From the IMG/VR virus record IMGVR_UViG_3300038410_000117, positions 1 to 38,163 of that record: a DNA stretch of 38,163 bases; one strand, given 5' to 3'. The notes beneath the pieces are model-generated. The model saw only the letters and a program-made list of their open reading frames with translations. It was not told the origin of the DNA and made no database searches. Both the position numbers and the translations under genes were made by a program. This DNA comes from a virus. Position 1 is the stretch's first letter. Each line of letters begins with the position of its first letter. This document shows, one piece after another, positions 1-38,163 of this stretch.

Positions 1-127
1 ACCGGACCAGATCAGCGTCTCGTCAATCGACTTGATCTCCCGGTACCGAGGCCCTCCAAGGAAGTATCGGAGGCCATCCCAACCGCACTTGATGAGCAGA
101 CGCCCGTCCGGCCACTTCATGTACGGT
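1..127. repeat. Terminal direct repeat identical to 38037-38163 (assembly overlap of a circular or terminally redundant genome; unique length 38,036 bp)
   Basis: Read directly: accggaccagatcagcg...cttcatgtacggt occurs at both window ends. 127 nt is a common de Bruijn k-mer size. Confidence 0.95.
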
Positions 128-252
128 CGGACGAAGACGCCAGCGACGGGCTCCGCGTCATCGCGAATCGATTCGATCGGCTCGACTTCTCCGTCGCGTG
201 GCGGATCGTCGCGTTCGTTCACGCCATCGTCGATCTCCAGCCTCCAGTCCAT
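1..252 (-). CDS. Hypothetical protein (90 aa) crossing the circular junction: ATG at 252-250, continues 1 -> 38036, stop TAA at 38018-38016
   Basis: My translation: MDWRLEIDDGVNERDDPPRDGEVEPIESIRDD...KSIDETLIWSGHPDGNY*. Absent from the ORF track because it is cut by the window edge. It starts 11 nt after the stop of the upstream gene. Confidence 0.5.
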   Translation of the reverse strand, partial: MDWRLEIDDGVNERDDPPRDGEVEPIESIRDDAEPVAGVFVRPYMKWPDGRLLIKCGWDGLRYFLGGPRYREIKSIDETLIWSG

Positions 253-263
253 GCGCGAGGTGA

Positions 264-539
264 TCACGTCCCCTCCTTCTCCTCGTAGTAGCGAAGCTGC
301 TTGTACATCAGGATCGCGAGCCTGTTCTTCCTCCGGTATTCGGCGGCCTTCGTCAACACGCGCTCGGAATGACGCTCGTAGTGCGCGCGCTCGCGCGCCC
401 GCTGGCAGGCGAGGCAGCGGCCGTACCCGCGCGCCTTGTTCGAGATCACGGTGTTCTCCGCCGTCCTCGGGTGCCCACACGGAAACTTGAGATCGCCGCG
501 CACTGGCCTCGGATCAGGAACTCGTTCCATCGGACTCAC
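264..539 (-). CDS. HNH / His-Me-finger-like zinc-binding protein (91 aa, GTG start)
   Basis: ORF-track protein contains KFPCGHPRTAENTVI...GRCLACQRARE (C-x-H...N...CxxC), the pattern of small phage HNH-type proteins. Confidence 0.5.
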   Translation of the reverse strand: MSPMERVPDPRPVRGDLKFPCGHPRTAENTVISNKARGYGRCLACQRARERAHYERHSERVLTKAAEYRRKNRLAILMYKQLRYYEEKEGT

Positions 540-576
540 TGTTTCGTTCTCTCCTTGGCTCGTTGAGCCTCGGGGA

Positions 577-1041
577 TTACTCGAACCGAACGACGAGTCG
601 CTTCGAACCGGTCTCCGCGAATCTCATGAGCGTCGAGACGTTCGGGAAATTTCCCTCCCGCAGCATCCGGTTCAGCGATTCGGAGCGCACCCCGAGCCTC
701 GCTGCAAACTCGGAATGCGACAATCCGCTTGCGAGAACGACTTCCCGCATCGCTCCCTGGAGCGCCGCTAGGAACTCGTAGTCCGCGTTGCTGTGCTTGG
801 TGAATCCGCGCAATGGTTCCTCCTCTTGTTCTGGATGATCTTCCGTCAGATGCCAGCCACGCAATTTTGCGTACTGGCGGAACTTCTCCTCGGGCCACTG
901 GAGCGTGAATCCGATTTCAGGTGGCACGGCAAAGATCGAGCCCGCGAACACGATGACGCGAAGCGGGAACAGAAACGAACGGTGCGCCACGCGGATCGAC
1001 TGGACGTCAGTTGATTCCACCGCTTCGCTCATCAGCGACAC
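577..1041 (-). CDS. XRE-family helix-turn-helix protein (154 aa)
   Basis: C-terminal LASGLSHSEFAARLGVRSESLNRMLREGNFPNVSTLMRFA is a typical XRE/HigA-like HTH. The N-terminal half is unassigned. Confidence 0.6.
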   Translation of the reverse strand: MSLMSEAVESTDVQSIRVAHRSFLFPLRVIVFAGSIFAVPPEIGFTLQWPEEKFRQYAKLRGWHLTEDHPEQEEEPLRGFTKHSNADYEFLAALQGAMREVVLASGLSHSEFAARLGVRSESLNRMLREGNFPNVSTLMRFAETGSKRLVVRFE

Positions 1042-1222
1042 TCAGGACGTGAATCGCTTCCCGAAGACGTTCCAGTTCCTCGACAAGCGCGATCATCATG
1101 GTGACGTGCGCCGTCGTTAGGGCCATGATCGCCGCCGCTGGTGCCCCTGCTTTGGTCATGAAGTCCGAGTCGCCGAGCATGGCTTCGATTTCCCTCAGCA
1201 TCCGTTCTTGTTCGGAGGTCAT
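1007..1222 (-). CDS. Hypothetical protein (71 aa)
   Basis: Internal start MTSEQERML chosen because its ATG overlaps the upstream stop (TGATG). Confidence 0.5.
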   Translation of the reverse strand: MTSEQERMLREIEAMLGDSDFMTKAGAPAAAIMALTTAHVTMMIALVEELERLREAIHVLSVADERSGGIN

Positions 1223-1533
1223 CAGTAGTTTCCCCAACGCGGAATCCAGCGCCAGTTGTGCGCCATCCAGTCCTTGAATCCGAGCAGCAACACGCTAAAG
1301 CCGAGGCCGCCGTAGCCGACCAACGTTAGATCGTGCGCGAGTGACCGATTGATCGCTGAAAGCAGCAGACTGATCACGAACGCAACCATTGCAGCGACCG
1401 ACGACACGATCCTGACACTCGCGATCGTGATGTGACGTTCATTAATGGCGATCTCATTCTCGATCGTCGCCATCATCGTTTCATGCGCGACTCTGAAATC
1501 CTCAAGAAGCGTTTCCATTTCCTCGCGCGTCAT
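1222..1533 (-). CDS. Small membrane protein (103 aa, two hydrophobic helices)
   Basis: MTREEMETLL...VSSVAAMVAFVISLLLSAI...LVGYGGLGFSVLLLGF. The ATGA start/stop overlap with the upstream gene sets the start. The longer track ORF would run through tRNA-Arg. Confidence 0.6.
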   Translation of the reverse strand: MTREEMETLLEDFRVAHETMMATIENEIAINERHITIASVRIVSSVAAMVAFVISLLLSAINRSLAHDLTLVGYGGLGFSVLLLGFKDWMAHNWRWIPRWGNY

Positions 1534-1811
1534 CCGGGAGGCGGCTTCTGAGGCATCGCCTCGAACGCACTCCAGGCGAGCCGAACCCACGGTAGCGTCT
1601 TCTGAATGAAGAGAGTTCCCGCCCGCGCCCGCGCTCCCGTTTTCTCCGCCTCCATCAGTGCCCTCATTCCTACCGCCCATAGCTCGCTCCAGGTAAGGGA
1701 TCCGAGATGATCCAGGTAGAAATCGATCGTCCCTTCGGTCAGAGGCCGCTTCATCCGAGCCTGCGCCTCGGTAATGAGCCGATGATAGTCCTCGACTTGA
1801 ACCTCGTTCAC
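1530..1811 (-). CDS. Hypothetical protein (93 aa, GTG start)
   Basis: GGAGG lies 4 nt upstream of GTG (VNEVQVEDYHRL...). The N-terminal extension in the track overlaps tRNA-Arg and is rejected. Confidence 0.5.
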   Translation of the reverse strand: MNEVQVEDYHRLITEAQARMKRPLTEGTIDFYLDHLGSLTWSELWAVGMRALMEAEKTGARARAGTLFIQKTLPWVRLAWSAFEAMPQKPPPG

Positions 1812-1823
1812 AGCGCCTCCACA

Positions 1824-1900
1824 TGGTGGCCCCGGTGGGACTCGAACCCACAGCCTCCGGGTTAGAACTCCGGTGCCGGTTCCAGTCCGGCTACGGGGCC
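1824..1900 (-). tRNA. tRNA-Arg (anticodon UCU), CCA encoded
   Basis: Hand-folded reverse complement: GGCCCCG-TA-GCCG...CGGC-A-CCGGA-GTTCTAA-CCCGG-AGGCT-GTGGG-TTCGAGT-CCCAC-CGGGGCC-A-CCA. There is an A31-C39 mismatch in the anticodon stem. Confidence 0.8.
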
Positions 1901-2084
1901 GAACGCTGAAGGACTTCCTAGCCGCAGCCACCACGCCGAGCGCGGGCCGGACGACGCGCCCGCCCCGAATCCTTCGATCTGGGTCACGTTGACGGTGGGT
2001 TTGGAGCAGCTTTCCCCTTTCGACGTTGCGCTTTGAGCTAAGAATCGTTCAGCCCTGAGCGCTGATCTTTCATTCGCACGATAC

Positions 2085-2154
2085 GCAGATGGGCTCCCAC
2101 TACCCTATCCCCCCGTCAAGTGGGGGGACCAGGATTCGAACCTGGGCAATCTGC
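2085..2154 (-). ncRNA. Circularly permuted tRNA-like element: 3' half (2154-2121), 6-nt linker (2120-2115), 5' half (2114-2085), with termini in the anticodon loop
   Basis: Minus strand reads GCAGA-TTGC-CCAGG-TTCGAAT-CCTGG-TCCCCCC-A / CTTGAC / GGGGGGA-TA-GGGT-AGTGGGA-GCCC-A-TCTGC. Acceptor pairs 7/7, T stem 5/5, anticodon stem 5/5, D stem 4 bp including one G-U. Confidence 0.6.
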
Positions 2155-2253
2155 ATGTATGAGCATGGCTTTGAAGGCCAGCCCGACCACAGTGTGGTCG
2201 GTGCTCAGAAAGATCGCCTGTTGACTCGCTTCGCTGCCGAAAGTCCTCCGTTT

Positions 2254-2903
2254 TCAGATTTCGATGGTCGTCGTCGCGTTGATCAGGCTCAGTTTGCCGT
2301 CGAGTTCGCCCAAGACGGCTTCCATCTGCTCGATCTTCGCGATCAGTTCGCTCTCCTTCAGGTGGACGACGACCTCGCCCTTCTCGCCACTCGGCGAATC
2401 GGTTACCTTGAGGCCCTTTTTGAACATCTCCTCGCGATTCCGAACGATCGAGGAGTGAAGCCGTTGAAGATGGAGCCGTTCCGGCTCCGAAACCTCACGG
2501 CGCCAGTTCAGCCACTCGGCCACGGTGCGCGTCGTTCCCGCTACGGTGGCGGCTTCTTCCCCGATCGTTCTCGTCGCACCCGGAATCTTCGGCATGATCG
2601 CGGGAGTCGTCGTCTTCCTGATCGGCTAAGCCCGATCTCAGCGAGAAATCGTGCCGCGGCCGTCACAAGATTCTGTTGCTGGATGGCCGTTCGGATCGAG
2701 ACGATCCGCTTCTGGAGGTCGTCGATCGCTTGCGTCTCCTTCCGGATGAACTCTTCGGACCCGCCTTCGCTCTCCATCGGGTCCTTGATCCGTGAGTCGC
2801 GCATCAGATTCGTCCCGATCGACTCGCGCTTCTTCTGGAGACGCGCATTGATCGTCTTGATCTCAGCGAGCGCTTCGGTGATCGTTAGCTTCGTTGAAGC
2901 CAT
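2254..2903 (-). pseudogene. Coiled-coil protein gene (restorable to about 181 aa) split into two out-of-frame ORFs by a composite insertion
   Basis: ORF 2541-2903 (MASTKLTITEALAEIKTINARLQKK...) and ORF 2254-2595 (...TVAEWLNWRRE...ELDGKLSLINATTTIEI). Deleting 104 nt (for example 2554-2657) gives a continuous ...IQQQNLVTAAATVAGTTRTVAEWL... . The layout reminds me of DIP1984-family proteins; this is unverified. Confidence 0.7.
2552..2657. repeat. Composite insertion of three exact inverted copies of other loci: 2552-2591 = rc(22965-23004), 2589-2628 = rc(31396-31435), 2630-2657 = rc(5482-5509)
   Basis: Direct base-by-base comparison. The first two segments share a 3-nt overlap (tcg). One unmatched nucleotide (2629) lies between the second and third. 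Confidence 0.9.
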
Positions 2904-3132
2904 CGGTCGCGTCCTCTTCTTCGTAGTTGCGGCAAAGCCGCGTCTTGAACAGCGGATCGAAAACCAAGGGGTAGAGGAATCCTTTGCCGCGCATCGCAAT
3001 CGGATCGCCCGTCATCTGGCTATCCGGCTGAAGGCACCGGATGCGCCCGTTCGATCCTGGAAGCGACATCCGATGCACGCACGTCCAGCATTCGGTCTCA
3101 GGATTTCTCTTCGCCTCGTTAATCTTCCTCAT
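2863..3132 (-). CDS. Cys-rich hypothetical protein (89 aa)
   Basis: GGAGAAGG Shine-Dalgarno upstream of the ATG. Product contains ECWTCVH...RCLQ...LCRNY. Confidence 0.5.
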   Translation of the reverse strand: MRKINEAKRNPETECWTCVHRMSLPGSNGRIRCLQPDSQMTGDPIAMRGKGFLYPLVFDPLFKTRLCRNYEEEDATDGFNEANDHRSAR

Positions 3133-3334
3133 CGACCTTCTCCAGACCGAGGCGGACTAGCTCGGTCAAGATGCGCCCGATCCGTGGATGCCCTCGCGGC
3201 GTCGGCTTGAGAATCCGTTCCGCCATGATCCGGATTCGGTCCTCCTCGGCCGCCGTGAGATAGAGCGTCGCCTGCTGGCGGCGGGGACGGCTCGAAGCCT
3301 TCTTCCGGACGCGTCGCTTCCTCGCGCGCTTCAC
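3119..3334 (-). CDS. Ribbon-helix-helix (CopG/Arc-like) regulator, 71 aa, proposed leaderless GTG start
   Basis: C-terminal part of track ORF 3119-4141: basic tail, then ATLYLTAAEEDRIRIMAERI...RIGRILTELVRLGL (strand-helix-helix pattern). The rest of that ORF is antisense to better + strand genes. Confidence 0.55.
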   Translation of the reverse strand: MKRARKRRVRKKASSRPRRQQATLYLTAAEEDRIRIMAERILKPTPRGHPRIGRILTELVRLGLEKVDEED

Positions 3335-3341
3335 CCGAAAG

Positions 3342-3370
3342 AGGCTAGCCAATCGCTTCTCGCAAGTCAA
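3342..3370 (-). promoter_or_regulatory. Candidate leftward sigma70-like promoter TTGACT-17-TAGCCT
   Basis: -35 is rc of 3365-3370 and -10 is rc of 3342-3347. Predicted TSS near 3335, one nt before the GTG at 3334. The -10 is weak. Confidence 0.3.
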
Positions 3371-3393
3371 GGGGAAAATGCTCGATATTTTGC

Positions 3394-3422
3394 TTGACGA
3401 TTCAGAGGCGCGCTGATAGGAT
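3394..3422 (+). promoter_or_regulatory. Candidate rightward sigma70-like promoter TTGACG-17-TAGGAT
   Basis: -35 at 3394-3399 and -10 at 3417-3422. Predicted TSS near 3429, 2 nt before the ATG at 3431, which has no Shine-Dalgarno. Confidence 0.4.
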
Positions 3423-3430
3423 TCCCTTCC

Positions 3431-3814
3431 ATGAGCCCGAAGCGGCGGTTCCGGCGGGAAGTGCTTCCGAGCAACGGATTCACGTACCAGATCGAGAAGA
3501 AGAACGTCGATGAACTCGGTCAGCCGTCGGAACCGCTCGTCACGCTCATCATCAATGTCGATCTGCCCGACGATCTTGGGACGGCGCAGATTCACGTTGG
3601 GATGGAGGCGAGCGACTTCAAACGGTTCGTTCGGGATGCGATGGAGGACATCTGGCGGATTCAGTACGAGACACCGAATGTCCAAATTCCGGACGGAACC
3701 ACTGATTGCGCTTCGTGCGGCGGAATCGGCACTACGGAGCAGGGTGATGCCTGCGCCGATTGCAATGGCACGGGTCGCATCGAAGCGAAGATCATCGACC
3801 CAGGATTGAACTAG
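3431..3814 (+). CDS. DnaJ-type zinc-finger (CxxCxGxG x2) protein, 127 aa
   Basis: Product contains CASCGGIGTTEQGDACADCNGTGRI. Confidence 0.65.
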   Translation: MSPKRRFRREVLPSNGFTYQIEKKNVDELGQPSEPLVTLIINVDLPDDLGTAQIHVGMEASDFKRFVRDAMEDIWRIQYETPNVQIPDGTTDCASCGGIGTTEQGDACADCNGTGRIEAKIIDPGLN

Positions 3815-3826
3815 GAGGGGAAGGAA

Positions 3827-4027
3827 ATGCCACTCTTCGAAGTCGCCATCTTGAAGCAGCCGACGCAGAAGGAAATTGAAGACGGGGCCGTCGAGGAACT
3901 CGTTCTCGGTCCGAAAGCCGTCATTGCAAAAGACGAACAGAGTGCCGCGATCGCTGCCGCGCTCTCGGAGGGGAAACCGATCCCCGACATGCAGCGATGC
4001 ACAGTGATCGTTCGCCCTTTCGCGTAG
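3827..4027 (+). CDS. Small hypothetical protein (66 aa), paralog of 4474-4692
   Basis: GGAGGGGAAGGAA precedes the ATG. FEVAILKQPTQKE...AKDEQSAAIAAAL...RCTVIVRPF aligns with YEVAAIERPTQAA...ANGRSAAIAAAAAL...RTTWIVRKF. Confidence 0.65.
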   Translation: MPLFEVAILKQPTQKEIEDGAVEELVLGPKAVIAKDEQSAAIAAALSEGKPIPDMQRCTVIVRPFA

Positions 4028-4473
4028 CCCCGCGACTTCGGAGCGCCGCTCAAGTCGCCGAAGGGGCGAACGCGAACGTCCACAAGATGGCTCGGGAAAT
4101 GGAGAAGGAGAAAGCGCGTGGATGGACGGTTTCGGCGGCACCGCACGCGGCGGCGACCTTCACCGGCCAGAATCTTTTCGCGTTGACGCAGGCAGCCGGT
4201 AAAGCGGTATCCTGACGCCAGCGCCGAACACGCGCGACCGGGCCTCGTCTTTCGATTTTGCTCATGGACGGGCACGATCATCGTCCCTACTCGGTCTCGA
4301 TTCGAACGGGCGCGAGCGGACGCGCGGCTGACGAGGCTCAAAGCTGAGAACGCGAAGAGCGGGCTTCGCGATCATGAGGTCGTGTCACTGAGGGCACGGC
4401 TTCTCGGAGGGCGGTCCCGCAAGAAGCCGCCCTCCACCAACTCGATCTCTCAACGAGAGAGGAGAAGATTTCT

Positions 4474-4692
4474 ATGGAGACGTGCTACCTGTACGAAGTG
4501 GCCGCAATCGAGCGGCCGACCCAGGCGGCGGCAGAGCAGGGCGAACTCGCCAAGGTCGTTCTAGCGCCTACGACCGTCCTCGCGAACGGCCGTTCGGCCG
4601 CGATCGCAGCGGCTGCTGCGCTGATCAAGACGACCTACGAGCCGCAGCGGACGACCTGGATCGTTCGTAAGTTCGTGGGCGACAATCTGTAA
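4474..4692 (+). CDS. Small hypothetical protein (72 aa), paralog of 3827-4027
   Basis: GAGAGGAGAAG lies upstream of the ATG. Paralogy as described for 3827-4027. Confidence 0.65.
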   Translation: METCYLYEVAAIERPTQAAAEQGELAKVVLAPTTVLANGRSAAIAAAAALIKTTYEPQRTTWIVRKFVGDNL

Positions 4693-4771
4693 ATCCTCGG
4701 GCCAGGGGTAAGACCGAGGAACCGTGGGCGGGGGCGATTCCAAGGCCCCCGCCCCGTCACGGAGGCCAAGG

Positions 4772-5137
4772 ATGGCTGACAAGACGCAGATCGATCCAAT
4801 CGAGCAAGACAGTCTCCTCCTTCGTCTCCACGATGATCTCCTTCTCGTTCAGAAGCGCCTCGGCGGCCTCGAACTAATCCAGACGCAACTCTCCGTTCTG
4901 GAGCGCCAAATCAACACCCTCACGATTCTCGCTAGTCGAACCTTCGATGCTGGCCTTCCCTCTGAGGCGAAAGCGGCGGAGCGAGAACGCGCAAAGGAAC
5001 TCGCTGCGGACATGGCCAAGAAGTGGGAAGAGCAGATGAATTCGACGCTCAAAGAGCGCGCTGCTCGCGGAATCCCGAATGATGGGGACGCCGTCACCGA
5101 ACAGGACTTGGCCGATGCGGCCCGCGAATTCGCGTAG
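4772..5137 (+). CDS. Coiled-coil hypothetical protein (121 aa)
   Basis: Internal start MADKTQIDP follows GGAGG. A 10-bp GC hairpin (4726-4754) lies just upstream. Confidence 0.6.
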   Translation: MADKTQIDPIEQDSLLLRLHDDLLLVQKRLGGLELIQTQLSVLERQINTLTILASRTFDAGLPSEAKAAERERAKELAADMAKKWEEQMNSTLKERAARGIPNDGDAVTEQDLADAAREFA

Positions 5138-5145
5138 AGGTGAGA

Positions 5146-5733
5146 ATGGAGTCACACCCCGTTGAGATTGTTCGAATTCCCGAAGGCGAGTCGGGAGCGC
5201 TCGAAGGGCGGCTCACGGAACCGGTCCTCGAATCGATCGCGTCCCTCTGGTCGCTCCCACGATCCGCCCGAAGAGCCGCCGGGGTCGAGCCCCTCGACGA
5301 CGCCGGAGTGGCCTTCCTGGCCGAGCGCTTGGGAGTCACCCGAGGATTTGTCCGAAAACAGCAGCGAAACCCCAAGGTCCTCGCCGCCATCCGAAAGCGA
5401 TGCATCGAAGCCGTCACCTTGATGATGCCCGACGTGATCGAGGCGCAGCTTAGACTGGCCGTCGTCATGCATGACACGAAAGCGGCACGATTTCTCGCTG
5501 AGATCGGGCAATTCTTGAAGACGGGGATGTCGGTTCAGCAGACCGTCGGGGTCAATGTCGCGCTTCAGTCCGGATCGGCCAAGGATGGCCATATTTCCGA
5601 GGACTCCGAGAACCTCGCCTGGCTGACGCGCATGCGTCGGTCCGGGGAACTCGATCGAATCTGCGCCTCGGTGATCGTCGCGGAAGACGATGGACCTGAA
5701 CGAATCGAATCCGCAAGCCAGCCAACTCCGTAG
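5146..5733 (+). CDS. terS: Putative small terminase subunit
   Basis: Sits immediately upstream of and overlapping terL. HTH-like LAERLGVTRGFVRKQQRNPKV. GAGG lies 5 nt before the ATG at 5146. Confidence 0.5.
   Translation: MESHPVEIVRIPEGESGALEGRLTEPVLESIASLWSLPRSARRAAGVEPLDDAGVAFLAERLGVTRGFVRKQQRNPKVLAAIRKRCIEAVTLMMPDVIEAQLRLAVVMHDTKAARFLAEIGQFLKTGMSVQQTVGVNVALQSGSAKDGHISEDSENLAWLTRMRRSGELDRICASVIVAEDDGPERIESASQPTP
5482..5509. repeat. Source copy (28 nt) of insertion segment 2630-2657
   Basis: gcggcacgatttctcgctgagatcgggc is in frame inside terS (AARFLAEIG). Confidence 0.9.
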
Positions 5734-7213
5734 AATCCAAGAAGCGCAAGAGCGCCGCCCCTGGCGCTACTACGCGCCCGTTCCAGTCCTTCGCGACGGA
5801 TTCCACAAATCGACGGCGAAGATTCGTCTTCTGACTGGACCGAACGGAGGCGGAAAGACATGGGCTGGAGCGTACGAACTGCTCTCCTATGCGACTGGAT
5901 ACAACCACATCCGGGATGAGCACTATCCGACGCCCAATGTCTGCTGGGCCGTCGCACTCGATCACCAGAACCTCGGCCCGATCATGCGCCGTACGGTGAT
6001 CTCGATGGCGCCGAAAGGCTCACACTTCGTCGCGAAGGAGATGAAGCTGATCCTTCCGAAGCCTTGGGGCAGCGAAATCTACTTCAAGGCGTGCGAGTCA
6101 GGCGTAGAGAAGTTCATGGCCGAGCGATGTCTGGCAATCTGGTTCGACGAGGAGTGGCCGGGAGAGGAGGGCCTTCGAATCTTCAAGGAGTCGCTCCGCC
6201 GCACGAAACCGGGCTGGCCCCTTCGCCTCTACATGACGCTGACTCCCGTCTTCGGGTACACCTGGACGTACGACTACCTTTGGCGCGAGGACTCGCCGCG
6301 TCGTTTCCGTGGCGTCGAACGCTTCAACTTCAACCTCTACGACTGCGCCCAAGCGAAGGGCGGGTTCCTCACGCAGGAGGAAATCGAAGATCGGGAACAG
6401 AACCTCGATCCGTACGAGCGACAGGCTCGGCTCATGGGCGAATACACGCTCGTCGGTGGAACGCCCGCCTTCGATCCGTCTCATCTGATGCGCGCACTCG
6501 ATCGTTGCGTCGCCGGAAAGCGCTATCGAATCAAGACAGCCGGACTCCGTGACGGCCTAGCGGCACCACTTCTGGAGGAAGACCCCGATGGACCGCTCCA
6601 CATCCTCGTCCGACCAGTCCGAGGCCGCCAGTACATCCTCGGAGGGGACCCGGCAATGGGAATCCGGCAGGACTCCAGCGTCGCCTCTGTCTGGGACCGA
6701 GAACTCCCCGTTGAAGTTGCCTATTTCTCTGGAAACGACGTGGACCCCGCCCAGTTCGCCCGAGATGTCGTGGCTCCCCTTGCGACTTTCTACAACAACG
6801 CGCTGGCGGCGATTGAGGCGAATTCTCAGGCCGGAGGCGCAGTCCTAGCCAATCTCCAGGGCGTGTACGGCCATCTCTATATGCGCCAAGATTTTGAGGC
6901 TAGGAAACGGGAGTTCAGCAGCCGCTACGGGTTCTGGACGAGCGACCACAATCGCGGCCTTCTCTTCTCGACCTTGAAGGCATCGCTTCCGATGGAGCAG
7001 TTCACCCCGAGCGAAGGCCTGATCCGCCAGATGATGAACATGATCGTGACGGAAAAGGACAGGATCGATCACATGCGCGGGCGGCATGATGATCATGTTC
7101 TCGCGGCAGCCATCGCCCTGACCGTGAATCGGCTCAATCCGACGCCGCGCTATGAGCCCTGGGGCTTCTACCGGGAGACCTACAAGGGCGAGAACGCCTG
7201 GATGGGAAATTGA
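5690..7213 (+). CDS. terL: Large terminase subunit
   Basis: Walker A LTGPNGGGKTW, Walker B-like LAIWFDEEW, C-terminal nuclease-type HMRGRHDDHVLAAAIAL. 507 aa. Confidence 0.9.
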   Translation: MDLNESNPQASQLRRIQEAQERRPWRYYAPVPVLRDGFHKSTAKIRLLTGPNGGGKTWAGAYELLSYATGYNHIRDEHYPTPNVCWAVALDHQNLGPIMRRTVISMAPKGSHFVAKEMKLILPKPWGSEIYFKACESGVEKFMAERCLAIWFDEEWPGEEGLRIFKESLRRTKPGWPLRLYMTLTPVFGYTWTYDYLWREDSPRRFRGVERFNFNLYDCAQAKGGFLTQEEIEDREQNLDPYERQARLMGEYTLVGGTPAFDPSHLMRALDRCVAGKRYRIKTAGLRDGLAAPLLEEDPDGPLHILVRPVRGRQYILGGDPAMGIRQDSSVASVWDRELPVEVAYFSGNDVDPAQFARDVVAPLATFYNNALAAIEANSQAGGAVLANLQGVYGHLYMRQDFEARKREFSSRYGFWTSDHNRGLLFSTLKASLPMEQFTPSEGLIRQMMNMIVTEKDRIDHMRGRHDDHVLAAAIALTVNRLNPTPRYEPWGFYRETYKGENAWMGN

Positions 7214-7309
7214 TTGTTGACAGCTTGGTTCGCACAGTAGCAACGTGCCGCCGCAAAGGGCGACGGATCGCCCGCCACCTTACCTCGAAGGGACTGGGAA
7301 GCGCCAAGG

Positions 7310-9211
7310 ATGGCCGATCCCCGGACGTATACTGACGGCACGACCGAGCTAGCGGCCTTCAAGTACGGGAAGGCCCTTCTCGATTCCGCACGGTCTCAAG
7401 CGCGCCACTTCACCGCCACAGCCTATGAGGACCTCAGATTCGCCCTGGGGGAGACCCAGTGGCCGACGCCTTCGAGCTATCGTGCCTGGTTCGCGGAACG
7501 CTGGAAGAACCGAAGCGTCCGGAACTACACCTTCGCGACGATCCACTACAAGGTCGCGATGTGTACGCAGGCAGAGCCCTCCATCCGCTGCGTCGCGCTC
7601 GATGAACTCTCCACAGCAGAAGAGCGCGCTTCGATCGAAGCAGCCGTCACGCACGAACTCGATCGGCTCCGATGGCGCGACTACATCCACGACGCCATGT
7701 TCGACGGCGCAGTCATGGGGAAGGGAATCATCCACGTCTACCCCATGCGTGACGATTTCACCGGGATGTACTACCTGAATCTCGAATCCGTCGATCCGAG
7801 CCGCTACTACCCCGATCCCGCGAAGTCGAAGCTGAAGGAAGCCCGGTATCTCGTCTACGAACCGGAACTCGACATGGCGATGATCCGGAAGATGTTCCCG
7901 GACACCTGGCAAACGGTGAAGCCGAAGGACAAGACGATTGGTCGGCTCGGTGACATTCAGTACTCCCGCACCGATGACGAGATCATCTACGGACCGGCCA
8001 CTGGGGAGATCACGGTCACCAAGGACGGGTATCTTGCCGAGCGGAAGGCGAACGTGGCCTTCATCTGGATCAAGGACCCGACCGTCGTTGATGACTTGAA
8101 GACGGTCCTCGACCAGCCTCCGACTCCAGGGTTCAAGTGCGCCGACTGCGGAAATGACTTCACGGCGGACGGAGCCGCATTCAGTCCTCCGACGGAACGA
8201 ACCATGCCGCGCTGTCCGGAATGCATGAGCGCGAATCTCACTCCGATGATGACCCCGCCCCTCTTCACGGTTCTGAAGGACCGGGCGCGGCTCTACCCCT
8301 TCGGGCGACTGATCGCGCTCACAGATAGCGGACTCCTCTATGACGGGCCGAGCGAATACGAACTGTCTGGCGTCTTTCCGTTCGTCGAGTACAACCACTA
8401 CCGGATTCCCCGGCGATACTGGGGCTACGGCGACGTAGCGCTCTGCAAGAGCCCGCAGCAAGCGTTGAACAAGCACATCTCCCAAGCGATCGACTACATG
8501 CGCCTAGCCGGGAACTCCCCGATGGAAGTCCCCGCCGAGGTCCAGGCGTATCGCCATCTGGGAACGATCCCTGGGGACACGATCCCGGTTCCGGCCGCAT
8601 TCATGGGAATGGCGCGCTACCTCTCGCCTGGCGGGTACAACGCGATGTTCCATCAAGTTCTAGACCAGGCTCTTCTCATGGATTTCCAGCGGACGACCGG
8701 CGTCACGGACGTGGCAAGCGGGATCGCGCCGAACGCCCCGACTTCCGGGATTGAAGTCCAGTCGCGCCAGGCGGCAGCGAACACGCGACTCGGAGATCAC
8801 ATGCGCGAACTCAACAGCACGAGTTCCGATCTCGCGAGCATCACCTACGAAATGATGCATCAGTTCTACACGGAGCCCAGGGCGTTCTCGGCTCCGACTC
8901 CCAATGGCGAACTCTATCCGATCGCGATGGAAGTCGCGCAGCTCCCCGTCAACGTTTCCGTCGTCGTCACGGCTTCGCTCGACAAGCAGCAGAAAGACAA
9001 CCTCTTCGGGCAGAACCTCATGGCCGCCGTCCAATCCGGACAGATTCCGTTCATGCCGGACCTCATGCTCCCGATGATGGGCGGAGATCGAGAGACGTCG
9101 CGCGAGATCGCCGATCGCGCACAGCAGGCCCAACAGCAACTTCAGGCGGCGAGCGCGCAGCAAGCGCTTCTGCCCGGCCCTCAACCCGCAGCGGCCCCGG
9201 AGGCAGGATGA
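7310..9211 (+). CDS. Portal protein (633 aa) with an inserted CxxC...CxxC zinc ribbon
   Basis: Position directly after terL, size, Q/A-rich acidic C-terminus. Zn ribbon is FKCADCGNDF...PRCPECMS. Confidence 0.7.
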   Translation: MADPRTYTDGTTELAAFKYGKALLDSARSQARHFTATAYEDLRFALGETQWPTPSSYRAWFAERWKNRSVRNYTFATIHYKVAMCTQAEPSIRCVALDELSTAEERASIEAAVTHELDRLRWRDYIHDAMFDGAVMGKGIIHVYPMRDDFTGMYYLNLESVDPSRYYPDPAKSKLKEARYLVYEPELDMAMIRKMFPDTWQTVKPKDKTIGRLGDIQYSRTDDEIIYGPATGEITVTKDGYLAERKANVAFIWIKDPTVVDDLKTVLDQPPTPGFKCADCGNDFTADGAAFSPPTERTMPRCPECMSANLTPMMTPPLFTVLKDRARLYPFGRLIALTDSGLLYDGPSEYELSGVFPFVEYNHYRIPRRYWGYGDVALCKSPQQALNKHISQAIDYMRLAGNSPMEVPAEVQAYRHLGTIPGDTIPVPAAFMGMARYLSPGGYNAMFHQVLDQALLMDFQRTTGVTDVASGIAPNAPTSGIEVQSRQAAANTRLGDHMRELNSTSSDLASITYEMMHQFYTEPRAFSAPTPNGELYPIAMEVAQLPVNVSVVVTASLDKQQKDNLFGQNLMAAVQSGQIPFMPDLMLPMMGGDRETSREIADRAQQAQQQLQAASAQQALLPGPQPAAAPEAG

Positions 9212-9459
9212 ACAAATCACTCGACACGCTCGTCGCGCGTCGGCAGCAAATCCGAAAGGGGCGGGCGACGCCGAATCCGATCAGCGTCGAGACGTTCCTA
9301 GCGGCCGGACGAGGCAGAACCGGAAACTGGAAGGCAAGCGAAACCGGAGCTACAACGCTCGCGCAGAGGCGTGCTCAGTACAGTTCGGAACGGAAGATGA
9401 TGGACACAGCCGGAAAGGGGACGAGGTCCTTCGAGGACTACATCCAGAAGGGAAGGTGA
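9208..9459 (+). CDS. Hypothetical protein (83 aa)
   Basis: ATGA overlap with the portal stop. Confidence 0.5.
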   Translation: MNKSLDTLVARRQQIRKGRATPNPISVETFLAAGRGRTGNWKASETGATTLAQRRAQYSSERKMMDTAGKGTRSFEDYIQKGR

Positions 9460-9710
9460 TCGAGGTGGCAATCGAAGTTCCTGGCCAGACGGGCCAGCCG
9501 CCGATGGAAGTCCAGGGGCCGTCGTTCGACACGATGGGATGGGTTCACTCGACGAATCCGAACACGGACTACGCCGAGGGAAACCCGCTTCAGGACACAT
9601 CCCCGACGATCGTAAAGGCATGGTCGAACGCGGACCAGACCATGAGCGCAGAGAACACGTCGAATGCGATCAACGGTGGTGCCGACATGATCGGGAAGGG
9701 CGGTGTCTAG
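9456..9710 (+). CDS. Hypothetical protein (84 aa)
   Basis: Start overlaps the upstream stop. Same operon phase pattern as neighbours. Confidence 0.5.
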   Translation: MIEVAIEVPGQTGQPPMEVQGPSFDTMGWVHSTNPNTDYAEGNPLQDTSPTIVKAWSNADQTMSAENTSNAINGGADMIGKGGV

Positions 9711-9991
9711 TGTCGATTACGAGCCCGAAGGAATTCGCGCTGGATGCGACGTTCGACACCCTCGTCGGAGGCAGTTCTGGCTTCCAGTTCGAGACGGAGA
9801 CGCCTCCCGATGCTCCGTCAGGGGCCGTGATGAACGGACCGCAGCAACCCGCGATGACGCCGACGGAGACGGTGGCACTCGCAGTCAAGAAGGCCAACGG
9901 TTTTCAGGACCAGGCGTCAGCCGACGGCGACGCCGACCCGAAGTGGAACCAGTCGCCCAAGTCGGACGAGTGGCCCGGCGACTACCGCTAG
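9710..9991 (+). CDS. Hypothetical acidic protein (93 aa, GTG start overlapping the upstream TAG)
   Basis: Frame of track ORF 9539-9991: VSITSPKEFALDATFDTLVGG... . The competing ORF 9703-9999 is Arg-rich and looks like a frame artefact. Confidence 0.45.
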   Translation: MSITSPKEFALDATFDTLVGGSSGFQFETETPPDAPSGAVMNGPQQPAMTPTETVALAVKKANGFQDQASADGDADPKWNQSPKSDEWPGDYR

Positions 9992-10009
9992 GGAACTAAG
10001 GAGAGCGTG

Positions 10010-10948
10010 ATGGAAGACTTCGAACTGACGGGCGGTCAATCCTCGAATGCGGAGGACACCCTACCTGATCAGGGAGGCGATGCGGCGGCAGCAGCGCCGG
10101 AACCCGAGTTCGTGGAAATCAAGAACCGCGACGACGCCTGGAAAGTCGAGAAGGACCTTTTCGAGAGTGTCGCCGACAGACTCGGTATGGACGTAGACCG
10201 TCTTCGTCGAGCGGTTCAGATCGGCCTGGACGGTGCCCGCTTGTACGAGGAAGTCAACGACGAGCGGAGTCGTCTCGCAGCCGCGTGGGAGGAACTGGCG
10301 CGCACGCGCCCGAGAGAGGAAGACCCGGCTCGTCCGGCCTATCCGCCTCAACCGGGCCAGCGTCCTACGCAGCGTCCTCCGGCTGAGGATACGACCGGCA
10401 ACCTGTTGTGGCTCGCGGAACGCTTCGAGAGTGTCCTTCCGAACATCGAACGCGTCTCCAAACTCGAAGAGATGCTTGCCGAAACCCAGAACCGATTCGC
10501 CCAATCCGAAGAGGCGCAGCAAGCCTCAGAGGAGAAGGCAATCGCGATCTCGGCGTACGAGGACGTCAAGAACGAGTGGAAGAAGCAGGGGTTCGGCGAT
10601 CTTCCATCGCGAGGTGAACTCGAACGCGCACTTCGGAGATTCCCGATCACGGACGACGTCGATCTGACATGGCACGAGGTCTGGGATCAGATCGGCTGGA
10701 TGACGGCCGGGCCGATGGTGGCGCGACGCCAAAGACGGCAAGCTGTCCTCGACAACCAGAACCCCAAGGCACGATTCACCGTTCCGGCGAACCAGGCTGT
10801 CGGCCCGACAGGGCCGCGACCTGCGGCCAGGGAGGCCGATGGGACGGACAATGCCGCCCTCGATCGTGAGTACGAGGAGCTATCGCGGCAGATTCCGGAC
10901 AATGCGACTCTGGCCAACGTCTACGGCGATCGGCGCCCGATGAGGTAG
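10010..10948 (+). CDS. Putative scaffolding protein
   Basis: Acidic, Pro/Gln-rich and coiled-coil, located directly upstream of the capsid gene. AAGGAGAG lies 5-6 nt before the ATG at 10010. Confidence 0.55.
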   Translation: MEDFELTGGQSSNAEDTLPDQGGDAAAAAPEPEFVEIKNRDDAWKVEKDLFESVADRLGMDVDRLRRAVQIGLDGARLYEEVNDERSRLAAAWEELARTRPREEDPARPAYPPQPGQRPTQRPPAEDTTGNLLWLAERFESVLPNIERVSKLEEMLAETQNRFAQSEEAQQASEEKAIAISAYEDVKNEWKKQGFGDLPSRGELERALRRFPITDDVDLTWHEVWDQIGWMTAGPMVARRQRRQAVLDNQNPKARFTVPANQAVGPTGPRPAAREADGTDNAALDREYEELSRQIPDNATLANVYGDRRPMR

Positions 10949-10955
10949 CTGATCC

Positions 10956-11816
10956 ATGATTGATGTCACCAAAGCCGGTGCATTCATCCCGACGTTGTGG
11001 GAGAACCGGATTCAGTACGCGGGCAACAACCGCCGTGGACTGACCCGACTCATCAACGATACGGGATCGCGCTGGTTCGGACCGGGCGGAACGATCAAGT
11101 GGCCGATCATGCAGGTCTGGCCTGCTGCGGTCGCGCTGGCCAACCCGCTCGTCGTTCAGGACACCGCCCAGAACATCGGGTCCTCGGACATCACCCCGTC
11201 GGTGATCACCACCTACGCTCAACTCCAAGAGCCCGCCGCGCTCACGGGTCTCAAGGACCTCATCCCGGTCTACGCCCCGACAATGGCGGAGTCGCTCTAC
11301 CAGAAGATCGACGTCGACATCGCCACGCTCTTCCAGTCGGCCGTGGCCTCGGTCGGCGGCGCGGTCGAGTGGAACGAAGGAGACTTCCTTTCGGGAATCT
11401 CTACGCTCCTCGGAAACGGCGGCGACAAGGTCGAGATCGGCAACATCTACGGCGTCTATCACACGGCGAAATGGGACGCCATTCTGGCCACGGGCAACAT
11501 CGTGAGCGCTGCGATCCGTGGCGAGACGAACAGCGCTGCCAAGACCGGAATCGTCGAGATGGCGTACGGCGTGAAGCTCTTCTTCACGAAGAACGTCACG
11601 ACCTCGACGACGCTCCGGAACGCCATCTTCGTTCGCGACGCGATCTGGATGGCACGAAAGAACCGGCCGAAGATCGAGCTAGAGCGCGATCTTCACAACG
11701 GAATGGTCACGAAGATCGTCGGTTCGACGATGTATGGCGTCGCGTACCTCCACAAGAGCACGACGCCCCAGTTCTCGTCGGACCTCCTGGTCGCGCACCT
11801 GACGACCACCACCTAG
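10956..11816 (+). CDS. Major capsid protein (HK97-fold type), 286 aa
   Basis: Position after the scaffold, size, and typical N-terminus (AGAFIPTLWENRI...). Followed by a GC hairpin. Confidence 0.75.
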   Translation: MIDVTKAGAFIPTLWENRIQYAGNNRRGLTRLINDTGSRWFGPGGTIKWPIMQVWPAAVALANPLVVQDTAQNIGSSDITPSVITTYAQLQEPAALTGLKDLIPVYAPTMAESLYQKIDVDIATLFQSAVASVGGAVEWNEGDFLSGISTLLGNGGDKVEIGNIYGVYHTAKWDAILATGNIVSAAIRGETNSAAKTGIVEMAYGVKLFFTKNVTTSTTLRNAIFVRDAIWMARKNRPKIELERDLHNGMVTKIVGSTMYGVAYLHKSTTPQFSSDLLVAHLTTTT

Positions 11817-11825
11817 TAAGGGAGG

Positions 11826-11852
11826 GGCGGGCACTTCCACGAGGCGCCCGCC
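11826..11852 (+). terminator. GC hairpin after the capsid gene (GGCGGGC...GCCCGCC), possible attenuating terminator
   Basis: 7-bp stem read directly. No U-tract follows. Confidence 0.3.
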
Positions 11853-11859
11853 TACCAAA

Positions 11860-12837
11860 ATGGAAGACTTCGAACCAGAAACGATCGAGCCAGCGATTCG
11901 CGTCGTCGACGATCCGCGAGAAATCGATCCGAACCAGCTTCCGTCGCATCTTCAGCCGAATCGACGGGCCAGTTTCAAGCATTCCGATGGGCCGCACGGC
12001 ATCATCGGATACGATCGGTACACGCTTCGGATGTACCGATGGAACGGCTATCACGGGAAACCGCTCAAGGTGCCTCCTGCATTCCTGAAGGTGGCGCAGC
12101 CCGAGATCGCGACGTGCTCGGAACCGGGGACGCACGGAGGAAGGAATCGCGGTTGCGAATGCTGGAACGGATGTCCCTATGCCGGACATGGCCCGTTCCA
12201 CGCGATCATGAAGCATCGCGATGTCGAGACGCTTCGTACTCCGACTCAGTGCTACAACATCTGGACCGGATTCAATCCGGACGGGAGCCCGGCGCAACAG
12301 ATTCACATGCTCCTGGACGGCTGGATGGTCGACACATCGAGTCGAACGGTCCCGTACGTGACGACACGCGCCGAGAAGCTGCCGGAAGGCGGCTGGAAGC
12401 GCATGCGGTACGCGGGCGAGTACGAGGTCAAGGACCTGGGGCCGATGTACTCATCGACTCCTCCGGCCGTACTCAAGCCGGAAATCTGCGTCGGCGAGGT
12501 TAGCCTGAACGATGCACTGGCGAAGTGGACGGCGCCGACCAAGGCGGAGGTACAGCAAAGTGTCGATCGAGCGGGTACACCTCGGGAAGGAACTGCGGCA
12601 CCAGGAGGACCCGAAGACGGGTCTCCCGATGGAACACGAGCCCCTGGTGGAAACCGAGGTCTACGAGGACAGGGCAACGGGCGGAGACGTACAGGCGCTA
12701 CTCGGGGAGATGCGGGAGGCGTCGCAAGTCCATCTCCAGCAGGCGTACAACCGAGAACAAGCGTTCGGCGTAGCGGAAATCAGCGACCCGGACGGAAGAC
12801 CGGTCCGCGTCCTGGGAAACGAAATCGAGGCGTATGA
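11860..12837 (+). CDS. Cys/His-rich hypothetical virion-module protein; the last 278 nt overlap the next gene out of frame
   Basis: MEDFEPETIEPA...GCECWNGCPYAGHGPFH... . After about 12560 the product becomes R/G/P-rich while the +1 frame carries the high-GC3 signal. Confidence 0.5.
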   Translation: MEDFEPETIEPAIRVVDDPREIDPNQLPSHLQPNRRASFKHSDGPHGIIGYDRYTLRMYRWNGYHGKPLKVPPAFLKVAQPEIATCSEPGTHGGRNRGCECWNGCPYAGHGPFHAIMKHRDVETLRTPTQCYNIWTGFNPDGSPAQQIHMLLDGWMVDTSSRTVPYVTTRAEKLPEGGWKRMRYAGEYEVKDLGPMYSSTPPAVLKPEICVGEVSLNDALAKWTAPTKAEVQQSVDRAGTPREGTAAPGGPEDGSPDGTRAPGGNRGLRGQGNGRRRTGATRGDAGGVASPSPAGVQPRTSVRRSGNQRPGRKTGPRPGKRNRGV

Positions 12838-12976
12838 GAAGCGAGGATTCAATCGAGCAGCACTGAAGGCCACCTTTCGGATCAACGGTTTTGGGGGCAT
12901 GAAGCGCGAGGGACTCAAGCGGGTGAAGATTCGCTACCGGAACGGAATCCGGGAAGTGATCAGGGAGGAACGTTAG
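12560..12976 (+). CDS. Hypothetical protein (138 aa, GTG start)
   Basis: GGAGGT lies 8 nt upstream of GTG. Strong GC3 bias in this frame (VSIERVHLGKELRHQEDPKTG...). Confidence 0.6.
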   Translation: MSIERVHLGKELRHQEDPKTGLPMEHEPLVETEVYEDRATGGDVQALLGEMREASQVHLQQAYNREQAFGVAEISDPDGRPVRVLGNEIEAYEKRGFNRAALKATFRINGFGGMKREGLKRVKIRYRNGIREVIREER

Positions 12977-13234
12977 ATGGCGACTACGGTCAACGAAATC
13001 ACGACTCACGCAGCCGGAGGGCTGAATCTTGTCCACTTGAAGTTGACAGCCGGAGCGGCCGACACCACGGTGACGTTCACGTTCTCTGGCACGCCGATCA
13101 TGAAGTTGATCAGCGCTCCCTTCAAGACGACGGGCGCGATCGGAGCCCAAGGCGTGACATACGTCGAATCGACGGGCGTCCTCACGGTCCAGTGCGCGAA
13201 CAACGACGTCGTCCGAATTACCTGCGGGTACTAG
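12977..13234 (+). CDS. Small beta-rich hypothetical protein (85 aa)
   Basis: The ATG directly abuts the upstream TAG stop (TAGATG). Confidence 0.55.
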   Translation: MATTVNEITTHAAGGLNLVHLKLTAGAADTTVTFTFSGTPIMKLISAPFKTTGAIGAQGVTYVESTGVLTVQCANNDVVRITCGY

Positions 13235-13237
13235 TCG

Positions 13238-13462
13238 ATGGCGCTTGGGGCGGACCTCGTCGTGATCAATAGATCGTCCTCGAAGGCTCTCACGCTTCTG
13301 AGCTTGGCCACGACGAACACGATCCTCGCTGATCCTACGCGTGACATGGACGGCGAAACGCAGATCACGCTAACGCCAGCCCAGAAACTTCAACTTCAGA
13401 GCACGCTGAACGCTCTGATCACAGCGATCAAGACGGCGGCTGCAGGTCTTCAGACGGTCTGA
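13238..13462 (+). CDS. Hypothetical protein (74 aa)
   Basis: Tightly packed in the operon. ATGA-type junction with the next gene. Confidence 0.55.
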   Translation: MALGADLVVINRSSSKALTLLSLATTNTILADPTRDMDGETQITLTPAQKLQLQSTLNALITAIKTAAAGLQTV

Positions 13463-14781
13463 TGCCTGCTGGAATTCTTCAACCCGGAGGGCCTGGAACT
13501 CGCATCTTCGTCTACGACTCGACGGCGTCGCTGACGGGATTGGACTACACATTCGCCGAAGTCCAGACGGCCTTCCCGAATGACTTTCAGAGCATGGTCG
13601 GAGCGGTGAGCGGGCTGACGTGGGGCGGGATTCGGAAGCAGTATCTAAGCAACGTTCCAATACGGCTCGGGGGGCAGGACTCCGACGGGACGGCGCCGAC
13701 GAGCATCAAGGACAGCAATTGCGATGTCTATTTCCGAACCGGCAGTCTGGAGTACAGAACGATCGGTTACACCCCGGCCCTCCTTCGGACGATGTTCGGG
13801 ACGAGGATCGCGTCCGCGATCGGGTCGGATGAGCGAGTTGGGGGTAAGGACGGAGTAGATATCCTGACGAGGACGACGCAGCAGTTCCGGGGACTCATCC
13901 TCCTCTACGGGTCCGAATGCTTCGCGGATGGGGGGAACGTGCAGTTCATCGACAGTGGAGCCTCGGGTTTCTCGGAAATCGCAGGTTGTATCTTCCGAAC
14001 GAGTTCATCGTACGTGATTGGCAACAACGTGATTCCGCAGATGGACGTCTACAACTCAACGTTCGAGGGAACTGGCGTCGGGAACCTAGTCACCGGTCTC
14101 GCGATTAGGAAAAGCGATAACGTGGTCTTCAGCGCAACAGGACCGCAGACTTTCATCACATCAGGTTCGATCAATCTTGCCTTGTCGAACGCGCAATTCA
14201 TCGGAGCGCCGACGCTGGCGGACCTACGATGGAGCGGAGGGGGAACGAACTGGCGTCTCTACAATCCCGGATTCTCCGAGACGGTCGGCGTTCCCCGATT
14301 CATCTCGACGGCGGGACCGCCGATCACGAACCCAACGAAGGAACTTTGGTATTTCAACACGAAAGTCGTCGACATCGCGGGCACGCCTATTATGAACGTT
14401 CCCGTTCGGATGGAATCCGACGTCGACGGTCCGACGCCGGTCGATACGAAGACCTTCGGCGACGGAGACATCGGTTTCGTCGATCCAGGAACCGGGATCG
14501 AGAGCGCGATCGTAGTGCGCGATCACTACGCCGACGGTTCGAATCAGTACCAGGTGCGAGACAGGACGTACACGATCTGGGTCAACGCATACGGGGGAGC
14601 CTTCCCGCCGCTCATGGGCTACGAGACGAAGCGAATCGTCTTCCAGTGGCCGGGCCGCGACGTCTTCCAGCACGCGTACCAGGCGGGCGGCGGCGAGTTC
14701 AACGTGGTGAGCATGCCGATCATGCTCCTGAACGGCAACCCTACATCGCCCGCACTGTGGGATGAGTGCCACGTCGCATGA
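13462..14781 (+). CDS. Tailspike-like protein with probable right-handed beta-helix (possible depolymerase)
   Basis: Repetitive G/N/S/T-rich beta-strand segments (NVQFIDSGASGFSEIAGCIFRTSSSYVIGNNVIPQMDVYNSTFEGTGVGNLV...). Confidence 0.5.
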   Translation: MPAGILQPGGPGTRIFVYDSTASLTGLDYTFAEVQTAFPNDFQSMVGAVSGLTWGGIRKQYLSNVPIRLGGQDSDGTAPTSIKDSNCDVYFRTGSLEYRTIGYTPALLRTMFGTRIASAIGSDERVGGKDGVDILTRTTQQFRGLILLYGSECFADGGNVQFIDSGASGFSEIAGCIFRTSSSYVIGNNVIPQMDVYNSTFEGTGVGNLVTGLAIRKSDNVVFSATGPQTFITSGSINLALSNAQFIGAPTLADLRWSGGGTNWRLYNPGFSETVGVPRFISTAGPPITNPTKELWYFNTKVVDIAGTPIMNVPVRMESDVDGPTPVDTKTFGDGDIGFVDPGTGIESAIVVRDHYADGSNQYQVRDRTYTIWVNAYGGAFPPLMGYETKRIVFQWPGRDVFQHAYQAGGGEFNVVSMPIMLLNGNPTSPALWDECHVA

Positions 14782-14990
14782 GCCCGATGACCTGGACAGA
14801 AGGCGCCACGGTCGATCACTCGACGGTAGAAGTGATCCTTCTTGGGCCTTGGCTTCCAATGCCGATCACGACAGAGGCGTGGACTCATCCGGATACGCCC
14901 GTGGGTTCGTTCGCGGAGTGCGCTACGCCGGATGGGGCGCACACCGAATGCACGACGCCCTCCGGAACCTGGAGTAAGCCAACGCTATGA
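14778..14990 (+). CDS. Hypothetical protein (70 aa)
   Basis: ATGA overlap with the tailspike stop. Confidence 0.45.
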   Translation: MSPMTWTEGATVDHSTVEVILLGPWLPMPITTEAWTHPDTPVGSFAECATPDGAHTECTTPSGTWSKPTL

Positions 14991-16603
14991 GCGGGTCGCT
15001 CTTCGGACTCGGAACGGGCGACATCGTCGGAGTTCCCTACTCCGGTGACGCCGCCGGTTTGGCCCTCGCTAAGGCGGCGACCCACGGCTTCGTGCAGATG
15101 GGGCCTGGACTGGAGTCGGTTCCGCTCGGTGCGTTCGCGTCTGATCTCTGTCTCGTTCGAATCACGAACACGGGCATCCTTGCGATCTCGGGATTCCACC
15201 TAGCTGACATTCTCGATCCCACGAAGTTGCTCAAGTGGGACGTCTCAGCGATCGCAACGGCCACGACGCGAACCGCGACCGTACCGGACTGGTCGGGCGT
15301 ACTCCTGCTGCCCACGGACTTCGGATTGTCCGGGCAGTTCCTCCGGTCGAATGGCGCTGCTCAGCCGACATGGTCTACCGTCACGCTGACGAACGCTCTC
15401 CTGGACGGGGCGAACCATGTCGACACCCTAGCGGGTGCCGTCGCCGCAGGCGACGTCATCATCGGTAACGCAACGCCCAAGTGGGCGCGGCTAGGAGTCG
15501 GTTCATCCGGGCAGGTCCTGGCCGTCTCTGGTGGACTTCCAGCGTGGACGGCTAACCCCGCCGTCCAGCACGACACGCTGCTCCACATCAAGCCGGTCCG
15601 CGCAACGGGATGCGCGATCAACAACGGGTCCGCGACCCTCACGACTACCGGCGGGCAGTTCGCGAATGTCAGGGTCGGGGACCGGGTCAACTTCGACATC
15701 GCCGTTCCGTCCATCTGGGGCGCCAGAGTCTCCGGATTGATCGATTCGAACAACGTCACGCTCGATCTCACGAACACGGGATCGAGTCAGTCGGGGCGTA
15801 CATGCGTCCTCACGCCAGGCGACCACTACAACGAGGCGCTCTCCGAGGCGAACGGCTACGCCCTCGCGTGCGGGCGCGGGACCTATGACGCGTCCTCGAC
15901 TCCCGGTGGCACCTTCCAGGAACTACGCGGTCCGGTCAACTGGGAAGGATACGAGAGCGGCCATTCGACCGACTTCCGGGTTCTCGGCAGCACGAGCACG
16001 ATCACGCCCTGGGGATTCTCGATCCGGAAGCCGGGGACGACGTTCAAGTACTACTTCATGGTCAACAACGTCACCGCGAACCGCGTGCTCACATTTCCGG
16101 ATCGGTCGGATGAGGTCGTCCTGCTCGGAGGAGTTCAATCGCTTCAGTCGAAGACACTGACGACCGGGAACAAGATCGTTCAGGACGGGACCAACACCTA
16201 CAGTGTGTTCCAAAGCGCGGCCCTCGTTGATCGCCTCAGTTTCGACCTTTCCGCGATGTCGGCACTTCGCGCGGTTCGATGGGCCGATCATGTCGGGACG
16301 ACCGCTGTCGAAGCTGCTGTCACTACGATCTCGGGGGTGACCCCGTCCGTGGCGAACGGCCGAACCTTCAAGGTCACGAACGCCGGAGCGACGAACATGA
16401 CGGGGATGACGGCCGACCACGACGCGCAAGAAGTCAATCTTCTCTTCACAGATGGGAACACAACGGTCAAGGACAGTTCGACTACGGGTACCTTCGAGCT
16501 ATCGGGAAGTGCTGACTTCAATCCTGCGGCCAACACGATAATGAAGTTCGTTCGAGTGAACGCCGACGCCAAGTGGTACGAATTGAGCAGGAGCGTGAAC
16601 TGA
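14987..16603 (+). CDS. Tail fibre protein (538 aa)
   Basis: Motifs typical of phage fibres (SGQFLRSNGAAQPTWS; SSGQVLAVSGGLPAWT). ATGA overlap upstream. Confidence 0.6.
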   Translation: MSGSLFGLGTGDIVGVPYSGDAAGLALAKAATHGFVQMGPGLESVPLGAFASDLCLVRITNTGILAISGFHLADILDPTKLLKWDVSAIATATTRTATVPDWSGVLLLPTDFGLSGQFLRSNGAAQPTWSTVTLTNALLDGANHVDTLAGAVAAGDVIIGNATPKWARLGVGSSGQVLAVSGGLPAWTANPAVQHDTLLHIKPVRATGCAINNGSATLTTTGGQFANVRVGDRVNFDIAVPSIWGARVSGLIDSNNVTLDLTNTGSSQSGRTCVLTPGDHYNEALSEANGYALACGRGTYDASSTPGGTFQELRGPVNWEGYESGHSTDFRVLGSTSTITPWGFSIRKPGTTFKYYFMVNNVTANRVLTFPDRSDEVVLLGGVQSLQSKTLTTGNKIVQDGTNTYSVFQSAALVDRLSFDLSAMSALRAVRWADHVGTTAVEAAVTTISGVTPSVANGRTFKVTNAGATNMTGMTADHDAQEVNLLFTDGNTTVKDSSTTGTFELSGSADFNPAANTIMKFVRVNADAKWYELSRSVN

Positions 16604-16815
16604 TGGCGGAACCCCTTACGGACATCATCGATCGAAGACTTCGGATCATGAGGCAGAAGAAGAGTCCGTTGCCGCCCCCGGCGAAGATCATTCGCGACAA
16701 CGAGGGCGTCGACAACTCACCGGTCTATGAACGGATGATCAAGGACAAGGCGTACGGCCAGCAACTTCGGCGTCGCGCTCGCGACACGGAGTACTGGCGG
16801 ACTCACAGCGCGTAG
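16603..16815 (+). CDS. Hypothetical protein (70 aa)
   Basis: TGATG overlap with the fibre stop. Confidence 0.5.
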   Translation: MAEPLTDIIDRRLRIMRQKKSPLPPPAKIIRDNEGVDNSPVYERMIKDKAYGQQLRRRARDTEYWRTHSA

Positions 16816-16826
16816 GGAGGCCAAAG

Positions 16827-17012
16827 ATGGCTGAGCAACCGAAGAAGTGGATGAGCGGTCTGCATCTGAAAGAGGGCGCACTACATCGGGAACTCGGGAT
16901 TCCCGCAGGGAAGAAGATTCCTGAATCGACGCTCGAATCGGCGGCGCACGCTCCCGGAAAGAAGGGGCGTAGGGCTCGCCTCGCTCTCGTCTTCAAGCAC
17001 GCGCACCACTGA
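16827..17012 (+). CDS. Hypothetical protein (61 aa)
   Basis: GGAGGCCAAAGATGGC start context is shared with other late genes. Confidence 0.55.
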   Translation: MAEQPKKWMSGLHLKEGALHRELGIPAGKKIPESTLESAAHAPGKKGRRARLALVFKHAHH

Positions 17013-17200
17013 TGCCCGCCGTAAGCCAGGCACAAGCGAGATGGGCTCGCGTGGGATGTCCGGGTTCGGGAATGAGCGCCTCCAAGTGTGAAGACTTCAT
17101 CCCGCACGGCCCTGGATCGATGAAGGCACTTCCCGAAAGGAAGCGTGCTGTCCGACGTGCTGTGATCGGAATGCGAAATGACCACAGACGAACTCGTTGA
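17012..17200 (+). CDS. Hypothetical protein (62 aa)
   Basis: TGATG overlap with the upstream stop. Confidence 0.45.
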   Translation: MPAVSQAQARWARVGCPGSGMSASKCEDFIPHGPGSMKALPERKRAVRRAVIGMRNDHRRTR

Positions 17201-17858
17201 CGAAGTCTACCTAGAATGGGGCGAGAGTTCGACGAACTCGATCGTTTCTCCGTCCCAGATCACGGCGCTTCTGAATAAGGCGCAGCGTCTCCTTTGCCTG
17301 GAAGGCCAGATTCTCCTTAGCTGCGCGAAGACGTCGACCGTCGCGGCTCAGGAGACCTACAACCTTCCGAGCGACTACCTGAAGATCGAATGCGTCTTCA
17401 TCGAGGGTCGGATCGAGCCTCTTCGCCCGATCGACGTGACCTGGCGCGACGGTACGTCCCGCCAGGGCACGCCCGATCGGTACTGGATTTGGGGTTCGAA
17501 CGTGAACGGGGCGAATCAGTATGTGATCGGCCTGAACGACGTCCCGTCCACGAACGGGAGCAACGACCTCGAAGTCTTCTATCGGCAACTTCCCCAGAAG
17601 ATGGTGCATTCGGTCGACGGAACACCGGTCGCCCCAGAAGCGATCCAGCCCTGGCAGGATGCGATGGTCGACTATGCGCTCATGTTGATCTATCGGCGCC
17701 TGGGGAACGACTTCAAGGCGTATTACGACGGACAGGTCGCGCTCTGGGCCGACTGGAAGCGGAAGGCGGCGCAATACGTCAACCCATTGACGAATGACTT
17801 CCCGCTTCAGCGGAAGGACACCGGCCTCTATCTGATCGAGGATTGGCTTTCTCCGTGA
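17178..17858 (+). CDS. Putative head-tail adaptor/connector-associated protein (226 aa)
   Basis: Position before the large tail-body gene. YNLPSDYLKIECVF...L pattern resembles podovirus adaptor proteins. Weak call. Confidence 0.35.
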   Translation: MTTDELVDEVYLEWGESSTNSIVSPSQITALLNKAQRLLCLEGQILLSCAKTSTVAAQETYNLPSDYLKIECVFIEGRIEPLRPIDVTWRDGTSRQGTPDRYWIWGSNVNGANQYVIGLNDVPSTNGSNDLEVFYRQLPQKMVHSVDGTPVAPEAIQPWQDAMVDYALMLIYRRLGNDFKAYYDGQVALWADWKRKAAQYVNPLTNDFPLQRKDTGLYLIEDWLSP

Positions 17859-20263
17859 GTGACATCCTCAAAGTCGAGCAGTTTCGCGGCCAGGTCGACG
17901 CCAACACGCCGCTCTTCAATCGCGATCCCGGTTGGCTTCGGAAGGCCATGAACATGCGCGTCCGCCCTGGGGGAAGCGTCGAGGCGCGCGGGGGATATGA
18001 CTCGCTTCGGCCGTCTGGCGGAACGACAGCGGCGATGGCCGCGAGTGGGTACATCGGAGGCGTTCACGACCATCATCAGTCCTTCGGGGCGATCATGGCC
18101 ACGGCGAATGACGGAGTCGCATTCAGTCGCGACATCGCTCATCTCTCCTGGTATCGAATCTTCGGTCCGGCCGATGCGATCGCAGCCGATCCTCCGGTAT
18201 CAGGAGTCGGGAGCACGACCCACTGGTGGGCCTTCGGGGCGCGAGATCGCTTCTCCAGGCTGTCGTTCTATCTCGGCCAAGGTGCGGGAGGCGGGAGCAC
18301 GTACGGTGTGACATGGGAGTACTTCAGTTCCTCGGGTGGCGGCACTTGGGTTGCGATTCCCTCCGGACCGACCGAGGACTTCAAGACGGCGGGACAACGA
18401 GAACTCTCCTGGACGCCTCCGACCAACTGGATTCCCTGCTCGCTCAATCACGTCTATCTCTACTATGTGCGCTGTCGGATCACGACAGCCGGAGTTGCGA
18501 CGCAGGACGCCTGGGGGAACAACCAGAGAGTGCTGTCTGACTGGTCCGGAAGGACGATCATCGTTGGTGCAACGTGCGCGTTCGGGCCGAGTGGCGTTCC
18601 GCTCGGATACGGACAGACAACCGGAAGCGTCGCGACATGGGACACGCTCGCGCCTGGCGGATTCTCCTCGGGTGTCCAAGTGATCTCCGGGCGCACTGGA
18701 AGGCGTCGGTTCTCTACGTTCCAGGACCGTGTGATGATGGCGGATGGGTTCAACAACGTCGCCGTCGATCTCTACAATGGCCGAAACCTCGGCATTCAAC
18801 CACCAGCCCTGAGCGCGTTCCTCGTGAGTCCAGCGGCAGGCGCTTTCGGGCAGGCGTGTGCCTTCCGCTACGCGATGGTCTACGTCGGGGGTTCGAACGG
18901 CAACTGGGGCCGATCGGCGCCGACGCTACTCGACACGGGCATCACGGCCTTCACGGCGGTTCAGCAGGCCGCCATCACTTGGACGTTCTCGACCACGCCG
19001 ACGACTGGCCAGGTCGACGTGATCGAGATTTATCGAACGAACGATCTGACGGGGGTCCCGGTCTCGGCTCAAGTCGACCAGCCGTACTTCCGAATTGCGG
19101 TCCTCACGCGTGACGTCGTGGGAGTCTTGCCCACGGCGTACAACGACAACTTCTATTCGTTCCCCCTCGATTCACCGGCGATGAACCCGAACGACAACCT
19201 GCCGCCGACGCGATGCAAATACATCGAATCTGGGCTTGGCCGAGTCTTCCTCGGCTCTCCGGAGGCAACTCCCAACCGCGGCTACTGGAGCGAACCCGGC
19301 GAGGGTGAGAACTTCAACAAGGACGTCAGCTTCGCGGAACTGATCAATCCTATGACCGGGGCCAAACTGTTCTCCGATATCTGGTACCTCTGGAGCGAGA
19401 CCGAACAGATTGGGGTCTCTGACTTCCTCGAAGAGGCACAGAACGTCTTCGAAGTGCCGAACGGAGCGGGTTGCGTCGCTCCCGACGCCGTCGCCGCGCA
19501 CGCTGGCGTCATGCTCTGGCCGGGCAAGGACGGCATCTACCTGATGGTCGAAGGCCGGTATCCCGAACGAGTGACGAACGACCAGAACTCCGTCTTCTCC
19601 AAAATGAGTTACGCGACGCACGGCGGTTCCCGAGCGATCATCAACGATATGGGCTACGAGATTCATCTGCTGACGCCGGACGGGCAACCGGTAGGTTCGT
19701 CGCCCTTCTGGCGACTCGATCTTCGCAGTAACCCGATCTCGTGGAGCGAGATCACCTTGACGAACAGCTTCTCGCCTCTCGCGATGATCGAGGCGCCTCT
19801 AGGTCACGCCGACGCGGGAGTGCTTCACCCCGTCTATGGGAACGTCAGTCCAGACATCGCGAGCAGCACACCTGTCGTCGGCGAGATCGGAACGGCGGAC
19901 AACGGCACTGGATACGACTGCTACGTCGACATCCACTTCGGACCGCGAGGATTCCTCAAGTTCTCTCCGCGACGGTTCGCTGCGTACTACATGGCAGATT
20001 CAGCATGGGGAACGCCGATCGTGTCGACACCCGGAGGCGCCACGCCGATCTTCTCTTCGGCTGCGACGTTCGGGACGCCCACGCCCAGAACCGGAGGGGA
20101 CTACAAGGCGATCATCGCGAACTGCCAGTCGAAGCAGAGTGGCTCGCAAGACATCGTCGTTCGATTCAAGGCAACGACAGTCGCAGGCGGCCTTCCCAAC
20201 AACCAGCGTCTCGTGGCCGCCTATCTAGAGGGCGACTACAAGACGGTTCATCCAACGGGATAG
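17855..20263 (+). CDS. Large tail-body (tubular/nozzle-type) protein, about 802 aa
   Basis: GTGA overlap with the upstream stop (the track offers TTG at 17843). Size and position fit a podovirus tail tubular protein B. Confidence 0.45.
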   Translation: MSDILKVEQFRGQVDANTPLFNRDPGWLRKAMNMRVRPGGSVEARGGYDSLRPSGGTTAAMAASGYIGGVHDHHQSFGAIMATANDGVAFSRDIAHLSWYRIFGPADAIAADPPVSGVGSTTHWWAFGARDRFSRLSFYLGQGAGGGSTYGVTWEYFSSSGGGTWVAIPSGPTEDFKTAGQRELSWTPPTNWIPCSLNHVYLYYVRCRITTAGVATQDAWGNNQRVLSDWSGRTIIVGATCAFGPSGVPLGYGQTTGSVATWDTLAPGGFSSGVQVISGRTGRRRFSTFQDRVMMADGFNNVAVDLYNGRNLGIQPPALSAFLVSPAAGAFGQACAFRYAMVYVGGSNGNWGRSAPTLLDTGITAFTAVQQAAITWTFSTTPTTGQVDVIEIYRTNDLTGVPVSAQVDQPYFRIAVLTRDVVGVLPTAYNDNFYSFPLDSPAMNPNDNLPPTRCKYIESGLGRVFLGSPEATPNRGYWSEPGEGENFNKDVSFAELINPMTGAKLFSDIWYLWSETEQIGVSDFLEEAQNVFEVPNGAGCVAPDAVAAHAGVMLWPGKDGIYLMVEGRYPERVTNDQNSVFSKMSYATHGGSRAIINDMGYEIHLLTPDGQPVGSSPFWRLDLRSNPISWSEITLTNSFSPLAMIEAPLGHADAGVLHPVYGNVSPDIASSTPVVGEIGTADNGTGYDCYVDIHFGPRGFLKFSPRRFAAYYMADSAWGTPIVSTPGGATPIFSSAATFGTPTPRTGGDYKAIIANCQSKQSGSQDIVVRFKATTVAGGLPNNQRLVAAYLEGDYKTVHPTG

Positions 20264-20266
20264 CCG

Positions 20267-20590
20267 ATGCCGAAGCTGCTCACATCGACGAGGCTTCTCC
20301 GGGGATCAATCCGAGGAGAAGGGCGCGATTTCACGCCAAGCCGGAAGTCGAAAGTCCCGGAGAAGCGGGTCTCGTTCTACTTCCCGACGGCCTCCTCACC
20401 GGCGGCTCCGGCGCCCGTTTCCCGTCGACACTATCTAGGCCGGACGCCGACGTCGTACACGATCGTATCCAATCGGTGTTCGTCTGCGACGCCTGGGACT
20501 GTCTTCGACGTCTTTCCGTTTCTGAGTCCGACTCACATCACGCTACACTGTTCCGTGGGGCAGTCGACCGTGGAGATCATCGTGCGGTAA
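20267..20590 (+). CDS. Hypothetical protein (107 aa)
   Basis: ATG 3 nt after the upstream stop; GC3 in this frame is fairly high by hand count. An alternative frame (part of track ORF 19741-21228) cannot be excluded. Confidence 0.4.
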   Translation: MPKLLTSTRLLRGSIRGEGRDFTPSRKSKVPEKRVSFYFPTASSPAAPAPVSRRHYLGRTPTSYTIVSNRCSSATPGTVFDVFPFLSPTHITLHCSVGQSTVEIIVR

Positions 20591-20718
20591 GCGGGAGCGA
20601 AAGGGCCGCGCGATCGGCCGAGCCGACAGGGCGCTCCGTACCCCGTCATGTTTGGGCGGCGAAGAGGAGGCCCTACGCCGCGCGGCCCGTTCCCGCGCCA
20701 AGACAGGAGGAGCCAAGG

Positions 20719-21228
20719 ATGGCCCCGAGGGTGTTCACGAATCTCCAGAAGAAGCTGAAGAATCAGTACGCGTCCGAGGTGCAACAGCCGTACCAGGAAT
20801 ACCTAACGGCAGGGAAGGCGGCCTTGCCCTCCCTCTATGCTCCGGCCTACCAGAGCATTCTCGATCAGTTCCGGCCGCAGTCCGCCGGTGTCGACCGATA
20901 TCTTGCATCCACGCCGTACGCTGCTCGCTCCGGAGTAGCGACCCGCCTCCGGAGTAACGCATTGTCGAACGCCGCAGGCGCCCTCGGAACATCCTACGGC
21001 CAGGCGAGCGCCGGTGTCGCGCAAGGCGGACTTTCGCTCCTCGATCAACTGATCCAGCGACGCGTTCAGCAGCGCTACGAGGAGCGGAACGCCAAGGCAC
21101 AGAAGATAGGCGTAGGCTCCGTTCTCGGGTCCGTCGTCGGAGCAGGCCTGGGCGCGGTGGGCGGTCCGGTGGCGAGTGCTGTCGGGCAGAAGATCGGTTC
21201 GAAGATCAATCCTGGCGCTGTCTTCTAG
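20719..21228 (+). CDS. Internal virion/membrane-associated protein (169 aa) with a Gly-zipper C-terminus
   Basis: GGAGGAGCCAAGGATGGC start. C-terminus is GVGSVLGSVVGAGLGAVGGPVASAVG. Confidence 0.6.
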   Translation: MAPRVFTNLQKKLKNQYASEVQQPYQEYLTAGKAALPSLYAPAYQSILDQFRPQSAGVDRYLASTPYAARSGVATRLRSNALSNAAGALGTSYGQASAGVAQGGLSLLDQLIQRRVQQRYEERNAKAQKIGVGSVLGSVVGAGLGAVGGPVASAVGQKIGSKINPGAVF

Positions 21229-21238
21229 GAGCGAACTC

Positions 21239-22342
21239 ATGGCGTACGGAAACCATCCTTACCTGAGAGACCCGCTCGACGTCCTCATCGATCGTCGCCG
21301 AGGCGCCACGCCGCCGCCGAGCGTGCTGCGCCAAGACGCGATCACGCCCTACGAGTCCCCGGCGCTGCCTGTGCCGGGACCAGCACCTACGTCTCCGCTC
21401 AAGGCCGCCTTGGTGGAAGCGCTTGGCGGCTCGGGCCAAGCCTCGCTCGCTGCTGGCGTCCGGGCTGGCATGACCGAGAGCGACTTCGGTCGGGCGCTTC
21501 TTGCGAGCCTCGCAGCTTCACTTGGAACCGGAGCATCGGCCAGAGCAGCCGCAGCCGATCTTGCCGCTAAGACAGGCCTTCAGACGAGGCAGGTCGCCGC
21601 CGCCGAGAAGACGGCCGAAGCGGCTATGATCCGGGCGAACAAGCAACCAGCCGAGAAGGTCGGACGAAGAACGAAGGCCGAAGACCTGGCGGGCGAGCAC
21701 GATTTCCTCAAGAACACACTCGGCTGGTCCGATCAGGCGATCAGTGAGTACTTCAAAAAGAAAGGCGAGCGCGCCACAGGGTCTGCGACGGCTCATGTCA
21801 CCGATCGCGAGCGACTGGCGACGTCGCTAGTTGCCTCCGGCCGGGCGCCCGACATGGACACCGCGCGGATCATCGCCGCGAGCATGGGACAGATGCCCCA
21901 GGTCGTAGGGTCGATCGAACGTGTCATGACAGATCGGGCGAATCCACTGAGCCCGACAACTGTGCGCGTGACAGTCGCGCGTAGAATGAATCAACTCACG
22001 GGCAACTACGAACTGATCGACGCCCAGGGCAACCTACTGAACGACAACGACATGAAGACCTTCCAGGCTGCCCCGAACCAGTTCCAGGGAGGAACCGGAG
22101 GGTCCGTGCCGACCCCGTCCCCGGCGCCGGGAGTCAATCTCCCGGCCCCTCCGGCCTCTCCGGCGCCTCCGGCTCAGGTGCAGGGTCAGGTACCTTCCAA
22201 TGAGGCGGACATCATCGCTGCTTTGAGGCAACCTGGTGTAAGGCCAGATATCCTAAAGGCTTATGCGGACGGAAAAGGGCCGCTCGGCGATTCGCCTAGC
22301 ATCCGAGCCGTGGCGGCTGGCAGGCTCACCGGGACACGATGA
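21239..22342 (+). CDS. Internal virion protein candidate (367 aa), Ala/Pro-rich
   Basis: TAGGAG lies 7 nt upstream of the ATG. Located between the tail and the giant protein gene. Confidence 0.5.
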   Translation: MAYGNHPYLRDPLDVLIDRRRGATPPPSVLRQDAITPYESPALPVPGPAPTSPLKAALVEALGGSGQASLAAGVRAGMTESDFGRALLASLAASLGTGASARAAAADLAAKTGLQTRQVAAAEKTAEAAMIRANKQPAEKVGRRTKAEDLAGEHDFLKNTLGWSDQAISEYFKKKGERATGSATAHVTDRERLATSLVASGRAPDMDTARIIAASMGQMPQVVGSIERVMTDRANPLSPTTVRVTVARRMNQLTGNYELIDAQGNLLNDNDMKTFQAAPNQFQGGTGGSVPTPSPAPGVNLPAPPASPAPPAQVQGQVPSNEADIIAALRQPGVRPDILKAYADGKGPLGDSPSIRAVAAGRLTGTR

Positions 22343-22345
22343 CCC

Positions 22346-25300
22346 GTGGCCGATCCCAACGACTTTCTTCTAGGCCGCCAAAGCCGACCTAGCGTCCCGG
22401 CCCTCGCGCCGGACGCGAACGCGTTCCTGAGCGGTGAAGCAAGCCCCCCGCCGAGCCGCCAGGACGCGAATTCCTTCCTTTCCGGGCAATCTGCCGCACC
22501 TGCGCCTCCGAGCTTCCTAGAGGCCGCCGGACGCGGCCTGATGGGCACCCTGGGTGAGATCGGAAGCCGATACGAGGCTTCGAAGGCGAACCTGATTTCG
22601 GCGATCATTCGATCTGGAGTCAGCCCGGTGGGTTTCGTTCCCGAGGTTCCAGCGCCGCAGATGGTTCAGGCTGGTAAAGAATTGGCCGGTGCGATCCCGG
22701 CCGGGCTGGACAAAGAGGTCACAGCCGTTCCTGGTCCCGCTGGCGGTCCCATTCGTCCTGAGACAGCGACGGCCGATCTGCTTCGGTCCTATGGATTGAA
22801 TCCGCTGGTTCCTGAGACCTGGCAGGTCGCGGCGGACGCTATCGCGAAGGCTACGGGTCTGAGAATTCCGATCGGCTCGCTTGCCCGGTTCATCGCCGGT
22901 CCGGAGGGAGCGAGTTTGGCCCTCGACCTTCCGGTGGGAGAACTGGCGAGCGGAATCGGAGCAGCGAAGATTCCGGGTGCGACGAGAACGATCGGGGAAG
23001 AAGCTAAGATTCTAGGTTCTATGATCGGCGAACCAATCCGAGCGACGAAGATTGGAAAGGCGATCGAAGCCGTCTCCCAAGGTGGAGGCGTGCCGGCCAA
23101 GATCGAGGGCGTGGCGGCGCCGAACGCTCGGGAGACGCTTCGCGGCATGCTCATGGATGCCTACGGTGAGAAGGCCGTCAGGGATGCCGCGCTCCAGGAG
23201 GCGATCCGACCGATCGAACAGACGATCAAGGACACCGCGAAGGCTCGTGGGATCAGTGAAGTCGCCCAGGCGAAACGGCTTCGCGATGCCGTCGAGGAAC
23301 TGCCGCGCCTCAAGGGAGCAGCGACCGAGGGCTTCACACAGGCCGAACGAGACGCAGTCGCCGCGATGACGAAGATCAGTCGTGCGACACCGAGAGAACG
23401 ACTCGCTGCTGGCCTCCGTCCGTTCGAACTAGGGGGACACGTTCCCCCGCTCGCCAAGAACGTCGAAGCCGCTGTCGCGAAGTTCGAAGCCGAAAAGGCG
23501 GGCCTTCAGACGCTCAAGGAGATCGGTCCGCGCGGCGCGAAACTCAAGAGCCAGATCGCGAAGGCGAAAGGCGAGGGCGTTGCAGCCAGGGAAGAACTTG
23601 CACGGTTGGCCCGCGTCGCGTCTACCAAAGCGACAGCCAAAGCTGAACTCGGCGGTGTTGACCTTCTCCAGGAGTTGGGTTCGGGCCGAGCCGCAACGCG
23701 GCTTCAAACGAATCGCGCGAATCGTGCTCTCGCAGAGGCGGAGCAGGCCCTATCCGAAGCCAAGATTCCGAAGGGAGAGCCGCACGCTCCGATCGTCGCC
23801 GAAAGAGCAAAAGCCGCGCGTGACGCGATCCAGTTCGCGGACGAGAAAATCAAGGGACTGTCGGCCCTCGCGAAGAGGGACCGATCCGTCGCCAGGCAGA
23901 TCGAGCGCGTTCGCGTCGCCAAAGGCGAAGCGGTTCAGGCGATCAAAGCGTTCGAGGCGAAGAGCGGAATTCGAGTCCCGAGACGCGGAGAGGCCGAGGT
24001 CGCGGCTGGACTGCGTCCCCCCGAGAATGCTCCGAAGATCGAACTCAAGGCTGCCGCTCGTGTAGCTCGCAACTATCGTCGCCGGATGATCGCTCATACG
24101 CCTCGCGAGTCCACCGAAGCGCTCCGCGCCTTGAGCACGAACAAGTATGTGCGTGAACGGCCCTACGGAGGTGGAGGGATTCCGAGGGGCCTCACGACCA
24201 AGATCGGCAAGCGTCGTGTCTCGCTCCCCGTCACAGCCACGAAGGAGATCGAACGTCGGCTGGCGCCGCATCTCGGCAAGGAGGAAGCGTTCGCTCCCGT
24301 TACCGAAGGTTATCTGAAGTCGGGATACCGAACGAATCGGGCCATCGCGCACATCGATTTGGCGAACAACGTGGCTCGCACGTTCGGCCGCGCGACAGAA
24401 GAGGCGCCGAAGGACTGGGTCGAACTCGGGAGTCTCTCAGGACTGAAGGCCGGAGCAATGAAAGAGACGATCGCGCGGCTTAACACGATCAAAGTCCACC
24501 CTCGCATTTTCGACACGCTCGAAGCTGTCTCGAAGAACCTAGAACCTCAGAACTACGGGAAGATTCAGGCCTTCGCGAACTCAGTCGTGCGGATCGTCAA
24601 GCCATTGTACACCGTCGTCAATCCGGGCTTCGTCGTTCGAAATCAAATCTGGAACGTCATGGTGACAGCCAGCCGTGGGAACCGCGACCTGACCGCCTGG
24701 ACGAGAGCCGCTGACGTCCTGTCGAAGACAGCGCCGGACGAGACCCTGGCTGGATTCAAAGTCACGAAGGCTACGTTCCTGAAGCAAGCGATCGAGGACT
24801 CGATCGTGACTGAGGCTGGCGTGACCTCGGGCGAGTTCGGCACGCGCGTTGGCAGACGGATCGGCGAGACACAGGCGCACTGGCTTCGGACGTATCCGGA
24901 GTGGATGAGTCGCGCTAACTCGGTCGGTGAGAACACCGCCCGGCTCTCTCACTACATCTGGTCGCTGGAGCGCGGGATGACGCGAGCCCAGGCGCGGCTC
25001 GAAGTCGCACGAACGCTTTTCAACTACTCGCGCGACGCCTTCACTGTTCTTGAGAATCAGGCTCGCCAGTACATCCTTTTCTACTCGTGGTACCGGCGAA
25101 TCTATCCGCTCACGCTTCGCACCGCGCTGGAGCGGCCTGGCGAGATCGCGAAGTTCGCGACAGCGGTCAATAACATCAACGCCATGCAGGGCGTGGCGCC
25201 GATCGAAGCCGCCTACCTCGCGCCCTCCTACTTCGATGCTGTCGGAATCGTTCTTCCGCCGAGCGATACGCAGCCGGAGGGTACCAGGCGAGTGATCCTG

Positions 25301-25894
25301 TCGAACGCGTACGGCTTCGGAGATGTAACACACTTCATTCCTGAACGAGCCCAGGTCGCCGGAGCGAAACCCCTGGGTGCTGGTCAGGAGTTCGCGGTCT
25401 GGCTTACAGAGCAACTCCGTCCCGAGATCACGACGGTCGCGCAACTCGTGTTCTCGAAGACGCTTCTCTATGACAGCGAACTTGACGGAACGGCCGTACC
25501 GCTCCCGGCCTGGGCAGCCTTCATTCCGAAGTCCGCGCGCAACGTACTCGGCATCGAAATCAACAAGGACTCAGGGCGTGCCTACGGACCAAACTGGCTG
25601 CCGATCATGTTCGGCGTCGTGGGCGCGGCGCCGGGGAATCTCACGGAAGCAGCGCGCGGGCTCTTCCTCGGTGACAGGGTCTCCATGAATCGCGCCATCG
25701 GGTGGGCCTCCGGGATTCGAGTCGAGCCAGCGGCCGAGCCGCAACGCATGATGGGCATGGAAGCGCTTCGCGAACGAACCGTCGCGCGTCAGGAGAAGAG
25801 CGTATATCGTAAATCTGCCATCATCGAGGCAGAGGCCGAGTACCGGCGGCGACTTCAGGAGGAGGCGCTAGGTGGCAGAAGAAGCAAGCCGTAA
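22346..25894 (+). CDS. Giant internal virion/ejection-type protein (1182 aa, GTG start)
   Basis: Largest ORF, located before the lysis genes. N-terminus carries three D-x-N-x-F-L-x-G repeats. No enzymatic motif recognised. Confidence 0.6.
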   Translation: MADPNDFLLGRQSRPSVPALAPDANAFLSGEASPPPSRQDANSFLSGQSAAPAPPSFLEAAGRGLMGTLGEIGSRYEASKANLISAIIRSGVSPVGFVPEVPAPQMVQAGKELAGAIPAGLDKEVTAVPGPAGGPIRPETATADLLRSYGLNPLVPETWQVAADAIAKATGLRIPIGSLARFIAGPEGASLALDLPVGELASGIGAAKIPGATRTIGEEAKILGSMIGEPIRATKIGKAIEAVSQGGGVPAKIEGVAAPNARETLRGMLMDAYGEKAVRDAALQEAIRPIEQTIKDTAKARGISEVAQAKRLRDAVEELPRLKGAATEGFTQAERDAVAAMTKISRATPRERLAAGLRPFELGGHVPPLAKNVEAAVAKFEAEKAGLQTLKEIGPRGAKLKSQIAKAKGEGVAAREELARLARVASTKATAKAELGGVDLLQELGSGRAATRLQTNRANRALAEAEQALSEAKIPKGEPHAPIVAERAKAARDAIQFADEKIKGLSALAKRDRSVARQIERVRVAKGEAVQAIKAFEAKSGIRVPRRGEAEVAAGLRPPENAPKIELKAAARVARNYRRRMIAHTPRESTEALRALSTNKYVRERPYGGGGIPRGLTTKIGKRRVSLPVTATKEIERRLAPHLGKEEAFAPVTEGYLKSGYRTNRAIAHIDLANNVARTFGRATEEAPKDWVELGSLSGLKAGAMKETIARLNTIKVHPRIFDTLEAVSKNLEPQNYGKIQAFANSVVRIVKPLYTVVNPGFVVRNQIWNVMVTASRGNRDLTAWTRAADVLSKTAPDETLAGFKVTKATFLKQAIEDSIVTEAGVTSGEFGTRVGRRIGETQAHWLRTYPEWMSRANSVGENTARLSHYIWSLERGMTRAQARLEVARTLFNYSRDAFTVLENQARQYILFYSWYRRIYPLTLRTALERPGEIAKFATAVNNINAMQGVAPIEAAYLAPSYFDAVGIVLPPSDTQPEGTRRVILSNAYGFGDVTHFIPERAQVAGAKPLGAGQEFAVWLTEQLRPEITTVAQLVFSKTLLYDSELDGTAVPLPAWAAFIPKSARNVLGIEINKDSGRAYGPNWLPIMFGVVGAAPGNLTEAARGLFLGDRVSMNRAIGWASGIRVEPAAEPQRMMGMEALRERTVARQEKSVYRKSAIIEAEAEYRRRLQEEALGGRRSKP
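22965..23004. repeat. Source copy (40 nt) of insertion segment 2552-2591
   Basis: cgaagattccgggtgcgacgagaacgatcggggaagaagc is in frame (KIPGATRTIGEEA) in the giant gene. Confidence 0.9.
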
Positions 25895-26183
25895 TGGTCG
25901 CTGGTGGCGCACGCCTTCGTTCTCAGTCGAGGACATCATCAAGTGGGCGATGCTCATGGGGCCGCTCGCCTTGTTCTGGGCGACTCTGTGGATCGACGTG
26001 CGTGACATCAAGCAGTCGATGAAGGGCGTCGCAACGAAGCGATGGGTCGGCGCCCTGGTTCGCGGGAGCAACTCCATCCATTCAGACCTTGATCGTAGGT
26101 TAGACAAGCTGGAGCGCAATCCTCACACGCCACTTCCTCCGCTTCGAGTCCCGGACAAGGATGATGAACTTGAAAGCGAGTGA
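25872..26183 (+). CDS. Holin-like membrane protein (103 aa, GTG start)
   Basis: One hydrophobic helix (IIKWAMLMGPLALFWATLWI). GGAGGAGG upstream. Lies directly before the endolysin. Confidence 0.45.
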   Translation: MAEEASRNGRWWRTPSFSVEDIIKWAMLMGPLALFWATLWIDVRDIKQSMKGVATKRWVGALVRGSNSIHSDLDRRLDKLERNPHTPLPPLRVPDKDDELESE

Positions 26184-26670
26184 CCGATTCGACTCACTGA
26201 TTCAGTTCTGGGCCGAAGAACACGGGTTGCCGTTCGATCGGGTGAAACTACAAGTCGGCGCCGAATCGTCATTCGATCCGCGCAAGGTCTCGCCCGTCGG
26301 TGCCATCGGTCTCCTTCAACTGATGCCAGGCACGGCGGCCGAGATGGGCGTCGATCCCTATAGCATCGACGAGAACCTCCAGGGAGGGACTGCCTATCTG
26401 GCCAAGAAGATCGGCGAAGTGACGAGAACGCTCGGCTCCTACGGGGCCACCGAAGAGGCGATCTACAGGATGGCGCTCGCGGCCTACAACGCAGGGTTCG
26501 GCTACGTCAAGCTGGCGATCGTTAGGCTTCGGAAGCTGAACGCAGGGACGGAATGGCCCGCCTTCATCGACGCGCTATCTAAGGTCGGCCTGACGAACGG
26601 CAAGCGGGCGGACATCAAGCAGGTGAGCGGCTACGTTCTGAAAATCCTGCCGCCGCCACTCGACGTATAG
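26161..26670 (+). CDS. Lytic transglycosylase (SLT domain) endolysin
   Basis: GAESSFDPRKVSPVGAIGLLQLMPGTA ... AYNAGFGY are canonical SLT motifs. Confidence 0.85.
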   Translation: MMNLKASDRFDSLIQFWAEEHGLPFDRVKLQVGAESSFDPRKVSPVGAIGLLQLMPGTAAEMGVDPYSIDENLQGGTAYLAKKIGEVTRTLGSYGATEEAIYRMALAAYNAGFGYVKLAIVRLRKLNAGTEWPAFIDALSKVGLTNGKRADIKQVSGYVLKILPPPLDV

Positions 26671-26679
26671 GAGGAATCG

Positions 26680-27009
26680 ATGAATCAGATCATCACGTTC
26701 GGGGGGATGTTTCTGACTTGGGCACTGACGGAACTCATGAAGAAGAATCCGAAGTTCGCAGCGCACGCTCCGGCGATCGTTACGATCCTGAGCGCCGTCG
26801 TCTCGGCGTTTCAGGCGGCCGTCGGAGCCGTTACTGCGCACGCGGCAGGCATCGATTCGACAATGGTCGGCCATGCCACGCCCGTCGGCACGACGATGCT
26901 GAATTACTTCATGGGAAACGCCAGTGGCGCCGTCCTCTTGGACAATTTGTTCACGAAGTGGATCGGCGACTACCTCATGAAGCACGTGTTCGGCAAGCTC
27001 TTCAAGTAG
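26680..27009 (+). CDS. Membrane protein (109 aa), holin/spanin candidate
   Basis: Hydrophobic segments. GGAGGAATCG upstream of the ATG. Last gene of the operon. Confidence 0.5.
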   Translation: MNQIITFGGMFLTWALTELMKKNPKFAAHAPAIVTILSAVVSAFQAAVGAVTAHAAGIDSTMVGHATPVGTTMLNYFMGNASGAVLLDNLFTKWIGDYLMKHVFGKLFK

Positions 27010-27015
27010 AACGAA

Positions 27016-27049
27016 GAGGGCGAGGCCGCCGGACTGGCGCCTCGCCCTC
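27016..27049. terminator. Strong bidirectional terminator hairpin at the convergence of the two transcription directions
   Basis: GAGGGCGAGGC (27016-27026) pairs with GCCTCGCCCTC (27039-27049), with extra GCC/GGC pairs inside the loop, followed by acgttt. Confidence 0.6.
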
Positions 27050-27054
27050 ACGTT

Positions 27055-27131
27055 TGGGGCCGGGAACGGGAGTCGAACCCGTTATCGTCAGCTTATGAGA
27101 CTGACATGGTCTTCCGTTCCACTTTCCCGGC
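27055..27131 (-). tRNA. tRNA-Met (anticodon CAU; elongator or Ile2-type cannot be told apart by eye), CCA encoded
   Basis: GCCGGGA-AA-GTGG...CCAT-G-TCAGT-CTCATAA-GCTGA-CGATA-ACGGG-TTCGACT-CCCGT-TCCCGGC-C-CCA. Confidence 0.8.
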
Positions 27132-27615
27132 GCTCCACCACTCCGGCCGCAAACGCCTCGGCCCGAGACTCGTACGCCTCTTCCGAAAGGTGAATCACGA
27201 GCCCGAGGAATGTACGGGCCTGCTCCGCCTTGAGTGAACGAACCATCCTCTCATTCTGTGATTGGCGGAAACTAGCGGCGGTTGAAGGCGCGAGTGGATG
27301 ACTCCTGAACGCGTCTGAACGAAGAATTCCCCAAATGTTCTGACCGAGCCAGATTCGATCGGCTCCGTTGCCATGATCGTTCAACGTGATCGCCGCGTCG
27401 ATCACCTCTTCGGGAATTCCGGGAGGTCGGTCAGTGATGTAGCCACCTCGGAGAATCGAGATAGCCTGCATGATGCAGGGCGTCCCGTCGTCCGTGCTCA
27501 TCGCGCCTGGACTCGGAACGAAACCAGGGGCGCGTACTATGTCGCGAAGTCGATCGGTCGCCGAGAACATCGGGGCGAAGTGGCTCACCATGATATACTG
27601 AGGAGACTGGGCCAT
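27088..27615 (-). CDS. Hypothetical protein (175 aa); the 3' end overlaps tRNA-Met by 44 nt on the same strand
   Basis: GGAGGGA lies 6 nt upstream of the ATG (MAQSPQYIMVSHF...). Confidence 0.5.
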   Translation of the reverse strand: MAQSPQYIMVSHFAPMFSATDRLRDIVRAPGFVPSPGAMSTDDGTPCIMQAISILRGGYITDRPPGIPEEVIDAAITLNDHGNGADRIWLGQNIWGILRSDAFRSHPLAPSTAASFRQSQNERMVRSLKAEQARTFLGLVIHLSEEAYESRAEAFAAGVVERRESGTEDHVSLIS

Positions 27616-27793
27616 TAGCGTTCCCTCCATTTGCGACATCCTCCTGGACGGGACCGCGAACGTCCCTGATCGCGGCTGGCGGATGCACGAGGGCGCAGAG
27701 GGCATGATCTGCGCCGGGCGAGTTTGAACTGAGCAGTCGCCCTATTCGGTCCGCTCGGGGGCGGATATTGCCTCGACGCCTCCAAAGAGTCAA

Positions 27794-28201
27794 TCAACGA
27801 ATGACGGAGCCGTCGGCGTCCGCGTCGTCGGACGTCGGATCACCGATCGAGCGGGACCGCTCCGACGTGTCCGGATCGCCCGATCGGTCTGGACTGTCGG
27901 GATCGCCGATCCGCGCGGCCGTGAGATCACTGTAGCAGTCCTGTCCGTGGCCTTCGGGCATCGGACCGATGAATCCGCAGGGATAATCGAGGATCATGAT
28001 GATGCGGATTCCGTTTGGGGACTCTCGATCGTTCACTACCCAAGCCGGAACCGTGACGCCATCCTGCACGACCGTGGTCAGGTAAGCGCCATTCGGCACT
28101 CCAGAGGGCGGAAGTCCGGTCAGCTTCGACTCAGGCTTCGTGTTGCAGCCGACCGAGAGCAGAGCGAGGAGCACGAGAGCGAATCTTAGTGCGGTTCTCA
28201 T
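27794..28201 (-). CDS. Lipoprotein (135 aa) with an acidic GDPD-repeat C-terminus
   Basis: MRTALRFALVLLALLSVGC has a signal peptide plus lipobox. GGAGG lies 8 nt upstream. Confidence 0.7.
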   Translation of the reverse strand: MRTALRFALVLLALLSVGCNTKPESKLTGLPPSGVPNGAYLTTVVQDGVTVPAWVVNDRESPNGIRIIMILDYPCGFIGPMPEGHGQDCYSDLTAARIGDPDSPDRSGDPDTSERSRSIGDPTSDDADADGSVIR

Positions 28202-28278
28202 AGGGAAATCCTCCGTGCGTTCGGGTTCTGCTCCGGCCTGTACGGGCACGAGGCCCGTACAGCCGAAGCACGTTCCGT

Positions 28279-28593
28279 TTACCGCTTCGTCGCGGTGACG
28301 GTAACGTCGTAGCCCAGGTGCGTCAACAGCTTGGCCGCGGCCTTCAGACCGACGCCCGCACCGACCTTGCCGTCCTTCAGCTTCCGGAGCGACATCGGAT
28401 CGATGCCAGCGATCTTGCCGATCGTCTGGAGCGGTTCGTTCGTGTCGGCCAGAGCCTTCTGACAGACCGCGCCGACTTGATTCATGATCCCGTCGACTGA
28501 TCCGTCGAGGTACGCCTGGTACTCCTCCAGCATCGCCCGAATCTGGCCGACGCTCATGTTCAGAACTCCCGTGGGAAGACTCATGTGTTCCAT
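28279..28593 (-). CDS. HTH DNA-binding protein (104 aa)
   Basis: LQTIGKIAGIDPMSLRKLKDGK is an HTH-like segment. Confidence 0.5.
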   Translation of the reverse strand: MEHMSLPTGVLNMSVGQIRAMLEEYQAYLDGSVDGIMNQVGAVCQKALADTNEPLQTIGKIAGIDPMSLRKLKDGKVGAGVGLKAAAKLLTHLGYDVTVTATKR

Positions 28594-28615
28594 CCTTTCG
28601 GTTGTGGCGTTCGCC

Positions 28616-29020
28616 TCAGCGAATCACCTTCAATGTGCGCTCCGGATAGAGCGCTTCGAACAGCTTCCGCTTGAGACCCCATGTCTCGGTCTCGAAGCCC
28701 TTCACTTCGTGCCACTCAACATGCCCGTCCTCGAATTCGACTCTGAAATCGCAGTAGTAGTTCGCGATCAGAACGCCATTCACTCGGAGGGCCACCTTCA
28801 CCTGGGGCTGCCATGCGGTAACCCGTTCGGCCGTACGGACCGCTTGTCGGAGCATGTCCAGGCGCGCTGCGTACTCAGCCTCCTTTCTGCTGTGGAATCG
28901 CCTTCCCCTGTAGACTTGAGGTGAGGCGTTGTACTTATTCCGATTCGACCGTGACGCGATAGACCTTTTCGTTCGCCCGATGCTCCGGGCAGGGCGCTTC
29001 CGTGCGCAGGAAAACGACAT
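28616..29020 (-). CDS. DUF1064-like (PD-(D/E)xK-type) nuclease
   Basis: NKYNA...GRRFHSRKEAEY...YYCDFRVEF.DGHVEWHEVKG...W..K matches my recollection of the DUF1064 pattern. Confidence 0.55.
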   Translation of the reverse strand: MSFSCARKRPARSIGRTKRSIASRSNRNKYNASPQVYRGRRFHSRKEAEYAARLDMLRQAVRTAERVTAWQPQVKVALRVNGVLIANYYCDFRVEFEDGHVEWHEVKGFETETWGLKRKLFEALYPERTLKVIR

Positions 29021-29120
29021 AGCCTAGCTGCTCCTCGATCGGGCCGATGTTTGGCGAGCCACTCCATAGCTCGCCCGCTTGAATCTCTCCGAAGACGCAG
29101 GACTCGATTAGGACTCGCAC
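28935..29120 (-). CDS. Hypothetical protein (61 aa), overlaps the next gene by 86 nt
   Basis: Track ORF. Its start overlaps the exonuclease stop. The long overlap lowers confidence. Confidence 0.35.
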   Translation of the reverse strand: MRVLIESCVFGEIQAGELWSGSPNIGPIEEQLGYVVFLRTEAPCPEHRANEKVYRVTVESE

Positions 29121-29716
29121 GTCTCCTCCTTCCCGCCTTCGCGAATCCAGCGTCGAATGTTGAAGAAGAGAAGCCCTTGTTCCAACGCATCGTCAGTCGC
29201 TACGTGCGTATGCTTCGGAAGGTCCTTGAACCAGACGTGAGGCATCGTCTTCTTGACCGTGCTCCGATAGCCAGCAGGCATCTTCGTCACGATCTCCAAA
29301 GCAGCCATCGCGTACGTCTTGATGTCTAGGCACGAGAACCCGAGTGGCGATCGGCCTCCGAATCGAAGCAGGTAGAAGTAGACGAAGCTGAAATCGAATC
29401 CAGCCGGATACGCGATCGCCACGACGGATTCGGACGGGCTTCGCCGAAGCGATTCGATCCAGCCACGAAACTGCGCGATCGCCTGCCACGGCTCGACGGG
29501 ATTCGCCGTCGCTTTGGCCCAGGCCTCGGGATTCCGATTCCAAAATTGCATGGTCGATGGATCGGTCAGACCGTTCGGGATCGGCTCGAAGTTGATCAAG
29601 AAACTACCTCGTTCCTTCCCATCTTCGTCGAATCCGACCGCTCCAAGCGAACGCATGGAATGGACCCCAGGACACGGGCCATCCGTCTCGATATCGATGC
29701 TCACGTAGATCGCCAT
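29108..29716 (-). CDS. DEDDh 3'-5' exonuclease (DnaQ/RNase T-like)
   Basis: Exo I motif VSIDIETDG. Exo III-type HVATDDALEQG. Confidence 0.8.
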   Translation of the reverse strand: MAIYVSIDIETDGPCPGVHSMRSLGAVGFDEDGKERGSFLINFEPIPNGLTDPSTMQFWNRNPEAWAKATANPVEPWQAIAQFRGWIESLRRSPSESVVAIAYPAGFDFSFVYFYLLRFGGRSPLGFSCLDIKTYAMAALEIVTKMPAGYRSTVKKTMPHVWFKDLPKHTHVATDDALEQGLLFFNIRRWIREGGKEETCES

Positions 29717-30015
29717 TATCGTGTCGGCCAGACCGCTTCGGTCGCCGCCTCCGGATCGGTCTGCTCATCCCACCAGCACGTGAACTCATCCATTGCGTGG
29801 TAGTCTCGTTCCCCCATGCCACAGTCTTCCGGCTCAGTCGGAGTGAAATTGCTGGCGAATGGCAAGAGTCCGAGCGGGCACTTCCCATAGAACCTGAGAT
29901 CATCGAGCGCTCCACCGCCATCGGGAACTGGTAGCCGTCTAGGCCGGGGAACCCAGAAGCGAATGAAGTCAATCACTGGTTTCGCTGCTCTCGGCACCTC
30001 GCGTGTCAGACTCAT
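29716..30015 (-). CDS. Hypothetical protein (99 aa)
   Basis: ATGA overlap with the upstream stop favours the ATG at 30015 over the track start at 30030. Confidence 0.5.
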   Translation of the reverse strand: MSLTREVPRAAKPVIDFIRFWVPRPRRLPVPDGGGALDDLRFYGKCPLGLLPFASNFTPTEPEDCGMGERDYHAMDEFTCWWDEQTDPEAATEAVWPTR

Positions 30016-30998
30016 TTGCCGTTCTCCCATTTCCAGGTGTGTTTGACCTTGGTTTTCTGGCTTCCTTGAATTCGTGCGATCTCGGCTTTCGCGTGGGCAT
30101 CGCCCTCGAACGCCAGAGCATCCAGTTCACAGTTGATGAAGTGTCTGCCCTGCTTCGGTGACCACTTCCGGACGAGCAGAGCACCGCATGCTTCGCACGA
30201 TCCATCGACGTACTCTGTCGCTCGGTTCTGAGGCGTCGCGGGAGGCCCTTCGTAGCCCGCGTCAGGCAATTCTCCGTTCGCCTCGATCATGTCTTCGATG
30301 TCCTGAGTGAAGACCTCGGAGAGTCCCGCAAGTCGAAGTGTGGCGTCGATGTGAGCGGACTTGGCCGCCATCTTGAGGCCCTTGTTGATGTCGCCACGAT
30401 CTGTTTCGAGAACGCGCCGGGCTCCGATCCCTTCGGCAACGACATGGCCGCCCGTCCTCAATTCACAGCGGAGCACGACGAATTCGATCGCCTCACCTCG
30501 AAGCGCTTTGTCTTCGTAGAGACTGAGTGTCGGGAAGTGAGTCGTCACACCGAGCATGCCGCAAATCTTCTCGGCTCCTGGTTTCCAAAGGCTCGGTTTG
30601 GAGAGTCCACGACTCGTCGGAATGGAACCGAAGTCGATTCCCTCATGAAGAGCGTCATGGACCCATGAGATGAGCGCTTTCCGATTCGCACCACGACGAT
30701 CGAGCCCTTCTTTGAAGAGATGAGCAGGGAGATCGAGTGGCGAGAACGTTGGATCGCTCGGCTGAATCGATGGCGGCAGCGTCTTCTCTGGAAGCGTCTC
30801 CGTTACCTCGGGAATGGGAGATGCCGAGACGATGCGAACCTCCTCACTTTCGACGGGTCGCTGGTTGGAGTTTGCGCGACAGTCCTCGCAAAGGTTCGGT
30901 TCGTCATGCGATAGCGGGCGCCCCGCGCGTCGGGTCGTTTCCTCCCGCGTCTGCAAATCCTTGCCGCATTCGCTACAGAGCCACCATGCTTTCTTCAT
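30012..30998 (-). CDS. Zn-ribbon-flanked DNA-binding protein, possible single-strand annealing protein (328 aa)
   Basis: GGAGGT lies 6 nt upstream of the ATG at 30998; the longer track ORF runs into tRNA-Cys. N-terminal CSECG...CEDC, C-terminal CEACG...INCE (TopA-like finger). Core KPSLWKPGAEKICGMLGV...MAAKSAHIDATLRLAGL resembles phage SSAPs. Confidence 0.45.
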   Translation of the reverse strand: MKKAWWLCSECGKDLQTREETTRRAGRPLSHDEPNLCEDCRANSNQRPVESEEVRIVSASPIPEVTETLPEKTLPPSIQPSDPTFSPLDLPAHLFKEGLDRRGANRKALISWVHDALHEGIDFGSIPTSRGLSKPSLWKPGAEKICGMLGVTTHFPTLSLYEDKALRGEAIEFVVLRCELRTGGHVVAEGIGARRVLETDRGDINKGLKMAAKSAHIDATLRLAGLSEVFTQDIEDMIEANGELPDAGYEGPPATPQNRATEYVDGSCEACGALLVRKWSPKQGRHFINCELDALAFEGDAHAKAEIARIQGSQKTKVKHTWKWENGK

Positions 30999-31017
30999 GG
31001 CCATACCTCCATTTCTG

Positions 31018-31088
31018 AGACGCCGCCCGGATTCGAACCGGGGTAATCGGCTTTGCAGACCGACGCCTAGCCCCTCGGCCACAGCGTC
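31018..31088 (-). tRNA. tRNA-Cys (anticodon GCA), discriminator U73
   Basis: GACGCTG-...-TCGGT-CTGCAAA-GCCGA-TTACC-CCGGG/CCCGG T arm with TTCGAAT loop-CGGCGTC-T. Confidence 0.8.
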
Positions 31089-31100
31089 ATCGTATCGATT

Positions 31101-31183
31101 TGGGCAACCCTGGATTCGAACCAGGAACCGCTAATGGGACCGGTTTTACAGACCGGCTGCCGTACCAGTTCGGCGTGTTGCCC
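31101..31183 (-). tRNA. tRNA-Tyr (anticodon GUA), long variable arm
   Basis: GGGCAAC...CCGGT-CTGTAAA-ACCGG-long variable region-CCTGG-TTCGAAT-CCAGG-GTTGCCC-A. Confidence 0.8.
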
Positions 31184-31191
31184 GTTTCTCT

Positions 31192-31275
31192 TGGTGCGCC
31201 TAGAGGGATTTGAACCCCCACGCCCGAAGACACTAGTTCCTAAGACTAGCGCGTCTGCCGTTCCGCCATAGGCGC
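31192..31275 (-). tRNA. tRNA-Leu (anticodon UAG), long variable arm, CCA encoded
   Basis: GCGCCTA-TG-GCGGAACGGCAGACGC-G-CTAGT-CTTAGGA-ACTAG-...-GGGGG-TTCAAAT-CCCTC-TAGGCGC-A-CCA. Confidence 0.8.
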
Positions 31276-31277
31276 AT

Positions 31278-31362
31278 TGCCCGGAACAGGATTCGAACCT
31301 GCATGAAGCATCGGCTCCAACGGGGTTTGAGTCCGTCGCGTCTGCCGTTCCGCCATCCGGGC
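31278..31362 (-). tRNA. tRNA-Leu (anticodon CAA), long variable arm
   Basis: GCCCGGA-TG-GCGGAACGGCAGACGC-G-ACGGA-CTCAAAC-CCCGT-...-GCAGG-TTCGAAT-CCTGT-TCCGGGC-A. A31-C39 mismatch as in tRNA-Arg. Confidence 0.75.
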
Positions 31363-31364
31363 GT

Positions 31365-31466
31365 TCATCGATTCCGACTTCTCCGACCGAATGCGTAGCC
31401 GATCAGGAAGACGACGACTCCCGCGATCATGCCGAGCGGAAACGCTTCGATCGGCGTCGGATTCAT
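31365..31466 (-). CDS. Possible 33-aa membrane peptide (below the track length cutoff)
   Basis: ATGA overlap with the upstream stop. MNPTPIEAFPLGMIAGVVVFLIGYAFGRRSRNR. Contains the source of insertion segment 2589-2628. Confidence 0.4.
   Translation of the reverse strand: MNPTPIEAFPLGMIAGVVVFLIGYAFGRRSRNR
31396..31435. repeat. Source copy (40 nt) of insertion segment 2589-2628
   Basis: tagccgatcaggaagacgacgactcccgcgatcatgccga compared directly. Confidence 0.9.
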
Positions 31467-31672
31467 GAAGCCAATCGGTCGATCGCGTCAGCGAGCAACA
31501 TGCTCGCGACGCGATTGACCGTGAGTTTGAATCCGTACTGTCCGCCTTCGTTTTCAAGTCGTTCGGTGTACGCTTTCATCTTCTCCCATCGCTCGTCGTC
31601 TACGATCAGCCAGCGCGTGTTGCGCGAGGCAGTTCGCTTCGGCTTGCGCGAGGCAGTCAGCTTCGTCTTCAT
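31463..31672 (-). CDS. Small basic protein (69 aa), possible RHH/Arc-like regulator
   Basis: Basic N-terminus with a duplicated TASR motif, then RWLIVDDERWEKMKAYTERLE. GGGAGG upstream. Confidence 0.5.
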   Translation of the reverse strand: MKTKLTASRKPKRTASRNTRWLIVDDERWEKMKAYTERLENEGGQYGFKLTVNRVASMLLADAIDRLAS

Positions 31673-31722
31673 TTCGATCTTGGCCTCCCTGGCCGGGCTC
31701 CCTTTGCGCGAGGCAGTCAGCT
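31620..31722. repeat. Three direct 19-21-bp repeats TTGCGCGAGGCAGT(C/T)(A/C)GCT at 31620-31640, 31644-31664 and 31704-31722
   Basis: Read directly. R2 and R3 are identical over 19 nt; R1 differs from R2 at 2 positions. Confidence 0.85.
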
Positions 31723-31987
31723 ACCGGAGCGCGGCGGCGCGCATGATCATCCGCGCGGCGGCTCGGCAGACGTGGCATAGCTTCGGCTCATCTATCACGC
31801 CCGACCAGTTACGGCATTCGCAACCGCAATGCGCGCATAGGATTATCGGGCGTCGCTGTTCCATGTCATGCAGGAGCGTTAGCGCTTCCGCCTCCTGTGG
31901 CGAGAATTCGGCGCGCTCTAGTGGCGGTTCGGCCCGGTAGCGGAGTCGGAGCAAATGAAAATGGATGCGTTCGCGGTTCCCTTGCAT
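31721..31987 (-). CDS. Zinc-binding hypothetical protein (88 aa)
   Basis: Product contains CAHCGCEC...CHVC. It is the first gene after a near-consensus promoter. Confidence 0.55.
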   Translation of the reverse strand: MQGNRERIHFHLLRLRYRAEPPLERAEFSPQEAEALTLLHDMEQRRPIILCAHCGCECRNWSGVIDEPKLCHVCRAAARMIMRAAALR

Positions 31988-31996
31988 AACGCATCC

Positions 31997-32025
31997 ATTA
32001 TGCTAAATGCCTAGCGCTTTGTCAA
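31997..32025 (-). promoter_or_regulatory. Near-consensus sigma70-like promoter TTGACA-17-CATAAT
   Basis: -35 is rc of 32020-32025 and -10 is rc of 31997-32002. Predicted TSS near 31990, 3 nt before the ATG at 31987. Confidence 0.55.
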
Positions 32026-32034
32026 GCGTTTTGT

Positions 32035-32247
32035 CTAGCTTTTCTCCTCCCCGGTAGGTTCATGCAGCGCATCGGATAACGCCGTCGGAGGCGCCCCGAT
32101 CCGGGGCGCCTCCTCCCGCAGTTCCAGCGCGGCAGCGAGAATCCGATTCATAGCGGCAAGGTACTGCTCGATGACGTGCACGGCGTGAACTGGCGCCAAG
32201 CGTGGCGCCTTGAGCGGGTCGCCCCGGAGAATCCGATCCGTCGTCAT
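32035..32247 (-). CDS. Hypothetical protein (70 aa)
   Basis: ATGA overlap with the upstream gene. Confidence 0.5.
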   Translation of the reverse strand: MTTDRILRGDPLKAPRLAPVHAVHVIEQYLAAMNRILAAALELREEAPRIGAPPTALSDALHEPTGEEKS

Positions 32248-32438
32248 TTCTGAGCCTCCAGTCTAGCCAATTCGCGAGCTAGCGCGAATTGGAGTCGCTT
32301 GGCCGTCTCCCGATCCATGAAGTACGTCATTCGCGAAGCGTATTCGATAAAGGCAATGACAATCCAATTCGCTTCCGGATCGGCGGTTACCTTGAGGCTT
32401 GAGAACACACTATTCTGACTTCCCTTGATTGTCACCAT
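32244..32438 (-). CDS. Hypothetical protein (64 aa)
   Basis: GGAG lies 6 nt upstream of the internal ATG (MVTIKGSQNSVF...). Confidence 0.5.
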   Translation of the reverse strand: MVTIKGSQNSVFSSLKVTADPEANWIVIAFIEYASRMTYFMDRETAKRLQFALARELARLEAQK

Positions 32439-32440
32439 GT

Positions 32441-32605
32441 TTAGCTCCGTTTCGCTTCGCGCCTGAGCGCTTGGATGTACCGAATCACGAGCGCGCATTT
32501 GCGCTCTAGCTTCGGGCCGAGACGCTTGTAGCGTGTCGCGACTAGTTCCCTGTCGAGCGAGCGGATCGCGCGGAGCAATCCGCTCGCGGTTTCAGTTCTG
32601 ATCAT
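32441..32605 (-). CDS. Hypothetical basic protein (54 aa)
   Basis: ATGA overlap with the amidotransferase-like gene's stop (MIRTETASGLL...). Confidence 0.45.
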   Translation of the reverse strand: MIRTETASGLLRAIRSLDRELVATRYKRLGPKLERKCALVIRYIQALRREAKRS

Positions 32606-33600
32606 TCGCTCCCCTCTCCGGCGCGGTGGCGCCATGATGGCCAGTTATTCTCCTTTACGTGCTGGCGCCATGTCTCAATGTCGCCTAGGTGTCGCTTCCA
32701 TGCTTCGCGCTCCTCTGGCGTCAACGTATCATCGGCTAGGACTCCGGTATCATCCGGCGCCGTCCCGTTGATCGGTAGAATCGACTTGATATGACCGTCC
32801 TTATCGAATTCTGTGCGCATAGACGGGCCGCGTTCGTACTTACTGCCCAAGTATTCCGACAGACCGTAGCCGTAGCCTCCAGTAAAACTGCGGTACGTAT
32901 AGCCGTCGATAGGTTTGCTACGCTGCTTTAGCTTGTGCGGCATACACTCGAATAGAATGTTTTCAGGAACGGATGACACCTTGACCCAATGACGTAGCCA
33001 AACGTAGCTTATCGCATTGCGCAGAATAGTCTCGGTCGACGCGAATATAGTTATTTTGCCTCCTCCCTCAAGCGGAATCCGAGTGTATACGATGGGATTC
33101 CCAGAACGCATGAGATACAGGCGTCCGCTATGAACCGCAGCAATCGCGCTCGGGCCATCCGTATCCTGCAAGAACTTCGGCAGCATGTTTGGGCCGTACG
33201 ATTCGACGAATGACGCGACTAGCTCCGAATCGACGCCGCTAGGCTTCTTAATGCTCCACGTCTTCCGAAGGGACTTCATGTCGAAAAAGAATCCGTTATG
33301 AACGCTCACGGTGTCGCCGCGTTTGAACGGTTGAGCCTGTGCATCGTCCCTGCCTCCGCACGTAGGCTGGCGCGTATGTCCTAGCGCGATGCTAGGATTA
33401 TGCTCGAACGCGTTAAAGAATTCCGATGTCTCGGTAAGGCTCATCGGACGAATCGCCCGTTTGACCACTATGCCATTGACGTAAACTCCTGCACTTTGAG
33501 ATCCGCGCTCCTCCCCATAGAACAGTAACCCTTCCATCAGGCGCCTAGCCGCTTGTCGCTCGATTGGTACAGACGAAATGAAGCCTGAGATGCTACACAT
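32602..33600 (-). CDS. Class II (Ntn, N-terminal Cys) glutamine amidotransferase-like protein with a C-terminal extension of about 110 aa
   Basis: MCSISGF start, GHTRQPTCGG....AQPF, VHNGFFFDMKSL are the hallmark GATase-2 motifs. Confidence 0.8.
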   Translation of the reverse strand: MCSISGFISSVPIERQAARRLMEGLLFYGEERGSQSAGVYVNGIVVKRAIRPMSLTETSEFFNAFEHNPSIALGHTRQPTCGGRDDAQAQPFKRGDTVSVHNGFFFDMKSLRKTWSIKKPSGVDSELVASFVESYGPNMLPKFLQDTDGPSAIAAVHSGRLYLMRSGNPIVYTRIPLEGGGKITIFASTETILRNAISYVWLRHWVKVSSVPENILFECMPHKLKQRSKPIDGYTYRSFTGGYGYGLSEYLGSKYERGPSMRTEFDKDGHIKSILPINGTAPDDTGVLADDTLTPEEREAWKRHLGDIETWRQHVKENNWPSWRHRAGEGSE

Positions 33601-34918
33601 ATAGCGTTTTCCTTTCGCTTTTGGGCCGCTTGTGCATATTCAAGTAGCCCGTGCCGTGTCGCTTCGCGCGTTTCACGAAGTACTTTCGCAGAGACATTGG
33701 CGCCTTGACTTGCTGGAATAGGAATATCAAGCGCTCTCTGTCTGTCATTTGATACACCACCGCTCGCCGTTCTGACGTGCATTGGATCGCCTGAAACGTC
33801 TCGAAAAACGAAAGCATGAGCCTTGCCCATGCTGCCACCTTGACGGTTGAAACTGTACCCTGATGCAACCGAATTTCGTACGTTTTGAACTTGTGGAACG
33901 CTGCGACGTTCAACGATCGGTACCGGTCGTTTTGCCAATCGGCTAGATTGCTGATCCCGTCCACGCTACGGGCATAGTTGTTGTCGCGTCTGCGTGGCGT
34001 TACTACTCCGAAAAAGACTCGCTCAAGCGCTTGCCACCACCGTGCTATGTTCTCGCGCTGCCTGGCACTCATGTCGGAAACGTCAACGTGCATATGGAAT
34101 CCACATGAATCATTTGCATACGCATTAGCTCGCCTCAAACTGTAGCAAACCTTTCGGATCATGGCCAAGGCGGCATCTCCACGAGCCGGGAAGCTAGAAA
34201 ACTCGTAAGGCGTTCCCCTGTTTCCGCGAATACTCATATCATCGTGAATTCTGCCGTATCGCGCCACATCGGGGCACCTGTCTGCCAAAAACTCAAGTTC
34301 TATTCCGAACGGCCGCTTGATTGGAATGATATCGTATGTTGTGGAATCAACCGACGGCGGAGTAGACCGAGCTGCTTCCGCATAGCATGATTCACAATAC
34401 CTCCGGTTGGAAAGTTCCAGAGTACTGTCAGGATCGAAGTAACTGCCGCAGCGATAACATTCGGCGAATTGCTCATGGAAGCATGATTCGCAGTAGATTC
34501 TACCACATTGCGCGGCTTCGTGGAACGTCTCATGCGGATTAATTCGCATGTCTGGCGCGTGGACATCGTGACCGCATGCAACGCATGGCAATACTTGCGA
34601 ATCGTAGCAATCGGTGCATATCCTGACGTTAAGCAAGGATGGGCTAGGGCCATAGTAGGGGCGCGACTGCATTCGATGCCAAAGCGCTGAGCCCAGAATT
34701 AGCCGCCAAGTCGTGTCACGTAGTCCACCGCAGCACGGGCAAGCGGCTTGATGTCTCGGTCCACAAGAAGCGCATAGGGTATACACACCACCGCCATCAT
34801 CGCTTGAGATACGATAGCGTGCTAAACGTTCCTGCGGAAAAGAATGGTCGCAGGCATCACATCGAACATGACTTGGAGGCACCGTATAGGTGTACGTTGT
34901 GAAATTGGGCACGATCAA
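33593..34918 (-). CDS. GS-like amidoligase (Amidoligase_2 type) fused to an N-terminal multi-zinc-ribbon region of about 190 aa
   Basis: FGIELEF, DDMSIRG...YEFSS, CGFHMHVD, RYRSLN, YEIRLHQGT match the amidoligase motif order. The N-terminus has at least 8 CxxC pairs. Confidence 0.75.
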   Translation of the reverse strand: MIVPNFTTYTYTVPPSHVRCDACDHSFPQERLARYRISSDDGGGVYTLCASCGPRHQAACPCCGGLRDTTWRLILGSALWHRMQSRPYYGPSPSLLNVRICTDCYDSQVLPCVACGHDVHAPDMRINPHETFHEAAQCGRIYCESCFHEQFAECYRCGSYFDPDSTLELSNRRYCESCYAEAARSTPPSVDSTTYDIIPIKRPFGIELEFLADRCPDVARYGRIHDDMSIRGNRGTPYEFSSFPARGDAALAMIRKVCYSLRRANAYANDSCGFHMHVDVSDMSARQRENIARWWQALERVFFGVVTPRRRDNNYARSVDGISNLADWQNDRYRSLNVAAFHKFKTYEIRLHQGTVSTVKVAAWARLMLSFFETFQAIQCTSERRAVVYQMTDRERLIFLFQQVKAPMSLRKYFVKRAKRHGTGYLNMHKRPKSERKTLYV

Positions 34919-35166
34919 GCCTCCTCGTAGAAGCTAGACCACAGAACATCGGAGGGAGAATCGGTAAGAGACTGCTTCCACCGCTCCGAACCGGCCGCGC
35001 AGTAGGAATGACGCACGATGCCGTCTGGATGTTCTGCCTTGATACCTGGAGAGAGTAGCCAAACAGGTACATTCATGGCGCGACGTGCCTCTAGCTGCTC
35101 GGCAAGCGACACGGGTTCAACGGGACGTTTGCAGACGTAGCACGTACCGCACGATGCGGTTGCCAT
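34915..35166 (-). CDS. Small zinc-binding protein (83 aa), first gene of the amidoligase cassette
   Basis: AGGAGG lies 8 nt upstream of the ATG. CGTCYVCKRP...HSYC. ATGA overlap with the amidoligase gene. Confidence 0.6.
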   Translation of the reverse strand: MATASCGTCYVCKRPVEPVSLAEQLEARRAMNVPVWLLSPGIKAEHPDGIVRHSYCAAGSERWKQSLTDSPSDVLWSSFYEEA

Positions 35167-35287
35167 AGGACATGCCTCCTATCGCGGGTCCACAGCATAG
35201 CCTTGCGGATTGTCGCAAGCGCTCAAGGGATAAACGATGCAAGTTCCGCGCCGCATGAAGGCATAGAGTAGTTCCACGAGCTATGTC

Positions 35288-35316
35288 ATTGTAACATAAC
35301 GCGTTCCTAGAATCAA
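35288..35316 (-). promoter_or_regulatory. Strong sigma70-like promoter TTGATT-17-TACAAT with an extended-10 TG
   Basis: -35 is rc of 35311-35316 and -10 is rc of 35288-35293, preceded by TGT. Gives a leader of about 115 nt to the ATG at 35166. Confidence 0.55.
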
Positions 35317-35351
35317 TGGGTCATTTGACCCAATTTCATGCACGCATGAAA
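35317..35351. promoter_or_regulatory. Two adjacent perfect palindromes abutting the -35: TGGGTCA-tt-TGACCCA (35317-35332) and TTTCATGC-ac-GCATGAAA (35334-35351)
   Basis: Read directly. This is operator-like geometry. Confidence 0.5.
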
Positions 35352-35779
35352 AGGCATTGTGCCACACCACGTTGCGCGAATTGCACCACGTCCCTAGGAG
35401 ACAGTCTAACCCGTTGCCGCACAGAGCGTTAGCTAAGTCCTTATTTCTCGCCGCCGCACTACTCTAGTAGGGGGGAGATGGTCGGACGACTAGCGGTAAG
35501 TTCCTAGCCGCATCCGTAGGCCTCTCGCGCGAGGAGATGACTCCGTCCACCAGCCCCCTAATGACCTGCCAGTCACACAACAGGTTAGCTCCTCCAAGGT
35601 ATGGAAATGGAACGCAGAGATCGGATACCCCCCCTAGGGGCTATCCCCCTGGGATGCAAAGAGATGTGTAATCCCCCCTGCGAGAATTTTGGTGGTGTTA
35701 GGATTCTCGGACTCCTGTGGGACCCGTGGAGGGGCGATCTGTGGTGGGGTGTGGTTGGGAGTCATCTTGGTGGTGATCT

Positions 35780-35995
35780 CTAGTTCTGGGGCTTCTCTGG
35801 TGGCTTCCTGGGCCTTCTGAGTTTGGGCTTGACTACGGGGATGATGGCGTTGGCTAGGCGAGCGGCATCTTGGAGGCGGCTATCTTCTAGCCAGCGACTA
35901 TACGGTTTGTCAGTGACGGCCTTGGTTGACAATGTGAAGTTGTAGGTGAAGGCTGCGGCTAGGGCGGAGAGCCAGGATTGGGGGCGGGTTTTCAT
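35780..35995 (-). CDS. Hypothetical protein (71 aa)
   Basis: Track ORF. The ATG lies 12 nt after the TAG (36010-36008) of the frameshift-corrected upstream gene. Confidence 0.5.
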   Translation of the reverse strand: MKTRPQSWLSALAAAFTYNFTLSTKAVTDKPYSRWLEDSRLQDAARLANAIIPVVKPKLRRPRKPPEKPQN

Positions 35996-36007
35996 CTCGG
36001 TGAGGGC

Positions 36008-36245
36008 CTAGCGGGCTTCTGGGGCGTACTCGTCGAGGTTCTGGGCGTCGTCGTAGATGAGCCCCCTTTCCCTCCCCCTCCGCACGCTCGGCGAGGGCGA
36101 GGAGTTCGGCGACCCGCTCCCTCATCGTGACAGGCGGAGACGTGAACATCTGACCGTGCTTCTCCGCCAGCCGGGCACCTTCAGCCCAGGCGTTCGCCAC
36201 GTCGCGGATCGCCGCCGCCAGCGACTTCTCGGGCGCGTCAGGCAT
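36008..36245 (-). pseudogene. Hypothetical protein gene that needs a +1 frame change at a G5 run (C5 on + at 36062-36066) to end at TAG 36010-36008
   Basis: Upstream frame reads MPDAPEKSLAAAIRDV...AERAEGEGKG. After the run, the GC3-rich frame reads LIYDDAQNLDEYAPEAR*, whereas the uninterrupted track ORF (to 35910) has AT-rich third positions. Confidence 0.5.
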
Positions 36246-36420
36246 CGGGGGACTCCCGGACTGGCGCATCTTCCCTGATAGCCTCCGCGATGTCGAGAAG
36301 CGCGTAAACCACAGCGCCGAGCACGTCCCTGACCACAATCCATCGTGCGGCCTGATTCGGTTCGCTCTCGACGCGGCTCATCGCCAGTACGGCTTTTAAT
36401 CTCATGCTAGGTTCGTCCAT
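36238..36420 (-). CDS. Hypothetical protein (60 aa)
   Basis: GGAAGGAGGAGGG lies upstream of the internal ATG (MDEPSMRLKAV...). Confidence 0.5.
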   Translation of the reverse strand: MDEPSMRLKAVLAMSRVESEPNQAARWIVVRDVLGAVVYALLDIAEAIREDAPVRESPDA

Positions 36421-36721
36421 CGCCCTCCTCCTTCCCGTCCACCACCGCCGAGAGGGCGGCGATCTCGTCTCCAAAGTCGAGGAACACGGTGCTCTCGGCG
36501 GCGATTAACCTGTCCCGCACCTTCCGCACCTGCTCCCGCTCGGGCTCCGTGAGGACGGAGGCGAGCCAGGAACGGAGGGTGGCCGACGACCCTCGCACCT
36601 TGTTCTCGTCGTCGTACGGCGGGTCGCTGTAGTAGAACTCGCGCCACCCGCATGCTTCGATGAAGCCGCATAGCAATTCCACCGCCTCCCGCAGCTCGGC
36701 CTTGCTCGGGGCGGAGGTCAC
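36407..36721 (-). CDS. Hypothetical protein (104 aa)
   Basis: ATGA overlap with the upstream gene. Confidence 0.55.
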   Translation of the reverse strand: MTSAPSKAELREAVELLCGFIEACGWREFYYSDPPYDDENKVRGSSATLRSWLASVLTEPEREQVRKVRDRLIAAESTVFLDFGDEIAALSAVVDGKEEGDGRT

Positions 36722-36963
36722 GATTCGCCCTCACGCTTTACGCCGTAGTGCCGCATAACCTGGCCTCCGGTGTGGAACCTCTTCTCGCGCAGCCGTTCGA
36801 TCTCCGCTCTCTGCTCGCGGATCAGCTTCCGGTCCTTCTTGACGCTCGTCGTCGTCTCGAATCCGTCCTCATCGCTTGACCAAAGCGACTTCCCGCTCTC
36901 GCGAATCACAAGTTTCATCACCTTCACCGACTCCTCTCGGAACTCGCGGGCCGATGTGAACAC
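36718..36963 (-). CDS. Hypothetical protein (81 aa)
   Basis: Track ORF with a charged coiled-coil segment (REQRAEIERLREK). Confidence 0.5.
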   Translation of the reverse strand: MFTSAREFREESVKVMKLVIRESGKSLWSSDEDGFETTTSVKKDRKLIREQRAEIERLREKRFHTGGQVMRHYGVKREGES

Positions 36964-36981
36964 AGCCAGAAGCCCCGCCTT

Positions 36982-37179
36982 CTACGTCGCCCCGTTGTAG
37001 ATTCGCACGGCGTACTCGCGTAGGCCGCCATTGTCCGTGTAGCCGCGAGTCGGTGCTGGAATGGCGGGACCGAACGTGACCTTCGCTTCGCGCGGCACGG
37101 TCACACGCAGTTCCCTGTCGCCCGCCAGCTTGATGATCAAGCATTTCGTTTCTGTCCTGGCCGCCTTCTTCGCTACCAT
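36982..37179 (-). CDS. Hypothetical protein (65 aa)
   Basis: GGAGG lies 5 nt upstream of the internal ATG (MVAKKAARTETKCLIIKL...). Confidence 0.5.
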   Translation of the reverse strand: MVAKKAARTETKCLIIKLAGDRELRVTVPREAKVTFGPAIPAPTRGYTDNGGLREYAVRIYNGAT

Positions 37180-37204
37180 CGAATCCTCCAGGGAGGGAGA
37201 CGCC

Positions 37205-37777
37205 ATGAGATTGCTAGCCTGTTTGTTCGCGCTTCTCCTACCGAAGTGCGCGCTCGCCGCCACACTCCTCTTCACCATTCCCTCTACCGGTCAGGATCGC
37301 TCCATGATCTGGGACCCGGACGCGGGAGATTCCGTGCTCCACGTCGACTGCACCGGGACGGCGGCGATTCACGACTCAATCCTCGTTCGCCTCTACGGCC
37401 AGCCGGTTACCGGCGGCGGATTCCGCGTGATCGACTCTCACTGGGCTGTCGACCGGTTCGGCGCGGCGGACAGCTTCGCAACGCCCTGGCCCGGCAACTT
37501 CTACGTCACGACGGCGAATCACGTCGGAGAATCCTGCGCCTCGGCCGTCGTCACGATTCTTCCGAGCGACCTCACGGCCGTCGAGCCGACCGCCGACTCC
37601 GATCCGATCGTTTCCTGTCGTCTCTTCAATGTTCGTGGCGCCCTCGTCGCGTGGCTCCCTCGCACAGCTTGGAGCGAGCGAATACTTCGCGTCGCTCTTC
37701 CGAGCGGCATCTACTGGATCAAAGCCATCACCGCATCACGTCACGCTCTCGTTCGCAGAATTCTTGTGCTTCGCTAG
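37205..37777 (+). CDS. Secreted protein (190 aa) with a T9SS/FlgD-Ig-like C-terminal domain, in opposite orientation to all neighbours
   Basis: Signal peptide MRLLACLFALLLPKCALA-AT. GGGAGGGAGA upstream. C-terminus is RLFNVRGALVAWLPRTAWSERILRVALPSGIYWIKAITASRHALVRRILVLR. Confidence 0.6.
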   Translation: MRLLACLFALLLPKCALAATLLFTIPSTGQDRSMIWDPDAGDSVLHVDCTGTAAIHDSILVRLYGQPVTGGGFRVIDSHWAVDRFGAADSFATPWPGNFYVTTANHVGESCASAVVTILPSDLTAVEPTADSDPIVSCRLFNVRGALVAWLPRTAWSERILRVALPSGIYWIKAITASRHALVRRILVLR

Positions 37778-38029
37778 CTCCTCCTTGCTCATTGCGGCCT
37801 TCACGAGTTCCGCCAGCATGAGGATCAGCGACTCGGTCGCTGTTGCTCGAAATGCCGTCGGCCCACCGCCGGGGGCGCGACCGCGCACGGCTTGCACGGC
37901 GGCCGAGACACGGCGCGACGCCTCATGCAGTTCCTCCTGGGTCAAGTCTTCCGAGAGCATGAATGCCGCCTGATTCAGCGTCATCTTGCCCGCTTCGAAG
38001 AGATCGAACTGGCGCTTAGTAGTTGCCAT
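37736..38029 (-). CDS. Hypothetical protein (97 aa)
   Basis: Track ORF. Its start overlaps the stop of the junction-spanning gene by 14 nt. Its 3' end overlaps the convergent + gene by 42 nt. Confidence 0.5.
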   Translation of the reverse strand: MATTKRQFDLFEAGKMTLNQAAFMLSEDLTQEELHEASRRVSAAVQAVRGRAPGGGPTAFRATATESLILMLAELVKAAMSKEELAKHKNSANESVT

Positions 38030-38163
38030 CGGGATGACCGGACCAGATCAGCGTCTCGTCAATCGACTTGATCTCCCGGTACCGAGGCCCTCCAAGGAAG
38101 TATCGGAGGCCATCCCAACCGCACTTGATGAGCAGACGCCCGTCCGGCCACTTCATGTACGGT
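38016..38163 (-). CDS. 3' portion of the junction-spanning gene (same gene as 1-252), shown again because of the terminal repeat
   Basis: Stop TAA at 38018-38016. 38037-38163 duplicates 1-127. Confidence 0.5.
   Translation of the reverse strand, partial: PYMKWPDGRLLIKCGWDGLRYFLGGPRYREIKSIDETLIWSGHPDGNY
38037..38163. repeat. Second copy of the 127-bp terminal repeat
   Basis: Identical to 1-127. Confidence 0.95.

Follow-up and report, generated by a model that had tools for sequence, protein, structure and literature searches.

The stretch of DNA analyzed in this study (the window, 38,163 bp) encodes on its minus strand, from position 2154 to position 2085, all the helices of a class-I tRNA in a permuted order, and the reading that we favor, with moderate confidence, is that this element is a functional mimic of tRNA, derived from tRNA and akin to the YrlA (Y RNA-like) RNAs. 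The parts of YrlA are arranged in exactly this order, and these RNAs have been compared to tRNAs that are circularly permuted and whose acceptor stem is closed (Chen et al. 2014, PMC4201824). The layout as such is already known, and what our study adds is modest: a divergent copy with class-I geometry in a small and complete phage genome that lacks Ro60. The initial annotation of this DNA had stated that no permuted tRNA genes are known from bacteria or phages; this statement has to be abandoned in view of the part order of YrlA and of the dozens of further elements that we found in genomes, metagenomes, and phages.

Genomic setting and anatomy of the permuted element

The window begins and ends with an exact direct repeat of 127 bp (1-127 is identical to 38037-38163). 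Based on this repeat and on the length of the contig on record, 38,163 bp, the window is a complete phage genome, circularly closed or terminally redundant, of about 38.0 kb. Among its products are a large terminase and a P22-like portal, together with an SLT lysozyme, an exonuclease-like protein, an HNH endonuclease, and HTH regulators; a pair of adjoining genes for GATase_6 (glutamine amidotransferase) and Amidoligase_2 (32602-34918, minus strand) represents a phage auxiliary module. Protein family scans of the complete genome detected no RNA ligase, splicing endonuclease, nucleotidyltransferase, or integrase. The ordinary tRNAs of the window number six or five (ARAGORN and Rfam), and tandem tRNAs are present elsewhere in the genome.

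The element is located between the stop codon of the ORF at 2254-2595 and tRNA-Arg(UCU) at 1824-1900 (minus strand, identified by ARAGORN/Rfam), which lies 184 nt downstream; both neighbors are encoded on the same strand as the element, and about 350 nt of non-coding DNA are available around it. No sigma-70-type promoter or intrinsic terminator was predicted on the element's strand, and the element and tRNA-Arg(UCU) probably share one transcript. The 184-nt spacer between them has no significant structure (z = -0.67); it contains GUCGAAAG, and a second Y-like RNA was considered there and rejected because the fold was not significant. On the other side, the segment 2552-2657 consists of three abutting reverse-complement copies, taken from 22965-23004 (100%), 31393-31435 (97.7%), and 5482-5509 (100%), and this mosaic is either a set of real templated insertions or an assembly chimera. 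An independent Logan contig of the same phage ends at about position 2600, short of the element. The ORFs at 2541-2999 and 2254-2595 (minus strand) match the N-terminal and C-terminal parts of phrog_1491, a tail fibre protein, which suggests that a frameshift or the mosaic insertion may have divided a single gene in two.

A direct reading of the minus strand, from 2154 downwards, gives the following order. The 3' strand of the anticodon stem, GCAGA (2150-2154), comes first, followed by a 4-nt variable loop, UUGC (2146-2149), in which C2146 corresponds to position 48, the Levitt partner of G15, and by the T arm, CCAGG-UUCGAAU-CCUGG (2129-2145), which aligns to the T-arm positions of the covariance model R1 described below. 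The acceptor 3' strand, UCCCCCC (2128-2122), and the discriminator A2121 (2121-2128 as a whole) follow without an encoded CCA; a 6-nt loop, CUUGAC (2115-2120), then closes the acceptor stem and leads to the acceptor 5' strand, GGGGGGA (2108-2114), which is complementary to the 3' strand at 7/7 positions. The remaining parts are U8 and A9 (2107-2106), the D arm GGGU-AGUGGGA-GCCC (2105-2091), A26 (2090; 2090-2107 with the preceding parts), and the anticodon-stem 5' strand, UCUGC (2085-2089), which forms 5/5 pairs with GCAGA in both the sequence and the MFE fold. All four helices are perfect, and their sole U.G pair, in the D stem, would read as A.C on the opposite strand, which identifies the minus strand as the functional one. 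The tertiary positions of the tRNA L-shape are all kept (U8, A14, G18G19, G15:C48, G53:C61, T54-psi55-C56, A58, and R26). The anatomy, the permuted order, and the missing anticodon loop had all been described in the initial annotation, and the direct reading bears them out.

As it stands, the element receives no ARAGORN or Rfam call (RF00005 included) and has no contiguous cloverleaf with an anticodon loop. When 2114-2085, a 7-nt loop, and 2154-2121 are rejoined in silico, a rejoining that had been proposed beforehand, ARAGORN calls a 74-nt tRNA with every loop tried. The canonical T loop and the 21 required pairs give a chance estimate of about 1e-13 per position, and the element cannot have originated by chance.

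In the MFE fold the anticodon stem is predicted to continue into the flanks, where GUAU (2081-2084) pairs with AUAC (2157-2160) across a 2-nt bulge in the 5' strand (A2156 and U2155). The domain of the Salmonella Typhimurium YrlA has been solved (Wang et al. 2018, bioRxiv 10.1101/312249), and the predicted bulge is similar to the dinucleotide kink of its stem. The AUAC and the bulged AU (2155-2160) belong to a CAUACAU that resembles, in a by-eye sequence comparison, the conserved (C)UACAU motif found 5' of the YrlA T arm. Upstream of this region, both flanking hairpins that had been reported for this DNA were recovered. The first, GC-UGGC-CUUCAAA-GCCA-(U)GC (2163-2182, minus strand), has by fold and sequence comparison a 7-nt loop of the anticodon type (CU-NNN-AA), as in authentic YrlA "V" hairpins, but it lies 17 nt farther from the T arm; the second, CGACCAC-ACU-GUGGUCG (2184-2200, minus strand), has 7 bp in the sequence and the MFE fold. 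These two 5' hairpins explain the z of -2.8 obtained when both flanks are shuffled. A tRNA-Sec-like Rfam match covering 2127-2199 was rejected, given that it reaches 25.7 bits against a gathering score of 47 and that an acceptor 5' strand is missing upstream; the match arises artefactually from the anticodon-like hairpin (2163-2182) together with the T arm.

Farther out, the 3' flank (2045-2080, minus strand) can pair in the MFE fold with 2201-2240 (GUGC/GCAC, GAAAGAUC/GAUCUUUC, CGCU/AGCG, and GCUG/CAGC), no better than shuffled sequences do. With the core fixed, this enclosing flank-to-flank pairing gives a non-significant z of -1.5, and a long enclosing stem as a sign of a Y-RNA stem was dropped for this reason. 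The YrlA 5' module (GGUGGCGUAG...UUACUUC...GAGGUC) is not recognizable at the element: the best local placement of its profile falls on UCGGCAGCGAAGC (2228-2240, minus strand), a candidate motif of the Ro60-binding type, with a non-significant 0.2 bits. We compared UCGGCAGCGAAGC with GCUGCGAAGG and with AGCGCAG of Ro-linked copies. The 5' flank contains AGCGAAG at 2235-2229; it is important to note that the strict motif GNCGAAN0-1G, which in YrlA lies near the 5' end and is a putative Ro60 contact, is found genome-wide at a rate of about 1.5 per kb per strand and is missing from several Ro-linked copies. Both the strict motif, being too frequent, and the 5'-module profile, with its 0.2 bits, are uninformative here.

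The continuation of the stem bears on whether the element could be a genuine circularly permuted tRNA gene, whose ends would be cut and ligated into an anticodon loop, with the linker removed, to give a Val-like tRNA with a UAC anticodon, as the initial annotation had guessed. The permuted tRNA genes of Cyanidioschyzon merolae and some archaea have a bulge-helix-bulge, undergo circularization by splicing endonuclease and ligase, and produce decoding tRNAs (review PMC3978253). As in our element, their 3' half lies upstream of their 5' half with a short acceptor linker; in addition, all tRNA elements are present in ours, ARAGORN accepts the rejoined form, and the upstream seven nucleotides, CAUACAU, contain UAC. 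Nevertheless, we consider a decoding tRNA highly improbable: no bulge-helix-bulge appears in the fold, where the flanks extend the helix with one 2-nt bulge, CAUACAU would place A, not U, at position 33, and neither a splicing endonuclease nor an RNA ligase is detectable in the complete phage genome. To our knowledge, bacteria have no tRNA splicing endonuclease. The same architecture is moreover known, from YrlA, not to give a tRNA (Chen et al. 2014, PMC4201824), and the bulge-helix-bulge and ligation route is neither present nor plausible in our case.

The YrlA-like class and its linkage to Ro60

YrlA RNAs consist of the parts T, AS (an acceptor-like stem-loop), and D, with an optional V stem-loop; they have tRNA-type modifications and a covarying Levitt pair, and their occurrence close to Ro60 has been reported for 254 bacteria and 22 phages (Chen et al. 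2014, PMC4201824). Binding by Ro60 and modification by TruB/DusA are further traits of YrlA. The element shares with them a T arm placed 5' of the D arm with a loop-closed acceptor stem in between, the tRNA tertiary contacts including the Levitt pair, an anticodon-stem equivalent built from 5' and 3' strands, a dinucleotide irregularity (predicted in ours) in the 5' strand of the stem, and the similarity of CAUACAU to (C)UACAU. Like YrlAs, which are found in phages and beside tRNA genes, ours is phage-borne and near tRNA-Arg.

In order to describe the class, we scanned two collections. In the viral contigs, where only the T-loop and D-loop signatures and their spacing were fixed, a perfectly self-complementary 7-nt acceptor was present in 9 of the 127 matches, against 0.13 expected, and about 10 were non-tRNA. 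In the metagenome and genome contigs, where a G/C-rich closed acceptor was required (the CCCC-A...GGGG pattern), fully complementary acceptors were found in 91/240 matches, against about 12 expected. After removal of tRNA overlaps and duplicates, 82 distinct elements remained, and 23 of them, ours included, close a perfect 5-bp anticodon stem in the exact tRNA geometry, compared with about 1.2 expected. Across these 23 complete permuted cloverleaves, the helix positions are occupied by 3-6 different pair types; a Levitt pair, G15:C48 or A15:U48, is formed in 21/23, which was not a selection criterion and is reached by 0/100,000 shuffles; U8 is invariant and A14 is kept in 22/23. These pair counts come from the structural parse, as the MAFFT alignment (A2) put sequences with 4-nt and 5-nt V loops in different registers. 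The acceptor loop starts with A-CCA (discriminator plus encoded CCA, as in real bacterial tRNA genes) in 7/23, which is consistent with an origin from tandem tRNAs or with processing to a CCA end.

The linkage of the class to Ro60 was observed directly. Among the 17 elements with at least 4 kb on both flanks, 14 have Ro60 within 4.5 kb, and the three exceptions are all viral contigs; a Ro60 profile identified homologues in 32 of the fetched loci. In an Anaerolineae locus (L283), a TROVE and Ro60-vWA protein is encoded about 600 nt downstream of the element, and in another locus (L335) RtcR is found. Some members of the subtype with a closed anticodon stem, to which our element belongs, are linked to Ro60 (L089, L162, L173, and a second copy in L283).

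We built the model R1 from 13 Ro-linked copies, leaving ours out. In GenBank phages, this model finds full-length copies in the unannotated gaps beside Ro60, several of them in tandem (Xanthomonas phage Usaquen, Caulobacter phage CcrColossus, and Arthrobacter phage Atuin). It ranks our element first in the window, aligning it to its T-AS-D positions 49-107 with 41.9 bits as compared with at most 26 for true tRNAs, a score that is partly circular because the seeds were gathered with the CCCC-A...GGGG acceptor pattern taken from our element. The curated YrlA model RF02553 (gathering score 69) matches the phage loci recovered by R1 and others at 37-73 bits; among the controls it gives 72.7 bits in L322, 50 in L370, 37 in L062, and 31 in L212. 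The matches indicate that the collected class corresponds to YrlA and its relatives. The same model has no match to our element at E <= 10, either on 641 nt or on 206 nt.

Several features set the element apart from canonical YrlA. First, its D stem is GGGU/GCCC (D arm UAGGGUAGUGGGAGCCC) whereas the near-invariant YrlA stem is GCUC/GAGC (D arm UAGCUCAGUGGUAGAGC), the differences being compensatory changes; GCUC/GAGC is present in 12/23 members of the subtype and in nearly all Ro-linked seeds. Second, YrlA has a V hairpin directly before the T arm, where ours has the 4-nt V loop. Third, YrlA is typically located within about 4 kb of Ro60/Rsr (TROVE) and on the same strand, whereas Ro60 is absent from our complete phage genome, in which 12 Ro60 proteins used as tblastn queries, a profile HMM run on the six-frame translation, and Pfam scans all gave no match. 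The acceptor of the element resembles those of its closest analogues, in L212 and L062.

The collected loci show further arrangements. Three or four tandem YrlA-like copies are located just upstream of a Ro60-like gene in CcrColossus (L372, JX100810, 3873-4509) and in Usaquen (L370, MW822536, 4226-4837); one of the CcrColossus copies overlaps an annotated tRNA-Gln (4050-4117), which is probably a mis-annotation. A second wiring, found in L334, L175, L122, L137, L153, L160, L172, L201, and others, has a T arm, a closed acceptor, and a D arm followed directly by a complete anticodon-like hairpin, with a CUUACAAGC-type motif preceding; it represents a tRNA permuted at the variable region and occurs mostly in large tRNA arrays, in some cases near Ro60. 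Some elements without a recognizable Ro60 nearby adjoin a protein of about 570 aa that has a weak DUF2828 match and weakly resembles the vWA part of Ro60 (hhalign probability, 11.5%), as seen in L062 (5422-7140 and 1923-3146), L329 (3428-4456), and L011 (4465-5673); this DUF2828-like protein may be an alternative protein partner. L062 also encodes a Band_7/SPFH protein, and in Bacteroides phage crAss001 (L371, 4392-9299) the genes for the TROVE protein gp96 and the SPFH/Band-7 protein gp91 are separated by a few kb and adjoin tRNAs and an HNH endonuclease. Another viral contig (L056) carries both a closed-acceptor element and a group I intron (8642-8864; RF00028, 101.5 bits).

Other RNAs with tRNA-like parts

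The two-piece tmRNAs of alpha-proteobacteria, beta-proteobacteria, and cyanobacteria are permuted around the acceptor stem, and RNase P and 3' processing convert them into a two-piece tRNA-like domain; tmRNAs also have a tag reading frame and pseudoknots, their D arm is degenerate, and their acceptor stem contains G3:U70. In two-piece tmRNA, the acceptor 5' strand comes after the T arm and the acceptor 3' strand, the same permuted acceptor order as in our element, which leads to the question of whether the element could represent the acceptor and coding pieces of such an RNA, or else the tRNA-like insert of a larger ornate RNA (GOLLD or ROOL). With regard to the latter, tRNAs are known in the linkers of GOLLD RNA, and the literature that we consulted on these linkers mentions tRNAs, not permuted ones (Kretsch et al. 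2025, PMC12286853). In one of our loci (L180), the permuted element (2159-2243) sits in the variable linker of a GOLLD RNA (2055-2576; RF02032, 134.5 bits); it consists of a T arm, a closed acceptor with the same ACUUGAC loop as ours, and a D arm, followed by an anticodon-like hairpin. The CUUGAC loop is identical in the two elements although the L180 contig has a very different G+C content, and the other L180 helices differ from ours by compensatory changes.

We consider an identity with either of these RNAs very unlikely. Our element has G3:C70, not G3:U70, and an intact D arm, with neither a tag frame nor pseudoknots; ARAGORN finds no tmRNA, and no tmRNA, GOLLD, or ROOL family matches the window at E <= 10. 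Its downstream spacer is unstructured, and only about 350 nt of non-coding DNA are at hand. A tmRNA was rejected on the basis of G3:C70, the missing tag frame, and the missing ARAGORN and Rfam matches, and GOLLD and ROOL on the basis of the missing signal. The GOLLD linker inserts are, like our element, phage-borne tRNA-like modules near tRNA genes, but ours has no GOLLD or ROOL core beside it.

A further tRNA-like RNA is b7a-tRNA (Burroughs and Aravind 2016, as cited by Wang et al. 2018), described as a Band-7-associated RNA that strongly resembles authentic tRNA, with a proposed role as an RNA-repair cofactor and a gene context interchangeable with that of YrlA. Ours, in contrast, is permuted, and no homologue of a Band-7 or DUF2828-like protein was found in the complete genome. 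Band-7 genes do occur near the elements of L062 and crAss001 and in a relative of our phage (L363, with a 58% identical terminase), where the Band_7 protein, absent from our phage, is encoded beside a tRNA cluster (5470-6663).

Origin, predicted maturation, and meaning of this copy

Tandem tRNA genes are the published origin model for the YrlA class (Wang et al. 2018 preprint, bioRxiv 10.1101/312249), and the derivation from tandem tRNAs put forward in the initial annotation agrees with this model. The same idea gives rise to a different reading of our copy, which we regard as unlikely: a functionless young remnant, captured or truncated from two identical neighboring tRNA genes and running from the 3' half of the first across a 6-nt spacer into the 5' half of the second. 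It could have come about by template switching, of the sort that may have made the mosaic 400 nt away, and its helices would be perfect only because of its youth. The nearest relatives of the phage (terminases 54-65% identical) have ordinary tRNAs in the equivalent region and no permuted element within the 20 kb fetched, so that the search of related phages for the same arrangement was negative, and nothing indicates selection on this particular copy. The absence of a partner protein in the genome, the missing match to RF02553, and the non-significant flank pairing point in the same direction, as do the nearby patchwork of three reverse-complement copies (2552-2657), the tandem tRNAs elsewhere in the phage, and the tandem-tRNA origin accepted for the class.

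Against a remnant, searches of the phage's own genome, of viral contigs, and of GenBank phages and plasmids revealed no source tRNA; the two breakpoints coincide exactly with the anticodon-stem ends; and the adjacent hairpin resembles YrlA V hairpins. The same full architecture recurs, with covariation, in many unrelated genomes, mostly linked to Ro60, and the CUUGAC loop is shared with L180 in spite of the different G+C content and the compensatory helix changes. The recombination scar that the initial annotation had adopted as its null hypothesis loses weight because the class recurs and covaries, but it retains some for this copy, for which no orthologue was found in the relatives. Close homologues were likewise missing from GenBank phages, plasmids, and viral contigs at the DNA level, from the loci reached via neighboring proteins, and from syntenic relatives. 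An attP-type tRNA 3' fragment was rejected, given that no integrase was found and that the adjacent complementary 5' half would be left unexplained.

If the element is a functional mimic of the YrlA kind, as we favor, it would be a non-coding module that folds into the tRNA L-shape with permuted wiring: a loop would close the acceptor stem, and the "anticodon stem" would lead out to the rest of the transcript with no anticodon loop. It would probably be transcribed leftward, together with the upstream gene and tRNA-Arg. The YrlA of Mycobacterium smegmatis is encoded upstream of rsr and bound by Rsr; its acceptor stem comprises 7 bp, which allows RNase P to cut the RNA in vitro, and in vivo the RNA is cleaved and provided with CCA (Chen et al. 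2014, PMC4201824). Our element has the same stem length, and its processing by RNase P is a prediction made from this analogy. Because it retains a full 7-bp acceptor stem and a discriminator A, host RNase P would probably recognize the acceptor/T-arm minihelix and cut between C2115 and G2114, after which the 3' side would probably be trimmed to A2121 and CCA-tailed, as in M. smegmatis. The predicted product is a two-piece tRNA-shaped particle that has no anticodon and would be unable to decode. This particle would likely engage a host factor that binds tRNAs or Y RNAs, namely Ro60 if the host has it, or otherwise an enzyme that binds the elbow or the acceptor.

We also considered a more specific function, which seems to us improbable: a stand-alone mimic, processed by RNase P and independent of Ro, that would hijack or blunt a host factor, for example by sequestering host Ro60/PNPase or by diverting, as a decoy, defence nucleases that target tRNA or toxins that modify the acceptor. 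If this were true, the "orphan" permuted tRNA mimics of phage tRNA arrays would form a distinct functional class.

Our survey indicates that closed-acceptor permuted tRNA-like elements are common in the tRNA arrays of phages and bacteria. They escape standard tRNA finders, are recognized only weakly by the curated Rfam model, and are easily taken for novel permuted tRNA genes; at least one GenBank record annotates one of them as a tRNA. If the element described here is functional, phages would deploy YrlA-type mimics without a Ro60 of their own, and such RNAs would act on the Ro60 of the host or, independently of Ro, through their tRNA-like elbow or acceptor.

Follow-up and report, generated by a model that had tools for sequence, protein, structure and literature searches.

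Patchwork filler DNA, also described as templated insertions, is known at repaired breaks from plant NHEJ, from Pol-theta-mediated end joining and from human MMBIR/FoSTeS. Error-prone filler repair of this kind is well described in plants, in animals and in a few bacteria. In Streptomyces ambofaciens, I-SceI breaks were healed with inserts of 30, 42 and 83 bp that match the genome perfectly and sit at the break scar together with microhomologies or untemplated bases (PMC5869714). [quoted passage not shown] Chimeras of similar appearance are produced by MDA: 85% of them are inverted and 77% have at least 2 bp of complementarity at the junction, whereas chimeras joining positions more than 10 kb apart are infrequent and have complementary junctions in about a third of cases (PMC1855051). 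A full-text literature search found no published account of patchwork filler DNA in phage genomes.

Here we analyze a viral DNA stretch of 38,163 nt (IMG/VR record IMGVR_UViG_3300038410_000117; hereafter, the window), in which a conserved gene is interrupted by a short block made of pieces of the same genome. The block is like filler DNA in that short tracts from several ectopic loci are joined head to tail with overlaps of 0-3 nt and an odd, apparently untemplated base; in addition, the donors are intact, there is no target-site duplication, and the insert occupies one point of an otherwise unchanged sequence. It differs from known filler DNA in being part of a phage genome from a metagenome, in having donors 3-20 kb away rather than beside the break, and in being a single event known here from one assembled sequence. 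The bacterial setting and the short, perfectly matched genomic inserts are shared with S. ambofaciens, but there single pieces were inserted into a chromosome with Ku/LigD, while here three concatenated pieces lie in a phage (PMC5869714). As in MDA chimeras, the segments are inverted and have short complementarities; unlike the block, with its four junctions in 106 nt, such chimeras usually have one junction, span less than 10 kb and consist of long tracts (PMC1855051). Finally, pieces of 28-40 nt that match a phage genome recall CRISPR arrays and virus-borne mini-arrays, from which the block differs by its lack of repeats, the unequal sizes of its pieces, its own-genome target, its location inside a coding sequence and the lack of recognized cas genes among the phage proteins tested.

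Results

The block consists of three inverted copies of other parts of the genome

The coordinates of the block, its pieces, their sources and other features of the window are collected in Table 1. Base-by-base comparison confirmed the presence of three exact inverted self-copies, as had been reported in an earlier note on this DNA, and none of the three matches can be extended by even one base at either end. The pieces have the size of CRISPR spacers (28-40 nt) and, as the note had pointed out, no repeats lie between them: they abut, and no repeat family was found nearby. All three have the same, inverted, polarity. With three pieces, this would occur with a probability of 1/4 if orientation were random, so uniform polarity is weak evidence.

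Table 1. Features of the 38,163-nt window
Feature	Position	Strand	Description
Inserted patchwork block	2552-2657		106 nt as matched; three abutting exact self-copies
Segment A	2552-2591		40 nt; exact reverse complement of 22965-23004
Segment B	2589-2628		40 nt; exact reverse complement of 31396-31435; TCG common with A
Single A	2629		matches neither source; untemplated addition or miscopy of the next C of source B
Segment C	2630-2657		28 nt; exact reverse complement of 5482-5509
Source A	22965-23004	+	within 1182-aa ORF 22346-25894, late (+) gene block
Source B	31396-31435	-	within 33-aa membrane-peptide ORF 31466..31365
Source C	5482-5509	+	within 197-aa ORF 5140-5733, directly upstream of the large terminase gene
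Interrupted gene	2254-2903	-	DIP1984-like, PHROG 1491 accessory protein; 181 aa when restored
Split ORF 1	2541-2903	-	120 aa; block encodes the last 36 residues and part of the codon at the junction
Split ORF 2	2254-2595	-	113 aa; block encodes residues 1-14 and part of codon 15
Large terminase	5690-7213
Portal	7310-9211
Endolysin	26161-26670
tRNA array Cys(GCA), Tyr(GTA), Leu(TAG), Leu(CAA)	31017-31362	-
tRNAs Arg(TCT) and Met(CAT)	1824-1900 and 27055-27131	-	six tRNAs in total

To judge how unusual such matches are, the whole window was compared with itself in both orientations (k=14). Long self-matches were limited to the three of the block and a 127-nt overlap of the window ends. The next longest, of 20 and 19 nt (both direct, between 31250 and 31722), correspond to the tRNA-Leu pair and a short repeated motif, and all others were of at most 16 nt. 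In 100 first-order Markov simulations the longest self-repeat measured 15-23 nt; in the real genome it is 40 nt, and 20 nt once the block is removed (terminal overlap aside). Hence exact matches of 28-40 nt exceed what is expected by chance, as had been claimed, and the genome contains no further short self-copies of comparable length.

The three donor loci are intact and lie inside uninterrupted ORFs, where the copied segments are part of an open frame, in line with the earlier description. Since the donors are intact and in frame, the segments were copied from their home loci into the block rather than transferred. The start codon of the 33-aa ORF that contains source B overlaps the stop codon of the upstream ORF (ATGA), and the ORF lies just upstream of the - strand tRNA array. 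The names previously given to the two other loci, "terS" (5140-5733) and "giant virion gene" (22346-25894), fared less well than the loci and ORFs themselves, which are as described: the names are based on position, and neither product matched a PHROG, Pfam or NCBIfam family, so that ORF 5140-5733 is a small terminase gene by position only. In the mRNA of the interrupted gene, the copies of A and C have the sense orientation of their source genes and the copy of B is antisense to the 33-aa ORF; the strand bookkeeping of the note was correct in this respect. Because the sources are located in oppositely transcribed genes, the shared polarity of the pieces follows the DNA strand and not the annotated transcripts.

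Several known kinds of element were considered for the block and rejected. It is not a CRISPR array or mini-array: its pieces abut with a 3-nt overlap or one base, no repeat family is present, and no Cas protein was recognized among 41 phage proteins. It is not an insertion sequence or a MITE: the 106-nt unit occurs once, its parts come from three unrelated coding loci, and it is absent from the viral contig collection. A diversity-generating retroelement does not fit either, the copies being 100% identical and no RT having been found.

One junction shows microhomology directly

The junctions were examined individually. Segments A and B overlap by TCG (2589-2591), which is the sole microhomology directly visible; the probability of a 3-nt overlap arising here by chance is about 1/64. 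At the B/C junction, source B continues with cGC where the window reads AGC, so B and C either are separated by a single A that has no template or overlap by 2 nt (GC) after a mismatch. The unmatched nucleotide at 2629 and the TCG overlap are therefore as first described, and the GC overlap is an alternative reading of the former.

At the left edge of the block the flank ...GGTGGCG is followed by segment A, which starts with GC; at the right edge segment C ends with GC and is followed by the flank GGCCGTC. A 2-nt GC overlap of the block with its target can be deduced from restoration of the reading frame. The microhomology proposed in the note thus stands as an observation at the A/B junction, and at the outer edges as a deduction from the frame. 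The net gain of 104 nt can equally well be described as an insertion of 104 nt that shares GC with the target or as one of 106 nt accompanied by the loss of 2 target nucleotides; target duplication is in any case at most 2 nt. Overall, the overlaps amount to 3 nt (A/B, seen), 2 nt (outer edges, deduced) and 0 or 2 nt (B/C), a set of only 3-4 junctions.

The restored target, GGTGGCGGCGGCCGTC (window 2545-2665), places the insertion point in a short (GGC)n run beside CGGCCG. This restored site does not fold better than shuffled sequences (z = -0.19). The position at which an EagI-type enzyme cuts CGGCCG coincides with the right edge of the block. We do not count this as evidence for an origin by restriction: CGGCCG is not avoided in the genome (36 occurrences, about 29 expected), it is still present after the insertion, and its position was noted only post hoc. 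Its proximity to the insertion may be coincidental, or the sequence may be a place of stalling or cutting.

Removal of the block restores a conserved gene

The gene is split into two - strand ORFs, of which the shorter begins with residues encoded by segment A. As had been stated, removing 104 nt, or just the 77 nt of A and B, restores one frame. The product of the 104-nt removal can be aligned with homologues from end to end. The 181-aa protein obtained by removal of 104 nt has 385 database matches at E <= 0.001; among the 120 matches listed, and leaving aside its own 113-aa fragment, the proteins are 172-204 aa long, cover 96-100% and are 48-58% identical. In an alignment with 13 homologues, the junction region is free of gaps except for a single residue in a variable loop. 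The match to PHROG 1491 (E = 1.4e-15) is a single stretch over residues 3-126 that spans the junction (residues 83-85). These data support the conclusion that the block is an insertion into a real gene.

An AlphaFold2 model of the restored protein has a mean pLDDT of 92.2, and of 92 over residues 81-90, which hold the junction. The best solved structure, 3kdq, an uncharacterized protein of Corynebacterium diphtheriae that we take to be DIP1984, was matched with a target-normalized TM-score of 0.78, a Foldseek probability of 1.00 and E = 0.016; the restored protein thus models as a DIP1984-like helical fold. Its nearest viral structural matches are uncharacterized phage proteins. PHROG 1491 carries the label "tail fiber protein", which looks doubtful.

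Two other readings of this region were tested and discarded. A + strand frame of 373 aa (2089-3210) runs without a stop through both gene and block, but homologues support the - strand frame, so the + strand frame is a shadow ORF typical of GC-rich DNA. Programmed translational bypass of the T4 gene 60 type is excluded because 36 sense codons follow the junction (after ...VTAAA) before the first stop; it is also countered by the inserted bases being exact copies of genes and not a dedicated gap. No ribosome-binding site is suitably spaced from the new ATG at 2595. Whether the block is a scar or an artifact, the 113- and 120-aa ORFs should be annotated as two parts of a single DIP1984-like gene of 181 aa.

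Related loci carry the gene uninterrupted

The gene is uninterrupted in all of the 39 related loci that we compared, 37 of them viral and two from MAGs, and none has the block. The MAG contigs (Anaerolineales and Vicinamibacterales) share only the interrupted gene with the phage. A single viral locus (L001) is a genome-level relative. The gene is the sole one common to this phage and 36 of the 37 viral loci and lies outside the structural module; being shared alone in this manner, it behaves as a widely exchanged, mobile accessory gene, and is probably dispensable.

A scan of the 37 viral loci (594 kb) for exact self-matches, with a threshold of 20 nt, gave no inverted ones and no comparable patchwork; the self-matches present are direct, and almost all are tandem or close together. 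Widely separated copies were seen for one exact repeat only, a 32-nt direct repeat in an unrelated 235-kb viral contig (L026; 3332-3363 and 16911-16942), whose copies are 13.5 kb apart and possibly att-like sites or duplicated parts of tRNA genes.

Searches for close relatives of the phage itself were negative. Exact scans of a viral contig collection gave 0 matches both for the A/B junction and for the restored allele; an exact scan of metagenome contigs with the left flank gave 0 matches in a collection that does not contain the source contig itself; and megablast of positions 1-12000 found no match among GenBank phages. The collections searched thus contained no near-identical strain with or without the block. 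A search for the host, using the large terminase and an alignment of the gene family against 185,579 genomes, returned only the two gene-sharing MAG contigs.

The window is a closed genome of a tailed phage

The first and last 127 nt of the window are identical (1-127 and 38037-38163, direct), so the window represents a genome of about 38,036 bp that was assembled into a closed circle. Since 127 is a common largest assembler k-mer, the terminal repeat is probably an assembly overlap, not a biological feature. Both products of the split ORFs are present verbatim in the public JGI/IMG record; hence the block belongs to the deposited sequence. A mis-join by the assembler was rejected as its origin: the junctions share at most 3 nt, far below what joining in a de Bruijn graph requires, from which we infer that the reads themselves must carry the junctions.

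Judging by its genes, the window is a tailed phage. In addition to the gene products of Table 1, we recognized head proteins, an HNH endonuclease, a DnaQ-like exonuclease, a DUF1064 protein and an amidoligase/amidotransferase pair (PHROG, Pfam and NCBIfam). Genes from about 4.5 to 27 kb are on the + strand, the last of them ending at 27009, and the remainder are mostly on the - strand. The listed ORF 30012-31082 overlaps tRNA-Cys, so its true start must be further downstream. A gene for a glutamine-amidotransferase-like protein (332 aa) adjoins one for an amidoligase-like protein with a Cys-rich N terminus (441 aa; 32602-34918, - strand), and the pair may belong to a modification or conjugation pathway. 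The motif TTGCGCGAGGCAGTCAGCT occurs in two full copies (31644-31662 and 31704-31722) and one 14-nt partial copy (31620-31633), all within or beside the small - strand ORFs that precede the tRNA array. Possible interpretations are an operator and an iteron-like repeat.

The composition of the window in short palindromes is uneven. CTCGAG, CCCGGG, CCATGG, GGGCCC, AAGCTT, AGATCT and CAGCTG are absent from the whole window, where 6-16 copies of each are expected, and GCCGGC occurs once (14 expected). By contrast, 370 copies of GATC were counted where base composition predicts 135, and 69 of CGATCG against 12 expected. The missing 6-bp palindromes indicate strong restriction pressure on the genome.

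Discussion

We propose that the block is a recent, one-off insertion made in vivo by serial short copying and has no function of its own, an account that we regard as having roughly an even chance of being correct. The 100% identity of the copies to their sources points to a recent event. A double-strand break or a stalled replication fork would have occurred in the - strand accessory gene, within the run GGTGGCG/GC/GGCCG. Three short rounds of synthesis, of about 26-40 nt, would then have lengthened a free 3' end, each round copying the same strand of another region of the phage genome, probably on other replicating copies, with re-priming through a few complementary bases (perhaps GC, then TCG, then none or GC after a mismatch). 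Once the product had rejoined the far side of the gap, the outcome would be 104 net bases of "filler DNA", a frame shift and the splitting of the 181-aa protein in two. An event in vivo, the lesion that started it, the enzyme involved and synthesis on a template rather than ligation are inferred. No polymerase, ligase, Ku, RT or Cas was recognized with PHROG, Pfam and NCBIfam among the 41 phage proteins, a set that covers the small ORFs in part; because the phage offers no candidate, the enzyme is taken as host-encoded. Against a repair scar weigh its occurrence in a single sequence, the lack of a near-identical strain with or without the block in the collections searched, unambiguous microhomology at only one junction, the failure of anything like it to recur in 594 kb, and the lack of a recognizable polymerase, ligase, Ku or RT in the phage.

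The earlier note had read the block as serial microhomology-mediated template switching, that is, filler DNA. Its view of an insertion and of the direction of copying holds; with the mechanism the data are consistent, and ligation fits them almost as well. In the ligation scenario, phage DNA fragments of 28-40 nt, generated by nuclease degradation (restriction, RecBCD/AddAB-type or CRISPR-type processing), would have been captured and joined into a break in vivo by Ku/LigD-type or alternative end joining. The sizes of the pieces do resemble those of the 30-83-bp inserts at I-SceI breaks in Streptomyces (PMC5869714), an end-joining polymerase could have added the unmatched A at 2629 without a template, and the GC overlap at the outer edges is deduced rather than seen. 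The avoidance of many 6-bp palindromes is strong and suggests that hosts restrict this phage heavily, which makes both fragments and breaks in its DNA plausible. The 3-nt A/B overlap nevertheless favors annealing and priming over blunt joining, though end joining also uses overlaps of 1-4 nt, and the common orientation of the three pieces would be matched by only one in four random sets. On balance, we consider capture and ligation unlikely, while granting it real weight. A chimera made in the laboratory by a polymerase (phi29 MDA or library preparation), which would have dominated the reads and been assembled into the consensus, would explain why all three pieces are inverted and why junction overlaps are 0-3 nt, as in MDA chimeras (PMC1855051). 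A frameshift in a conserved gene, which the block inactivates, is also expected of an artifact, and the contig is a singleton. Such chimeras, however, are processive and have a single junction, whereas the block would require four switches in 106 nt and an exact return to the point of departure (PMC1855051). The jumps would be of 17.6-20.4, 8.4, 12.1-25.9 and 2.9 kb, two of the four exceeding 10 kb even around the circle; a chimeric consensus requires that most independent fragments carry the chimera, yet a closed circle was assembled (127-nt overlap); and a chimera formed by ligation in vitro would not rejoin neighboring bases of one gene. We therefore think an artifact improbable, and rate it no lower because nothing independent confirms the contig.

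Copying from RNA was another option raised in the note. A host RT would have copied fragments of + strand late phage RNA, jumping between templates, and the cDNA would have patched the break. Were the + strand of the block the nascent strand, every template would have been + sense, which for A and C is the sense of the mRNA. RTs can run off a template, add untemplated bases and then jump to another template, and the extra A after segment B fits such a course; moreover, bacterial group II intron-like RTs act in break repair. Source B, on the other hand, is located in a - strand gene beside the - strand tRNA array, so that + strand RNA of it would need about 4.4 kb of read-through past 27009; a read-through late transcript and exposed + strand DNA would both fit + sense templates. 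The repair described for G2L4-type enzymes uses DNA ends and not RNA templates. With no RT domain in the phage proteins tested and with sources transcribed in opposite directions, this option is weakened, and we regard it as very unlikely. By analogy with its described activities, a G2L4-type enzyme could make a scar of this type, although copying of several templates in trans is not among the activities attributed to it in the published outline. Multi-template, Pol-theta-like copying in trans by a phage or bacterial enzyme, or the stitching-back of 30-40-nt restriction or CRISPR fragments, is in our estimate a distinctly small possibility; candidate enzymes for such copying are a G2L4-type RT, a LigD/PrimPol-type polymerase or an enzyme yet to be described. 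In either case the block would be the first natural patchwork filler DNA in a bacteriophage to come to our notice, and would point to a way for phages to survive cleavage by giving up an accessory gene. Least probable of all, to the point where we give it almost no credence, is that the block is functional, with self-derived pieces serving as an antisense regulator or as a guide or decoy cassette that lacks repeats. It is true that the pieces are spacer-sized and perfect copies, and that transcription of the gene includes the block. Against this, there are no repeats, leader or cas-like genes; the only Rfam matches are tRNAs; a conserved gene is destroyed; and polarity relative to the source mRNAs is mixed whichever strand of the block is considered, two pieces being sense and one antisense or two antisense and one sense. 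The exact copies occur only once, with nothing similar in the 39 related loci or alike in the 594 kb scanned, so the regulatory or decoy role that the note had left open is unsupported.

The scar that we propose is of a known kind in a new setting, a bacteriophage. If instead the block is an artifact, it would mean that even closed circular metagenomic phage genomes can hold gene-splitting, multi-junction chimeras. A search for short exact self-copies by self-BLAST is a possible way to mine such scars from viral metagenomes. If the scar is real, the block records, in a natural genome, the error-prone repair of a break in phage DNA within a bacterial cell. It would also suggest that end joining with filler DNA can sometimes rescue phages after cleavage by restriction enzymes, CRISPR or homing nucleases.

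Follow-up and report, generated by a model that had tools for sequence, protein, structure and literature searches.

A predicted zinc-finger Amidoligase_2 ligase and a coupled class II GATase-fold Ntn hydrolase form a probable two-enzyme module in a podophage genome

The window, that is, the whole 38,163-nucleotide stretch of viral DNA analysed here, is a complete 38-kb phage genome that has no nucleotide-level match among deposited phages; like the phiEco32 group, the phage is a podovirus whose adaptor is of the SU10 type. Three adjacent minus-strand open reading frames (ORFs) of 83, 441 and 332 aa, the last spanning 32602-33600, lie exactly where the original prediction had placed them (Table 1). 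That prediction described a three-gene cassette coupled throughout by ATGA or 8-nt overlaps. Our analysis reduces the cassette to two genes: the 83-aa ORF is an ORFan that is missing beside all related pairs. The ligase and Ntn genes do overlap by 8 nt (ATGTGTAG), but the ATGA overlap is not inside the trio and instead joins the Ntn gene to the next ORF downstream. The junction between the 83-aa ORF and the ligase gene is either TTGA or, more likely, a 2-nt gap preceding a GTG start. The length of 441 aa assumes a TTG start at 34918; the GTG at 34912, which gives 439 aa, is more likely to be used, since it lies 7 nt after GAGGAGG, a suitable Shine-Dalgarno (SD) spacing, and a second gene caller also gives 439 aa.

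Table 1. Features of the amidoligase-GATase locus and the basis for each
Feature	Position	Strand	Basis
Zinc-finger Amidoligase_2 gene (zinc fingers predicted)	33593..34918	-	ORF, PF12224, PHROG 'amidoligase enzyme' families, GS-fold model
Array of eight CxxC motifs, aa 20-178, predicted four Cys4 zinc sites	34385..34861	-	Motif positions, conservation
Glutamine-synthetase-fold catalytic core, aa ~198-380	33779..34327	-	Invariant columns, model, Foldseek
Subfamily-specific C-terminal helical module of the ligase, aa ~382-425	33644..33775	-	Conservation, model
Class II GATase-fold Ntn domain, aa 1-230, catalytic Cys2	32911..33600	-	Pfam, invariant columns, GlmS profile, model
Ntn protein, variable C-terminal tail, aa 231-332 and stop	32602..32910	-	Alignment, model
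83-aa ORFan upstream of the ligase	34915..35166	-	ORF; good SD, close coupling
Small basic helical ORF, 54 aa, directly after the Ntn gene	32441..32605	-	ATGA junction
Promoter-like site TTGATT-17-TACAAT with upstream TG	35288..35316	-	Consensus match only
Low-GC island holding the module, ~3.6 kb	32200..35800	.	300-nt windows and GC3

The composition of the locus sets it apart from the rest of the genome. The 300-nt windows of the island have a GC content of 0.50-0.58 against 0.60-0.68 in the flanks on both sides; the ligase and Ntn pair stands at 0.531 versus 0.611 for the remainder, with 300-nt windows of 0.50-0.57; and GC3 is 0.56-0.61 in the cassette versus 0.70-0.78 across the phage's other genes. 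The low GC claimed for the cassette is thus confirmed, although the figure of 45% given as its lower end falls below every 300-nt window, and the horizontal acquisition proposed with it is borne out by the contrast in GC and GC3. The module was recently acquired by horizontal transfer and sits in the early region of the podophage. A promoter-like site inside a 610-nt ORF-free gap upstream (9 of 12 matches plus the TG, the count of such sites in the region being not above shuffle expectation) is, from its sequence, a probable candidate for the cassette promoter. Rfam found tRNAs only and had no match anywhere in the 610-nt gap; linkage of the module to tRNAs was dropped, as it is not conserved across related loci.

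The 83-aa product, a putative zinc protein, contains one CxxCxxC and a distant HxxC, has no family match above threshold (Pfam, PHROG, PADLOC, NCBIfam), finds only itself among 5.8 billion proteins and has no homologue adjoining any related pair; it is co-transcribed, yet is not a conserved module member. The 54-aa ORF is conserved only in the three closest phages, and its homologues follow the pair in two related loci (L001 and L006), with the motifs LLRxIRSLD...KCxLV(I/L)(R/K)YI. No conserved Pup-like small tag with a C-terminal Glu/Gln was found, the two small products ending in ...YEEA (83 aa) and ...AKRS (54 aa), and the idea that a conserved tag or substrate is supplied by the tail of the Ntn protein or by a small ORF beside it was rejected, there being no conserved C-terminus. 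None of the four cassette proteins matches a PADLOC anti-phage defence profile, and NCBIfam gave no informative match for the cassette proteins.

The catalytic part of the ligase can be assigned from both sequence and predicted structure. Pfam Amidoligase_2 (PF12224) matches it with 63.4 bits (cutoff 22) and matches 13 of 13 aligned homologues. All four motifs quoted in the original prediction are present (FGIELEF, 204-210; CGFHMHVD, 272-279; RYRSLN, 332-337; YEIRLHQGT, 347-355) and, like those quoted for the Ntn protein, sit on invariant or near-invariant alignment columns. The core residues are G205xE207xE209, D227xS229, E239, N269, C272GxH275xH277xD279, E299, R310, R332, N337 and E348xR350xH352, and the ordered metal/ATP motif set within them (E207/E209, E239, H275/H277, R310/R332, E348/R350) is invariant. 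The catalytic residues are identical in GATase-paired and unpaired relatives. The model, with pLDDT >90 over aa 200-420, has as its best Foldseek matches GS-I, GS-II, GS-III, YbdK/GCS2 (1tt4) and the gamma-glutamylmethylamide synthetase GmaS (9qur), with E values from 6.5e-6 to 1e-3. A sequence search of the ligase against the PDB found nothing significant; the hhalign alignments to E. coli YbdK and GlnA are weak and at motif level (E = 0.012 and 0.24), and a residue-level mapping onto GS and YbdK is only weakly supported by sequence. Judged by its model, this first enzyme is a GS-fold Amidoligase_2 carboxylate-amine ligase behind four predicted Cys4 zinc fingers. Following the core is a helical module with the pattern TDRExLIxLFQQxKxPLxLxKY and near-invariant R394, L397, L400 and F401; its helices are modelled with pLDDT >90, it is missing in >94% of unpaired amidoligases, and it may provide a docking surface for the Ntn partner.

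The N-terminal region was predicted to be packed with CxxC pairs of a LIM- or zinc-ribbon-like type. The packing is evident, with eight CxxC motifs (at aa 20, 49, 60, 101, 112, 143, 154 and 175) and 18 Cys in ~196 aa, and the array is kept in register in 11 of 13 homologues. The LIM-likeness holds only at the level of the family: PF00412 matches four of 13 homologues (best E 1.2e-5), whereas the window ligase itself has no Pfam LIM match at E<=0.05 and a PDB LIM match at E=0.13. Its motifs are spaced as a ~32-aa repeat with 7-8-residue linkers, compared with an inter-finger spacing of 2 residues in LIM domains. The array is modelled with pLDDT 75-87 for aa 100-190 and lower values ahead of aa 100. 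Across homologues the net charge of the region ranges from -32 to +20 and is often strongly acidic, and the N-terminal module is swapped between ligase lineages. The predicted array is probably a target-recognition module; the swapping, the range of charge and the LIM matches among homologues argue for a macromolecular target that is not a nucleic acid. A CxxC N-terminus also predicts a GATase neighbour (9 of 11 versus 8 of 65; Fisher p = 7.5e-6, a value that ignores phylogenetic non-independence). In the alternative N-terminal modules of other paired amidoligases Pfam found nothing; a SWIM-like pattern is visible there by eye only.

The second enzyme matches Pfam GATase_6 with 37.5 bits (cutoff 27) and contains each of its predicted motifs (MCSISGF, 1-7; GHTRQPTCGG, 74-83; QPF, 90-92; VHNGFF, 100-105). 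All 25 sequences aligned have the nucleophile Cys directly after the initiator Met (M1-C2). The pocket is made up of R32-G33, H75-x-R77-x-x-T80, N102-G103 and D124, among which R32, R77, T80, N102, G103 and D124 are invariant and align, in a profile comparison with the E. coli protein, to GlmS R26, R73, T76, N98, G99 and D123. The model, with pLDDT >90 for aa 1-230, shows the four-layer alpha-beta-beta-alpha Ntn fold and retrieves GlmS/GFAT, PurF and EgtC in Foldseek; TM scores are 0.72-0.74 for the glutaminase domain of GlmS (1xff) and 0.71 for EgtC. The class II fold and Cys2 of the original prediction therefore stand, but its term 'thiol peptidase' is too loose, as the GlmS-type glutamine/gamma-glutamyl positions are all intact. 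Since the residues that hold the alpha-amino and alpha-carboxylate groups in GlmS are invariant, the substrate should be glutamine or a gamma-glutamyl amide, not an ordinary peptide bond. The Ntn partner is a stand-alone enzyme and, judged by its conserved positions, has a pocket complete for a glutamine/gamma-glutamyl group with free alpha-amino and alpha-carboxylate; such conservation cannot tell glutamine from gamma-glutamyl-X. The C-terminal domain of about 110 aa assigned to this protein did not hold up: nothing is alignable past ~aa 230, lengths vary, and pLDDT is mostly 42-74 (<50 at 238-257, 283-289 and 321-332, ~70 elsewhere) in what is a Gly/Tyr-rich linker, a beta-hairpin and an amphipathic helix. 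No fused synthase or acceptor domain that would receive ammonia was found in the Ntn protein, the variable tail being all that follows; the neighbouring ligase might take that role.

Comparative genomics by Iyer and colleagues in 2009 reportedly predicted the amidoligase-GATase pairing. Our neighbourhood survey agrees with such co-occurrence, the ligase-GATase order being kept in all 14 distinct viral loci that were informative. Strand and spacing (-58 to +15 nt) are likewise conserved across these loci, whose GC spans 33-64%, and the pairing also holds where the members are only 28-31% identical to those of the window. Recurrent neighbours of related pairs are replication/recombination genes of a generic kind (AAA_25, PD-(D/E)XK), which are uninformative on function. 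Searches by tblastn against deposited phages gave ~25% identity over the catalytic domain only, with the zinc fingers uncovered. Scanning 185,579 cellular genomes for the GATase motif found no relatives, and cellular amidoligases are <=33% identical to the window ligase. A sister amidoligase that lacks zinc fingers and GATase adjoins two GGACT/AIG2 cyclotransferase genes, and amidoligase with GGCT occurs in Clostridium prophages (PMC11318856). Like the window phage, the LUZ24-like, phiEco32, RIO-1 and PSA-HP1 phages are podoviruses that have, in their early/replication arm, an Amidoligase_2 gene and after it one for a class II GATase; what the LUZ24/phiEco32/RIO-1-type cassette does has been predicted only (PMC3890496, PMC5498523, PMC4819975). 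These cassettes have 5-7 genes, including an ATP-grasp, a second COOH-NH2 ligase (PF14395), a GGCT and a ~486-aa GATase, whereas the window has the pair only: ATP-grasp, PF14395 and GGCT were found neither among the window ORFs (Pfam, PHROGs) nor as recurrent genes beside related loci. The amidoligases of isolated phages, unlike that of the window, are without both the zinc-finger array and the C-terminal helical module.

It is very probable that the module consists of two enzymes, an Amidoligase_2 ligase with four predicted zinc fingers and a coupled class II GATase-fold Ntn hydrolase. As to its chemistry and target, we tentatively favour, at somewhat less than even confidence, a reading in which the zinc fingers select a protein, the ligase performs a gamma-glutamyl-type ligation on it, and the Ntn enzyme processes or undoes the product. 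At the expense of ATP the ligase would activate a carboxylate as acyl-phosphate, the gamma-carboxylate of glutamate being the likeliest, and would couple it to an amine on a macromolecule that the zinc-finger array holds and that is probably a protein of the host or the phage. Cleavage of gamma-glutamyl amides would fall to the Ntn enzyme, by way of a gamma-glutamyl thioester on Cys2, and would serve either to process the donor or to trim or reverse the mark. Such logic may be likened to EgtA/EgtC and to ligase-plus-peptidase tagging systems. In favour of it, the fold matches of the Ntn model include EgtC alongside true glutaminase domains, those of the ligase model include YbdK/GCS2 and gamma-glutamylmethylamide synthetase, sister amidoligases have GGACT/GGCT neighbours, and the ligase keeps the same catalytic residues with or without a GATase. 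GGACT/GGCT enzymes cleave gamma-glutamyl-amines and cannot donate ammonia, and among stand-alone proteins of the class II GATase fold, those that have been characterised (EgtC, yeast Dug3) act as gamma-glutamyl hydrolases. Against it, a two-gene module in which one enzyme makes a bond and the other hydrolyses it, with nothing acting in between, looks futile, and there is no conserved tag-like small protein nearby. Glutamate as the ligase substrate is suggested by fold neighbours and weak motif alignments.

Among known systems, EgtA/EgtC of ergothioneine synthesis resembles the window in that the gene for a gamma-glutamyl ligase of GS fold (GCS2 family) is accompanied by that for a stand-alone Cys hydrolase of the class II GATase fold; EgtC cleaves a gamma-glutamyl amide, and Foldseek retrieved both folds as neighbours (1tt4; 4zfj-4zfl). 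It differs in being a small-molecule pathway with EgtB, EgtD and EgtE in between, in having neither zinc fingers nor a phage context, and in an identity of only ~16%. In pupylation, the GS-fold ligase PafA makes a protein gamma-glutamyl-lysine isopeptide, and the amidase partner Dop deamidates or reverses. This too is a GS-fold carboxylate-amine ligase with an amidase partner; Dop, however, has the GS rather than the Ntn fold, and the required conserved Pup tag gene has no counterpart accompanying the window pair. PuuA/PuuD and Ipu-type systems likewise combine a GS-like ligase that makes a gamma-glutamyl-amine with a GATase-like hydrolase that strips the glutamyl group, the fold neighbour here being the gamma-glutamylmethylamide synthetase 9qur, but there the hydrolase is class I and the pathways are catabolic, act on small molecules and have oxidative steps in between.

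A close competitor of the favoured gamma-glutamyl reading, possible though rather unlikely in our estimate, is a two-subunit glutamine-dependent amidotransferase, in which the Ntn protein frees ammonia from glutamine and the ligase turns a target carboxylate (protein Glu/Asp, a C-terminus or another carboxylate) into a carboxamide. Analogues are MurT/GatD and the division of synthetases into NH3-dependent and glutamine-dependent ones. Every position that serves glutaminase activity or glutamine binding in GlmS is invariant, true amidotransferase glutaminase domains are the nearest sequence and fold matches of the Ntn protein, and GS-fold enzymes are the archetypal ammonia users. Heteromeric enzymes typically show such tight 1:1 coupling, with overlapping genes retained over deep divergence, the subfamily-specific C-terminal module of the ligase could be the docking site, and the objection of a futile cycle in a two-gene module does not arise. 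Unpaired relatives with identical catalytic residues could be NH3-dependent forms. We know of no class II GATase, however, that serves a GS-fold synthetase or a partner encoded by another gene. Moreover, sister subfamilies pair with GGACT/GGCT, which supply no ammonia (PMC11318856), and larger phage cassettes hold both GATase and GGCT (PMC5498523, PMC3890496). MurT/GatD of lipid II is described in PMC3267633 as a separately encoded, co-transcribed pair of glutaminase and ATP-dependent ligase that amidates a carboxylate; there, unlike in the window, the GATase (GatD) is of class I (triad) and the ligase (MurT) has the Mur-ligase fold.

It is conceivable, but a minority expectation, that the pair is a phage protein-modification system in which the zinc fingers choose a host or defence protein and the enzymes write, and can edit, an undescribed mark, either a gamma-glutamylated amine or an acidic residue amidated in an ATP-/glutamine-dependent manner. 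If so, the pair would be a compact host-takeover or counter-defence effector.

Improbable by comparison is a modification of peptidoglycan precursors that blocks superinfection, by cytoplasmic amidation or gamma-glutamyl-type remodelling of the stem peptide, an idea that PMC10580990, PMC5498523 and PMC11318856 credit to Iyer et al. and Hardies et al. The literature attaches it to the phiEco32/LUZ24/RIO-1 cassette, and the window phage is a podovirus with the same type of adaptor as the phiEco32 group; the stem peptide offers D-iGlu and mDAP carboxylates, and both window proteins, having no signal peptide, could act on cytoplasmic precursors. The hypothesis, however, builds or cleaves three unusual linkages with an ATP-grasp, a second ligase and a GGCT, all absent from the window, and a four-zinc-finger array of lineage-variable charge is unexpected in a small-molecule enzyme. 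Very unlikely is a step in DNA or nucleotide hypermodification, such as a side chain added to or amidated on a modified base. GATase II-QueC fusions do exist in 7-deazaguanine pathways. Some viral contigs also carry amidoligase and amidotransferase Pfam domains together with thymidine-hypermodification genes (PMC8989533), but neither dUMP hydroxymethylase, 5-HMUDK, aGPT-Pplase and TET/JBP nor DpdA and the queuosine-pathway genes (QueC/D/E) were recognised in the window ORFs scanned, several of which have no assignment, or among the recurrent neighbours, which are AAA_25 and PD-(D/E)XK, and the zinc-finger region is often strongly acidic. Least credible of all are auxiliary metabolic genes boosting host nitrogen/amino-acid metabolism, as annotated for Phage-ZRK32 and OM43 phages (PMC10945688, PMC10580990), given the lack of close cellular homologues in the scans above and a zinc-finger targeting module, early small-ORF position and variable tails that are atypical of housekeeping metabolism.

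The substrate and role of the pair were described in the original prediction as uncharacterised, and its function is indeed treated as hypothetical in PMC10580990, PMC5498523, PMC4819975, PMC11318856 and PMC8989533; a literature search for experimental work on phage amidoligases or the pair returned annotation-level mentions only. The Amidoligase_2-GATase pair is among the most widely annotated enzyme modules of unassigned function in phage genomes, being found in the LUZ24, phiEco32, RIO-1, OM43, crAss-like and Arthrobacter phage groups, and the window holds its simplest version: two genes with their own promoter-like site in a complete 38-kb genome. Its predicted zinc fingers, an explicit candidate for the targeting domain, could serve as bait in finding the substrate, and the chemistry narrows to two alternatives with distinct mass signatures, +129.04 Da for gamma-glutamylation versus -0.98 Da for amidation. 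Public gene calls shorten both enzymes. The JGI call for the Ntn protein starts at M22 and would remove the catalytic Cys, so that automated surveys may undercount the module.

The zinc-finger Amidoligase_2 protein (the ligase) and the class II GATase-fold cysteine hydrolase (the Ntn protein) are encoded by an obligate gene pair, and together constitute a minimal, zinc-finger-bearing and recently transferred variant of a known phage module that has so far seen no experimental study. Through the GATase, 21 related loci were collected: three protein look-ups supplied L001-L004, and scanning viral contigs supplied L005-L021. Wherever upstream DNA was present (14 distinct loci), an Amidoligase_2 gene lies directly 5' of the GATase gene, on the same strand and at -58 to +15 nt; the exceptions are one GATase of 22% identity and the loci that a contig end truncates. 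The pairing is kept with a 28%-identity ligase and with a 31%-identity GATase, so this survey of gene neighborhoods bears out the predicted co-occurrence of the two enzymes. The original prediction, however, was of a three-gene cassette, and the conserved unit has two genes: the 83-aa ORF upstream lacks a homologue throughout these related loci, finds nothing but itself in a search of 5.8 billion proteins and gives no significant match in Pfam. Either it is cargo that is co-transcribed with the pair, or it is a gene specific to this lineage; its zinc binding is putative. Small, mutually non-homologous Cys-containing ORFs occur just upstream of the amidoligase in some related loci, one being a clear CPNC...CHSC ribbon with a 4-nt overlap with the ligase start; these could reflect chance or a convergent accessory. 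Just downstream of the Ntn gene lies a 54-aa basic helical ORF whose conservation is confined to the three closest phages; its counterparts in L001 and L006 both overlap the Ntn tail in another frame. The remaining recurrent neighbors of the pair are generic replication/recombination genes.

The motifs quoted in the original prediction are all present in the window ORFs, where it had placed them. Coupling of the three genes through ATGA or 8-nt overlaps holds in part: the ligase and Ntn genes do share an 8-nt overlap (ATGTGTAG), but the ATGA falls outside the trio, where the Ntn gene meets the ORF that follows it. At the junction of the 83-aa ORF and the ligase gene there is either a TTGA overlap or a GTG start 2 nt past the stop and 7 nt past GAGGAGG. 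The GTG is more probably the ligase start; an independent gene caller gives 439 aa for the ligase and 332 aa for the Ntn protein. Both enzymes are cut short in the JGI gene calls, which start the Ntn protein at M22 (with loss of Cys2) and reduce the ligase to a 166-aa carboxy-terminal fragment; automated surveys could miss or misjudge the module. The pair is located in the early/replication arm, behind a promoter-like site in the 610-nt gap (TTGATT-17-TACAAT with an upstream TG, a consensus match only). The gap is C-rich on the minus strand (plus-strand GC skew up to +0.35), has a hairpin directly before the promoter-like site and gave no match in Rfam.

Coordinates of features in the window and, where a locus is named, in related loci
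Feature	Position	Strand	Remark
356-aa ORF	30012-31082	minus	
tRNA cluster Cys-GCA, Tyr-GTA, Leu-TAG, Leu-CAA	31017-31362	minus	1.2 kb downstream of cassette
Low-GC island	~32200 to 35800		GC of windows along genome
54-aa ORF	32441-32605	minus	ATGA overlap with Ntn gene
Ntn gene	32602-33600	minus	332 aa
Ligase gene	33593-34918	minus	441 aa from TTG
83-aa ORF	34915-35166	minus	ORF call
ORF-free gap, 610 nt	35167-35779		upstream of cassette
Hairpin	35332-35317		
238-aa ORF	37061-37777	plus	
54-aa ORF counterpart, L001	6764-6955		
54-aa ORF counterpart, L006	6761-7006		
Small Cys-containing ORF, L003	4406-4621		
Small Cys-containing ORF, L009	4252-4548		
Small Cys-containing ORF, L012	2446-2715		
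Small Cys-containing ORF, L017	4324-4575		
GGACT/AIG2-like gene, L022	6323-6808		
GGACT/AIG2-like gene, L022	8547-9002		

The fold and the catalytic residues could be established for both enzymes. The ligase, predicted to be a glutamine synthetase (GS)-like amidoligase, is indeed an Amidoligase_2 protein (Pfam PF12224, 63.4 bits, cutoff 22), and its AlphaFold model (mean pLDDT 77.6; >90 at aa 200-420) matches glutamine synthetases I, II and III, YbdK/GCS2 (1tt4) and gamma-glutamylmethylamide synthetase (9qur) with E values of 6.5e-6 to 1e-3. PHROGs agrees with Pfam, placing the ligase in 'amidoligase enzyme' families and the Ntn protein in glutamine-amidotransferase families. Invariant residues in the ligase are G205xE207xE209, D227xS229, E239, C272GxH275xH277xD279, E299, R310, R332, N337 and E348xR350xH352; in weak profile alignments the ExR falls on the ExR strand of YbdK, E239 aligns with GS E220 and HxH with GS H269/H271. 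Eight CxxC motifs lie in the amino-terminal 196 aa, from which four Cys4 sites are predicted. This array is a ~32-aa repeat in compact homologues and is in register in 11 of 13 homologues. As for the suggested likeness to LIM domains, LIM (PF00412) is detected in 4 of the 13 and not in the window ligase itself. Uncultured phages provide full-length matches in a viral structure library (one carries the automatic name 'LIM domain containing protein'), and none of the deposited phages has the zinc-finger ligase architecture, their amidoligases matching the catalytic domain only, at ~25% identity. Across homologues the array's net charge spans -32 to +20 (-6 in the window), which speaks against conserved binding of nucleic acids and in favor of a variable module for protein recognition.

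The Ntn protein, as predicted, has a class II amidotransferase/Ntn fold (GATase_6, Pfam PF13522, 37.5 bits, cutoff 27). Residues 1-230 are strongly conserved, with invariant M1-C2, R32-G33, H75/R77/P79/T80, H101-N102-G103 and V123-D124-S125, and the family profile aligns the invariant positions to Cys1, R26-G27, R73/T76, N98-G99 and D123 of Escherichia coli GlmS. In GlmS these positions supply the nucleophile, form the oxyanion hole and hold the alpha-carboxylate and alpha-amino groups of glutamine. A glutamine/gamma-glutamyl site takes the place of generic peptidase activity here, a correction to the thiol peptidase of the original prediction. The model (pLDDT >90 at aa 1-230) superposes on the isolated GlmS glutaminase domain (TM 0.72-0.74) and on PurF, and fits the gamma-glutamyl amidohydrolase EgtC equally well (TM 0.71). 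Past residue ~230 homologues do not align, lengths differ and model confidence is low except for a hairpin and the terminal helix; what had been called an unassigned carboxy-terminal domain is therefore a variable tail. Apart from this tail, the gene number and the peptidase assignment, the initial interpretation is largely right, and the observation behind it stands.

The amino-terminal module of the ligase is variable. The Amidoligase_2 family is large, with 6054 representatives at E<=1e-3; 76 distant relatives (73 from cellular genomes/MAGs, plus L022-L024) were compared. A GATase is present in the locus for 9 of the 11 relatives with at least four amino-terminal CxxC motifs (both exceptions on short contigs) versus 8 of the 65 with fewer (Fisher's exact p = 7.5e-6, not corrected for phylogeny), and essentially never for short (~310-aa) stand-alone amidoligases. 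On L022, a contig of 52 kb with a serine recombinase gene as well, an amidoligase with neither zinc fingers nor GATase lies near two GGACT/AIG2 gamma-glutamyl-cyclotransferase-like genes. GATase-paired ligases elsewhere (L034, L035, L053 and L057) have a different amino-terminal module, in which a CxxC ribbon precedes a CxC...CxH pattern; by eye this pattern resembles SWIM, and the module gave no match in Pfam. Catalytic residues are identical between paired and unpaired amidoligases; an extra conserved carboxy-terminal helical module (aa ~385-425) of the zinc-finger subfamily, absent from >94% of unpaired proteins, is a candidate docking surface.

In chemical terms, the ligase would use ATP to form an acyl-phosphate that is then coupled to an amine, and the Ntn enzyme would form a gamma-glutamyl thioester on Cys2. 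We tentatively favor a gamma-glutamyl-type ligation to an amine of a protein target, with the Ntn enzyme acting as a gamma-glutamyl amidohydrolase that would process, trim or reverse the mark. This preference derives from the EgtA/EgtC precedent, from the partnering of sister subfamilies with GGACT/GGCT, from a ligase active site that is unchanged in the absence of a GATase, and from the characterized stand-alone class II GATase-fold proteins, which to our knowledge are all hydrolases. Glutamine-dependent amidation, in which ammonia is handed over to the ligase, is a close rival and only slightly less likely. In its favor are the tight 1:1 coupling of ligase and GATase, the fact that no futile cycle would arise, and the true glutaminase domains that are the closest sequence matches of the Ntn protein.

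The amidoligase-GATase association has reportedly been known since 2009, from Iyer et al. Amidoligase_2 and GATase genes are annotated together in the LUZ24-like phages UFV-P2, tf and PaP3 (PMC3890496, PMC3517423), the RIO-1/PSA-HP1 group and phiEco32 (PMC5498523, PMC4819975), OM43 phages (PMC10580990) and a Planctomycetes phage (PMC10945688). The published work found contains no experiment on the pair and no mention of a LIM or zinc-finger fusion of an amidoligase. According to the same phage papers, the cassettes have up to seven genes, including an ATP-grasp enzyme, a second ligase and a GGCT, and cell-wall modification against superinfection has been hypothesized as the role of the multi-gene cassette. 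The window, in contrast, has none of these additional genes among its ORFs scanned with Pfam or PHROGs; modification of peptidoglycan precursors is improbable here, more so than either reading above. For a search for the substrate, this version of the module is the most tractable place to start. DNA modification is very improbable by comparison: the pair adjoins thymidine-hypermodification genes in some viral contigs (PMC8989533), but hallmarks of DNA modification were not found among the scanned ORFs of the window. PADLOC gave no match for the cassette proteins. An auxiliary role in nitrogen metabolism is the least credible of all.

The window is a complete tailed-phage genome of ~38.0 kb, circularly closed or terminally redundant, since nt 1-127 are identical to 38037-38163; it encodes a terminase, a portal, an SU10-type podovirus adaptor, an SLT lysin and six tRNAs. 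Horizontal acquisition, suspected from the low GC of the cassette, is upheld by base composition: the pair has 53.1% GC versus 61.1% for the remaining genome, and GC3 is 0.56-0.61 at the cassette versus 0.70-0.78 in structural genes. In 13 other pair-bearing phages the pair lies only -5.1 to +2.5 GC points from its own flanks, and the phages holding its closest relatives have 39-49% GC, in support of a transfer that was fairly recent and came from a phage of lower GC.

A cluster of four tRNA genes lies on the same strand as the cassette, in which the matching codons are enriched relative to 15 reference genes (Cys 5.3x, CTA 3.3x, TTG 2.7x, Tyr 1.5x); no such enrichment holds for AGA and ATG, whose tRNA genes lie elsewhere in the genome, and related loci do not keep the linkage. 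Because the 5' end of the 356-aa ORF runs into tRNA-Cys, its true start is probably internal (MKKAWW...); the ORF matches phrog_10048, a family without known function, and CxxC pairs occur at each of its ends, a weak topoisomerase-type zinc-ribbon match among them. Finally, the 238-aa ORF (GC3 0.75), which overlaps minus-strand ORFs in an otherwise minus-strand early region, gave no match in a family search and contains a hydrophobic, signal-peptide-like stretch near aa 50-70.
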